64,000 nt of DNA from Bispira polyomma (taxonomy: Eukaryota), in assembly GCA_965649765.1 (NCBI GenBank), contig OZ287761.1, positions 3,596,001 to 3,660,000 on the forward strand, read 5' to 3'. Numbering within the stretch: position 1 is the stretch's first letter; every line of letters begins with the position of its first letter. Under the pieces are notes generated by a model. That model was not told the DNA's origin. It saw nothing but the letters and a program-made list of their open reading frames with translations, and made no database searches. Both the position numbers and the translations under genes were made by a program. This document shows positions 1 through 64,000 of this stretch, piece by piece.

Positions 1-117
1 CCATTGCAGTGTTAAAAGTGACCCCTTTGCTACAATTGGTGATAAAAGTACTTGTCACAAAAGTGACCTCCTGCAAAAATTAAAGTGTGACCGCTCATAA
101 ACATTGTGGTGACAAAT

Positions 118-323
118 TTGAATTTAGTTAGTTGGCTTTGGTCATATCACAGTGGCCAGATTTAATGGTAGAAGAAGATACAAGTGCTGAAGCCACTGTG
201 TAAACCACGACCTACCTGACAAACTTTCCCACGTGAAGGAATTAACGGGATTCAAACCCACATTGGTGAGAGGCCAGTGATTGTAAAGCAGGCGCTAAGC
301 CAACCACTAGGCCGACGTGCCCC
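118..323 (-). mobile_element. tRNA-derived SINE copy
   Basis: Minus strand reads GGGGCAC..GGCCTAGTGG (A box) ... GGTTTGAATCC (B box) ... GGGAAAGTTTGTCAG ... GATATGACC tail; many paralogues in the window. Confidence 0.75.
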
Positions 324-2092
324 TCAGTAAATGGACAATCGAGAGATCTTATAATGGGTCAGTATTTGGTCAAAGATGCTGAAACATCACCATTGCATTG
401 TGACAAAAGTGATGTCTAAAATGGTGACAAAAATGACCCATTGCCCAAAAGATAGTGACACAATTGTTGATTTCACAAGTTACAGTCACGTAAGTGAGAT
501 CCCTTCGCCACTTAGTGTAATAACAAGATAAGTAGCATGTGGGATGAAGTGGCTGTATCAAGTGTGTGAACAAATAATAGGCAGTGACAACCTTTTACTA
601 CTTTAAAGAACGAGATAAGCTTATTACAAGGAGGCCAGAGGTCATATTCTTGAAGGTCAACTCAGACTGAAGCTCCACTCTGAAGTCCCAATATCTCTGG
701 CTAGGGTGGACTTAACTCAAATCTGATTGTATATTTGAATCTGAAGGCTATACCAAAATGAATGGTTACAAGTATAGGTTCCAGATTCCATATAAACAAT
801 GACTTCCACAGATAGCTTTTAATTGAGATAAGATTAATTAGATTAATGAGTTTAAATAAGAGTTTCTTTTGGAGAATACGTAGGCCCCTATAATTATCAA
901 AAAGGGGTCTTAAAAACTTACACTTCTGCTTCAACTGAGATACACTGCTAATATATAGATTTCCATATCAATGGGAGAATCACCTGGACATGTGACCACT
1001 TGTTTTATTAAAGCTTTTAGCGAGGAACTATATAGTCAGATTTTAGATATCTCTTCAATGTACACAAAGATTCACAGTGGGACAGATTTTTAAATTTTTT
1101 TCGAGGCTAATAATTAAGACTTTTGGCCCCAGGTTGGGTACTTCTCATTGATTTGTCAAATGACAATTACTTCATCTTACTTCCGAAAAAAACTTTGGCT
1201 AACTTCACTTTTAGAACTTTTAACAACATACATAACCTCTTTTTGAAGTGAAACTGTTTGATTAAATGCATTATTCGCATTAAAAAACGGGTAATTTGTT
1301 TTTTTTTTCAATGTAACTAAGTACGTCTGAGGTTATAAAATATGGTCGTCTATACTACTGATTTCACAAAATGTTGGGGATTTTGCCAATGCAAACAACA
1401 AAACAAAGCATGCAAGTCAATGTAAAAACACTACAAATACTTGTATAACAGTAGATTTATAATACTTAATAGTGAGTGATCACAGTATATCTACACTCTT
1501 CTTATATCAAGATAAAAACAAACTTCCCACATCAAAATCTTTGTGGCTATGTATGACCAGACAGGTTTAGATCAATACATTTCACAAGTGTTAGGGAAAG
1601 CAAAAGCCACTGTTTTTTGGTCTCAAGTAGGTAGCATATTAAATCATTCTAGAAGGGTTTTTTTAGTGTGTGTAGCCCAATAAAATAAATAGTTTTATTT
1701 CTGCAGTACCAAAGGTCGAGAGTTCAAAGGTAATGATGTGGGTCTAATTGATATAAAACGTTCCAGATGATCACCTTATGCTAAGCATGAAGTCATCAAT
1801 AGAATGAAAGGATTGGTAATTTTAGATAAGATTGATTTGATTTGTACAGGTCATATCAACCAGTGTATATACTAGGTGGTCAAGATTCTATACTGTAAAC
1901 CAGTGACCATCGACAAGTAACTGCCACCTTGCCCACTTAAAGCCCCGATCGACATTCGAACCGGGAACTTAAGATGTCAGAAAATCTACCGCCAAGGAAC
2001 GTTTATTTCATACTTAGATGGTCATTCTTATATGAGAAAGGAGATCAAAATTTGACATTACGTTTTGATGATAGGCTTCCTATTGCTAGAAG

Positions 2093-2287
2093 TACAGTAG
2101 AACCTTTGTTATCCGAACATGCTGGGAGAGCAACACATTTGGTTCCGATAATAGAAGGTTCATCAAATGGTAGAGGTATTTTAGTTATATAACAGTTTCT
2201 AAACATGAATTTGGGAGAGTCAATTAAAAGAGTTCATAAAAATCGATTATTCAGATAATAGAGGTTTGAATAATAGAGGTTCTATTG
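2093..2287. mobile_element. Tc1/mariner(pogo)-type MITE, TIR CAGTAGAACCTCTATTATCCGAAC-like
   Basis: Inverted termini, TA on the left flank; family recurs through the window. Confidence 0.65.
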
Positions 2288-2359
2288 AAACCTTGAGTTT
2301 GAACCTTTAGTTTAAAAATATTTAGTGCAAAATAAAACCAAACCAAACCACACACATAC

Positions 2360-2645
2360 CCTCAACAACAAGCATAGCAGAAGCTTCTGCGACCCCAGCG
2401 GAATTTTCCGCTCGGATGGTGTACACCCCACCATCTTCTGGAAAACACTCAGGGATGTTCAGCCTTGACCTCCCGGGGCTGGGATCACTGATCTGATACA
2501 CCTCATTGGTGTGGATGGGTTTGCCATTGAAAAACCACGACAACGCAGGGAGGGGATCACCCAGCATGCAACACTCAAAACAGGCGCTCTCACCCTCGGT
2601 GACAAACTGGTCCTTGGGCTTCTCCTCCACCTCAGGGGACTTTTT
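2360..2645 (-). CDS. 286-nt exon encoding a complete I-set Ig domain
   Basis: KSPEVEEKPKDQFVTEGESACFECCMLGDPLPALSW...EDGGVYTIRAENSAG; TAG acceptor, GTATGT donor, phase 0 to 1. Confidence 0.93.
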
Positions 2646-5600
2646 CTACAAAACGAAAACAAAACAATTGCACCACAAGGGTCAAGGTTATGGAAAAAAC
2701 CCATTGCAACACAAGGTTATGAAAAAACCCTATAAAAAAAACCATGAATATACACAGGGGCCATATTCACAAAAAGGTCTTAGTCCTTACTTTGTCTTAG
2801 GCTTAACAATTTTGTCTTTGATTTTGGACTGAAAAGGGTAAGATTTTATGGTCTTAGTCCCAGTGACAGTAAGAAAAGATCCTTGCTTGGTGTTTTGCTC
2901 TTAACACCCTTAGACTATCAGTAGGCAGTCTTAAATGTTTTAGACATAAATGTTAAGCCTAAGACTAAGTTAAGACAAAGACCATTTGTGAATACAGCCC
3001 CATGAACTTTACCTCGACTGGAGGCATAAGAACATGAAAGTGAAACCTCCAATTCCAAGAGTGGTAAATTACTGTGTGTCCCTGGTTTTGGAATGGATTT
3101 TTCTGATTCTAAAAGTTTTACCTAAATATGGTTTTAATTTAAATTATAATCTACGAGTTTCCAATAATTGGCAGCAAGAGATATACAGTAATTTGCACAT
3201 TATTCTATTTTAATTTATGTTTTTCAAAAATCATCATCAAAATTTATAATAGTCTTATCATTAATCATATTACATTCATGTTTATCTAATGATTTTTTTT
3301 AAAAAGTACTTATAATATACATTATTTTCAAAGCCATTTTCAAAGCCATTTAAATTATGCCACCTTTTTGAGTAAATATTCTGCTAAATATTTTTTAAAC
3401 ATATTTATATGACTGATAAAAATTTAATTTTACAACTAAATCAAACAAAAGCATATTTACCTTTCGAAACAAAACATGAAACACTTATTACAATCCAAAA
3501 TTCATGCATTAAAATTCTAATTAAAACCAAAGTTAACATCACTGAACAAGGCAAAAAGAAACTATAACCAATGAAAAATGTGGATCAATATTTTATACAA
3601 TTATTACTATATAAACCCCCTCATCATGCACAAATGATCACTGTTGTCATGAAACTAGATTTGTTTTGGTACGACATTTTAAACGAAGTGCTGTCATCAC
3701 TCAATTCAACCATATGCCATGAATATCGGTTAAAACTATTTCTCAACTGTAGAATATATATTATGAATTTGTATAAGTTGTAAAATTACTTTTTTCACCA
3801 AAACTTAGTTAAATTAGTTTTTCTTGGGTAAATAATGTTCATAAATTGGTTAAAATTATGGACTAGAGTTTGGTTGTTATTAAAACTAAACAGTTTCTAT
3901 TTTCTACAGTGTAATGGTTAGAACTTTTATTAAAAGTGCAGTGGACAAAGTTTAGTTTAGGTATACCATCACTTTTAACACATCTTGTGCCACCTCACAA
4001 CAGGCAGTTCACTGGTGGAGGAATTCAGATTAGGGTAGGTTGGTAGTCAAAGTTTTCTGCTTCTACAAACCACCTGCCTTCAGCAAGTCTGCTGCCAGGT
4101 ATTTTACATACAGGCAAGGGTCAAGATTTGAAGCTATGACTGCCTATATGTAGGTGGGAGTCTGTTACCACATTTCAATTTTCTACTGTATGTATTTGAA
4201 TTTAGTTTGGTTTTTACGACCCTTTCAACAGCTTAGGTCATATCCTAATGGCCAGTTTTAATGGTTGAAGAAACCAATGGTTGAAGAAACCAGTGCTGAA
4301 GACACCGGTCTACGGCAAGTACCTGACAAACTTTCCCACATAAAAGAACAAACAGGGATTCAATCGCACATTGGTGAGAGGCCAGTGATGGTGAAGTTAA
4401 TGCTTCCGACTACTAGGCTAGTGTGTGTAATGGTTAAAAACTATTTTTTATATTTTGCTCTTAAATCTATTATGTGAGTGCTGTAAATGTTTCCATGACA
4501 ACAGTGAAAACAAAAAACAAACCAATGATAAACAACAACAGATATATAAACAAATCACACCTTTTCCACAGAAGTATCATGCAAAGACCCGTTCGTTTTT
4601 CTAGCATGCAACGTTGTTTCCTTTGCTGTGTACAATCGTGGCGAGCGGTACTCCCTCGGGGTTGTTTCCACTTCCTGTTCAGCAGACTCCAACTCACTTG
4701 CAAGGTTGTCGCCCGCAGCAACAAACTCCTGTTGATAGGGCTGATACAGCGAACCTGACAGCCGCATACTGCGAGTGATAATAGAGCTGGCCTCGCTTTC
4801 AGCTACGTCAGACTCGTAACCGGGAGCAATGTCTTCTTCAAAGGCCTCGTGGCCTACGCTATATCCTAAAGGCATTTGTGTAAACTGCAAAGATGGAGTC
4901 CCTTCATTCTCTCCTTTCGAATCACCAGTGTTAGAGGTCGGGGACGATAGGTGGCTGTCCTTATTACTTGATGGAGAAAGTTTTAAAATATCGTCATCAT
5001 ATTCAGCTGACCTGTGAGCTATAGTTAGCGACTGATGCTCTACAGTTGGCGACTGATGCTCTATAGTTGGCGATTGACATCCCAATGATTCTTTGACCCT
5101 ATCTGTCTCATCCGTTTGGCTGTCTGTCTTCTGAAGTACACCTCTGAAGTCCATCTGTACTCCCCCTGTACTCGGCATTGACTTATTAGGTGTCCCTTTA
5201 GTCCTGTGTAAGACGTTTCTAAAGTCCAGCTGTTCCGTGCTACTGCCTTTCTTCTGTGACATCAACGCGGATGAAAGCCCAGCATTACCAGCTTCACTTA
5301 CCTTACTTAACACATTTCTAAAGTCACCCTGCTTCACGTTTACATCGTCTCTAGGACTCGTATCCCTTGGAGACGACTGCTGCTGTTTCTTCTTTTCCGG
5401 AGATTTCAATAGATCCCTAAAGTCCCTTTGCTGTAGCAGCTTATTGTCGGAAATTCCATCTTTTGGTGCATCTGAATCTGCTTTCTTGAGGACGTCTCGG
5501 AAATCCTGTTGTTGTTCTTCTCTTGCCTTAGGACTAACCACCGCCCCTTGCCCTGGTTTTTCCTTAGGACTCAAGACTTTCCTGAAGTCTTTCTGGCTTA

Positions 5601-8600
5601 CCTTTGACTCTCCATCTTTGTCTTTTGCAGACCATGGCTTTTCCTTTGGACTTAACACCTTCCTAAAGTCAGTCTGGTTTATACCGGTCCCCTTTGGTGC
5701 TGAAACATCTCCATCTTTGTGTATTGCCGACCTTCTGCCCGGCTTTGCCTTGGGAATCAATACTGTCCTAAAGTCTGTCTGGTTTAGGTCCGACTCTTTC
5801 TCTGTTGCCCTCGGTGCTGGTACACCTGCGGTTTTGTGTAAGACGCCCCTAAAATCTAACTGTTCAGAGGTAGCATGCACAAGGACCTGGTCAGTGGGTT
5901 TAGTAGTAGTGGAGGACATGCGACCATCACCACTAAGAGTAGGAGGACGTGATGGGGTGATAGTATTATTAGTCATTGTGGGGGGAGTTAGGACAGCTCT
6001 GAAGTCTGTCTGGTTAGTACTACTAGATAGTTCATGCGGTGAGGAGGAGGAATCATCCAACGGCCTCGGTCTAGCAAAGGCGCCTACCTCCTTTCTGTAA
6101 AAGACGACAGAATAGAATAGTTTAGAAATGTAGAAATGTCTCTGAATACAAAAGTACCTCTAATATCTGAAGAGGAATCACTAGAATATGAATTTAGTTG
6201 GGTTTTTACGTCGCTTATTAACAGCTTACAAGGTCATATATCACAATGGTCACATTTAATGGCGGAAGAAACCAGGTACTTAAGCCACTGTGTAAACCAC
6301 TGACAAACTTTGTCACATGAAGTAAAAGACGAAAGAATAAAATATATCTATTACAGTAGAACCTCTATTATCCAAACTTCTTATTATCCAAATATTTGAT
6401 TTTATATTATAAGTATTTTACTTTTTCTATAATTGTTTTATACTAAAAATAGTTCTTCTTTACATGGATACATTATTCATGTGGCTTTAATTTGCCAATA
6501 CATCTAGCAGCATTTATTTTTGGCAGCGTTTATCCTTGACACCAGCTGTGTACCACAGCCCGTATTCACAAAGGGACTTGGCCAAGTCTTAGGCTTAAAT
6601 CAGTATATTTTAGGGATAGATTTAAGCATAAGACTTGGATAAGTCCATTAGTAAATACGGGCGCTGCCGTAAGGTTCACCTGTTATTGCATACATCTGTG
6701 TAATTTACATAGTTATAGTTCCTTAAAGTAAAATTATTACCACTTTCTACCTTTGGAATGTTTTAAATTTACTAAAACTTCTTTACTAATGATATAGAAC
6801 TGTACTTTTTTCTTACATTCATATAGAGCAACGACCAAGGAACAAATAGCAAGATGACTGTCTTATGGTCAGTGTTACTTATTCTTATCATTAACACTAT
6901 TATTACACACGTTGGATCTAGACAACTATATGTCATTGAACATATAAAGACAAAATAAAGACTACTTACACTTCTTTCTTTTTCAGCTGTTTCTTAAAAT
7001 CAATCTTCTGCGTGACTTCTAGAAAAACATGACCACAAGTATTTGAGCAATAACATGAACTTTACCATCATTACCATATCTTTAACAGTTACCTCCATTA
7101 ACGTCTCTAAAATATACACCCTTGCATTTTTACCATATATTTTCTAACAATTACCCCACTAACATGTCTTAAATAAATGTCCTTTCACATTGACAGGACA
7201 ATAAAACGTTTAGCTTACAGGGGCGGTATTTCACAAAAAGGGCTAAGTCTAGACATTGTCCTAAAATCTGGCATAAAAATATACCATTTCTAAAATAAAG
7301 TCTCAGCTTAGCTCTTTTGTCGAAAACTCTCCCTCAACATGTATTTGTGAAAAACATAAACTCAGTCAAAAGTTGGACTATTACAGTATGTTAACATTTG
7401 TGATTAGCAAAAACCAACCGATCAAATATTCCTACAAGAAACCTTAATTAAGCTTTAATATTGTTCCAAATTTGAATGTTAAAAGATATTACGAAACAGA
7501 GAGAAGCTAATAAAGTATTCAAATACTAAATATTACAGATGTAACAAATTGCATAATCTAAACTACTGATGAAATTTGAAATATAGTAATTTGAATTTAC
7601 ATGTAATTGTGTTTCACCTCGCTTTCAACAGTTTAGGTCATATCATAATGGCCAGATTCAATGGTGGAAGAAACCAGGGTTGACGCCAATGTGTAAACCA
7701 CAGACCTACCACAAGTAACTGATAAACTTTTCCACGTGAAGGAACGAATGGGATTCGAACCCACATTGGTGAGAGGATGAAATGAAATGATAAGAGTGAA
7801 GTCCACACAAATGCATGCTAAAAAGCCAAAAACACCTCACTTCCCTGAGCAATACACAAACTCCTCCCGACTATGACATCACAGTGACATCATCAGTCAT
7901 GTGACTTGGGTAAAGGTGGCGGTGGCGGTTGCATGGTTTATATTACATATATATAGCGTTGTTACACGGCAGTATTTTATATATAGAATATACATGAAAA
8001 ACACTGGCAGGGGAAATAGGTGACACACATACACACACACAATTGTATTTGGTTATTATTTACACAAGTGTTTAGAATTAAAGGTGATATTCCTACAGTC
8101 AAACCACTCCTATAAGTCGAAACATCAAGGGACAACTAGAAATACCCTCTACTTAGGCAGAATTTCCACTTAACAGGGTGGATTTTGAAAAGAAATTGCC
8201 TTTAGTAGGATTCGAGATATTTTCATTCACATAAAAGGGGACTTGCCTTAATAGAGTTCTACTTAAAGGGGTTTGACTGTAGTTAAGATAGCAAAACTAA
8301 ATACCTCTATTATCTGAACTATTACTGTCTAAATATTAAATATTTTATGTAGTAAACCGAAATTCTGTTAAATTATTCTCCAAAATTTATTTCCGAATGT
8401 TTCAATCTAATAAATTTATCAGTTTTTTTTTTTTTTAAGAATCTTCTGCAAACATATTTCTGTCCCCCTATTTTGGGTTCAGATAATACAGGTCTTGCGG
8501 TTTTGATAATACAGGTCTTGCGGTTTTAATATTTACAAAGGGTAAATTTTACAGCAAATTATACAGAGATTTCCATCAAAACAATAAATAAAATATTGAA

Positions 8601-11600
8601 CAAAGAAATTTGTTAGAAAAAACAACATATTGCAAAGTGATTAAAAACAGTTGTAAGGTTCTCCCCAAAACTGGTGTTCGTCAGGCAAATTTTAGTCTCA
8701 ACCTCGAGATTTCTTTATGACCTAAAAGCCTGAGCAGAAACGAAGCGCACAGCACAAAACGATCATCAAATACAATGAACACCAATTTAGCAAATGTTTT
8801 GGGGGGCTAACTGACGCAGCATTTTAGATTATATGTCTCTCTTGGCGACACTAACGCAGCACATACAGGAACCTGTTAAACGCTTAGCAACAGTTATTTT
8901 TTAAAATGATGGGTGAAGACAAAGCCATGACAAATTAGTAAGTAAATCTCACACCACAGCTGCTTCAGTTGATTCAATTAAATTTAACAAATTTTAAGAC
9001 CATATTTCCAACAGTTATATTTAAAATGATGGGTGAAGACAAACTCATGGCAAATTAGTAAGCAAATCTCACACCACAGCTGATTAATAGCCCTGTCACA
9101 CCTACACGTGCAGGAGCTTTGTGTGTGATGTTTTTAATTGTTTAGAAACTTAGAACAGACGTAGTAGAAGGTAATGCAAAAGTGAGGATCCCTGGTGCAT
9201 TCGTTCCCGGACGTTGCTTAATGGATATCGTTCAGGAAACGTCTCCGTTTGGTCTGCTACCACGATTATTTCAAACTGTTTGAAATAATCGTGACAGAGC
9301 TTTCCGTTTCTCAAGGACATCTCCACTCATCTTTGTAAGTAGCAGTAAGTAGCACGAAGTAGTGATTCGTCTCCACTTGTCTGTATTCGTCGTGGAACGT
9401 TTCACTAAGCATCATAACGCACCAGAACGCAGCCGTAAGTAGCAGTCACAAAAACGTCACAAAATGTCACAATCGACTGCACCTTTGTCAAAATGACGTC
9501 ACTTTGAAACAAAACTACACCTTTTTTAGATATATTGCTTTGCTATGTTGTGAGACGATAGCACGTGCAGGTGCGACCGAGCTTTTAGCTGATTCAATTA
9601 AATTAACAAATTTCAAGACCATATTTCCAAATAACACCCAGTCCTGGTGTCTTGGTGGTGACTTAGTGAAGCATGGACCAAGGAAGAAAGTTTAAAGTAG
9701 ATCTGCATAAAACTTGTTTGCCCCTTGGCATATAATTAAATAAATCAATATTTAATTCATTAATGATAAAATTATAATGTCCTAATATAGGCGATTGCTA
9801 GATTAAAAAGGCCTATACAGGTTGACATATTGAAATAATGTGAAAGAAAAAGGTTAATAGTCAATCTCCAACATTTAACATCCTTAAATATCATTTTATA
9901 TAGTAAAATTAAGATGTACAATGAACCCTCTATTATCCGAACATATTAGGGGAGATCACGATTTTGTTCGGATGATACAAGGTTCTTAAAACAGAAGATA
10001 TATTTTATTTTTATTAGAATTTTAGAAAATAAACAAAGATTTTAAATTTGGAAATTGTTGATTGTACAAAGATTATATTAAATAATTATTATAAAATTAA
10101 ATTAAAAAGACAAATTAAGAAAACAGGTGAGGGAAGGATAGACAAAATATAAGGTCACAATTAGAGCATTGAAAAATAAAAACATTGAATAAATGAATAC
10201 ATAAAATAACTGTAAATTAAAGGATTCCCTTCCATCCCACACACACACAGATAAATATATGGATAAATATTAATATAAATGTGGGAGTTACATATAAATA
10301 CCAGGAGTGGCTGTACTCGTAAACATTCAATTCTTAGAATTTTCTTAGTTTCAGATTTTTTGGTGAAATAATATCTTCAGCCAATGAAATTGTATGAGGC
10401 AAATGTCTTCAGCCAATGAAATTGTTTGGGACAAATGTCTTCAGCCAGTGTTATTGTTTGAGACAAAAGTTAAAGTAGGATCAGAATCTTTGTGTATAGT
10501 AGCTCAGATATACATGTAAGCATTTCCAACAATATATCCATTATAAACAGTAAGAAATTAGTAAAAAGCCATTTTTCCATTGCGTGTAAATTTCTTTTTT
10601 TCATAGTTGTGAACAAATAACAAATCAGTTTTAGACACAAATATTTCACAAAAAAAAAAAAGAAGCTCTCCAAAAATATTTATTTTAATTTGACCTTGAC
10701 CCTACCTTTGACGATTAAGGATACTGTGACCTTGACCTCTCCGTATTCGTTGATGACAATCAGCGTGAACTTGCCGGCGTCCGCCGCGTTCACTTTGTGT
10801 AAGACGAGCGTGCTGACGTAAAGGTTATTGTCCTCGGTTGCCGTGGCGATCTCGTAACGGTCCACCTGGTGTTCAATGGTCGTCTTGTCCTTCTGCCAGG
10901 TGATCTGTAGAGGGAGATAAACGGTTCTAAGTTTTAGAATTCTGAGCTCGTCTTCACAAAATGGTCTTCGTCTGAACTTAGTCGTAACCTTAACATTTAT
11001 GTCTATAAAACATTTAAGACTGCCTACTTTCAGTCTTAGTGTTAAGAGCAAAGTGAACACTAAGCAAACATCTTTTCTTAATGTTTCTGGAACTAAGACC
11101 AAAATCCAAAGCTTAAGACTAACTTATGACGAAGACCTTCTTTGAATACGGCCTACACAGGCTTACTCAGGTGTTCCTTTGAAATGACCACTATGATACT
11201 CAAAGGTCACCGTATCTCCATCGTGAGTAAATGACTGGCTTAGTGAGGTGACTAAATGACTGGTTTACTCAGGTGTACATATGAAATGACCTCTATTTTA
11301 CCTGTGGCTGAGGCTTGCAATTCAGTTTACACTCAAAGGTCACCGTTTCTGCATCGTGAGTAAATGACTGGCTTAGTCAGGTGAGAAAATGACTGGCTTA
11401 CTTGTGATTACATACAAATTTACCTCTATTTTACCTTCGGCTGCGGCTTTGCGTTCAGTTTACATTCAAAGGTCACCGTCTGTCCCTCGTGAGTAAATGA
11501 CTGGCTTAGTCTATTTTACGTGTACATATGAAATGACGTCTATTTTACCTGTGGTTGCGGCTTGGCATTCAGTTTACACTCAAAGGTGACCGTTTCTCCC

Positions 11601-13336
11601 TCATCCACCACTTGGGCTTTGGGTTTGGACACGATGGTCGGGGCGATGCCTTCCTTCTTGACGGGGGACGGACTCTCCGGGGCTGTCATAGAAACAAGGG
11701 CGGGAAAAACATGGTTAAACTTAACACACAGAACATTACTAATCTGAAGTCTGAGTACAGTAGAACCTCTATTATCCAAACTCCTATTATCCAAATATAT
11801 AATTTTATGAACTCACTTACACTCTACCTAACTAAAATTCCACTTTTAATTGATGAACCTTCTATTATCCAAACAAAATCTGGCTTCCCCCTGCATGTTT
11901 GGATAATGGAGGTACTGCTGTGCTACTATTTGCTTTGACAACAAATTCTGGAATTCACTGTGTACAGGGCGCTGCCATATTAAAAGTAGTTCGCTGCTAC
12001 TATTACAGGATTAGGGTTTCAGTGTCATCCTTAAAGGTTATTATTGTGTATTAGTACGCCAAAATTCAATATGGCCAAGCCCTGTCCAGTAAATTCTAGA
12101 ATTTTTTTTATATATGTCTTCACTACGAAAAGATATTTCACAAATACTATTTTCCTTAGGTGTCAAAATAGTATTTCATTTCTCCTTCAGTTCCTTGCAT
12201 ACAATAGGAAATTGTTATTGAATGCCAGAAGTAGTCTATGGTGTGGCTGTCTGTTAATCTCTTACTAGAAAAATTTCCTTCAGTTCCCGGAGATAGTTTT
12301 CTCTTGGGGTTAAAAGGTGGAAAGTTACAGATATTGACATGGAAGAAGACAAATTTGAAAAAGCAATATTAACAGTATAGCATGACCTGATTTTTTTTCT
12401 AAACTTTAGATTAGAAGTATGTAGAACAATCATTGCATTAAAACTGATTGATTTGCTTGAGCAATTCTGTTATAATTCATACAATTAAAGCAACTAGAAA
12501 GCTTTGCCATACTAATCACTTAATTACAATAATCTCCGAATATATTTTTTTCCCAAGAAGCATATGAAACCCCTCTTCACAAAGAGCAAAAGTCAGGGTT
12601 TCTTTGCAAAGAAAATATTTACAGATGAAGTTATAGTGTTTATTATTGTAGCACTGGCAAAAGATAATTTATAACCAACTGTTTGTTTTACCAAACTTTC
12701 CGACATGAAGGAATAAACAGGATTTGAATCCACAGTAGTAAGAGGCCAGTGATTGTGAAGCAGGCCTTTCTAACTTGTAGCTCACTACAAACTCTCAAGT
12801 GCAGATGTACCTAAACAAGTCAGGATTTGCTGGGGCGGTATTAACAAAATGGCTAAACAAAGACTTTGTCTTAAATCTAGCACAAAAAATATACTACATC
12901 TAAGACAAAGTTTCGGCTTGGACCTTTTGTGAATACGGCCCTTGTAATATAGTCAATAAGCTGCTTAAACGTTGTTTTGCTAAGATACAGTGTCTCTACG
13001 GTGACTGCCAATCAAAACGTACCTAAGACAACTAAATCTGCTGAACACGTTGCAGTACCATGGCTATTTTTAGCCACGACTGTATAACGGCCAGTATCCT
13101 CAGGGTAGGTTTCCTTGATCACTAACGAGCACAGCTTGTCCTCGTCGTAAAACTGCATGAAATCGTCAGACTGTTCCACCACGCTACACTCGTGGAACCA
13201 TGTGACCAGCGGTTTGGGGTTACCCAATACCGTGCACTCGAACAGGGCCGGGGAGCCGTCCTGTACATGCTGGGAAGTGAGGAGGCGGGTAATCTCAGGA
13301 CCCGCGGGTGACCCCTCTAGATCTTCAGCTATACAT

Positions 13337-13367
<31 letters not shown>

Positions 13368-16300
13368 AACAGGCTGGGTATGGGTTGGGAAGAAAACGGT
13401 AACACACACAGAAACAAAGCTGACACTTCGCAGGCTTATAAACACACATATCAATATACAGGGGTGGACAGCTTAGTGGACGCAACAGCCATAGCAAACA
13501 GTAACTTTAAATATAAATATTTTATCCATTTAACAAGTAATCTGACCCACTTTGGATGCAAAGTCTGTAAGAAAATGAAACTAGTGTTATATTTACTCTA
13601 TATTTTACAGATTACTTTTAAATGGAACAAATTTTATATTTCAAGTTACTGTCTGTTATGGCTCTCCTGTCCACTCAGCTGTCCAACCCTGTACTCTCAG
13701 ATACTACAAGTATAACATAAGGAATCTAAAATTTCAAACTGTATTTAAATTCGCCCCATCCTAAAATTTAAGCCAACTCAATTAGAACAATTAAAACAGG
13801 GCAAAAAATAACTGGACTTTACGTGAGTAAGGCCAAATAGTCACAAAAAATCTCAATTTCAGCAAGTATTACCCTCAATTCTTCCAAAAAACACCAACAT
13901 TTACTAGGTAGATAATTTTAGATTCCTTGCTCTATATACACTTGAATGCTTTTATAGTTAAACCACTTTAAGTCGAATGTCAATGTACGAAAATAAATAC
14001 CTCTACTTTAGCAGGATTTCCACTTAACAGAATAGATTTCAAAGTAACAGGCCTTTTGCTTGGTCCACTTATATGAACACTATCCTTGTTTTTGTCAGAA
14101 CATCAAGCCATGCTCTAAATGATAAAATATTTTACTGCTCAATAAATAAACCAAAATTAACTTGATAAACAACAAAACCAATTTTTCCCATGAAATGAAG
14201 CAAATTAAATTTTTTATAAACAAAATGTATACCCTAAATGCTTTCAAAATCTTGACATGATGTGTGTAGCAAATGGGATAAAAATAAGAAGAAAGAGAAT
14301 AATAGTGGTGTAAAAATACATGGATTTAAAAGTACAAAAGCTAGAACACAAAAGACATTACCAGAGGCATTCTAACTAAAGCTCACACTAAATAGATATA
14401 TCTTTACAACAGAACAGAGGTGTCAGATTCACAAACAATCTTTTTTTATTGGTTACGGTTTGAATTTCTTGATACAAAAAGAAAGAACTTAAATTTAGAA
14501 TTTAGTCAGGTGTTCACGTCCTATCTGAAACCACTGTGTAAATCACCTGACAAATTTTCTTACATGAAGGAACGAACAGGGATTGAAACCCACATATTGG
14601 GGAGAGGCCTGTGATTATGAAACAAACATCTGTCACCACTAGGGCCACTGCAACCCCCACATATATGCTATGGTACGTACCACTTGTTAGAATTAAAAGC
14701 AATCAGATTGCTTCAAGTTTGATTAGCCAATAAAATATCTGGATACAAATACACAAGTGTAAAAAGCTTAGAATGCAATCTCAATTTAGCAGTAAGAATG
14801 TTTGCGAATCCGAGTCTAAGGGTGATATTCAGAAAGAATCCTTAGAATTTTTTTTAAATGTTTAAGAATGTTTTTGAGTGGCATACCAAGACAGACATAA
14901 AGGCAGAGATTCTCTTACTTGACACGTGAGGTAGGCGTTCTATGATCTTACTCAGCTGGTCGCCCACTAATTGCTCATATTCCTGCTTTTCCTTTAGATA
15001 CTGCCCGGGCACGTAGCCCTCCCGCTTATCGAACACTTTCCTCACCATCCACCAATCCTCCATTGTGGCGTCCAGTAATTCTAGCTTCTCCCCTTCATGA
15101 AGAGAGAGCACGTCATCCGACTCCGGTTCGTAAGCAGTGACGGCGATGTACACATTTGCGTCGTCTGCCGACGTAGTCAAACTAGCAGCGGAGGTGTTGG
15201 GTGGGTACATGACATACTCTTCCTGTGTTTTGATTGGTCGGTGATAACTGGGTGAGTGTAGAGGAGGGAGGGACTCACTCCTTCGTTCTATCGGGGACAT
15301 TGGACCCGAGGGTGGCCTTATGGCCAAGAGAGAAACATTTGGCGAAGAAGTCTGCATAGGGAAACTATCCAAACTATCTGTCAACGTTTTCTTTGTTAAC
15401 GTAGTTTGCTCCTTTTCACGCGTCCTGCTGGATTCACTGAGCCCAGTATCTGTGTGTACCTCTGTTTTCTCCTCTATGGACACGTCCCCGAATTCTGACA
15501 GTGACATGGTGACGGTCTTCACTTCCGTCACTTTGGTTTCGATGGAGATCTCATCAAAAGTTTCCCGTTCGTCCACTTTGACGGATTTATCCACTTCCTG
15601 GGAGAACTGCATTAGCGCCTCGGGATCTATCTGCGGAGGTAGCGGAGGCACATTACCAGAAGTCACACTGAAGACGTTATCATCTGCATATGGTTGAATC
15701 TCAAGCGGTCCTTGTACTACTTCTAGGTCTACCTGTGGTTCCTGGTTATCTTTGTCTTGTTCCGTTGTGGGACTGAGAACGACCCTGACAATGGGTGGTA
15801 TATCTGCTGAATCTGCTGTCATGTCTTCTCTGATTGGTTCCTCGTCCTTGTATCTATCTGATAAATCTTTTTTGATTGGTTCCTTATCCGGTACTTCCTT
15901 TCCTCCACTTGCAAAAGCCTTTTTGAATGGTTGTTTATCTGGTACTTCCTTTCCTCCACTTGTTAAATCCTCTCTGATTGGTTGCTTATCCTGTATATCC
16001 TTTCCTCTACTTGTTACAGCCTCTCTGATTGGCCCCTTATGCTTTAAACTGATTGGATCCTCCTCCTCCTCTTCCTCAATGTTAGACAACAGAAGCCCCC
16101 TTCCTTCATCTGTAGCACTAAGCTGTTCATACTCACTTTCTAAGTCAAACTTCATGGACTTTCTGTTCAATGCCACATAATCATCATCTTCATCGGATTC
16201 TGAGCTTGATTCGGAGGCATCTGTTATACAGAGCTTCAGGCTACCTTCTTGACCCAATTGCTGTAAAGCTTCGTACTCATTCGCACTGTCATCTTTTGTG

Positions 16301-19300
16301 CTTTCATCCAAGGACTTATACTGGTGAAACCACTTGTTTGGATGTTCTTTGAGATCATCTTCTTTACCTGCTTTCTCCACCTCTTCTACACGCTCAACAT
16401 GGTCCACTGGCGTAAATACATCATCTATGTCTCCTTCCTTTGTCCTACTTTTCGAATTGAGAGTCTCCTCCTGCTCAAAACTCTCAGTCGACTTTGTGGC
16501 ATCAAGCACATCATCCACACTACCGTAGAACCTCGCCAGTGAGGACCGCCAGTTCTTCTTGGGGATCACTTCTGTCCCTTCAGCCAGAATGTCCTCCAGC
16601 TGTGACTGCCTCCTTTTCACCTCTTCCGCCGAAGCCTGCTGATGTTGGAACTCTTCGGTGATGGAAAAGAAGTCCCTCTCCTTGATAGTTTCCTGTGTAG
16701 TGTCGCTCTCCGATACCTCGGGAGATTCCTGTTGACCTACTTTCACCGAAGGTTCCGTTTTTACGGAATCATGGCTGTCGCCACTACTGGATGAGCCTGT
16801 TGCCTCCTTGGAAACCTTCTTTTTGTCATCTGGTTTGGCTTTTCTGTCATGAATGATGTCCACATACACTGTCTTGTCTGTATCTATCACTGTTACCATC
16901 CCCACCTTTTCTTTGGCAAGTCTGGGACTCAGTTCGATATAATTCAACTCTTCGTACTCATTCACAGTATCATCTTTCGTGGTTTCGTCTAATGATTTAT
17001 ACTTGCCAAACCATTTGTTTGGATTTTCTTTGATCTCATCCGTTTTTCTTTCCTCTGGTTGTTTAGCATCTTTTAAACTGGGCAAGATTTTGATATAGTC
17101 GGGTACTTTTCTGGACGGAGTCTCGAGGGATTTCACCTCCTTTTGCTGCACGGCGGTTTTAGCAGGGCCTACGGTGACGGATTCCGTGTGGTACGTTTCC
17201 TTGGTTTCCTTAATCTGAGGTTTGTCCAGTTTAAACATTTTGACACTAGTGGACTTAGCTTTGAATTCTGGAACATACAAAAGGTGAACGAAAAAGGGAA
17301 AACGTGCATGGTATAAACAACGCAGATGTAAAACAAACAACCCAAAACTAGAACTAAACAAAATCAAACTTAAAAAACAAAACGTTTAAGACTTATACAT
17401 GGTCTTTTAAATACAGGAGCCATATATATTCACAAAAGGTCTTAGTCTTAACTTAGTCTTAATATTTAAGTCTAAAATATTTAAGACTGCCTGCTGTTAG
17501 TCTTAGTATTAACAGTCATGTTAACAATAAACACAAATTTGTTTTCTTACTGTCAGTGGGACTAAATCCAAATTCTCAATGGGGGTCAAAATAGAAGGCC
17601 AAAAGCTTTAGACTAAATCAAGACCTTTTGCGAATATGGCCCCTGGGGTTTACATCATACATTGCAACTTTTACGTATAAACACACATTAATGTAGCAGT
17701 CATATGTAAAATGTTACAGAAAATAAATCTTTGGGTTCATGCTAAATCCAAATTCTACAAACACAAAATACTCAATACATGCTTTTTTAACCTTTTCCGC
17801 GTCGAAATAAATAAGCTTCTCCAACTTCTAAAATTTAAGTTTTTTGTTGTTATAAGGGGGTAAACTGTGTATGGCTAACGCAAAACAAATGTCTTCTTAC
17901 CTTGAATAGTCATATCAGTGCTGTCTTCGGAAACTTCTTGCTTTGTTTGAACAAATCTACAAATTAAAATTTATACAGTAAAAATCTCTATTATCCAAAC
18001 TTCTGTTATCTGAATTTGTAAAATTTATTGAATTTTATTGCAATTAGAATTTTTATAAGTAAAATTCCTACCAAATCCTAACATATGCTATTATTGCATT
18101 TGCCAGGAGTCAGCTCGATCGTAATAAAAAATGACAACACTACCTAAGCCGACCTCTTTAGTACACACAATTAATTAGGTCATGACCCCAAATATAGACC
18201 AGGCGGGAGCAATTGTCTTTATTTACAAGATTGACATCAACTCAAACCTCTATTATCCGAACTTATTTTATCTGAATATTCACTTATACAACTATGTCCT
18301 TTCAAATGTGCTGCCTCATGGGCAGTCACTATGGGCACCAAGGCTTCCTTAGGATGTCCATTTATCAACATCCCAAAGAATCTTTAATCTGCAACTGGAG
18401 ATAGTACTCAGTGACAGAGGACCACCATATTAGGTGGTCATCCGAGCCACAAGGCAAACTTGTGTTCACATCTTGCCCAAGGATGTTATCCCACCAAATG
18501 AAACTTGCTGTCGATACCGTGAATAGAACCAACACCCTAAATACCAGTGACCTTATATACGTTACGGTAGGAATACTCACTCGATACTGGTCTCCACCGT
18601 TTCACTGGGGGCTGTAAAATAACAAATAGAAAACCGAAAAGTATTACAACTCAGTTTTACAACAACAACATTACATCAAAGAAATTCTCTATGACTTAAA
18701 TTTGCTCTCATAATAGTTTGCTAGATTTTCAAACTAAATGAAATGCTTGCCAGATTTTATGTTCGATGAAACGAACGCTCATTAATTTCACTGGAGTTAC
18801 ATTTATATCAAATTATAGCTTTAGTTTACTTATACATACTTTGACTAAGAATTTAATTTTTTTTTTTAAATTTTAGACTGCATTATATGGTCATATATGT
18901 TACCAGATGGTTCTGGAACCTTTGTTGTTTTTTTTTGAGTAATATTATAGTTTAGCATGTAAAACATCATTAACTTTTTATAAACATTGACATTTTATTA
19001 AACTTATTGTTATTTAAAATTATTGTAATAAACAATAACATTTTGTTGCTTTATGTTATAGTAATTGTTTGAAAAATTGGAAAGAGAAAAGAAAAGATGC
19101 AATAGGAGGGAATATGGGTGGACAGATGCAGAAATCAGGACAAAACACTGGAATATGGGAGGAAAGATGCAGAAATCACAACAAATCACATCAAGAAAAC
19201 AGGATGTTTGGAAACAATCAACTTGTATACTGTACAGTAAAGGGAGTATATGTTGAAATAGTACACATTTTGATTCTTGTAACTGGAACCAGTATAAACC

Positions 19301-22300
19301 GAATGTCTCCAGGACTGGAACCAATTTTTTTCTGGTTCTTTTTATAAAACCACAGTATATGGTTCTACTCCTAATTTGGTTCTACTCCTAATTTAAAACT
19401 AGTCTATTTTAAGTGTTGGGACCACAAAAATTGACTCTAGTTGACTCTGGCAAGATTTGACTTGCACTGGTTCTAGTTACAGAAAGAATCTGCTGTATAT
19501 GTGTACACAGAGGTAATAAGGGTAAACACAAACAAGCGCGCTTGTATGTATGCATTAAATATGTACAAAACAAATGCAAAATGCAGTTGCAAATCTGGTA
19601 GATGGCATCGACATCAGAGAAACCTACAACAAACACAGGGTCATGCATTAAACTGTATAAACAAAATGAACAACATGAGATAAGGTGAACCACACACAAT
19701 ATAATGCAAAACACACATATGTGTATACTAGATCTAAGAACAAAGTCTCGCCTTAGCCGGTTTGTAGAGGCATCAGGGCTGGTATTCTCGAACATTTACT
19801 CAGCTCAAACTCATAGTCAACTTAAATCTGGATTCTCTATAACTCTGAATACAGTAGAAATATTTGACTTTAAATCTGAAATCTGACTTGATATTTGAAT
19901 TCAGGGTTAAAATCTTTATTAAAATGAATGGTCACAAGTATAGGTTATTTCCATGTACAATGCTTTCCACATGGCTTATATTATATTAGTTAAGTATGAG
20001 TTTAAGCTGAGTATACATATGTGAATACGGCCCCAGGAACCTGAAAGAAACACAAGGTGTCACGCATTACCTCTGAACAAACATTTAAAGGATCTGAAAT
20101 GGTACCAAAAGAAAATGGTACTAATAAAAACAAGTATGTATAGATATGTAACCACAATCAAATGACAGCAATGTTATATTAATAAAACAATCCATGTATC
20201 AGTGTTAAATCAAAGGTAAAAGGGAGGTATAACCTTCAAAAACAAGACTTCCTGCGTACATTTCTAGAATTCACTAGACCTAGGGGGACGGCACTCAAAT
20301 TCTAATGCTTTGATACAGTAGGAAGAACTATTTTCAATATGGACGTGCCCTGTCATCAGTGAATTCTATAGAATTTTACCCCCTTGCTGCAAAGAATACA
20401 ACACGAAAACAAACTATTTTACATTCATTGTAGATACCAAAAGTCAAACTTTTTTTGTTTAAAAAAATAGTTTCCGTCACTTTAAAAAAAACAAAAAACA
20501 CACGCTCAAACACACATCATGCACAAAACGGGAGCATGCACGTCTCCATGCCAACAAACGAGGGAGGGGATCTCCATCATTTCCATTGCATTTCTTTTTA
20601 CCTTCCTGGGTTGTGAAGTCCATGGTGACTTGAGCAGATTCAGAAGTCAGAACGGACTCTTCAGATACCTTTGCCTCCTCAGTGACGGCAACCTCTGTAG
20701 CCGACGGCGCTGTCACCATGGAGACATCGGTTAGGTCCATAACAACCTCCGACGTGACGTCTTGCTGAGCTGTCACTAGGGTTTCTTCTGGTTTCTCAGC
20801 AGCCGCTGTGTCCATGGTACTGGGAACTATTTCCTCCGGTTTGACGACCTCCTCACTTGGTTTCTCCATCTCCTCCTTGGCTTTCTCTTCCTGCTCCACT
20901 ACCATCTGTTCTTCAACCAAAACCTTGGTCAATTCGAGTTTAGTAGCAGTTTCTTCCTCCCTCACTAGCTCACCCAATTCGGCTGTTTCTGTTGTTGCAG
21001 GTTTAGTACCTTCCTCCGTAACTTCCATACTCACTGTGGTTTCTTGTGGCAAGGCCATAACCTCGGATTTCGGTTTGACCTCGGCGGTAGATGTTTCCAT
21101 GGTGATTTCGAAAGATGTGGCGGATTCAGAAGTGGCTTCTTTTGTGCCTTCGCTTACCAGTTCAATTTTCATCTCTGCTTCTTGCTGGGAAATAAGCGCT
21201 TCAGATTTAGGCCTTATTTCTGCCGTAATCGTTTCTCCAACAACCTCGCTTGGTTCAGTGGCTTCAGAAGAGACAGGAGTGACTCCTTCAGTGGTCAATT
21301 CGATCTGCATTTGTGCCTCCTGAAGACCAATCTGAGTGCTAGGTTGGACTTCCATGGTCACTGTGGAGATTTCTTTGGTAATCTCTTGGGCAGCAACAGT
21401 TTCTGATGTCTCTTCAAACGTCTCTTCTTGTGTTTGCTCTGGGGAAACCCTACCTGCCTGTTCCTGCACCAGAACTTCTGTTGGTTCGTTCTTTGTCATC
21501 TCTGTTACTGTGGGAACATCAGTTTCTTCGGGTGCCACAGTCATGCCTGTTATTTCAGAAATACCTTCTTTGATATCTTCGGGCTTCAGCTGGGCCTGCT
21601 GTTCTTCAGACAGAACTTCGGATTTCGGTTTGACCTCGGCAGTGGATGTTTCCATGGTGATTTCATAAGAAGTCGCGGATTCAGAGGTGGCTTCTTTCGT
21701 GCCTTCGCTTACCAGTTCAATTTTCATCTCTGCTTCTTGCTGAGAAATAAGCGCTTCAGATTTAGGCTTTATTTCTGCTGTAATTGTTTCTGCAACAACC
21801 TCGCTTGGTTCAGTGGCTTCGGAAGAGACAGGAGTGACTCCTTCAGCGGTCAATTCAATCTGCATTTGTGCCTCCTGAAGACCAATCTGAGTGCTAGGTT
21901 GGACTTCCATGGTCACTGTAGAGATTTCTTTGGTAATCTCTTGGGCAGCAACAGTTTCTGATGTCTCTTCAAACGTCTCTTCTTGTGTTTGCTCTGGGGA
22001 AACCCTACCTGCCTGTTCCTGCACCAGAACTTCTGTTGGTTCGTTCTTTGTCATCTCTGTTACTGTGGGAACATCAGTTTCTTCGGGTGCCACAGTCATG
22101 CCTGTTATTTCAGAAATACCTTCTTTGATATCTTCGGGCTTTAGCTGGGCCTGCTGTTCTTCAGACAGAACTTCGGATTTCGGTTTGACCTCGGCAGTGG
22201 ATGTTTCCATGGTGATTTCGTAAGAAGTCGCGGATTCAGAGGTGGCTTCTTTCGTGCCTTCGCTTACCAGTTCAATTTTCATCTCTGCTTCTTGCTGGGA

Positions 22301-25300
22301 AATAAGCGCTTCAGATTTAGGCTTTATTTCTGCCGTAATTGTTTCTGCAACAACCTCGCTTGGTTCAGTGGCTTCGGAAGAGACAGGAGTGACTCCTTCA
22401 GCGGTCAATTCGATCTGCATTTGTGCCTCCTGAAGACCAATCTGAGTGCTAGGTTGGACTTCCATGGTCACTGTGGAGATTTCTTTGGTAATCTCTTGGG
22501 CAGCAACAGTTTCTGATGTCTCTTCAAACGTCTCTTCTTGTGTTTGCTCTGGGGAAACCCTACCTGCCTGTTCCTGCACCAGAACTTCTGTTGGTTCGTT
22601 CTTTGTCATCCCTGTTACTGTGGGAACATCAGTTTCTTCGGGTGCCACAGTCATACCTGTTATTTCAGAAATACCTTCTTTGATATCTTCGGGCTTTAGC
22701 TTGGCCTGCTGTTCTTCAGACAAAACTTCGGATTTCGGTTTGACCTCGGCAGTGGATGTTTCCATGGTGATTTCGTAAGAAGTCGCGGATTCAGAGGTGG
22801 CTTCTTTCGTGCCTTCGCTTACCAGTTCAATTTTCATCTCTGCTTCTTGCTGGGAAATAAGCGCTTCAGATTTAGGCTTTATTTCTGCCGTAATTGTTTC
22901 TGCAACAACCTCACTTGGTTCAGTGGCTTCGGAAGAGACAGGAGTGACTCCTTCAGCGGTCAATTCGATCTGCATTTGTGCCTCCTGAAGACCAATCTGA
23001 GTGCTAGGTTGGACTTCCATGGTCACTGTGGAGATTTCTTTGGTAATCTCTTGGGCAGCAACAGTTTCTGATGTCTCTTCAAACGTCTCTTCATGTGTTT
23101 GCTCTGGGGAAACCCTACCTGCCTGTTCCTGCACCAGAACTTCTGTTGGTTCATTCTTTGTCATCTCTGTTACTGTGGGAACATCAGTTTCTTCGGGTGC
23201 CACAGTCATGCCTGTTATTTCAGAAATGCCTTCTTTGATATCTTCGGGCTTCAGCTGGGCCTGCTGTTCTTCGGACAGAACTTCCAAGGGAAGCTTCTTG
23301 GCTGCGACATCTGTCTCGGGTGCAACTTGTCCCGGTTCAACGGATTCGGGGGCATCTTTGAATTCCTCTGGTTCTGTTTCCTCAGGTTTCACTTCACCGG
23401 ACTGGATTGTAACCAGGGTTACTGGTTTTACTTGAGCTTCAGCTGTTGTTGTGGCTTGGTCAATTTCATGAGGGGAGACAGCTTCCTCCGTCACCTTTTC
23501 TTCAGAAGGTGCCACCTGTTCCGGTTCAACTTCATCAATGATCTCCTTGGTCTGGGTTGCTTCTGGTAGTTGAACATCGGCAGTGCTGATTTCTAAAACA
23601 ACATTTTCTTCTGTTACCTGTTCTGTGGTAGTCTCATTCAGTCCCTCTGTAACTAACTCTGCCTTCAGTTCCGCTTGCTGCATTTCAACCTGGACCTCCG
23701 GTTTCACCGAAACTTCTGTCGTTCCCAATTCCATGGAAACCTCATCCACTGGAGCCGTTTCACCAACTGGTACGACAACATCTTCAGAAATGACCTCAGA
23801 CTTCAGCTCAGCTTGCTGAGTTTGAATCTGGGTTGTTGGTTTCACTTTTATTTCAGCTGTCACTGTTTCTTCAGGAATATTTCCTTCTTCTGCAATTTCT
23901 CCCACCTGTATCACAACTTCCTCAGAGATTACCTCGGGCTTCACTTGGGTTTCCTGTGGCTGAATCTGAGTTACAGGTTTGATTTTAACTTCGGCTGTAA
24001 TCGTTTCTTCTTGTATTTTCCCTTCCTCTGCAACTTCACCAACCTGCATAACAATTTCTTCAGAAACAATTTCCTGTTTCAGTTCAGTTTCCTGTGCCTG
24101 AATCTGTGTTTCGGGTTTAACTTCAATGTCTGCAGTCACCGTTTCCTGTGGTATTTTGGCTTCCTCTGCGATCTCACCAAATTGCACCTCTATACCATCG
24201 GATATGACCTCTGTTTTCACCTCAGCCTGCTGCATCTGAATCTGTGTTTCCTGTTTAATCCTCACTTCAGCGGTTACCGTCTCTTCCAGTATCTTCCTTT
24301 CCTCTGCGACCTCTCCAGTGGCTTTCTGGATCTCTTCAGTCACGGTCTCCGTGGAGAAATCCCCCTTAATTACCATTGTCTGCTGTTGCGGCTGAATCTG
24401 GAGCTCTGCCAAGGACGTCTTTCTGGATGTGTCCACCATCTCCGCAGTTTCACTAGCCTCCGGAACAATCTCCGAGGTCATGGTCAAATCTACTTCCGAC
24501 TTCTGGATTTCCACTTGCACGGTCTCTTGGGACTTGACATCAGCAGTGGAAATTTCTGTCGCAATTTCGGCAGATTTCACCTGGTCAGGCTTTGGTTCGG
24601 TCACTTCGTCCGTGACCCCTTCCACCCTGAGGTGTACGACTTGAGGCAACACAGTGGTCTCCTGTTTACTCTCCATGGTGATCGTGGATGTGTGCACTTG
24701 CGTGTCGGACTCCATTGCTCTCACCTGAGTTTCTCCAGATATCTCCAGGGTAACCTGGGATGTATCCAGGGTCACCGGTTGCATAGCCACCTGCTCGGCG
24801 GTGGGTGCGGCAATACCCAGTGACGTCGTTTCTATGACAGTCTCGGTTTTCTGCGGCTCTGCTTTGACAGTGGTCGCCTCTCTTGTGCCTGTAGAAATCT
24901 GCAGTGTGACTTCTTCTCCTTCAATCATTTCCCGAGTCACAGACTCGATCTCAGCCTTTGCCATCTCCATGGTAACTTGAGCTAAAAATGAAGTACATCG
25001 TGAATTTAATGCAAAACTTGAAAAAAAATTCCACGAATGAAAAGTTGATTATCTAGTCTATAACCACATATCAAAAATTTTTAACTAAAGTAACAGGCTT
25101 TTTGCAAAACCATTGTGTGAAGAGAAAAAATAAAAACTAGTAAAAATATTTAAAAATAAAAAAAGGATCAAGGAAGAACTAGTGAAAATCTTTAACATGC
25201 GTCTCATTTCTGAATATAAAGTACAAGATTATCAATGTAATATCACTATGAAAAAAAAGTTACTATTAAGCACATATAACTGATATTATTACATCATATG

Positions 25301-28300
25301 TATTTAAAATTGTTAAACATTATGAGAAAATTATGGTACAAATATTAGTAAATTGTCAACATTAGAAGTACTACATGCATTTTTAAAAGAACCAAAAAAT
25401 ATGCGTTTGTTGATAACAACGAACAAAATATGACACTGAAATAAAAACCTAAAAAAAAAAATAACAGATTTTTATTAATAATCAAATAAAAAATGACTGT
25501 GCTAAAAAAATGTTGTGTGCAAAAGCTAAAAATAAACACAAAAAAAATATATGTTTAAAATTGACAAAACTAGATGTTACAACTGTTATTTATAATGAAG
25601 CATTTCTACAAACATTAGTTTTGCGTTATTAGATGTAATACACGCCACCCTTTTATAAATTGTTTGCTAATTCAACCAATTACTACAACCAAAAAATCTA
25701 AATATTTTGCAATATTTATTGCCATTGTTTTTCAAACTGCAAATTTTAGCCTAAATATATAAAGGTTCTGAAAAGCAAATCAGTTTATAATAAAAGCATT
25801 ACATTTACCGAGATAATCGTCATTAGTGACAACAAATAATGCAACTGTTAAATAAACAAATTCACTATATCCTTACAAATTATGTAACAACATACAACAT
25901 TCATTATTAGAAACAACAATAGTAACATAAGCAAATAAAAATGGAAAATTGCACAAAAACATTTTAGCATTTATTTCCAAATATTAAAATAAATATTAAA
26001 CAAATACATGTACCAACAATAAAATATTTATTATCAATATTAAATCATAAAATAAATAATAAGAACAACTGAATTGACACATAAAATAACTTAAAAACAA
26101 GAGGAAAGTGACCTTGCGGTCACAAATCTCGGAGACGTGTATCTATTTCTCAAGCTGCCTACCTAAAAGTAAACCAATATTATCTGTCAATGTATAAGTT
26201 TTACAACCAAAAAATATTGTTTACCTATAACCTAAAATACAATTGTCAATATATAAGTTACAAAAAAGGAAATTATTTGACAACCTATTTAAATATTAAA
26301 AAAATATTATCTGTCTACCTGTCAACTTGTCAACCTGTCTACCTAAACGTAAAAAAAAATTAATGAACTGTCTATCTGTCGACATATCAACATGTAACCT
26401 GACAGGTTGACAAGTTAAAAAAAAAATTTTTTTTTAATTTTTTGATTTAAGGTAATTTTTTATGGTTTATGGTTAGGGTTTAGAGAGTTAGCCCTAACTA
26501 CCTGTCCAACTGAAAAAAATTAAATTTCTACCTGTAGGCCTGTCTACCTAATTTTTTTTTTTTTTTGTTAACCTGTCAACCTATCTGCCTAGAAAAATAT
26601 TTATTTTTGTTGTCAACTTGTCGACCTGTCTACTTACAAAAAAAAAAAATAATAATTTTTTTTTGGTCAACCTGGGGAAAAAACATATATACATGTATAT
26701 ATAGTAGGATCTATATTTCAATTTATTTAAATATCCCTACTGGTAAACGGAAATAGATGTATTCATACAAATGAGGGGGAATACTAGACTTCTTTAGATA
26801 TCCCAATATAGTTTCTAAAAGCAATAAATTGCTAAACGAAATTTAAAAGCAAGTACGTATCGATTCAGTATTTTCACTATAAATCCTTTAATGTTGCCCA
26901 CTTCCGGGTAGCGTTTTAGACGAAACCTCGTCTCGTGTGTTAAATAAAAGATAGTATAGTGAGGGAGGAAGTTCTGAAAGCCGAGTAACCCCATAAAATG
27001 CCCCAAATATGATGATAATGTAGGCGAAAATAGAAGAAGTTTGCAGACTTTGCCTCGACTCGTGTGTTAATAAAATATATTCTAGCGAGATAGGTAGTTT
27101 TAAAAGCCGAGTACCCAACCGAAATTCCCCAAAAGTGATGAAAACGTAAGCGATTTGCAAGCCGCTCGTGTCAATAAACAATACGAAAAATGATGACGTC
27201 AACACAAAAATGGCGAGAAATGCTAGTACCAAGTATCTGAATACTTAAAAATAAAAAAGACAGTAGTGTGGCGCCATCTAGCGGTCGAGACCAAAGTTAA
27301 AAAGGGTGCGTTTTCGCCAATTAGAAGCATATTTCAAAGAAATGGATTTTCCCGTCAGTATGGGTGTATATATATCGTATATATATCCCAAACCCTAGTC
27401 TTTGTCACATATATATATACCTATTGAAACCTACGAATCTGACTGGCCCTACGATAAATGGACATAACAAAATATGCGGTAATTGCGAGGTCAAAGGTTA
27501 AATCTTATTTTACAAACAAAATAAAAAATTAATAGATATATTAAGGCTTCTGACTCGTCCTTAGTACCAACCACATATAACTGCCAAAAACGGACTTAAA
27601 ATAATGAACAAAACTGGTAGAAAGTGCTGTCTACAGACCAAAAACATCTTCTCAATACATGATCTCGGATGGCCCCGCCCTCCGAGATAAAAATAAAAAT
27701 ACAACAATACACTAATACAAATCGCCTTGTGCAGTTTCATGCAGGCATTAAATACATCCGTTCGAACCAACAATACAATTAGTTTTACAACATGTTCATC
27801 CCAGTGCCAAATACCTACGACCAGTACCTGTAGAATCTTCCAGTACTTTCAATTCCATCTCGGCTTCAACATCGGGTACAACCATCTCTTCTACAAGTTC
27901 CACTACGGTTGTTTCAACCAGTTTTTCATCCGGTATTTCACTTGATACAACTTCAGAAACTGTTTCTTCTTCTTGAAGGTGAACTTTTGTCTCAGATGGC
28001 ATTTCAATACCTGCAGTTGAAATCTCAAATTGAACCTCTTCAAATTCAGGTGTCTCAGTTGGTTGAATCTGAATATCACTTGAAACCATTCCTGAAACTG
28101 TCTCATCTACTTGAGGTTCAACCTTTGTCTCAGATGGCATTTCAATTCCTGCAGTGGAGATATCAAACTGAACTTCCTTAAATTCAGTTGTTTCACTTGG
28201 TTGAATCTGAATTTCAGTTGATACCATTTCTCGAACTGTCTCATCTACTTGAGGTTCAACCTTTGTCTCAGATGGCATTTCAATTCCTGCAGTTGAAATC

Positions 28301-31300
28301 TCAAATTGAACCTCTTCAAATTCAGGTGTCTCAGTTGGTTGAATCTGAATATCACTTGAAACCATTCCTGAAACTGTCTCATCTACTTGAGGTTCAACCT
28401 TTGTCTCAGATGGCATTTCAATTCCTGCAGTGGAGATATCAAACTGAACTTCCTTAAATTCAGTTGTTTCACTTGGTTGAATCTGAATTTCAGTTGATAC
28501 CATTTCTTGAACTGTCTCATCTACTTGAGGTTCAACCTTTGTCTCAGATGGCATTTCAATTCCTGCAGTTGAAATCTCAAATTTAACCTCTTCAAATTCA
28601 GGTGTCTCAGTTGGTTGAATCTGAATATCACTTGAAACAATTTCTCGAACTGTCTCATCTACTTGAGGCTGAACCTTTGTCTCAGATGGCATTTCAATAC
28701 CTGCAGTAGAGATATCAAACTGAACTTCTTCAAATTCAGTTGTTTCACTTGGTTGAACCAGAACTTCACTTGATACAACTTCAGAAACTGTTTCTTCTTC
28801 TTGAAGGTGAACTTTTGTCTCAGATGGCATTTCAATACCTGCAGTTGAAATCTCAAATTGAACCTCTTCAAATTCAGGTGTCTCAGTTGGTTGAATCTGA
28901 ATATCACTTGAAACCATTCCTGAAACTGTCTCATCTACTTGAGGTTCAACCTTTGTCTCAGATGGCATTTCAATGCCTGCAGTGGAGATATCAAACTGAA
29001 CTTCTTCAAATTCAGTTGTTTCACTTGGTTGAATCTGCATTTCACTTGATACCATTTCTTGAACTGTATCATCTACTTGAGGTTGAACCTTTGTCTCAGA
29101 TGGCATTTCAATTCCTGCAGTGGAGATATCAAACTGAACTTCCTTAAATTCAGTTGTTTCACTTGGTTGAATCTGAATTTCAGTTGATACCATTTCTTGA
29201 ACTGTCTCATCTACTTGAGGTTCAACCTTTGTCTCAGATGGCATTTCAATACCTGCAGTTGAAATCTCAAATTGAACCTCTTCAAATTCAGGTGTCTCAG
29301 TTGGTTGAATCTGAATATCACTTGAAACCATTCCTGAAACTGTCTCATCTACTTGAGGTTCAACCTTTGTCTCAAATGGCATTTCAATTCCTGCAGTGGA
29401 GATATCAAACTGAACTTCCTTAAATTCAGTTGTTTCACTTGTTGGAATCTGAATTTCACTTGAAAACATTTCTGGAATTGTTTCTTCTTCTTGAAGTTGA
29501 ACTTTTGTCTCAGATGGCATTTCAATGCCTGCAGTGGAGATATCAAACTGAACTTTTTTAAATTCAGTTGTTTCACTTGGTTGAATCTGCATTTCAGTTG
29601 ATACCATTTCTTGAATTGTATCATCTACTTGAGGTTGAACCTTTGTCTCAGATGGCATTTCAATTCCTGCAATGGAGATATCAAACTGAACCTCCTTAAA
29701 TTCAGTTGTTTCACTTGGTTGAATCTGAATTTCAGTTGATACCATTTCTTGAACTGTCTCATCTACTTGAGGTTCAACCTTTGTCTCAGATGGCATTTCA
29801 ATTCCTGCAGTTGAAATCTCAAATTTAACCTCTTCAAATTCAGGTGTCTCAGTTGGTTGAATCTGAATATCACTTGAAACAATTTCTCGAACTGTCTCAT
29901 CTACTTGAGGTTGAACCTTTGTCTCAGATGGCATTTCAATACCTGCAGTAGAGATATCAAACTGAACTTCTTCAAATTCAGTTGTTTCACTTGGTTGAAC
30001 CAGAACTTCACTTGATACAACTTCAGAAACTGTTTCTTCTTCTTGAAGTTGAACTTTTGTCTCAGATGGCATTTCAATACCTGCAGTTGAAATCTCAAAT
30101 TGAACCTCTTCAAATTCAGGTGTCTCAGTTGGTTGAATCTGAATATCACTTGAAACCATTCCTGAAACTGTCTCATCTACTTGAGGTTCAACCTTTGTCT
30201 CAGATGGCATTTCAATTCCTGCAGTGGAGATATCAAACTGAACTTCCTTAAATTCAGTTGTTTCACTTGTTGGAATCTGAATTTCACTTGAAAACATTTC
30301 TGGAATTGTTTCTTCTTCTTGAAGTTGAACTTTTGTCTCAGATGGCATTTCAATTCCTGCAGTGGAGATATCGAACTGAACTTCTTCAAATTCAGTTGTT
30401 TCACTTTGTTGAATCTGCATTTCACTTGATACCATTTCTTGAACTGTATCATCTACTTGAGGTTCAACCTTTGTCTCAGATGGCATTTCAATTCCTGCAG
30501 TGGAGATATCAAACTGAACTTCCTTAAATTCAGTTGTTTCACTTGGTTGAATCTGAATTTCAGTTGATACCATTTCTTGAACTGTCTCATCTACTTGAGG
30601 TTCAACCTTTGTCTCAGATGGCATTTCAATTCCTGCAGTTGAAATCTCAAATTTAACCTCTTCAAATTCAGGTGTCTCAGTTGGTTGAATCTGAATATCA
30701 CTTGAAACAATTTCTCGAACTGTCTCATCTACTTGAGGTTGAACCTTTGTCTCAGATGGCATTTCAATACCTGCAGTAGAGATATCAAACTGAACTTCTT
30801 CAAATTCAGTTGTTTCACTTGGTTGAACCAGAACTTCACTTGATACAACTTCAGAAACTGTTTCTTCTTCTTGAAGGTGAACTTTTGTCTCAGATGGCAT
30901 TTCAATACCTGCAGTTGAAATCTCAAATTGAACCTCTTCAAATTCAGGTGTCTCAGTTGGTTGAATCTGAATATCACTTGAAACCATTCCTGAAACTGTC
31001 TCATCTACTTGAGGTTCAACCTTTGTCTCAGATGGCATTTCAATTCCTGCAGTGGAGATATCAAACTGAACTTCCTTAAATTCAGTTGTTTCACTTGTTG
31101 GAATCTGAATTTCACTTGAAAACATTTCTGGAATTGTTTCTTCTTCTTGAAGTTGAACTTTTGTCTCAGATGGCATTTCAATGCCTGCAGTGGAGATATC
31201 AAACTGAACTTTTTTAAATTCAGTTGTTTCACTTGTTTGAATCTGCATTTCACTTGATACCATTTCTTGAACTGTATCATCTACTTGAGGTTGAACCTTT

Positions 31301-34300
31301 GTCTCAGATGGCATTTCAATTCCTGCAGTGGAGATATCGAACTGAACTTCTTCAAATTCAGTTGTTTCACTTTGTTGAATCTGAATTTCACTTGATACCA
31401 TTTCTTGAACTGTCTCATCTACTTGAGGTTGAACCTTTGTCTCAGATGGCATTTCAATTCCTGCAGTGGAGATATCAAACTGAACTTCCTTAAATTCAGT
31501 TGTTTCACTTGGTTGAATCTGAATTTCAGTTGATACCATTTCTCGAACTGTCTCATCTACTTGAGGTTCAACCTTTGTCTCAGATGGCATTTCAATTCCT
31601 GCAGTTGAAATCTCAAATTTAACCTCTTCAAATTCAGGTGTCTCAGTTGGTTGAATCTGAATATCACTTGAAACAATTTCTCGAACTGTCTCATCTACTT
31701 GAGGTTGAACCTTTGTCTCAGATGGCATTTCAATACCTGCAGTAGAGATATCAAACTGAACTTCTTCAAATTCAGTTGTTTCACTTGGTTGAACCAGAAC
31801 TTCACTTGATACAACTTCAGAAACTGTTTCTTCTTCTTGAAGTTGAACTTTTGTCTCAGATGGCATTTCAATTCCTGCAGTGGAGATATCAAACTGAACT
31901 TCCTTAAATTCAGTTGTTTCACTTGTTGGAATCTGAATTTCACTTGAAAACATTTCTGGAATTGTTTCTTCTTCTTGAAGTTGAACCTTTGTCTCAGATG
32001 GCATTTCAATTCCTGCAGTGGAGATATCAAACTGAACCTCCTTAAATTCAGTTGTTTCACTTGGTTGAATCTGAATTTTAGTTGATACCATTTCTTGAAC
32101 TGTTTCTTCTTCTTGAAGTTGAACTTTTGTCTCAGATGGCATTTCAATACCTGCTGTGGAAATTTCAAATCGTACTTTCTTAACTTGAGTTGTTTGACTT
32201 GGTTGAATCTGCTTTTCAGTTGATACCATTTCAGGAACCATCTCATCCACTTTTGTCTCAGATGGCATTTCAATTTCTGCAGTGGAGATTTCAAACTGAA
32301 CCTCCTTAAATTCAGTCATCTGACTTGGTTGAATCTGAATTTCTTCCTTCACGTGTTTTTCTTCTTCTCCCACTATTTGAATTTCATATTTTGTGGATTG
32401 TTTCTCTGTTTCATCGGTATCAATACTAATTGTTGATCCTCTTTCTAACAATACGGAGGATGTTTCTATCTCAACTTCCTTCACCTCTGGTTTGAACGTA
32501 GATTCAACTTGGAAGGACTGTATGGCCGTTTCTGACTGCCTCCTAATCAGTTCATGGTGTAAGACTGGTGCCGGTTCCTTACTCTGTGCCCTGTCTAAGG
32601 ACACTACAGCTTCTCCTGAGGTGACAACAGTTTCCTGGTCATGCGCAGGTACATCAGCTATGTCCTCCACTTCGGGTATGCTCTGGGTTTGTGGCAGAGC
32701 TTGGGTTTCTGTTGGAAGCACAATATCAAGTCCAACATCATGGTCTGGTACATCTACTACTGATACAGATTCTGGTTGTGAAAGACCTACTTCATCACTT
32801 TGTTCCTCTGGCAACTGAGTTTCTTGTTCAGAAACCAATGACTCTGTTTGGATCCTGGATGTTGCAGCAGAAATATCAAGGGCCACTTCTTCATATTTGA
32901 CCTCTTCCATTGGTTTTTCCTCTGTTTCAGGCATCACACTTTCACCTGTCAAGGTCAGTTCCTGCTCCTTTGCTTCGCTTTGTTCAGCAGGTTGTAGCTT
33001 GGCTTTCTGTAGTTCTGGAGTGACATCTTCAGGACTTACCATCTCATCTTCTTTCACCTCCAATTCCTCACTGACTTCATCGGTGACCGTCTGCTTTTCT
33101 TGCTCGAATGTTTTGGTTTCTTTCTGCAGTTCTTTTTCAGCAATTAAAACCTGAATATCTATCTCCGTTGGGGCGATATCGTCAGATGGAACTCCCACTA
33201 AATCCTCTTGGAAAGAGTCTTGCTTGAGCATGGATTCCTGCAGCATGACCTGCGATTCAACAGGAACTTGCACATCCACCGTAGACACAGTAGTGACTAT
33301 ATCTCTGGGTGCGAGATGTTCCCCTTGTTCGGAACTCAGTGTAGTCTCGGTGTAGCTCTCCAGTGGCAATGCAGATTGTTGCTGTGTGATTTCGGTTAGT
33401 ACTTTGGTATCGGACTCCACATACACATCCGTTCTGAACTCTGTCTTCTGTTCCATTACCTGGGTTTCCGTTGGTATTTCAAGTCCAGCAGTGGTAACTT
33501 CAGATCCCACCTCTTCCGGCTCGAGCTGATCGGTACTTTCCCTTGTAATATCCTCACTGAGCAATTCAGCTTTTGTTTCTGCTTCTTGTTCCGATATAAT
33601 CGTTTCTTTCTTTGATTCCACGGCCGCGAGAGAAACTTCAAACTGGATCTCTTTCGAGTGCACGGTTTCCTTCGGCTGAATGGTCAACTGTTCCGTGAAA
33701 GTTTCTGGTTTTGTCTCCAGGCCTTGATCCAGAATCCTCGATTCATCTGGCAGCTGAATACCAGCAATGGTCACATGGGTCACCGTTTCCTCGGGCAGTA
33801 ATTCCTGCGGTATCACCTGCATATCTTCCTGTATGATCTCTGTCTCGGAGATTTCTTGCTGTTCCACTGCTTGCTTAACGACGTCTTCCGTTGCGTCGGC
33901 TGTTACGATGTCAAACGAGAGCTCCTGCGCTTTGATTGGCTGCCTTTCCATCTGAAGGTTTATTTCCGTCGAGAAACGGCGGTCAACTTGTAAAAAAAAA
34001 GATCATCAATAGCAGAGGGACATATACAACACAGTATATATATATATATAAAAATAAACATGTTGAGGCTAGAAATGCAGTTTGCCAGTACCAATGTGAC
34101 GTCACCAACTCCACTTTCAAAATTCTAACTGTAACTGTAATAAAGTATCTATTATTGCTATTTTTGATTTTATCATTATTTGTATATAATTTGCTTCGAA
34201 AAAGGACAATATTAATCTACAATCTTTTTGCCATTTTGAAAAGCGTAAATAAACGTACATGTAATTGTTACTAGTAAAGTGCATTTCCACCCATGCTCAT

Positions 34301-37300
34301 AATTATACAAAAGAAGCTTACATTGACAACAATAAAACAGAAACAGAAACAGAAAATTTTAGCAAATAAACAAGACAATAAATGTATAAACAATAGTACA
34401 ACAATAAACATATGAACATAAAATAAGCATATATTTACCTGTCGATCTCCATCAATGTAAAAATGATCGAATTTAAACTCCTAATGACATTTTATCTTCT
34501 TGGTATTTTAATGCAAACTCCTTGAACATGAATTACATTTTCTCAGCCATGCTTTACATATACAAAAACAAACATTGAAAGATTGTAGGGTACGACATAT
34601 AAATATGTATGAATAAAGTTGCGCAGATTCAACACATGTATGTACAAATAATGAATAGATCTATACATTATAGGTGTGTCATACGCATAATATTACATTC
34701 AAGTGACATGCTCGTTCTGAAAAGAAGAAAATAGAGAATAAGAATTGACAGAAATATGAAACAAAAATAAGTAGAGAAAAAAATTGAGAAAAAAAAAATA
34801 GTCTGAAGAAGCCTTAACGTTTATTACAACATCGGAAGCAAATAAATATATAGAGAAATTTTCTACGCAAGTCTCGCAAAAACATTATTTTTTATTAACA
34901 TAAGCAAAATAATACAACGATGTAAAATTCGTGCCATATGAATAATATATACAACTGTGCTGATAACATAGCTAACAAATATATAACAAATAGATTAATT
35001 CTGTGATGACAAAAAAAGAGAAGCATTAAGAACTGAAAATACATATGCTGTGCATTATAAAAGATATATTGATAAATACATTGAGTCGAGTACTTTTATT
35101 CTACATACAGTTAGACTCTGTATAAGTCGAATTTTATTCAAATATCCCCAGGATTTAGGTCTACATATGGCTAACGTCTACTTTATACCGAAGTTAAAGC
35201 TAGTATCTTGGAACCACAAAATTGGTTCTAGTTAAGAAATTTTACTTATACTGGTTTTAGCTATAGAGAAATGGACGTTATACTGGTTCTAGTTATAAAG
35301 ATATTCGACTTATACTGGTTCTATTTGTAGAGATATTCGACTTATACTGGTTCCAGTTGTAGAGATATTCGACTTATACTGGTTCTAGTTATAGAGATAT
35401 TTCACTTATACTGGTTCTAGTTAAACAAAGTCTATTGCAGTAGATTATTAGATACGTCTAAGCTCACATAAACATTCCAAAGCACCGGAACACATTTTAA
35501 AATCAAACATATTTCCACATGTCTAATATTCACTACTTAATGTAGTTTAACAACTGTGTATATTTTGATTTATTTTTAACGTAACGTTGCCTTGAACAAT
35601 TGCTAAATCAAGATTTCCTAACTGCAACAAATTGCCAGAATTCAGCGATTCTACTGCCAACTTTCCCACATACAAGCCTGGGCTTTAGAGTTAGGGGGCG
35701 AGTGTGTTACCACAACACCACTGAGTGCCCTTCAAAATCAAGGTTCAATGTTTTCTACACTGCAAATCAATGACCTTCATCAAGGTCATACTACCAACTT
35801 TACAGGATCAAACCCAAACTGAAGAGGTGCAGTACATACGTATAAACATAGAATTGTATTACCAACATTCCCGTCTTAAACAATATGCAAAAAAAAAATA
35901 CATCGATAGCCAATAAGGATAAACTTAAATAGCATTACACTAATAGCAAACTAACCCAGCGATACTTCGTGCCATTCAAAAGGTTTGACATAAAAATAGC
36001 AGTCAGGCTAAACATATTGAGCTTTATCTTACTGATGCATGTGCATGCAGAAAACACTACACTTTATAGTGTACTAAAAATAATATAAAACATATTAATA
36101 ACTAATACTTTCCATTAAACGACTTATTTTAAGTAAATTAGAGATTGTTAAAGATGACAACCTTTTTACACAAACTTTAACTGGAATGTGAACAATGGCT
36201 ATATGTTTAAAACACAAGACATATTCCTAGTACATCAGTTACAGTAAATACTGAGAAACACATCACTAGTTTAATTTAAAGAAACTGTAGAACCTCTATT
36301 AGCTGAATTTTCGATTTTACAAAGTCATTTCCACTCTCCCAAGTTCATAATTCCTCGTTATTTTAGAATTAAAATGACTCAATGATTCAATTTAAGAACG
36401 TTCTGTTTATTTGACAAACAACTTGCTCTGATGTTTCAGGTCATAGAGGTTCTCATGCAAGTTACAGTTTATCCCGAACCATCACTAATTTGATTTATAT
36501 AAACTATACGTGTGGCGCTGGCCTCAGCCTACCCTTGAGTCTCGTCCAACGAATAAAACATACAGAATTTTGACTTTTTGCGAGACTTTAAGTCGCTTCC
36601 AACAGCATAGGTCATATTGCTATAGCCAGATTCAATGGTGGAAGAAACCCAGTGCTATAGCCACTGTGCAAACCACTGAGATACTGTAAGTGCCTTACAA
36701 CCTTCCCACACAAAGGAACAAACAGGAATCGAACCAATATTGGTTCAGTGTGACAAATTACCAGTGCATGTGAAGCTAGAGCTTCTAACTACCAGGCCAC
36801 CCCAGTCCTGACCAGTATAAAAGTCAATGTCACTTATCGAAGTTTCCGACGCCAAGGGCAGGCCGAAGAAAGCGGAACCCCAGTTTTGTTTGCCATACAA
36901 AATAACAGTAAACTTTGAGATATATATCCAATGTGGGTACCTTGTTGAGTTTCCTGCAGTAGTACAAGGTCCTTCCTGACTTCAGAGAGAACATTATTAA
37001 CCAGGTCTTCAGCTATCGCTTCATGGTCCACTACCTCTGTCCTCGCTATGTCCACCTGTACACTACTGACCACCACCAGCTCCTCAGCTACTGCCTCATG
37101 GTCCAGAATATCCACCTGTTCTACCGTCCTCTCCTCCACTGGACCTTCAACTGACCTGTCTGGTTTCAAATCTCCCATGCTGAACTCGTCGAAGCTTTGT
37201 GGTTCAGTTACAGTAACTTCATCTGTGTCTTCCACTACCTCATCCATTTGTACAGCCACTTCTTCCACTGTGTCCATTACCACATCCACTTGTTCAGCCA

Positions 37301-40300
37301 TTTCATCCATTGTGTCTTCCACTACCTCATCCCCTTGTTCAACCATTTCTTCCACTGTTTCCACTACCTCATCCACTTGTTTAGCCATTTCTTCCACTGT
37401 GTCTTCAATTACCTCATCCATTTGTTTAACCATTTCTTCCTCTGTGTCTTCTACTACCTCATCCACTTGTACAACCATTTCTTCCAAGGGAGTCTCTTCT
37501 GCAGCAAGTACTTCAATAACATCTTCTTTTTCCTCTAGATAGGTGTCTTCAGTGATTTCCTCTTGATACGTTTCCACAGTGACCTCTATTGTGTCTTTTG
37601 TAATGTCTTTATATTCCTGAACAGTCTCTTCAGTAATTTCCTCTTCTTGTTGGTAAATTTCTTTAACCATATCTTCTTGATCAATTTCTTCAGTAATTTC
37701 CTGATCTTCAAGATAAGTATCTTCAGTTATATCTTCATGATAAATTTCTTCAGTGATTTCCTCATCTTGCTGAATAGTTTCTTCAACGATTTCCTCATCT
37801 TCCTGAATAGTGTCTTCAATGATTTCCTCATCTTCCTGAATAGTTTCATCAATAATTTCCTCATCTTCAAGAATAGTTTCTTCAATGATTTCCTGATCTT
37901 CCTGATAAGTTTCTTCAGTGATTTCCTCATCTTCTGAGATAGTTACTTCAATGATTTCCTGATCTTCCTGAGAAGTTTCTTCAACAGTGATTTCCTGATC
38001 TTTCTCAAAAATTTGTTCAGTGACTTCTTGGCAAGTTTCTCCAATGACTTCACTTTCTTGATGTACCTCTTCAATGATTTCATGATCCTCCTGAGTATCT
38101 TCAACTATATCTTCTTGATAAGTTTCTTCAGTGGTTTCATCATCTTCTTGGTAAACATCTTCAGTCATCTCCTTCTGATGTATTTCTTCAGTAATTTCTG
38201 CAGCTTTATAATCAGAATCAACTTCTTCAGTCTCATGATAGACTTCTTCAATTTTCATCTCAGAAATTCCCTCTGTTACAATTTCGATATCTTCAATTGA
38301 GGTTTCAATGCCTGTTTCTTCTTCCAATGGCTTTATTTCTTCTTCAACATCAACAATTTCTTTAAAATCTTCCACTTCCTCAACCAGTGAAGGTCTGATT
38401 TCCGCAAGTTCACCATCAAAGTCATCAAGTTCTTGTACAAGAGGAATTTCCCGTGTTTCTTCTGCCTCATAGCTTTCAGTATAATCATCATGAACATCGT
38501 CTTCTGTGACCACAGTGTAACTCTGAATATCATCTGTTTCAACTGATTTTTCGAGCGTGGTTTCCTGTGCTTGTGGCTCTACCATTAAAACCTGCTTCTC
38601 TGTGGGTATTTCAATCTCTATTGTTACTTCTTCTAGTTCTCCTTGATTTGGTTTCACTTCAAGTGTTGATATATGATTTTCAGATTCAATATCCATCCCT
38701 ATCATTTCAGTGATTTTCTGAGTAGCATCAACGGTGAAAGTGATCTCTGTCAGTTCAGTCTCAGAATCTACAACTGTTTCGTCCTGTGGGGTAACGTCAA
38801 TACTTGCAACATGCTTTTCTGGAAAAACTTCTTTGGGTTCTTCAGGAGAAAGTTCAAGCAGCTTCATTGTTACAGTTTCCTCTTCTGTCGGAGCATCGAA
38901 TTCTAGCGTAACATCTTCAAATTCCTGTTCTTTGGGCTTTATTTCTAGAACAGAAATGTGATCTTCAATCTCTCTATCTGTCTCAGAGATTACATCTGTG
39001 ATTTCTTCAGTACGATCAACCATAAAAGACACTTCCATTAGTTCTGTCTGGGAAGGCTGTTCATCTGTTTCTGTGGGATGTACATCTGGTTCTACCTTTT
39101 GTGTGATCACAATTTGATCTTCTTCTGGCGTATCCAATTCAAACATAACTTCTTCAAGTTCCTGTTCCTTTGGTCTGACTTCAAATGTTGAGATATGGTC
39201 TTCAACACCTTGGTCGGTTTTCACTAATACTTCTGTAACTTCTTTAGTGTGGTCAATTTTAAATGTCACTTCAGCAAGTTCCGGCTGTGTTTCTTCCTGT
39301 GGTGTGACTTCAATGCTTGATATGTACTGTTTTTCAGGAAATGTAGAAACTTCTTCAGTCTCCAATTGACCAACATCTTGTTCTACCTTTTGTACAATCA
39401 CAGTTTGTTCTTGATCTGGAATATCCAATTCGAACATAACTCCATCAAGTTCCTGTTCCTTTGGTCTGACTTCAAGTGTTGAGATATGGTCTTCAACATC
39501 TTGGTCAGTTTCCAATGATACTTTTGTGATTTCCTTAGTATGGTCAATGATAAAACTGGCTTCTGCCAGCTCAACGTCTGGTTCTTCTTGTGGGGTCACG
39601 TCAATGCTTGATGTATACTGTTCTTCAGCCAATGGAGAAACCTCTTCAGGAGAAACTTCAGTTTCTGTCCGATATAAATCTGGTTCTACTTTTTGTACGA
39701 TCACAGTTTGTTCTTCTTCTCGCATATCCAATTCAAACGGAGCTTTTTCAAGTTCCTGTTCCTTTGGTCGGACTTCAAGCATTGAGGTATGGTCTTCAAC
39801 ATCTTGGTCAGTTTCCACCAATACTTCTGTTATTTCTTTAGTATGGTCAACAATAAAACTGACTTCTGCCAGCTCCATATCTATATCTTCTTGCGGTGAA
39901 ACTTCAATGCTTGATGTATACTGTTCTTCAGGTAACGTAGAAACCTCTTCAGGAGAAACTTCAGTCTCTGTGCGATATACATCTGGTTCTACCTTTTGTA
40001 CAATCACATTTTGTTCTTCTTCTGGGACATCCAGTTCGAACGTAACTTCCTCGAGTTCCTTATCTTTTGGTTTCACTTCCAACGTTGTGATATGATCTTT
40101 GACATCTTGGTCAGTTTCCAATGATACTTCTGTTATTTCTTTAGTATGGTCAATTATAAAACTGACTTCTGCCAGCTCAATGCCTGGTTCCTCTTCTGGT
40201 GTCACTTCAATGCTTGATGTATACTGTTCTTCAGGTAATGGAGAAACCTCTTCAGGAGAAACTTCAGTTTCTGTCCGATATAAATCTGGTTCCACCTCTT

Positions 40301-43300
40301 GTACGATCACAGTTTGTTCGTCTTCTGGGATATCAAATTCGAACGTAACTTTTTCAAGTTCCTGTTTCTTTGATCGGACTTCGAGCATTGAGATATGGTC
40401 TTCAACACCTTGCTCAGTTTGCAATACTTCTGTTATTTCTTTAGTATGGTCAATTATAAAACTGACTTCTGCCAGCTCAATGCCTGGTTCTTCTTTTGGT
40501 GTCACTTCAATGCTTGATATGTACTGTTCTTCAGGTAATGTAGAAACCTCTTCCGGGGAAACTTCAGTTTCTGTGCGATTTACATCTGGTTCTACCTTTT
40601 GTACGATTACAGTTTGTTCTTCTTCTGGGATATCAAATTCGAACGTAACTTCCTCAAGTTCCTGTTCCTTTGGTCTGACTTCAAGTGTTGAGATATGGTC
40701 TTCAACACCTTGGTCAGTTTCCAATGATGCTTCTGTGATTTCTTTAGTATGTTCAATTATAAAACTGACTTCAGCAAATTCTGGCTGTGTTTGTTCTTGT
40801 GGTGTGACGTCAATACTTGATGTATACTGTTCTTCAGGCAATACAGAAACCTCTTCAGGAGAAACTTTAGTCTCTGTCCGATATAAATCTGGTTCTACCT
40901 TTTGTACAATCACAGTTTGTTCTTCTTCTGGAATATTTAATTCGAAAGTAACTTCCTCAAGAATCTTTTCCTTTGGTTTCACTTCCAACGTTGTGATATG
41001 ATCTTTGACATCTTGGTCAGTTTCCAATGATACTTCTGTTATTTCCTTAGTATGGTCAATTATAAAACTGACCTCTGCCAGCTCAATGCCTGGTTCTTCT
41101 TTTGGTGTCACTTCAATGCTTGATGTGTAATGTTCTTCAGTCAATGTAGAAATTTCTTCAGTTACAATTTCTTTCGTCTCAGTTTTATATACATCTGGTT
41201 CTACCGGTGTTACTATCACAATTTGTTGGTCTTCTGGAACATCCAATTCGAACGTGACTTCTTGAAGTTCCGGTCCCTCTGGCATCACTTCCAGCCTTGA
41301 CACATGGTCTTCCAATAACTCCACAGTTGATGTCTCTTCTTCAGTACGCTCAATTGTAAAACTGACTTCTGAAACTTCTTTGGGTTCAATGTCTGCTTCT
41401 TCTTTTGGTGAAATGTCAATGCTGGACACATATGGTTGACCAGGCAAAATTGGCACATCTACCTCCAGGTCTATTTCTTGTGTTACTTTCTCCTGTTCTA
41501 CGACTTCATTTTCAGAAATAACTACTTCTTCCAAGATGACTGTTTCATCCACTTGGTCTTCTATTTCCATTTCTTTTGTTTCTACAGTGGTCGACTGACT
41601 GATGTCATACTGGACTTCTGAGACTACTCTGAGCTCCTCTTGTGTTTCAGTTTTTACTTCCTCTTCTACAATCAGCTGTTCCTTTGGTTTTGTCACTACT
41701 GCAGAAATGTACGTATCAGTCACTGACTCTGGCATGTCTACCATCACTTCACCAATCTCCAACTTTGCTGGCACTTCATCTTCAGAAATAACTACTTCTT
41801 CCAACATAATTGTTTCATCCACATGCTCTTCTATTTGCTCTTCTTTGGTTTCTTCACTGTTGTCATACTCGATTTCTGAGACCACTCTGAATTCCTCTTC
41901 TGGTTCGATTTGCACCTGTTCCTCTGTAATCACCTGTTCCTTTGGTTCTGTCACTATGGCTTCATCATCTGAAGTAACTAGCTCTTCCAACACAACTGTT
42001 TCATCCACATACTCTTCTATTTCCACTTCTTTTGTTCCTTCAGTGGTAGGCTCGCTGATCTCAATGGCTTCCTCTTCTTTTGGTGTAATTTTGACGCTGG
42101 TAACATATGGTTCCTCAGCAAATTTTGGCACATCCACCTCTAGGTCAATGTCTTCTGTTACTTTCCCCTTCTCTGTGACTTCTGAAGTTTCATCAACATA
42201 CTCTTCTGCTTCTACTACTTCTACTTCTTCAGTGGTAGATTCACTGATGTCATACTGGACTTCTGAGACTACTTTAAATTCCTCTTGTGTTTTAGTTTTC
42301 ACCTCTTCCTCTGTAAACAGCTGTTCCATTGGTTCCGTCACTACTGCAGAAATGTACGTATCAGTCAATGACTCGGGTAAGTCTACCGTAACTTCACCAA
42401 TCTGCAACTTTTCTGTCGCTTCGTCGTCGCCGATATGTTGCACAATCGTGGTCACACTGTGCCGTGTTTCTTCTATGACACCTAAATTGATTTTTGATTT
42501 CAATACACCCAGACACAATAACTTGACAACAAAAACACATTACAAAGAACTGAATATGATAAAAAAGACCAGGGTCCGTATTCTCCAAAGAAACTCAGGC
42601 TCAAACTCAGACTCCACTCAAACGAAGGCTAATGTGTGTACATGGAACAAGTCTTTACTTTTGACCATTCATTTGAATAGAGCTTTCAGTGCTGAATTTA
42701 AATATGCAGTCAGATGTTACAGAAGTTCAGAGTTAAGCTTGAAATTTTTCGGGAATATGTGCCATAACACAACAACACAAAAGATCTGACACAAAAAAAT
42801 ACATAGTTTTAGTTTTTAAATCACACAAAAAAAAAATCACAAGTGTTTCATATGACAAAAACGACCGGAACAGAAAAAACAAGATTCGACCAAAAACACT
42901 TATACAAGGGTGGGGTGGTGGAGGTAAATGGTATTGGATGTAAACAGCAGTACATTAAAACTTCATAAAGATGGCTCCAGAGTCCTATTTTCAAAATGTA
43001 CATCAGACATACACTAAAGATACCAACGGGCAGTTTTAAAAAAAAAAACCTGTCGTTTACATTTAACACCTTCTTTACATCCACCACCTTTGCCCGTGTA
43101 GTAACTCACTTGACTAACAATATACTAGCTTAAGTTAATGAATAGGTGTACATGATATTACTACAAATATAAGAACATATTAAGGTACAAATTGCTCATA
43201 AAACAATAAACTCTTTTTATATCTGCCTCAATTGTGGCTTAAGCAATTGTGTTAAGACTACAAAGTGTGTAGTTATCTTATCCCAGAGTCTGTCATTAAA

Positions 43301-46300
43301 TAGATAGAATAAATAAACAGAATTAGGATAGCATTCTTACTTTAAACCTGAAAAATACCACTGTTGTGAATCCTTTAAATGAAATATTGAAAATAACAAC
43401 GTTGAGATGGATAAAAACAACACCTTTCAGTAGACTGGTTTCTGAAAAAGAAAATCACCTGAAATTTTAATAAAATTTAAAATTCACAGATTCTCATTTC
43501 CCCCAAGCACTGTACAATAAAGATAAAAGGTAAAATAAAGCAGGACAGTAATCAGAAACAATTCAAAACTATTCATATATACATAATTATACCATCAACC
43601 TAATGATCCAACTACTGAATTTACCTTGTTCAGTTGACCCCTAAAAGTGAAAGAAAAACAATCATTTTCTAAAATCACTGAAAATATGATTACAAAGTGA
43701 ATGTGCCATTTATATATACACAGACAATACAGATAAGAAGAAGCAGGAGACAGGACAGATACAAAAGTCTAGAAATGAGGAGAATATAGACAAAGAGTGA
43801 TGTACCTGAGCAGGGTTATACTTGGTGTTAGTATCCACAAACCTGACATAAGGGTTAGTTTGGCAACACAAACAGCTGAACCTTTGGGACTGGAAGCCTT
43901 CGCTGAATAAGTCCCACAATTCTCTGTGGTCACCTTAGCAACTGTCAACGTATGAACCCCATTGTTCTCCGATGTTACATGGCTCGGTGAGGGTTTCGTC
44001 AGCTCTCTGTCGTTCAAAGACCATACGACATACGGTTCTGGGTTACCTAAAATTTTACACTGAAAGACACAGGCGTCACCTTTGGTTACCACAATGGAAC
44101 GCAGGTATTCCACAAATGTCGGAGCAAGGGTATTGTTAGGTTTGTTAGTTAAATGTGCATATTTTAAGAGTCTCAGCTTCCTCCCTGGTTCCGTCAATGG
44201 CCTCTTCTTGTGTCTTCTGTCTCCGCCACTAGGCGGCGCCACCACCACGACGGCTCTATGTAAACAAGGATGTGATTGGTTAGACACAAGAACAGTCCCA
44301 GCATGCATCAGTGGCTCACCTGATTGCTGGGTTTGCACCACCTGTACTTCTTTGTGGGTGATTTCCGACTTCTTGGTGATTTCCATTCTGACTTCGGAGG
44401 TTTCTTGCTTCACTTCACCTGGGTACAAAATAAACACACAGTGTGCAGCAGCGTAAACTATAGGTTATTTATAAAAAAATTGACTGTAAATGGATTTGAA
44501 TATGGACTTATTTCGGATTGACGTTGCTTTCAACAGCTTAGGTAATATCACAATATTACATAATTTAAATTTAGTAAGAAATTTAGCTAAAAAAAACTAT
44601 AATAAAGAATTTTGCTTTGCAAAACGTTAACGCTTAGCTAAAATAAGTTGCATTTTACAAAACGTTTGCTACTTCAATATTTTCAATCAAAATATTAGTG
44701 ATTCAGTTATATCACATTAATATTTTAACCACTCTTGAAAAAATATACAAGAAAAAGTATAATTACCTGAAATATGAAGTATGTTTTCAATTCAGGATAT
44801 GAAGTAATAATTATGATTGGAATCACCAAGTGATAAGCATTTGAATAGTATGTTTGATGCATGTTTGATGCTTCAGAAATATTTATATTTTGGTTTTTCC
44901 AGTACTACCATGTTAACAGAGGTTTTACTGTATGTGTTGCCCTTGTAACTAGATATAGTGAAACCTTTATTATCTGAACTTGTTTGGTATATATGATTTT
45001 GTTTCGATAATAGAAGGTTCATAAAATAGAAGATGCATTTCTCTATAACACATCTATCAAAGATAACTTTTGGAGAATAAATGGAAATACCTTCATAAAA
45101 TAAAATATTCTGACAATAGATGTTTGGATAATAGAGGTCCTACTGTACTTCTTTCAGTACTTAACCAAACATGTCTAGGAGTTGAGTGATCTTAGTTTGC
45201 TATTCATGCAAATTTTTTCTGTTATTTGTGTGTGGTATGCGTGTGTTTTTCGTTCTTGATGTAATATTGTTGTAAATGTTACAACTACTAACATTCACTA
45301 TTCTGTCACGCACACACATTGATATACACACCTTTTCCATTCATCAACACTCATACATCATCACTCAGTATATATAAATTCAATGCTACACACACAAAAA
45401 TGCGCATAGCAGTATTTTCTGTGATTTTAACTCCAAATCCAGTCACTGCGTAAACCCTTGAAAAAATATGCGTATATATATCCTTATATACTGAGATTTA
45501 TAACAAAAACAAATAAGTCAAAACATATATACATACCATGCAGCCAGCAGTGTTAATGCTAGCGAAAATAAAACATTAAAACAGGGGGCGGTATCCACAA
45601 AAGGGCTGAAAGACAGACAATGTCCTAAATCTAGCACAGAAGTATACTAGATCTAAGACAAAGTCTTGGCTTAGCCCTCTGGTAAATATACCACCCCAGG
45701 ACATTAACGACCATCTAGGGGCTTCCAAATAAAGCCAACGTTCTCATGTACGCAATTTATGGCAACCAATAACCGACTTATGATCGCAAAAATCAAATGC
45801 TGCTGTTCTCATACATAAACGGTCTCAGGATGCGACTTTTAGAAGATCAAGCTTTCTTAACACAAAGTAGCATTATTTTGTGATTTTTCCATTTGAATGT
45901 TATTTTTTTCACTCCTGGAGCGGAAAAAAAATAAATTACATTCAAACCTCTAACTTTAAATGTTGCAAATCCCATTGAAAAACATGAGAACAAACCAAGA
46001 TAATCCATTGTTTTGCATTTTTAACACACCATATTGATGTGAGGGATCTTCTGAAGTGTGACAACTGAATCATTTAACCAATCGAAAATTCCAATCGAGA
46101 AGAAATATAGCAAAGGTCGTAAGGAAGGATGTGGGGATGTACAGGGATAAAAACTACGGTAAGCGAGTTTAAAGAGATAACATTTTATGTTTTCGCCTAA
46201 AACGACCAAGTGATCTAATCTCAATTGGGAGACTATTTGTTGACATAGAAGCAGCGACATAGGGAAAAGCTTAAGATCCAATCACATAGATGAGAACATA

Positions 46301-49300
46301 GGCTAAGTACTTTCTCTTGTCACATACATGAGAACATAGGCTAAGTACTTTCTCTTGGAGGGCAAGTAGTGGGGGGTTGAGAGGTCAAAGGTAGATGTAA
46401 CACAAATACAGTTGAGGGGTCCAAAAAAGCAAAACAACAACACTGATGCAGCTCATCGGCACTGAAAATGTCCACACATCAATCCATGCATTGTGAGGGG
46501 ATGCTGTGTGTCACTATAGCAACTGGATCATTCTCAACTCTTGCTTTCCTAACACAAGCATCAGAGAACTAAACAAATAACAACAACACATCAAATAAAT
46601 ACTTTAAAATTTTAAATTTTTAAAAAAAATTATCAAATAGTCTTGAAATGGAACCAACTGAATAGAAAATATTACTATATTGTTTTCATTGAATAGAATG
46701 TCAATGGTATTATGGTAAGTAAGCATAAACAATAGAATTTGATTTGAGTCCGGTTTTTAACTATAGCTTTCAACAGCTTAGGTCATATGACGACGGCCAG
46801 ATTCCACTGTGGAGGAAACCATATTGGTGAGAGACCAGTGGTTATGAAGCAAGCACTTCTAACCACGAGGCCACTGCTGCCCTTTTACTTCAGGGATATC
46901 AAATCTTAAGTGAAATACTTGAACATTTTAATAACAGTATGAAATTTGAATAAATTTACAATTAATTGAACCACATGCTTACATACAATAAATAAGTATT
47001 ATACATACAAATACATGTTAACATCATCTATTGGTAAAAGGTAACAAATACATCACTATTGGTATTCTTTAATACAAGATGCATCTCTATCACAAAAATA
47101 CACATGCAGTTCTTTGTTCATTAATATTTTTTTTTTACGACCACGAAAGAAAAACTAAGACAAAAAAGTACAATCAAGTGTAGTATCAAGTTGGCAGGTA
47201 TATATATATTATAGTTATATATCTTATCTTTTTTTCATTTTATTTACTCTACAAGAAAGTAGTAAAGAGACACTAAAAGATTTAGTAAACACCAAATAAA
47301 AACAATACCGTTGTTAATAATAAGATATATAGAGAAAATCAGGGGGCCGTCTTCACAAAAGGTCTGTCTCAGTCTTAACTTAGTCATAAGATTTCGGTAT
47401 CTGATTTTAGCTGAAAATGATTAAGATTTTGGGTCTTAGCCCCAGTGACAGTAAGAAAAGATCTTTGGTTAGTGTTAACTTTGCTCTAAACACCAAGAAC
47501 TAAGTCTTAAATATTTTAGACATAACTATTAAATTTAAGGCTCACTTAAGACTTAAGACCCTTTCGTGAATACGGCCTCCAGAGATTATAGGAGAGAAAC
47601 AGCAAGTACTGAGAAAGAGATCGTTAAATAAAAAACAGGAAAAATTACCCACAATGCACTATGTTATAAATCTCAGAATATTTTCAAATACACGTTTTTG
47701 ATGACACTTTTAAAATAAAACATCCCGTTAATTAGTACTGTGACGATTATTATTAACGGTCACACTTTTATTATAGTTAAAAGTAAAAAAGATGAAATAA
47801 AGAAACAAAATCAAATTCTTGGGTCTCAATCCTTTTATTGAACCAGAAATCTGTTGACAGTGGTTTCCAGAGTATAGTTTTTAATTGATATTTCCTTTTA
47901 TGTCAAAAATAACACACGTTGGTACACATGTCGCTAGATGCGTTGAAGTCACACAAACATCCCTGTCTCTTTCTCGCAGTACTTAACGTTTCCCTGCACT
48001 TCCAATTATCAATCACGTCAGCAGAAAACTATAAAGAGTGTATTTTAACAGCTTTATACCCGCTTTGATTTCATATTTTATTGATATTTTCGTTGGAAGT
48101 AACTGAAGTTTGTTCACATTTCAAAATGACAAATGATCATCGGCCCGGAACTGCAGTCAGAACTTAGTAAAAAAGGGATATATTTTCTTCCTGATCAAAA
48201 ATAGGAAGTGATCGATAATAGGAAGTTTGACGATATATACACACACTAAAACCTCAGTATAGTGAACACCTCCGAATAGGGAACACTTCTCTATAATGAG
48301 CACTTTTTTTCGCCTGTTTCCATTTTGCCACCAGTGAATTATAAACAGTACCTTTTTAAATAGTGAGCACCCCTTAAAAGTGACCACTTTGGGTGGGTCT
48401 TTAAGAGTTCACTATATGGAGGTTTTACTGAACTATAATCTCTATTTAACTCTTTCAGTGTGGAATTCGAGTTTTAAATGACACCCTTGAGTTGAATCTT
48501 AATTTAGCTGGGTGGTTTTTACGTTGCTTGTAAACAACCTAGAGGTATATCACAGCAGCTATATTTAACAGTGGAAGAAACCAGTGCTGAAGCCACTGTG
48601 TAAACCACCGATCTACGGCAAGTACCTGACAAACTGTCCCACATGAAGGAATGAACAGGATTCAAACTCACATTAGTGAGAGACCAGTAAGAGATTGTGA
48701 AGTCACAATTTTAACCACTAGACCACTGCGGTCCCATGATACCCTTCTGTAGAAGAGATGAACATAATTGATATTGAGTTATTAAACTGCTATAGTTAAC
48801 TTATCTGTGTCAATATTTAGGTCTAAATTATTATACATTTTTAATCCTGATAAAGTGAAAATAAGATTTCACTTGGTGTATTTTGGCGAACATCGTAAAA
48901 TAACTTTAAGAACATACTAAAGTTAGTTATAAAAGGGTAGTGCCAACCACACCAAAAGAGTAAGGTTTACATTATATATTTAACAGAATATTGATAACCA
49001 CAAATGGTTGGCAAATTTGCTATAAAAAACAATAAATTTACACTTTTTTAGTTTACATAATTTACTAAACAAAAAGCTCTGCATTAATTCCTTTTTTATA
49101 CACCTGCCAACTTTTAACAACTTGATTGTAACAAAACATCTTAACAATACCTTTGCACGCAAACAAAACAGTTACACTTTAACAGAGGGTGCGTAACTTA
49201 AAGTCATTAACCCAAACTTACTGGCAACAGACTTGAACTGGAGATTTAAGTATTAAGCCAATAACCCAAAAATAATATAATTTTCTTTTGGCACATTAAA

Positions 49301-52300
49301 TTTTTTTATAAAGTTTATTTTCAGTTATATTTAAAGCACATCCATCCATACACTTCACAAAAGATCACTGTTTATAATAGTGCGAGATATTTAGAATATT
49401 ACAGCACATATCAAATAGCAAAAAAGAACAATACCTCTTTGAAATACATGTAGGAGATTAAGTAGGCGGAAATATCATTACATCAAAAGATATGGACAGG
49501 AATTAGGGCCATCTACTTCTGTGGAGCAGGACGTTTTCTTAACAATGAAGGTCAAATGCTGAATGGTGAAAGGTCACAGATAAGGACATCCAATTTAAAT
49601 ACACCAGGACTATTTTATATGCTACGAATAGTCTTGGACAAACTGTTCAGTATAAAATTGGTTCTATGAATCTTTAAACAAAGTCAAATCAACATCGAAA
49701 CTATCCAAGTTAATTTTCAAACAATTCTAGGTCAAGGTCAAAAGTAGAAAGTCAGGCCAAGGACAAACCTTAAAACTAAATCAAAACAATCCATAAAATC
49801 CTGCATTCTACCAATTTTGAATAGCGTTGAAGCAAAGTATTGAAGATATGGCAAAATTGAGAAAAATACCAAAGACAGACAGAGACAAATTCAAGGTCAA
49901 ACAGTTACAAGATCAAAACATAACTCTATTTAATTGTGAAAACGCTTGTGGCGGGAGGGTGTCTGATCATTGAAAGGTTTGTTCCCGAGATCTAACCTAT
50001 TTGGTTGGGTTCGATGTGGCTTTCAATAACTTTAATGAAGTTCCAACTAAGTGACACGATAGTACATAACAAATTTTACAAATGGTGAATTTTTAGAGAT
50101 TTCATTCTACATATGTTATTTTCCCCCATTTCAGCAACTACACTGATTAGAAACAGTTAGCATATAATGATCTGCAGCTTGCTGCAAGAAATACATGTGC
50201 AGTAAAGAATATAAATATTCCACATAAACATGTGTTAGATAAAGCTTTAGAACAGTATAAAGAAAAAGCCTGTTAAAAAAGTGCACAGCGTCAGAAAAAT
50301 GAGAGCAATATGATAAACATGTATACAGTTTCAAAAATGCATTGCTGGTTACATCAACAAATCATATTTAAAGCTGCATTTAATGGCTCCACCAATCATA
50401 TTTAAGAGTTGATTTTTTTTCATTTTTTTATATGTTCTTTCTGCAAAATTAACAATGACAACACATATAGTAGTGTTATGCTATTTCGGCACATTTTTTA
50501 TTCAGCACAATTCTCTGTTCGCAACCTTATAATAAGTTCACGTTTTCAATATTATATTAGTGTGTCAATATGAAAAGGATTATTCAACCAGAAAACATAC
50601 GATAACAAACTGATTTAATTGATGTCAATTGTATATTTGAATTTGAATTTCAGCTTAGGTCACATCACGATGGCCAGATTTACTGGTGGAAGAAACCAGT
50701 GCTGAAGCACCACTGTAAACCACCGGCCTACGGCAGGTATCTGACAAACTTTCCCAAACATGAAGGGACAAACAGGATTCATACCCATATTAGTGAGAGG
50801 TAAGTGCTGGTGAAGCAAGCACTTCTAACCACCAGGCCACCGCGACCTCTGTCCATAGTGTAAATGCGCCGAAATAACATTGAACCACCCAGTACATATA
50901 AAGAAACAACACATTTGCCAGCAATGTGTGTATATGTGTAGCCCGACTTTACACAAAGTAGCGAGCACCAACATCTTACAAGGCTATGTGTGACTTCAAA
51001 GCAATGGGGAAAAAACACTGGCAAAAAGACACTACTAATAAAGTGGGATTTGGAGGTTGGATTTTTGTTAAGTGTTTTTAAAATACTGGTCAATGCTTTT
51101 TACAAAAGGTGTATAGCAATTTATCTGAATCAAGAAATCCTTAATTGTATATGATTTTTTGTTTTAAAAAATTCTTTAATTTCTTTCTTATTTAGAGAGC
51201 AAGAAATGGAGAGGGGATAAAGTAAAAGCCAGCCATTTCCAACGAGCGTCATGGTAACTTAGATCAGTTGTTTTTTTACAAATAAACCTTCCACTTCAAA
51301 CTAAATAAATAAACTGTTTATAAACTTTATTTATTTTGCTGTTTTTTTCTAAAATTTTATTAACAAACTGTCGCTTCAATGTGGGTTTTTTGTTGTTTTT
51401 TTTTTTTGCTTTTTCTCTTATTTTGAAAACAAAAGTGACAGAAATTTCACCAGTTAATTACAACAGCAGGCATTCGATTATCCAAACATTCTTATCTCCA
51501 ACATCCAGATATTTTGCATTAATAAAACATAATAAACTGTGTCCATATAATTAAATATTCGGATAACAGAAGTTTGGATAATAGAGGTTCTACTGTGCTT
51601 CCTTATACCACTTGATATACACCCAGAACATGTACACAGGGTACTGTAGAAACCAGCAACTGCCATCAAAAAAAAATAATTGTTGTTTTCTTTTTTTTGG
51701 ACGTAGTTACAGGTCAGGGGTCTCTACAACAACCCATGTACACATATCAGCTTGTGTTTCTATGTATAATATCACAGATAATAATAAAAAGAGGGCCGAG
51801 CAATCTTAAAACTCACCTAACCCCTGCCAGGGCTAGGCGTAAAAATGTCTCTGACTTAGAAAACCCAGCCTGGGCCAAAACTGAGGGTCGTTTGTTTGTT
51901 TTGATGGCTGGGAGTTACATTTCAATGAAAGGATATTTAAGTTTGCATGATGGTAACACACACACCCCCCTTTTTTACTATCTACTTCTCAATTCTGATT
52001 AAAAAGTTTGTTGTTGGTCAAACGATGGTAAGTTGCTGTTTTAAAATGATGTATAATATATAAACTTACAGTAGAAGAAAACCCCGTTAAGTCAATCTGA
52101 AGGGACCATAATATAATGTTTCTACTTAACAGAAATTATACTTTACCCTGTAGAAGTAGAATTTCTTTTAAGTAGAAATGTAGCAAAATGTGAGGATTCA
52201 AATAATAACTTCTACTTAACAGGTAATTCCACTACAAAGAAATAGGAAGATTCACAGATCGTGTTTTCTGCACACTAGAAGTGACTAGAATATCTATACC

Positions 52301-55300
52301 TAAATGACTAGAAGAATAGATGTTTTGTTTACATATAGAACTAAAAAGTAAATAATTTATAAATAAGAAACTTAAAGAGAGAAGAAAAGAAATCATAAAT
52401 ATATAGTAGTAAAATAAAAATAAATAAGTTTTGAGCACATTTTGTAGATTAGAGAAAAAAGAAACACTACAATTTCTAATAAGATGAAAGGCCTTGGTAA
52501 AATTTCTGTCACAATTTTCTTTTTCAAAAAAGAAAATAATTTTTTTTTTTAAATCCTACATTCAAGCGTATAGTTGTCAATATATTTGTTATTCCAAATA
52601 TATTAATGACTAAATTATATTAGCACATTCTCAATTTCTTAGTAAAAGTTCTAATTTCGACACGGTTTTTGCATTTAAACTCGGGTTGTGGCATCTCTTA
52701 GTTTCCACTTGAAGAGCATCTCGATTTCAATGTCATAGTATTCTTCAACGACCACCTGTTCCACGGCGTCTAAAAGTTCTATGGGTTACAGAGACAAAAG
52801 GCCATAAGTTCTAAGGGTTACAGAGACAAAAGGCCATAAGTGTAATGGGTTACAGAGACAAAAGGCCATAAGTTCTATGGGTTACAGAGACAAAAGGCCA
52901 TAAGTTCTATGGGTTACAGAGACAAAAAGCTGTAAGTTCTATGGATTAGATAGACAAAAGGCCAGTTAATAGATTGACAGGCAATTTGAGGATATCTTGC
53001 TTACTTTTTAACTCATTACATAGTCACTAAATTATTATTGCCAAATCTGCATTATGTTAAGGCAAAGATAGGGATTTTTTTATACGTTTATAAAAACAAA
53101 TAATTAAGGAAAGTAGCTAAGAATTAAGGGACTGAATCTTTAATATTCATAAAACCTAAAGCTGTTGCAAAGAAAAAAAATTAGATCAAAAATCTCTGTT
53201 CATATTGCTGCCCAAGAAAGAGCTTTTTGTATTTACAAACACTGAAAAGATATATGGCTATACAGAGATCATGAATAAAGCTCATTGGATAAAATACTGA
53301 GCCAATGAAAATGAGCTGTCATCTCTATTTTGATTGGTGGAAATGAAAGATTAAAAAATTAGATGACTGTTTCATCTCTATTTGGATTGGTGGGATGCAA
53401 GATTCAAATTTTTAAAGACTGCTAAGTATGCCATATTTAACTTTACCAATAAATATACAGTCAGAATTTTACAAACTTGACTTTTTATCTATTCATGGTT
53501 TCTTAAGATAACTTAAAACAAAGAGTATACAGATATAATATTAAACAAAACCCCAAAAACGAAATCCCAACCACCACTACAAATCTATTATACACATAAA
53601 GAAAAATCTATGTAATTTCCATATATTATTTATGTATGGATGTCTGTGCTGTGAGAAACTAATATATACTAAATACTAAAAGCAACCAGTAAGGCTAGGT
53701 TATGGTACATACTAAAACACACATGCATTTTGTGAAACCAGAAACAAAAGAAAAAGTCTGGAGAAAAAAAAACGTGACATATATATATACAGGTTAACAT
53801 GAAGTGGGTCGGCATTATAAAGTGGGTTGATTTTTTATAAAAGTGATTTAAATAAATTCATCTCTTGAAATTCACAGATTCAATAAAAAAATATCAAAAG
53901 TACTAATGTATTAACCAAAATTAACAGAGTTCATTTTTGTCCATAGAACAATTTAGTGGAGAGATAAAACAAATCGACCCCACTTTACAACTTGCCGACC
54001 CACTGTATGTTAACCCATGTATTTAATATACACGGCGATCTCTAGGCTAACAATCCGAGTTTGACACAATATTCCTGTGTCCTTTTTTGACAAACTACTA
54101 TAAAAAATACTACCCGTGGTTATAAACGCACATACATAGATGTAAAAGGTTTTGGTAGAAAAATCCTATACACAAAATACAATCCCTTATATGACTTCCT
54201 GTGCTTTTTTACAATTTTCAAACTTGAAGTAGAAATGAAGGTTTTTACATTCTTAAACTTGAAGTAAAATAAATAACTTCAAAGTGACTAAGAGAATTAA
54301 TCTTTTATATTAATTTATATATTATTTTATAGATAAGCTGCTTTTAACCCTATCAAGGCCTATATTGACGTAGCGTTTCATACATTCACTGAAACTATAT
54401 CGGGCAGCAAAACAGCAGACACAACCCAAAAATTATTGTTTTACTAGGCTATTTTTCAGTCCTGCGCTTTTGCAACAAGGTTTAATACTGCAAAATATCT
54501 TCTATTTAAAGCAAATTATACACGAGGCAGTTAGAAAATGTTGTAATTGTTTCTTGTTGTGTGTTTTAGTGTGACTCAAGTTATCTGTAAACCTCTTACC
54601 CCGGAATTCCATTCATGTGTACAACGGTAATATATACGGCATCGAAAGGGTTAAAACGCTTAAAACAGCTCAACAATAACATCAAAGAAGCACCTAGATA
54701 TACTTGTCTATTACACACACAAACTGAGGTATAACCTAGGCAACTGATCACATCCGACCTCTGTGAATACGCATTATCCAGTAGACCCGGTGAAACCAGA
54801 ACCAGCATAATAGTGGAATATCTCTATATTAAATAGAGAACCAATTTTCTAGTGCCATATAGTCAAAAATTTTAGTTTTTTTTAAATTAGGTATTAAGTA
54901 CAAAATTTAGCAATAAGTGAAACCAAATCCTGTGGATATTGGAGATTTGACTTGTGGATATTGGATGTTTTGACTTGTACAGAGTCTACTGTAAAATATA
55001 GTAGAGCCTCTATTATCCAAACATGTTGGGAGAGGAAAATTTTGTTCGGATAATTAAAAGTTCAAAAACAAAAATAAGAGCTATTTACATAAAAAACAAT
55101 AGGAACATGTGGAAAAGTAGTTTATAAAATTGAATATTTGGATAATACAAGTTCGGATAATAGAGGTTCTCTCTACTGTATATAATAACTAAACATTTTC
55201 TTAAGCACAAGGTAAACAGAAGCTACACTGAGCATGCTCAGCAATGATTGACAGTGGTGGGCGGAGCTCTAAACCCCTAAACTTTCTTTTAAGCACATGA

Positions 55301-58300
55301 GCACATGGTGAACAGATGCCACACTGAGCATGCTCAGCAATGATTTACAGTAGTGGGCGAGGCTCTAAACCCCTAAACTTTTCTTTTAAGCACATGGCGA
55401 ACAGAAGCCACACTGAGCATGCTCAGCAATGATTGACAGTAGTGGGCGGAGCTCTAAAGCCCTCAGCTTACTTTCTACTAGGAGTTCCATCCATGTCTTG
55501 CTGATCCCATGCTGGTTTTTGGCCTCACACGTGTACTCAGCCTCGTCCTCAACGGTCACTCGGTCAATGGTCAGTGTACACCTGCCGCGTCTGTACTCCA
55601 GCAGGAAGTGCTCTGTACTCGTTATCACCTTACCGTTCTGAAAAATATAGACAAATTGTTATAGTCACATATCAGATTTTTAATGAGAGATAACAGCAGC
55701 TCATTGTACCACAGAATGTTTGAGTAGGCTTATAATTTTAAAACTTCTCAAAACTAGAGTTAACTGTACCAGCTAGATTTATGACTATTGAAGACATAAC
55801 ACAAACTTCTGTTAAATTTCACCAATTAGGTGACAATCGAGTATTTAGCCGGTACCTATAACATCACACCTGAGTACCTAGCTGGTATCTATTATGTCAC
55901 ATGTTAGTAGCTGCCCGGTACCTATTATATCACACTTGGGTACCTACCTGGTACCTAATATAGGAGTACTTACCTGGTACCAGGTGATCTCTGCCTCAGG
56001 TAAAGCCTCTACCTCACACTCTAGCCTGATAGGTAAACTCTCATTAAACACCTGAGTACCTACCTGGTATCTATTACATCACATGTTAGTACCTAACTAT
56101 ATCTAATACATCACACATGAGTACATACTAAAGGAGTACTTACTTAGTACCAGGAGATCTCTGCCTCAGGTAACGCCTGTACCTCACATTTCAGTCTGAT
56201 GGGTAAACTCATTACATCACACCGCAGTACCTAACTGGTACCTATTATAGGAGTACCTACCAGGTACCTATTATATGAGTACTTACCTGGTACCAGGTGA
56301 TCTCTGCCTCAGGTAATGCCTGTACCTCACACTCCAGTCTGATAGGTAAACTCTCAAAGATTTCTTTGTTCTCAAGTTGTTTGGTGAACACAGGAGCCTG
56401 GGGTTGTGTCAGTTCAAAGGCTGAAACAATAAGTTATAACTCATAAAGTGAGTGAAATTAGACATTAAACTGGGTATCTGTCGGCTCAAAGGCTGAAACA
56501 ACAAGTTATATTAGATAAAGTGACTGAAATTAAACATTAAACTGGGTGTCTGTCAGATCACAGGCTGAAACAATAAGTTAGGTCACATAAAGTGAGTGAA
56601 ATGAGACATTAAACTGGCTACTGTCGGTTCAAAGGCTAAAACAATAAGTTATATTTGATAAAGTGACCAAAATTAGACATTAACTGGGTGTCTGTCACCT
56701 CAATGGTTGAAACAAAAAGTTAGATCACATAAAAGGACTGAAACAGTGAAGATTGTATTTTGTGCTGATATAATATATGTAATTTATTTGACCATTTACC
56801 CAGTACATATTACTTCAGCTGGCACTTGATTATCAGTATTACTTTCATCGGTGATTATTACTGAATTACTTGCGCCAACCCTAATTTTTGAAACATGAAC
56901 AGCTAAAATCCCTTTAAGTTGAAACTCATTGATGTGGGTTTGTATGTCGCTGGTCATGTCACAAGGAAGAGATTTAAACGTTAAAGAAGCCAGTACTATA
57001 AACCATCAACCTATAGCGAGCATGTGACAAACTTTCCCACGTGAAGGAAAGAACAGGGATTCAAACCCACATTGGTGAGAGGCCAGTGATATTGTGAATC
57101 TAACACTTCTCACCACTGTTGGAGATTTTAAAATATTTAAACAAGATTTAGTGCTACTAATATTCTTGTTAATATGTAGAATAATATTCTTTATTATTAT
57201 GTATATGAACATTTGTAGCTATTGTAGCCAGCTTACTTTTCTCTGTGCGCTGTTTGTGTTGTACTGTCATGGAGACCTCCACTTTGTTGTACTCCTCAGA
57301 CACCTGCTGTTCCCGTGACAACCTCCTCTGGACTGTGGTCTGTTTTTGTGGGGTAATCAACGCCTCCTCTGTAACGGGGGACTCAGGTTCAGAGTCAGGG
57401 CGAGACGGGGCTACACATAAAAATAGAACAGAATTGGAGGAATTTGTAAAGAACAGTAGAACATGTCTCGTATCTCCAACAGTTTCAACAATTACTTGAT
57501 GGGATTATTTCTTCTTCAGAAGTACCTTCTTTGATTCCAAATGTTTTTCTTAGTGCAACATTTAAGTTCTACTTTTAATCAAGACATGTTAACATCTTAT
57601 TTTGGCATGTAAATTATACAGAAAACATTTGATTAATGAAAAATATATCATAAATATCGAAATAAGAGGGCTATGGAATCTACAAGACCCAACTCAACAT
57701 CCATTATCAAAAAAAATTATTTTGGATATAGAATTAAATGCTTTAAATATGTCCCGATATATGTACAGAAACATGTACATTAAACAATTATAAATAACTT
57801 CATCAACCAACATTCCCCTCACCCCACCCCAAATTTACAAATGACGATCTAGCTAGGCAATAGATGTCTACTTACGCAGTACTCCCCCCCCCCATTTTAC
57901 AATGAATACCTAGCCACACACAAATATATCTCTCAAAACAAAGTAAGTTTTTATCTTTTTAATTTAATTAATTTTATTTTTATTAGTTTTTAATCTTCCT
58001 TAAGTTACCAATGAATACCTAAGCCACACAAACCCCATCTCTCTACTTACGCAGTACTGTGAGGAATGCGGTGGTCTCGCAGGTTCCTGCATCATTCACG
58101 GCCTTCACCTTGTACTCCCCTTCGTCCTCCGGTATCACATCCAGGATCTCCAGGCTACACACGCCCTCCTCGTACACAATCTCCACGTCCTGGCTGGCCT
58201 TGATCACCTCGTTGTCCACGTACCATGTGACCTCGGGTCTCGGCACACCCGTCAGGTGACACTTGAGCATTGTTCTGTCTCCGTCCAAGGCCGTCACGTC

Positions 58301-61300
58301 TGACAACGGGATCTCGAACACGGGAGCCACTAACGCGTGCGTAATTTCAGTCCTGTGCCTTTCGCTAATCTCCGTGGTTTCTCCCTTCTTGATGACCTCG
58401 ACTTCCTCGCGAACGACCTCTGTGACCTGTTGCTGTTCTTCAGTGACCTCCCTCACGGCGCGCACGATTTGGGTTGCCATCTCCGCGGCAGCCACGTCCA
58501 TTTCCACCGTGGTTGTCTGCTGCTCCGCCATTTTGACCTCCACGGCCTTGGATTCACCCTCCAATGTGGCCTCGACCTTCATCTTGATGACCTGTTGCTG
58601 CGCCTGCGTCTCCTTGGCGGTTGTTGTTACACTTGTTTTCTGCATCATCATTTGCTGCTGTTGCTGCTGTTGTGCCCTCATCCTGATCTCCATCTCCATC
58701 TGTTCTTTGGCTTGTTCCTCCGTCACTTCCCGGCCCTGTATTCTCGCCTCTAGTCGGTACTTCTCGACCACGGTCGGCTCCCACTCGGGCTGGACGTAAC
58801 TGGGGATCATGTAGACCTCTTTGATGTTGCTGATCAGCTCGGAGGTCACGCCTTCTGGAAGCACCTGCTCCCCAACGGGTTCTACACGCATTGGCGGCGG
58901 CTCCATCTTCCCGCTCTCGGTGGTTTCTGACGGTACATCAGCAATTTGTGACTGTTCTTCTTCAAGTACCTCTACATCATGCCTGGTCTCCATGACTTCC
59001 ACCTGTTCTTCAGATGTCGCCACTAGCGACGGTCGGGCGGCCTCTTTTTCCGCCGCTTCCAAGTCAACAATAATCTCTTCCTCCTGAGTTTTCTCCTCCA
59101 AGAACTCAGTCTGGGCGGTTTCCGTGTCTTCCACCGACTGCTGTTCTTCCAGCATCATCGTAAGCATCTGCTCGCGCTGCTGCTTGTCGGCGGTGACCGT
59201 TTCCATGGGGACATCGAAGCCTTCGACGGCTGGCTCTCGGGCTAAGTGAAAGATCTCCTCCTCCTCGTCGGGAGACAGGTAATCCTCCACCATCCCGACG
59301 TGGGTCGTTTCTCTCTTTTGATCCTCCACGGCTTCCAGATCCACCCGGATCTCCTGCTCAGCGGTTTCCTCTGGAGCCAGGATGTCGATTTCGTCCTCGA
59401 GACTCGCCTGTTTAGTGACTTCCAGCACGTGTTCCACACGACTCTCCTCTTTGGGTATGACCGAGGGTTCAGCCATCTCCACGACGATGTCCTCTTCCTG
59501 TGTGGTCTCGCTGGTTAGCTGGGTGATCTCTTCATGAAGTTCTGAGTGTACGTGTTCCTCTACTGGTTGTACCTACAAATATACAGGGGAAATGATGGAT
59601 CAATACAACTTCACTTTTAAGCCTTTCGAAGCCCAGGAGAAAACTATCTCAAGAAGCTGAATTTGATTTCATTTGGGTTTAATGTCGTTTTAAACGCATT
59701 GTATGGGGCATCACAGGGGGTGGTTTTAGTGCTGGGTAAAACCAGTAAACCAGCGACCATTGGCAAGGAACCGCCAACTTTCCCACTTAAATCCCAGCTG
59801 AGATTCTAACCGGAACCCTACAGGTGGGAGGTGAGTGTGTTAGCACTGCACCACCGAGGTACCCCCTCAAGGAACTGAAGGAAATTACTCGAGAATAGGT
59901 TACAGATAGCTCGAGTCACTAAACACACACCACAGACTACTTACGACATTCAATATTGGTGTATCGTAGAATTTTTTAAACAAAGGGATGTCTGCTGTAC
60001 TAACAATTCACTATTGTGAGGGAACACGATAAAAATTAAATTTTTTTTGTTTTTACAATTTTGGGGTGTCGACTGCTTGCCAACAGACATAGGTTCTGGG
60101 AATAAAAAAATGCTTTGCAAAACAAAAGTTAACCTTATGTAACAACCCTTCTAAAACCGGCACTATTTTTTCTCTCTCTCGTATTCCTACACACCTGTGT
60201 CTCAGCCTGGACTTCGGCCTCCGTTTGGGACATTTCGACAGTGATTTCCTCTTCCATGGTGGATTCTGTAGGGATTAGTCCAATCTGTTCTGGAGATTCG
60301 GGACGCACCTCTTCAAGCACTGGCTGAACCTATGAAAACACAGAATAAAATACATGTACAGTTGAAACCCATTAAACTTGAATTATTTGGGTTTTATGTG
60401 ACTTTAAACAGCTTAGGTCATATCGACAGCCATATATCACAGTGCAGGAATCCAGTACTGAAGCACTGTAAACCCATTTAAATCAATTTTTAAGGGGCCA
60501 CGAAAAATACCTGTATATTAAAAGATTCCCATATTGGATTTGGTGTATGAATACATAATGCTAAACTACTAAGGACAACACTAAACCCCAATGCTATGAT
60601 AGTAGAGACAAACTACTTTTCAAAATGGCGACAGGCATAATGGATTTGGCGTATTTATACATAATGTTAATCCCCCTAAGGATAACACTAAACCCTCTAT
60701 AGAAGTGACAAACTACTTTTCAATTTGGCCGCCAGTGTGTATTTCCTGAATTTATAGCACCCGCCCCTATTTCTAATACCTGTGTCTCCGCTTGTATCTC
60801 GGCTTCAGTTTGAGACATTTCTACAACGATTTGTTCCTCCTTGGTGGTATCTATGGAGACCATTCCGATCTCCCCGGGAGATTCAGGTCTCACTTCCTCA
60901 TGCACGGGTTGGACCTAGGATTCACACAAATACAGCAAATCTAGCTAATGACAAGGGGAAAAAGTGTTTAAAACGATCATTACAAGCAGACCTATATTTT
61001 CTAAAGGGCAGTAAAAACTCTTCAAATAGCACACACAAGTACGGAATTTGAATTTACAGTTGGATTTTATGTAACAGTTTGGGTCATATCACGATTCACA
61101 ATGGCCACATTTAATGTTGGAAGGAAAGAGCACGGCTGATACTTAGTTAAATGTCATTAATATAAATCTGAGGTATACAAGTGAAACCATCCTTTAAAAC
61201 AGGTCTATTTTACCAGAATGTAGTTGGGTTTTAAGTCATTTTCGACTGCTTAGATCAAAATTGTCAAGACCGACCGATTCAATGGTGTAATTTGAATTTG

Positions 61301-63779
61301 GATATTTAACGTCCACTTTAGTACCTGTTTAGGTTATATTGGGACGGGTAGTTGGAAGCGCCGGAGGAAACACTGCATACAGTTGATCAAGGTTCTGCAC
61401 TGAAACCCATGGCTCACAGTCAGGAACTACCACCTTTCCCACATAAGCATCGACGGGATTCGAAGTCATGCCGCCCAGAGGTAAGAGACCAGTGATTGTG
61501 AAGCGCAATGCTTGCTAACCACTAGGCCACCGCGGCCCCGAAACAAGTGGAGAAGTGTTATTGTCAATGTACATGTTGGAATGTTGAACAAGTTATATAA
61601 CTTGTATTCTACCACGAAGAGCTTGTTTCGCCGGTTCTGATTGGTTTAAAGTACGCTAAAACCTAGGACTACAACGCAAGAAAGAATGAGATCATTTTCC
61701 ACCAAACTGTACTGCAAACAAAATACCCGGAGACAGCCTTTTATTAATGATTCATTATGTACACCTAATTATGGTACTTCAGGAGACGGGGAAATCTACC
61801 TGGGATTCGGCTTGACATTCCTCCTCAGTTATAGACATTACCACGACAACTTGCTCTTCAGTAGTGGAATCGGTAGGAACAAGCTCGATTTGATCAGGGG
61901 ATTCCGATCTAACCTCTTCATGCACAGGTTCAACCTATATACACACGGCAAAGGGTTTGTGTAAAACGGGAAACATTCGACAATTCCTATAGTCTTACTG
62001 GGTGAAAAACTATCACATCAAAACAAATGAAGTCAGTACATAGATATTGATGATTATTCTTGATAAAAATTAGTAAAAAAAACTATTTCTTTACAAAAGG
62101 CTTAAGATTTTGGGTTTTAACGTTGTTTTCAACACGTTTTGTGTGATATATCGTGATGATGGGCCGTTCATTGGTGAAAGAAATCAGAACATGCTTAGTT
62201 TATCAAGGTTTTTCTGCTCTGCAAACCACCAGCCTCACATATACATACCAGGGCCATGCGAACACTTCATACTTTCGTGAGGACATCTGTCCTTAAAAAA
62301 TCATCATAATTTTCCTAGTATGTACAGATAATAGATCTTCTAAGCCTAAGGTACAAGTTTTCATCTTAATAAACGACAAGTACCTGGGATTGCGCTTGTA
62401 ATTCAGCCTCAGTTTTAGACATTTCTACATATATTTGTTCCTCCATCGTGGATTCTGTAGAGACTAGGCCGATTTCATCGGGAGATTCAGGTCTTACTTC
62501 TTCATGCACGGGTTGAACCTTATATACACAGCACAAAAGGTTACAAGGTAAAGGAGTTCGCATACACACAACACAAAACAGTGAAGACGTTAGAACCTTT
62601 TATCAGGCTCAGCCTGATATTGTTTTCATTCTAAAAAGGGAGCCGCCATTTTTGAAAACGGCACTGCCATCTTATCAATCGAGGATTGATTGGAAGCAAT
62701 CGACCCATCCAAATTATTGTTAGATTCAGGCACAGCCTGTCTGAATATATAGTGGCCATATCAATTGTAGTGTATTTCACACTGTGCACCCGTGTGTTTT
62801 TTTTAAAAGACAACTCTTGTTTACACCGGATTCAGTGAATTTCAAGAGGTGAAATGCTCTACATAAGTTTTTCTTGTGGTCTTTTAAAAGATTGGCCCAC
62901 TTTATTTTTGTATTAGTCAAACTTTTATTATCCGAATATTTCAACTTTTGAATAATAATAAACGCTTTGAATCTCACCACATTTAACATTTTTATTAAAT
63001 CCCCGTGTTAAAAACGAAATCTACCTGCGTCTCTGCTTGTAATTCAGCCTCAGTTTTGGACATTTCTACAAATATTTGTTCCTCCATGGTAGATTCTGTA
63101 GGAACAAGGCCAATTTCTCCAGGAGATTCGGGTCTAACTTCTTCATGCACGGGTTGGACCTAATATCACACAACACACACACACACACACTATGGTACAC
63201 ACTGAAAACGGGTTAAAACCTTTGATGAAACTGTCGACAAAATCTTCCACATCTTCAATCTGCCCAATTTTACTTTTGCTATTGCTTAATTAGCAGGCCC
63301 AGACATATTAAATTTTCCTAATAATAACATACGTGAAATAAGATATTTCAGCAATCTAGAAGAGCCATGGTTTGTTAATGACTGAGGTGAGATGTTTTTC
63401 ATAGAAGTGGTCATGGTGGCCATCTTGTTTTTTCAAAAGAAGGCTATATTAAGTCACAGGCAACATTTCATAGCAATGAATATATCCAGCAAATTTGAGG
63501 AAGCGAGCCGCAATAGTTGTCCCGCTAGAGTGTAAAATTTCAGATAACAAACAATGGCCTATAACGCTTGTGACCCCTTAAAACTTGCTTATAAATATCT
63601 CATAGATATAATGCCAGTCTAGATGTCATGTTCTTGTTTAGTACCTGAGTCTCAGCGCGTATTTCGGATTCTTGCTGAGATAACTCCACTATAATGTGTT
63701 CTTCCATCGTGGAGTCTGTTGGGACGAGTTCTATCTCACTGGGGGATTCAGGTCTCACTTCTTCATGCACTGGTTGGAC
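2360..63779 (-). CDS. Giant titin/Sallimus(kettin)-like muscle protein gene, internal portion (23 predicted exons, about 8,135 aa; 6 I-set Ig domains, SH3, acidic repeat regions, DFRxxL array)
   Basis: All 23 exons have AG/GT boundaries and matching phases (sum 24,406 nt, phase 0 to phase 1). I-set Ig signatures (P.F...L...v..G....l.C...G.P.P.v.W; D.G.Y...A.N..G), an SH3 domain and long acidic low-complexity regions fit the titin family. No start or final stop in the window. Confidence 0.9.
2757..3001. mobile_element. PIF/Harbinger-like MITE, TIR GGGGCCGTATTCACAAA-like
   Basis: Inverted termini and palindromic cttagtcttaac subtermini; about 10 relatives in the window. Confidence 0.65.
4196..4420 (-). 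mobile_element. SINE copy (same family)
   Basis: Shared blocks caacagcttaggtcatatc / gaagaaaccagtgctgaag / tgacaaactttcccac / cacattggtgagaggcc. Confidence 0.75.
4561..6094 (-). CDS. 1534-nt exon with ten QxDFRxxL motifs and a Ser/Pro-rich tail
   Basis: ORF 4555..6060 extended to a TTTTACAG acceptor; AAG|GTGTGA donor; phase 2 to 0. Confidence 0.9.
6970..7018 (-). CDS. 49-nt micro-exon (EVTQKIDFKKQLKKKEV) with a DFRxxL-like motif
   Basis: TTTTTCTAG acceptor, GTAAGT donor; phase 1 to 2 exactly bridges the flanking exons. Confidence 0.85.
7590..7777 (-). mobile_element. SINE copy, 5'-truncated
   Basis: Same conserved blocks; intact B box GGTTCGAATCC on the minus strand. Confidence 0.72.
8095..8281. 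mobile_element. Tc1/mariner-type MITE (TA|CAGTCAAACC...GGTTTGACTG|TA)
   Basis: Terminal inverted repeats with TA target duplication. Confidence 0.65.
9088..9584. mobile_element. About 500-bp non-autonomous DNA transposon with imperfect 23-bp TIRs
   Basis: AGCCCTGTCACACCTACACGTGC versus reverse complement AGCTCGGTCGCACCTGCACGTGC; interrupts the second copy of a local duplication; CpG-richer than its flanks. Confidence 0.7.
10706..10904 (-). CDS. 199-nt exon, C-terminal half of an Ig domain (ITWQKD...ADAGKFTLIVINEYGE...LIVK)
   Basis: CAG acceptor, G|GTAGGG donor, phase 0 to 1. Confidence 0.9.
11160..11548 (-). repeat. Degenerate tandem copies of the 3' 54 nt and donor of exon 11549-11682 (11435-11488, 11302-11355, remnant about 11196-11222)
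   Basis: Direct alignment; the two full copies keep AG|GTAAAATAG. Confidence 0.85.
11549..11682 (-). CDS. 134-nt exon, N-terminal half of an Ig domain (APTIVSKPKAQVVDEGETVTFECKLNAKPQPQ)
   Basis: CAG acceptor, CAG|GTAAAA donor, phase 1 to 0. Confidence 0.9.
11756..11921. mobile_element. Tc1/mariner-type MITE
   Basis: tacagtagaacctctattatccaaac ... gtttggataatggaggtactgctg. Confidence 0.68.
13023..13328 (-). CDS. 306-nt exon encoding a complete I-set Ig domain
   Basis: GPEITRLL...FECTVLGNPKPLVTW...EDTGRYTVVAKNSHG; AG/GT, phase 1/1. Confidence 0.93.
13334..13361. repeat. (CA)n/(TG)n microsatellite at a 3' splice site
   Basis: Dinucleotide run immediately upstream (transcript sense) of the acceptor at 13329-13330. 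Confidence 0.9.
14497..14658 (-). mobile_element. SINE copy, internally deleted
   Basis: Same conserved blocks. Confidence 0.65.
14919..17267 (-). CDS. 2349-nt exon: acidic unique region with a C-terminal SH3 domain (about 14990-15153)
   Basis: ORF 14854..17367; SH3 signature YIAVTAYEPESDDVLSLHEGEKLELL...DWWMVRK...REGYVPGQYL; CAG acceptor, GTAAGA donor, phase 1/1. Confidence 0.92.
17415..17643. mobile_element. PIF/Harbinger-like MITE
   Basis: ggagccatat..tcacaaaaggtcttag ... gaccttttgcgaatatggcccc. Confidence 0.62.
17901..17956 (-). CDS. 56-nt small exon (FVQTKQEVSEDSTDMTIQ)
   Basis: TAG acceptor, AG|GTAAGA donor, phase 2 to 1. Confidence 0.8.
18581..18611 (-). CDS. 31-nt micro-exon (APSETVETSIE)
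   Basis: TTTTACAG acceptor, GTGAGT donor, phase 1 to 2; frame restored by the next exon. Confidence 0.8.
19776..20034. mobile_element. PIF/Harbinger-like MITE (different interior)
   Basis: CAG|ggctggtattc ... gaatacggccc|CAG; interior resembles 42571-42760 and about 650-880. Confidence 0.6.
20602..24981 (-). CDS. Giant 4380-nt exon with 4 x 185-aa repeats
   Basis: ORF 20477..24970; TTTTTAG acceptor, GAA G|GTAAAA donor; phase 1/1 (1460 codons). Confidence 0.9.
21065..23284 (-). repeat. Coding tandem repeat, 4 x 555 nt, near-identical
   Basis: Equivalent antisense ORFs recur at 21336, 21891, 22446 and 23001 (period 555). Confidence 0.95.
27828..33986 (-). CDS. Giant 6159-nt exon with about 32 copies of a 46-aa repeat
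   Basis: ORF 27796..33951 extended to a T9-ACAAG acceptor (VDRRFSTEINLQM...); donor ACA G|GTACTG; phase 1/1 (2053 codons). Confidence 0.86.
27950..32345 (-). repeat. Coding tandem repeat, about 32 x 138 nt, with an 828-nt higher-order period
   Basis: Unit ends ...ISTAGIEMPSETKV; equivalent ORFs at 29349/30177/31005 and 29901/30729 are 828 nt apart. Confidence 0.95.
35245..35425. repeat. About 32-bp minisatellite (acttatactggttctagttatagagatattcg), about 5.5 copies
   Basis: Direct inspection. Confidence 0.85.
36566..36808 (-). mobile_element. SINE copy
   Basis: Same conserved blocks. Confidence 0.7.
36941..42481 (-). CDS. Giant 5541-nt exon, Glu/Val/Thr-rich, with 101-aa, 11-aa and about 13-aa repeats
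   Basis: ORF 36834..42518; TTAG|GT GTC acceptor, CAA G|GTACCC donor; phase 1/1 (1847 codons). Confidence 0.88.
37230..38170 (-). repeat. Short acidic coding repeats: about 33-nt (EDEEIIEETIQ) and about 36-39-nt (DEVVEDTVEEMAKQV-like)
   Basis: Visible in both the translation and the DNA. Confidence 0.8.
38600..41450 (-). repeat. Coding tandem repeat, about 303-nt (101-aa) units, about 9 copies with degenerate ends
   Basis: 'DHTKEITEV' anchor recurs at about 39247, 39538, 39841, 40144, 40444, 40747 and 41050. Confidence 0.88.
43843..44418 (-). CDS. 576-nt exon (possibly split by a 64/66-nt intron at about 44254-44319) ending in an I-set Ig domain
   Basis: CAG acceptor, G|GTTTGT donor, phase 1/1; LAPTFVEYL...CKILGNPEPYVVW...CGTYSAKASS Ig motif. 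Confidence 0.82.
44955..45147. mobile_element. Tc1/mariner-type MITE
   Basis: tagtgaaacctttattatctgaac ... gtttggataatagaggtcctactgta. Confidence 0.65.
45585..45696. mobile_element. Short Harbinger-like MITE
   Basis: CAG-flanked; paralogues at about 7219, 12831 and 6558. Confidence 0.6.
46735..46882 (-). mobile_element. SINE copy, internally deleted
   Basis: Tail and tRNA-like head present, core missing. Confidence 0.65.
47342..47580. mobile_element. PIF/Harbinger-like MITE
   Basis: ggggccgtcttcacaaaagg ... ccctttcgtgaatacggcctc; CAG on both flanks. Confidence 0.68.
48243..48431. mobile_element. Tc1/mariner-type MITE (aaaacctcagtatagtgaac...gttcactatatggaggttttactg)
   Basis: Terminal inverted repeats. 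Confidence 0.55.
48497..48735 (-). mobile_element. SINE copy, near full length
   Basis: All family blocks present. Confidence 0.75.
50636..50848 (-). mobile_element. SINE copy, near full length
   Basis: All family blocks present. Confidence 0.75.
52675..52769 (-). CDS. Candidate alternative terminal exon (NAVEQVVVEEYYDIEIEMLFKWKLRDATTRV*)
   Basis: TTTTAG acceptor at 52770-52771, with a second in-frame acceptor 9 nt upstream; phase 1 matches the previous exon; coding-like, GC-richer island ending in TAA; no convincing donor. Confidence 0.55.
52772..52964. repeat. About 32-bp minisatellite, about 6 copies (aagttctatgggttacagagacaaaaggccat)
   Basis: Direct inspection; abuts and includes the acceptor of the candidate terminal exon. 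Confidence 0.9.
54997..55180. mobile_element. Tc1/mariner-type MITE
   Basis: tagtagagcctctattatccaaac ... gttcggataatagaggttctc..tactgta. Confidence 0.68.
55195..55465. repeat. About 90-bp triplication containing the palindrome CTGAGCATGCTCAG
   Basis: Three copies directly downstream (transcript sense) of the donor at 55471. Confidence 0.88.
55472..55637 (-). CDS. 166-nt exon, C-terminal half of an Ig domain (NGKVITS...EDEAEYTCEAKNQHG...LLVE)
   Basis: CAG acceptor, A|GTAAGC donor, phase 0 to 1. Confidence 0.92.
55845..56286 (-). repeat. Degenerate tandem copies of the 3' part and donor of exon 56287-56420 (55974-56042, 56144-56210) among GGTACC-rich short repeats
   Basis: Direct alignment; both copies keep GTAAGT. 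Confidence 0.85.
56287..56420 (-). CDS. 134-nt exon, N-terminal half of an Ig domain (APVFTKQLENKEIFESLPIRLECEVQALPEAEITWYQ)
   Basis: CAG acceptor, CAG|GTAAGT donor, phase 1 to 0, Ig A-C strand motif. Confidence 0.9.
56406..56745. repeat. About 71-bp minisatellite, about 4.5 copies, containing the acceptor of exon 56287-56420
   Basis: Unit ...tgtcagttcaaagg|ctgaaacaataagtta...aaactggg. Confidence 0.85.
56930..57118 (-). mobile_element. SINE copy
   Basis: tgacaaactttcccacgtgaagg...ggattcaaacccacattggtgagaggcc. Confidence 0.68.
57237..57410 (-). CDS. 174-nt linker exon (PPSRPDSEPESP...QRRLSREQQ...RTEK)
   Basis: TAG acceptor, A|GTAAGC donor, phase 1/1, open frame. Confidence 0.85.
58051..59572 (-). 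CDS. 1522-nt exon: acidic/Gln-rich region ending in an I-set Ig domain (APVFEIPL...DEGEYKVKAVNDAG)
   Basis: ORF 58043..59482 extended to a TAG acceptor; donor C|GTAAGT; phase 0 to 1; begins with a degenerate copy of the 45-aa unit. Confidence 0.92.
59659..59865 (-). mobile_element. Related SINE subfamily copy
   Basis: Similar tail and aactttcccac block, different head (cf. 35570-35730). Confidence 0.55.
60195..60329 (-). CDS. 135-nt tandem exon 6
   Basis: AG/GT, phase 0/0; overlaps ORF 60135..60320. Confidence 0.9.
60780..60914 (-). CDS. 135-nt tandem exon 5
   Basis: AG/GT, phase 0/0; overlaps ORF 60720..60905. Confidence 0.9.
61220..61540 (-). mobile_element. Composite/nested SINE copies
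   Basis: Ends ctaaccactaggccaccgcggcccc (intact A box on the minus strand); two tail segments. Confidence 0.65.
61800..61934 (-). CDS. 135-nt tandem exon 4 (VEPVHEEVRSESPDQIELVPTDSTTEEQVVVVMSITEEECQAESQ)
   Basis: AG/GT, phase 0/0, homologous repeat; absent from the ORF track, translated by hand. Confidence 0.88.
62384..62518 (-). CDS. 135-nt tandem exon 3
   Basis: AG/GT, phase 0/0; matches ORF 62366..62569 segment VQPVHEEVRPESPDEIG...AQSQ. Confidence 0.9.
63025..63159 (-). CDS. 135-nt tandem exon 2 (VQPVHEEVRPESPGEIGLVPTESTMEEQIFVEMSKTEAELQAETQ)
   Basis: AG/GT boundaries, phase 0/0, (TG)n tract upstream of the acceptor. Confidence 0.9.
63645..63779 (-). CDS. 135-nt tandem exon 1 (VQPVHEEVRPESPSEIELVPTDSTMEEHIIVELSQQESEIRAETQ)
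   Basis: TAG acceptor, GT donor, phase 0/0, open frame, paralogous to the five following exons. Confidence 0.9.
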
Positions 63780-64000
63780 CTAACACACAAACACACGCAC
63801 ACAGCACAGCAAGTGTGGTTAATTAAGACGGGGAAGACAAAACGGTTTGGAAGCTAATTAACTTGACTGATTCTCATTACGTTCACACTTTTCAAAATGG
63901 CGGTAAGCATGTAGAATAGAATTGTCCTTTCAAAGGAACTTTTACACAAATGAATTGATAATTTAGGTAGTTTATGACAAAAAGAAGTCGTTTGTAATAA

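Follow-up and report, generated by a model that had tools for sequence, protein, structure and literature searches.

What does a motif known from a kinase do in ten copies inside a titin gene? This question is raised by a 64,000-nt stretch of the Bispira polyomma genome (hereafter the window), which carries an array of DFRxxL sequences. DFRxxL is a known motif for which titin is a new setting: as the original prediction had stated, it is the F-actin motif of MLCK (PMC2196421; PMC2185581), and the array resembles its MLCK counterpart in spacing and charge. In vertebrates, the binding of titin to thin filaments, and hence active stiffening, is described as still debated and its site as poorly defined (PMC5299520). 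We consider it likely, with a probability of about 0.7, that the locus encodes a ten-copy MLCK-type array within connectin/titin, where it would form a disordered, multivalent grip tying titin to actin part-way along the elastic region. The literature that we searched on titin mentions neither a DFRxxL array nor an IQ motif, and the supplements of PMC12198301 contain just three chance "DFR" strings, in alignments.

Structure of the motif array

All coordinates given without a contig are positions within the window, and the array and its flanking exons all lie on the minus strand. The array exon (4561..6094; 1,534 nt, AG/GT, phase 2 to 0) encodes ten QxDFRxxL motifs separated by basic, low-complexity linkers and, after them, an acidic tail, and the open frame 6159-4558 is the single frame for all ten. 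The series starts with DFRAVL (motif 1, 5989..6012, D codon start 6006), and continues with DFRGVL (motif 2, 5839..5862, D codon 5856) and DFRTVL (motif 3, 5758..5781, D codon 5775). Two copies of DFRKVL, each followed by SP, come next (motif 4, 5653..5676, D codon 5670; motif 5, 5572..5595, D codon 5589), then DFRDVL (motif 6, 5488..5511, D codon 5505), DFRDLL (motif 7, 5407..5430, D codon 5424), two copies of DFRNVL (motif 8, 5308..5331, D codon 5325; motif 9, 5209..5232, D codon 5226) and finally DFRGVL (motif 10, 5134..5157, D codon 5151). Their number, order and spelling were correctly predicted, as was the Gln at -2, which is present in 10/10 motifs including the first; Val occupies +4 in nine of them and Pro +7 in four. 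Motif-to-motif spacing is 50, 27, 35, 27, 28, 27, 33, 33 and 25 aa (median 28), with eight of the nine gaps at 25-35 aa; of the spacing of about 25-45 aa originally given, the lower end stands and the upper does not, the real range being 25-50 aa. When the 510-aa exon was shuffled 100,000 times, one motif arose in 435 shuffles and two or more in none.

The array part (296 aa) holds 53 K/R against 37 D/E and has a pI of 9.9, and the last 188 aa of the exon form an acidic tail of pI 4.6. The proposed contrast between a basic array and acidic spring exons is borne out by four large upstream exons, whose pI is 4.05-4.8. The exon is identical in contigs from three DNA runs of one study, runs that may be the assembly's own source and whose contigs contain no splice joints. 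No domain emerged from fold prediction, where pLDDT averaged 41; the short stretches that exceed 50 coincide with motifs or adjoin them and are themselves of low confidence. A Pfam scan of the array returned no family, the ESM Atlas no usable match, and solved structures none with the repeat (best E 0.56).

Searching the whole genome with DNA patterns of the motif gave 73 matches against 85 in controls, and 681 against 908, the count never rising above controls. The only clusters in the first of these scans were the array exon and a triplet on C13, where no open frame in the 10 kb covered contains DFRxxL. Single matches on C2 and C6 fell outside credible exons, and one at C14:11.06 Mb belongs to MLCK.

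An eleventh motif, DFKKQL, with Lys in place of the Arg of the DFR core, lies on a separate 49-nt micro-exon (6970..7018, phase 1 to 2), as had been proposed; it is of the DFKxxL type, and its exon acts as a frame adaptor for the array exon. The chain SH3-Ig-Ig-micro-exon-array-Ig-IQ forms a single open frame with 0 stops. Dropping the micro-exon alone, the array exon alone, or the pair shifts the frame, and hence the micro-exon is required for reading through. The three-exon block of micro-exon, array and next Ig is skippable in frame, and the array exon may therefore be rare.

The host gene

The expected SH3-bearing, titin-like host was found on both counts. The SH3 (14989..15147; PF00018, E 4.5e-8) ends an acidic exon upstream of the array, and the ESM Atlas places it in generic SH3 clusters only. 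It is followed by an I-set Ig exon (13023..13328; PF07679, E 5e-21, junctions checked) and by the last Ig before the array (10706..11682), split over two exons (11682-11549 and 10904-10706); an I-set Ig exon of phase 0 to 1 (2360..2645) follows the array, both of these resting on the Pfam scan and junctions. Further upstream lie three very long acidic, E/V/T/P-rich open frames of spring type (1,523, 2,068 and 1,901 codons) at 20480..42539, minus strand.

The whole locus spans ~520 kb on one strand and runs from spectrin-like exons through 32 Ig, acidic exons, SH3, 2 Ig, the array, 35 Ig, and 71 Fn3 with 37 Ig to a kinase and 6 Ig; the domain counts are approximate and come from custom profiles, and the spectrin-like exons were judged by eye. 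By analogy, we take the 520 kb to be a single transcript oriented from Z-disc to thick filament. Long acidic frames upstream of the array total about 9,800 codons. From the array to the Fn3 block there are only ~700 unique residues and ~35 Igs, not counting what is probably an alternative last exon. The tandem Igs, acidic springs, Ig/Fn3 block and C-terminal kinase are shared with connectin/titin proteins (connectitin, Drosophila Sls/zormin), as a spectrin-like start may be, and the locus agrees with the SESTD1-CCDC141-titin layout of connectitin (PMC12198301).

The kinase exon of the locus is nearest to twitchin, MLCK and titin kinases. Membership of the MYLK family, in which the motifs are followed by Ig-Ig-Fn3-kinase-telokin Ig, was rejected since 35 Igs and ~71 Fn3 separate the array from the kinase. 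Twitchin was likewise set aside as the identity of the host: with the twitchin structure PDB 1kob, a C7 kinase exon reaches 111 bits and that of the array locus 67, and the array locus also has the long acidic exons; a kinase at C7:9.76 Mb was in turn dismissed as twitchin because no Ig/Fn3 exons occur in 200 kb.

One Ig downstream of the array, in an exon that already falls outside the window (G000:C14, from 3593563 downward), lies the only IQ motif of the whole locus. The exon scores 21.1 bits against PF00612 (cut-off 20.3, E 2.3e-4) and agrees with the IQxxxRGxxxR consensus, giving a putative calmodulin-binding-type site close behind the array, which is new here.

We think it unlikely that the array belongs mainly to a short isoform or gene of Sallimus/kettin type, which would stop ~15 Igs further on without the Fn3 block, and that its role is to anchor or bundle thin filaments close to the Z-line or a dense body instead of short-circuiting a spring. 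Such a form could end with a 1,086-codon acidic frame (G000:C14:3548022-3544778) that has a phase-1 acceptor, a stop without a strong donor and ATTAAA 311 nt later, and Drosophila Sls, one isoform of which stops early, has just five Fn3 (PMC9886281). However, the Ig exons flanking this frame have phase-1 junctions, so that translation could continue in frame into 19 more Igs and the Fn3 block.

Conservation of the array

Relatives were collected by a profile search, whose 64 matches include one clear orthologue (P0001) and two probable ones (P0012 and P0031). P0001 is the orthologous exon from another assembly; it was recovered with the non-repeat tail alone (E 5e-10), and its residues at both exon junctions match the start and end of the array exon. 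Counting motifs in orthologues, a check originally suggested, gives nine in P0001, with 45/45 core residues identical to the array exon and 56/166 in the linkers. On this comparison of sequences, the motifs are selectively conserved while the linkers drift. A 20-aa segment in the acidic tail (4765..4824) is 20/20 identical in P0001, and its core also occurs in P0012 and P0031. P0012 has seven DFR/DYR motifs (eight counting a DFK variant) and P0031 three, the tail is common to both (z 4.8 and 3.0, respectively), and these more distant proteins probably keep the array too. Among 11 tails tested, seven showed no similarity and P0029 was borderline (z 2.8). P0022, with nine motifs, was rejected as a relative, being an unrelated 75-aa tandem repeat. 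No longer relatives of the array exon and SH3 region appeared in the ranges covered (894-2,550 and 1,477-4,215 aa; full-length titins lie outside them).

These data bear on a reading that we regard as quite improbable, namely that the array exon is real but rarely included, or that its basic repeats bind a non-actin partner such as titin's own acidic spring. Skipping of the three-exon block, motif flanks unlike those of MYLK and the single close orthologue from the profile search would fit this, but the invariant core amid drifting linkers consists of the very residues that define the MLCK actin motif, and the spacing is kept near 28 aa.

Comparison with known actin-binding systems

In MLCK, three DFRxxL motifs bind F-actin with a Kd of 0.26 uM at one motif per actin (PMC2196421), the motifs are spaced by 28-29 aa, and MLCK with five motifs targets better than MLCK with two (PMC2185581). 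Moreover, a 75-residue motif segment diffuses along actin bundles (PMC4586593). MYLK and the array have in common the core, Gln at -2, spacing near 28 aa, basic disordered linkers and adjoining I-set Igs; fish and frog MYLK-like fragments show a spacing of 26-32 aa and a pI of 9.4-10.1. In contrast to MYLK, with its 3-5 copies, there are 10-11 motifs in the array, which is internal in titin and distant from the kinase. Fish and frog MYLK also have K/R-K-V at +7 to +9, whereas the array mostly lacks it and often has S/T-P instead. The residues past the core thus differ from MYLK, and the affinity per motif may therefore be lower. Patella MLCK has four motifs, and two were seen in the genome's own MYLK-type gene at C14:11.04-11.09 Mb.

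DFRxxL had previously been noted in molluscan twitchin, and the twitchin of this genome, a separate gene on C7, likewise has one, seen in 180 kb. Molluscan twitchin is a titin-family link from thick to thin filament, like the role proposed for the array, and it is regulated through PKA sites that are without counterpart in the array. The N2A region of vertebrate titin offers a likeness of position and is not known to have DFRxxL-type repeats. Under the winding-filament hypothesis it is proposed to contact the thin filament within the elastic region and to take a compliant segment out of the spring (PMC5299520). Its relative position is that of the array; in the array locus the bypassed part would take in the long acidic exons. 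The short F-actin motif SFM (ITPKA/Lifeact, VxxLxxxFE) is also a short linear motif in disordered regions, but its consensus differs (bioRxiv 10.1101/2025.04.16.649135) and the array has no match to it.

Possible phosphorylation of the array

Phospho-regulation had been suggested from many SP sites, RRS and KKGS, with PKA as the kinase to try. PKA-type control is not supported: R[RK]x[ST] does not occur in the array, KKxS does so once, and RRS and KKGS are absent in P0001. It has nine S/T-P sites, some of them conserved, and S/T-P falls within four residues after the motif Leu in 4/10 motifs of the array and 3/9 of P0001. A catch tether released by phosphorylation and switched by PKA, like twitchin, which tethers thick to thin filaments dependent on phosphorylation (PMC5299520), is accordingly very unlikely here. 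The DFRxxL of the genome's twitchin and the S/T-P sites right after several motifs would be in keeping with it; yet twitchin is a different gene, and the conserved sites suit proline-directed kinases rather than PKA.

Proposed mechanism and significance

As an actin tether on titin, the array may work as follows. By analogy with MLCK, each motif would contact one actin subunit. The actin subunit step is 5.5 nm, and linkers of 25-35 aa would have a contour of 9-13 nm, enough to reach from subunit to subunit; 10-11 motifs could grip some 55-60 nm of a single thin filament, or connect neighbouring ones, with the basic linkers assisting. Because the long acidic frames lie upstream and so little separates the array from the Fn3 block, most of the spring would be bypassed once the array is bound, and the position of the array suggests that the remaining connection to the thick filament would be short and stiff. 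The sliding of the MLCK motif segment along actin bundles suggests a grip that would work as a friction brake more than as a fixed anchor. Candidate switches are the IQ motif nearby and the S/T-P sites.

A bolder version, which we think unlikely, is a switchable actin clutch in the titin of this animal group. Its eleven MLCK-type grips and the IQ motif, all within the elastic region, would engage the thin filament under control of Ca2+/calmodulin or proline-directed phosphorylation, bypass about 10,000 spring residues and determine active stiffness or a catch-like hold. If true, it would give an explicit, mutable form to a titin-actin contact long disputed in vertebrate muscle. A titin-family gene here carries many copies of a well-characterised actin motif at that debated position, together with a calmodulin-type motif and a removable splice cassette. 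The array would thus allow a clean test of titin-actin contact, with three mutable residues per motif and an inclusion that can be compared across muscle types. The three titin-family genes of this genome hold DFRxxL at 1, 2 and 11 copies (twitchin, MLCK and titin, respectively), and the motif also occurs in sponge and protist proteins; the array would make DFRxxL a general module that can be expanded, and not a feature of kinases alone.

The array exon and its host gene

Six-frame translation of the window reveals ten DFRxxL motifs in a single minus-strand frame (6159-4558), within one predicted exon (6094-4561, minus strand, phase 2 to 0), and two motifs were reached in none of 100,000 shuffles of this exon. 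All ten copies carry Gln at -2, as the original prediction had it, and nine carry Val at +4; the proposed spacing of about 25-45 aa describes eight of the nine gaps (50, 27, 35, 27, 28, 27, 33, 33, and 25 aa) and misses the one of 50 aa. The 296-aa array, N-terminal to the tail of the exon, has a pI of 9.9 vs. 4.05-4.8 in four large upstream exons, bearing out the suggested difference between a basic array and acidic spring exons; the tail itself is acidic (pI 4.6). The exon matched no Pfam family and is predicted to be unstructured (mean pLDDT 41), with a computed array contour length of ~107 nm, and the residues flanking the motif core are unlike those of MYLK.

The eleventh variant was also correctly placed on a predicted micro-exon (7018-6970, minus strand, 49 nt, phase 1 to 2), which fits the open frame and holds DFKxxL at 7001. 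Joined as predicted, the end of the SH3 exon, an Ig, a split Ig, the micro-exon, the array, an Ig, and the next exon contain no stop and 11 DF[RK]xxL motifs. Under this predicted splicing the frame requires the micro-exon as its adaptor, because skipping it, alone or with the array exon, breaks the frame; the array exon skipped alone also loses it, and since the frame is kept only on skipping micro-exon, array, and downstream Ig together, the array could leave only as a three-exon cassette. The intron that follows Ig exon 11682-11549 holds three decaying copies (11264-11515, minus strand) of that exon's first half.

The window occupies G000:C14:3596001-3660000 of this 1.04 Gb genome. Within 624 kb around it, one strand carries, in order, spectrin-like exons (judged by eye), ~32 Igs, and eight long acidic frames; then come SH3, 2 Igs, and the array, followed by ~35 Igs, a block of ~71 Fn3 and 37 Igs, a kinase, and finally 6 Igs, the Ig and Fn3 counts being approximate and taken from profiles built in this analysis. 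The kinase exon scores 58-73 bits against the kinases of twitchin, MLCK4, and titin. The expected titin-like, SH3-bearing host is thus recovered, and judged by sequence its layout is that of connectin/titin, or the “connectitin” of PMC12198301, whose accessible parts list octopus, oyster, and annelid sequences and where a term search of the text and five supplements found no mention of the DFRxxL motif. The acidic frames total 9,807 codons from stop to stop, a figure that takes in some Ig and flank. Near-exact tandem repeats lie within acidic exons at 21336-23432 (period ~555 nt) and 27799-32315 (both minus strand) and represent a recently expanded spring.

From the array to the first Fn3 the locus holds Igs, the frame of an IQ exon (223 codons), an acidic frame of 441 codons, and a further frame of 1,086 codons. 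The IQ exon (L011:7563-7340, a stretch of contig C14 ~2.4 kb past the window's left edge) comes right after the Ig downstream of the array, and its neuromodulin-type motif scores 21.1 bits against a Pfam cut-off of 20.3. When every minus-strand frame of the locus was scanned with the consensus, this IQ came up together with a second match, which lies in a frame of 44 codons and was judged to be chance; the former appears to be the one credible IQ there. The 1,086-codon acidic frame (G000:C14:3548022-3544778, stretches L015/L016) has a phase-1 acceptor, terminates at a stop, and is followed by ATTAAA 311 nt past its end. It looks like a possible alternative last exon, which would yield a titin without the Fn3 block and kinase; such a short isoform at the locus is possible, and one is known for Drosophila Sls from what is available of PMC9886281.

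Relatives of the array

A profile of the ten repeats, searched against 1.84 billion proteins, gave 64 matches with 1-9 motifs each (3 or 4 in 46 of them). The best, P0001, represents this exon as it occurs in a second assembly (49% identity, 9 motifs), with corresponding residues at both ends; core positions are identical at 45/45 and linkers at 56/166. With the repeat-free tail as sole query, P0001 was the only match among 134 candidates (E 5e-10). A 20-aa tail segment (4765-4824, minus strand) is 20/20 identical in P0001 and partly kept in P0012 and P0031, and is a putative binding or phosphorylation site. Tails were compared for 11 of the 64 matches and scored against shuffles: P0001 (z 21.8) and P0012 (z 4.8, 0/500 shuffles) passed, P0031 (z 3.0, 6/500, tail core in common) and P0029 (z 2.8) were borderline, and the other seven tails bore no resemblance to that of the array exon. 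Motif conservation among orthologues, which the original prediction proposed to count, holds for P0001, by sequence the only clear orthologue found, the length range of the searches stopping short of full-length titins.

Of the 20 matches looked up, those with a name were fragments from fish and frog, Patella MLCK, a protein of Sycon that weakly matches smoothelin, and one of Percolomonas. Among proteins that are not kinases, DFRxxL arrays occur in P0066 (Percolomonas; 5 motifs in its cluster mate P0006), P0037 (Sycon smoothelin-like, 4 motifs), and P0039 (another protein, 4).

In the same genome, twitchin is a separate gene on contig C7 (111 bits to the molluscan PDB 1kob), with one DFRxxL found within 180 kb. 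The MLCK gene lies at C14:11.04-11.09 Mb; it is collinear with that of Patella (P0027), and two motifs were found in it. To judge by such matches, the animal is probably a mollusc or a relative of molluscs. Another titin-family kinase gene (G000:C2:76606565-76634206, L155-L158) bears ~20 near-identical tandem Fn3 exons, a recent expansion. Intronless divergent actin genes occur on C2, C14, and C10 (L105:1498-2631, L106:1498-2637, L107).

Judged by titles, a full-text search found DFRxxL literature on MLCK only, and judged by listings, work that links the motif to twitchin, titin, or molluscs describes no array in titin, most subscription journals lying outside the coverage. Motif and family are known; the copy number, position, and neighborhood were not found described.

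A probable thin-filament tether

From its sequence, the array is probably a thin-filament tether (roughly two chances in three). As far as the accessible text of the MLCK studies goes, three DFRxxL motifs bind F-actin with a stoichiometry of one MLCK to three actins and a Kd of 0.26 uM, and motif mutation weakens binding (PMC2196421); the motif spacing is 28-29 aa, and with five motifs stress fibers are targeted better than with two (PMC2185581); a 75-residue segment, whose actin binding is partly ionic, diffuses along bundles of actin, though not along individual filaments (PMC4586593).

That the array is also a regulated clutch seems unlikely. The PKA-type control once suggested is not supported, since the array has no R[RK]x[ST] and the RRS and KKGS are missing from P0001. 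Of the proposed phospho-regulation, the SP sites survive as only a hint: S/T-P lies within four residues after 4/10 motifs here and 3/9 in P0001, a placement that would fit proline-directed kinases.

As a tether, the array would grip 10-11 actin subunits or link filaments to one another, and because nearly all the long acidic exons of the locus precede it, binding would shorten the free spring, much as actin contact has been proposed to do in vertebrate titin N2A in the portion of PMC5299520 available.

Follow-up and report, generated by a model that had tools for sequence, protein, structure and literature searches.

In amphioxus, minisatellites whose repeat unit crosses an exon–intron boundary, on the 5′ or the 3′ side, have been described as "mirages" in Adh3, the globin genes BflGb6 and BflGb9, troponin C and PGBD5 (PMC3087553, PMC3902484). 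According to the accessible parts of these accounts, the units are 10–160 bp long and are repeated one after another inside the neighboring intron, the copies are 81–100% alike, many, but not all, of them keep GT or AG, and RT-PCR revealed no aberrant mRNA. The generating mechanism is called unclear there, with slippage or unequal crossing-over proposed for the arrays (PMC3087553). Human minisatellites whose first unit lies across a donor are known from F7 IVS7, 6-16, CBS, LAMIN B2 and PDGF (PMC1557585), and the VNTR of ABCA7 intron 18 is a similar donor-spanning case (PMC5954066). The accessible sections of these reports place the pseudo-donors after the real donor, with the most upstream donor normally used, as shown by experiment for F7 (PMC1557585), and mention minor pseudo-donor use in 6-16 and CBS (PMC1557585) and in ABCA7 (PMC5954066). 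The Rogers model, as outlined in the part of PMC3087553 at hand, derives intron gain from tandem duplication of proto-splice sites, or internal gene duplication. A literature search, with most subscription journals outside its reach, returned mirages only from amphioxus, together with the VNTRs in human genes; a count across a whole genome was not among the results.

Here, we analyzed a 64,000-nt stretch of the Bispira polyomma genome (C14:3596001-3660000, hereafter the window; assembly size, 1.035 Gb), in which the end of an Ig exon recurs together with its donor inside the following intron. The phenomenon is the one already known as mirages, and the locus at 55 kb of the window is an ordinary example of it in a titin-like gene. 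As in amphioxus, the unit spans the exon–intron boundary (67–70 exon nt, the donor and the intron start), the copies follow one another in the neighboring intron (offsets 143 and 313 on the donor side; 72 nt × 4.7 on the acceptor side), unit sizes and copy identities are similar, and many, not all, copies with a mapped site retain GT (183/216) or AG (132/160). In contrast to the amphioxus cases, as far as the accessible text describes them, the host is a non-chordate instead of a lancelet and the array is compound, an echo with a nested 26–33-nt minisatellite; moreover, whereas those accounts contain neither a genome-level count nor a neutrality test in their accessible parts, a nine-gene count and a neutrality test are given below. 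COX1 of this genome, read with translation table 5, matched annelids best (73–76% identity), with no lancelet among the 120 matches listed, as fits a spiralian and probably an annelid. The comparison with the human cases, drawn from partial texts, is looser: an F7 unit includes no more than 4 bases of exon and the ABCA7 unit begins at GT, whereas here the copied coding sequence amounts to 50–70 nt, and roughly a tenth of the splice sites is affected across the nine genes. The starting point is shared with the Rogers model in the form outlined above, namely intragenic tandem duplications that carry splice signals along, but we saw no sign here of an echo recruited as an exon or creating a new intron.

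The titin-like host gene and its echoed exon

Over some 380 kb, the host gene contains long runs of I-set Ig domains, Ig/Fn3 super-repeats and repeat exons rich in Glu, a domain pattern from which we take it to be titin/twitchin-like. It has the same domain layout as the invertebrate titin/twitchin-like giant muscle proteins, a likeness of domain pattern, and Atlas matches to it were named titin and twitchin-like; a homolog search with a single Ig exon returned two matches and was uninformative. Our own sequence-based model, in which some exon ends are wrong, covers the window plus 200 kb on each side and comprises 208 Ig/Fn3 exons, 8 of 218 HMM clusters having been excluded as echoes prior to modeling. 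Phases were consistent in 204/209 introns and in 60/60 introns that split a domain. Elsewhere in the window, giant Glu/Val-rich repeat exons (27935-32343, 36837-42539 and 20769-24820; 138-nt × 32, 303-nt × 7 and others) represent the spring-like regions of the titin-like protein, and a small exon (VQPVHEEVRPES...) is present in several diverged whole-exon tandem copies at about 60138-63779.

The working exon at the 55-kb locus (56287..56420, on the reverse strand like the other exons, echoes and arrays of both echo loci) is 134 nt long, runs from phase 1 to phase 0, encodes FELTQ...EITWYQ and ends in the donor CAG/GTAAGT. In a profile comparison it corresponded to positions 1-36 of the Pfam I-set model, and positions 37-90 were matched by the next exon (55472..55637), whose acceptor scores at the 88th percentile; because these matches adjoin, the two exons form one Ig domain. 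Within the 649-nt intron, the exon end and donor are repeated 143 and 313 nt from the real donor. The differences reported for both echoes in a first-pass annotation of this DNA were recounted exactly. The nearer echo (56138..56210; the exon's last 67 nt plus GTAAGT), whose exon part ends at 56144, differs at 7 of 66 nt, 4 of them third codon positions (56144-56210); its GTAAGT is intact, and its last codon has changed from CAG to TAA, a stop. In the farther echo (55968..56043; the last 70 nt plus GTAAGT), 4 differences were found in 69 nt (55974-56042), 3 synonymous and one Q>E, with CAG/GTAAGT intact and a donor score equal to that of the real donor. The frame of the farther echo is open from AGs located 78 and 90 nt upstream; scored against real acceptors, these in-frame sites come out at the 0th and 4th percentile, and an own acceptor of normal strength is absent ahead of the echo. 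Both offsets are out of frame, a transcript read through to one or the other echo donor runs into a stop at 10 codons of intron, and a product using the echo at 55974 would carry a duplicated half Ig domain.

The compound array (55825..56298) contains, between and behind both donor echoes, a 26–33-nt minisatellite that forms the spacers and derives from the donor region of the working exon. A 14-nt palindrome occurs in that region at 56285-56298 and again at 55972-55985, and a 104-nt family in three copies was found at this locus. On the other side of the exon, an acceptor mirage (56398..56762) consists of about 5 copies (× 4.7) of a 72-nt unit, each with about 23 exon nt plus the intron end; two of these copies, at 56492 and 56564, reach scores similar to that of the real acceptor and are followed by in-frame stops. 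Thus echoed on both flanks, the exon had been annotated without mention of its acceptor echoes or of the spacer minisatellite. A further tandem array (55204..55474; 89–96-nt unit), whose copies do not include at least 12 exon nt, abuts the donor of the next exon. Short dispersed elements, with a depth thousands of times background and similar ends in many introns, were observed at 55025-55170 and 57022-57097.

The repetitive context alone might suggest an assembly artefact, the probability of which is practically negligible: the copies differ from one another by 4–10 bases, and the locus is not an artefact because Logan contigs from three DNA runs (at most two samples of one study, maybe the assembly's own source) tile it with 0 differences. 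The array had a single length in these contigs, in which rare variants get lost and which stem from at most two samples. No heterozygous sites were listed in the unique part of window 55000-59700, a single 4.7-kb stretch with contigs unbroken up to 2.8 kb, and this absence is unexpected if the species is highly polymorphic.

The first-pass annotation had paired this locus with an earlier case, a 134-nt Ig half-exon at 11549..11682 with the donor CAG/GTAAAA, followed by two donor echoes, one ending at 11435 and the other at 11302, and by a third, partial copy (11198..11511; period, 114–133). The echo ending at 11435 carries 9 differences in 54 nt, 7 at third positions, and that ending at 11302 carries 7, with 4 at third positions. 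Coordinates and phases bear out that both echo loci follow a 134-nt phase 1-to-0 Ig half-exon, and our count agrees with the pooled 18/27 third-position differences over the four echoes; since two differences are common to both echoes of the earlier case, 16/25 are distinct. The proportion 18/27 gave P = 0.0004 against one third, P = 0.014 against a simple model of a neutral echo and an exon that changes only silently (0.438), and P = 0.13 against the 0.54 observed over all echoes. As 54% of all echo differences fall at third positions, the share at these loci is typical.

Frequency and placement of echoes in nine genes

The survey covered nine genes on seven chromosomes (514 introns), namely the titin-like gene and eight genes for dynein heavy chains located on six further chromosomes, with models made from sequence only. 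In the titin-like gene, a local duplication spans 30/207 donors and 13/207 acceptors (43/414 splice sites, 10.4%), and in 369 introns of the dynein genes the count is 35 donors plus 42 acceptors (77/738, 10.4%). Long, unclear or long-ORF-bearing introns were omitted, leaving 145/207 introns of the titin-like gene (62/207 omitted) for the event test described below and 369/436 modeled introns of the dyneins (67/436 omitted). Two of the eight dynein genes were without echoes, those on C5 (0/7 events) and C6 (0/1 event); the C5 dynein has low GC3 (0.42), and the C6 dynein is a compact gene with AT-rich introns and one local duplication. It is possible that the echo-generating process differs between genome regions. 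Large mirage arrays were also observed in the titin-like gene, with 18 copies behind a donor near C14:3423899, whose differences from the exon are nearly all at third positions, 20 copies behind a donor near C14:3703163 and 7 copies before an acceptor near C14:3398269.

Duplication units were mostly 50–150 nt, with exon parts of 12–129 nt. Echo breakpoints did not fall at splice sites in the titin-like and dynein genes, and neither fixed breakpoints nor a junction motif was seen by eye in 37 donor echoes. Donors with echoes scored higher than others (6.5 vs 5.7, P = 0.003), which may reflect better-placed model ends, and echoed exon ends were slightly GC-richer (0.503 vs 0.484, P = 0.002). Two features suggested by the pairing of the loci did not hold up in the survey. 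Donors are not special: the dyneins have 35 echoed donors vs 42 acceptors, the pooled ratio per event is 58:53, and the 30:13 excess is confined to the titin-like gene. Nor are 134-nt Ig half-exons, as donor-echoed exons measure 115–837 nt, have phases like all exons and include dynein exons; the only two 134-nt exons of the model are both echoed, but this is a post hoc observation.

A comparison of splice-site-spanning duplications with random placement, proposed in the first-pass annotation as a genome-wide count, was run in the nine genes. In the event test, each duplication unit was placed at random on the collapsed gene in 20,000 simulations. Splice sites were spanned by 34/60 events in the titin-like gene (12.7 expected) and by 77/144 in the eight dyneins (32.4 expected), that is, by 111/204 events against 44.5 expected in the pooled set, an approximately 2.5-fold excess. 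The excess persisted under a repeat-masked null, with a mask built from only 1.26 Mb (111/158 vs 48.2, odds 5.4), among copies at least 88% identical (44/87 vs 17.0) or at least 92% identical (24/48 vs 9.2, odds 4.2), and among copies with at least 25 exon nt (85/178 vs 33.3). None of the 20,000 simulations was as high as the pooled and subset counts. Counted per position, however, little excess was found, as 10.4% of splice sites and 8.7–9.0% of intronic positions lay in a local repeat; this control counts every array unit and the mirages' own copies, and it was set aside as the main test. The notion of a systematic process at exon ends therefore holds per event (111/204 vs 44.5); the selection on coding or splicing that it implies is not supported.

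Duplications that were purely intronic and non-dispersed also clustered near exons, 34/47 lying within 50 nt of one (11.4 expected), and pairs of dispersed repeats showed a weak excess (15/47 vs 9.5). Because purely intronic duplications hug exons too, the focus of the process is the exon with its flank and not the splice dinucleotide. Repeat-like sequence accounted for 6% of the intron sequence lying up to 50 nt from an exon and for 37% at 200–400 nt.

Divergence of the echoes from the working exons

Changes were polarized in 445 echo copies at 124 boundaries; 8/77 dynein arrays contributed no copy with at least 18 exon nt. Changes private to echoes were distributed over the codon positions as 80/81/95, with 154/5857 at 0-fold vs 41/1419 at 4-fold sites (P = 0.58). 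A frameshift or stop was present in 117/445 copies. Loss of GT (0.076 per base) and of AG (0.091) proceeded at about the 0-fold rate (0.074 and 0.095, respectively). As private changes are codon-blind and GT/AG decay at the 0-fold rate, the echoes as a class are without coding or splice-site selection; the test was pooled across echoes and is not specific to the echo at 55974. At sites where the exon alone differs, the distribution was 17/13/60, and the third-position bias is thus located at sites where the working exon differs.

The ratio of 4-fold to 0-fold divergence was 3.4 (95%, 2.9–4.1), whereas a neutral echo and an exon with only silent change predict about 2, and a plain neutral-echo model fared worse by about 14 log units and was rejected. 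Models with a silent offset (0.12 with a slope of 2.1, or about 0.13 with a slope of 2) and one with a slope of 3.5 fitted similarly. Among copies with zero 0-fold differences, 20/112 four-fold sites still differed. CpG decay was dismissed as the source of the silent excess, just 11/90 exon-only differences being of CpG type. Biased gene conversion was also rejected: intron GC does not rise towards exons, so that biased conversion tracts have left no trace there. The intronic part of the unit (0.12–0.13) was discarded as a neutral clock, being biased downward by local alignment. Exon GC3 is 0.57–0.64 in most of the nine genes, far above the intron GC of 0.32–0.36, and private echo changes from S to W (131) outnumber those from W to S (69).

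Discussion

The echoes are very probably mirage-type tandem duplications that mutate as unconstrained DNA while splicing likely keeps to the first donor. A DNA segment reaching from inside the exon into the intron would be copied behind itself, and the copies would then change like unconstrained DNA. Judging from the F7 experiments and the amphioxus RT-PCR reports, splicing likely stays on the real donor, and the echoes presumably survive because the exon itself stays intact, with donor echoes placed behind it and acceptor echoes in front of it. The arrays may grow by slippage or unequal crossing-over, as proposed in the accessible text on amphioxus mirages (PMC3087553). Because minor pseudo-donor use is on record for 6-16, CBS and ABCA7, low-level echo-donor products, probably degraded by NMD, are possible.

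Function as alternative donors or cassette exons under protein or splicing selection would fit the 18/27 third-position differences, the silent excess above the simple neutral model and, at 55974, the open frame with two in-frame AGs and a donor equal to the real one. It is nevertheless very unlikely, considering that private changes ignore codon position, GT and AG decay neutrally, many copies are broken, the upstream AGs score very low in comparison with real acceptors and half an Ig domain would occur twice in the product; the amphioxus mirages, in the accessible parts of the reports, are without aberrant mRNA (PMC3087553, PMC3902484). Purifying selection on codons, as a cassette or mutually exclusive duplicated exon would show, was not found in the pooled test, in which 0-fold and 4-fold rates were equal.

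A mere appearance of enrichment, in which duplications arise at random and exon-anchored ones survive longer while transposons dilute the intron centers, is unlikely. The near-equality of the per-position control and the scarcity of repeat-like sequence close to exons are in its favor, and the exon does protect one copy, so that an exon-anchored pair is detectable for longer, a bias that young-only subsets lessen but do not abolish. Against it, the excess holds under the repeat-masked null and at 92% identity or above, shielding just one copy of a pair should raise the count no more than about twofold, and duplications lying wholly within introns are found close to exons too. Mutation coupled to splicing or transcription at exon borders (polymerase pausing, R-loops, nucleosome edges or RNA-templated repair) is rather unlikely; the exon-edge focus, the unit size of mostly 50–150 nt and the higher donor score and GC content of echoed ends agree with it, but breakpoints lie off the splice sites, donors and acceptors show no overall asymmetry, the silent offset is left without account, and the donor-score gap may stem from model ends.

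As to the origin of the mirage-type duplications, we tentatively suggest, with rather less than even confidence, that recombination or repair started in a conserved exon copies from the homolog, and that the end is then re-joined out of register in the neighboring intron. Such a homolog-templated origin would account for the concentration at exons as well as for the surplus of silent differences, since a copy derived from the homolog would carry a silent offset from the start. It needs high allelic diversity, and the lack of heterozygosity in the 4.7-kb stretch counts against it. The broader proposition, that tandem duplications are born preferentially at exons through inter-homolog repair failing in divergent intron and that each echo is a fossil exon allele, is doubtful. 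With exon-hugging intronic duplications and a silent-site excess at hand, the mechanism is testable with population and RNA data.

What these results add to the known mirages is quantitative: in a non-chordate, they touch about 10% of splice sites across nine genes spread over seven chromosomes, with a 2.5-fold excess per event and neutral decay. The arrays are natural tests of the choice among identical splice sites. If the proposed origin were true, the built-in silent difference of about 12% would preserve a record of former allelic diversity, and mirages would provide a measurable trace, throughout the genome, of inter-homolog repair initiated in exons as well as a large source of latent splice sites.
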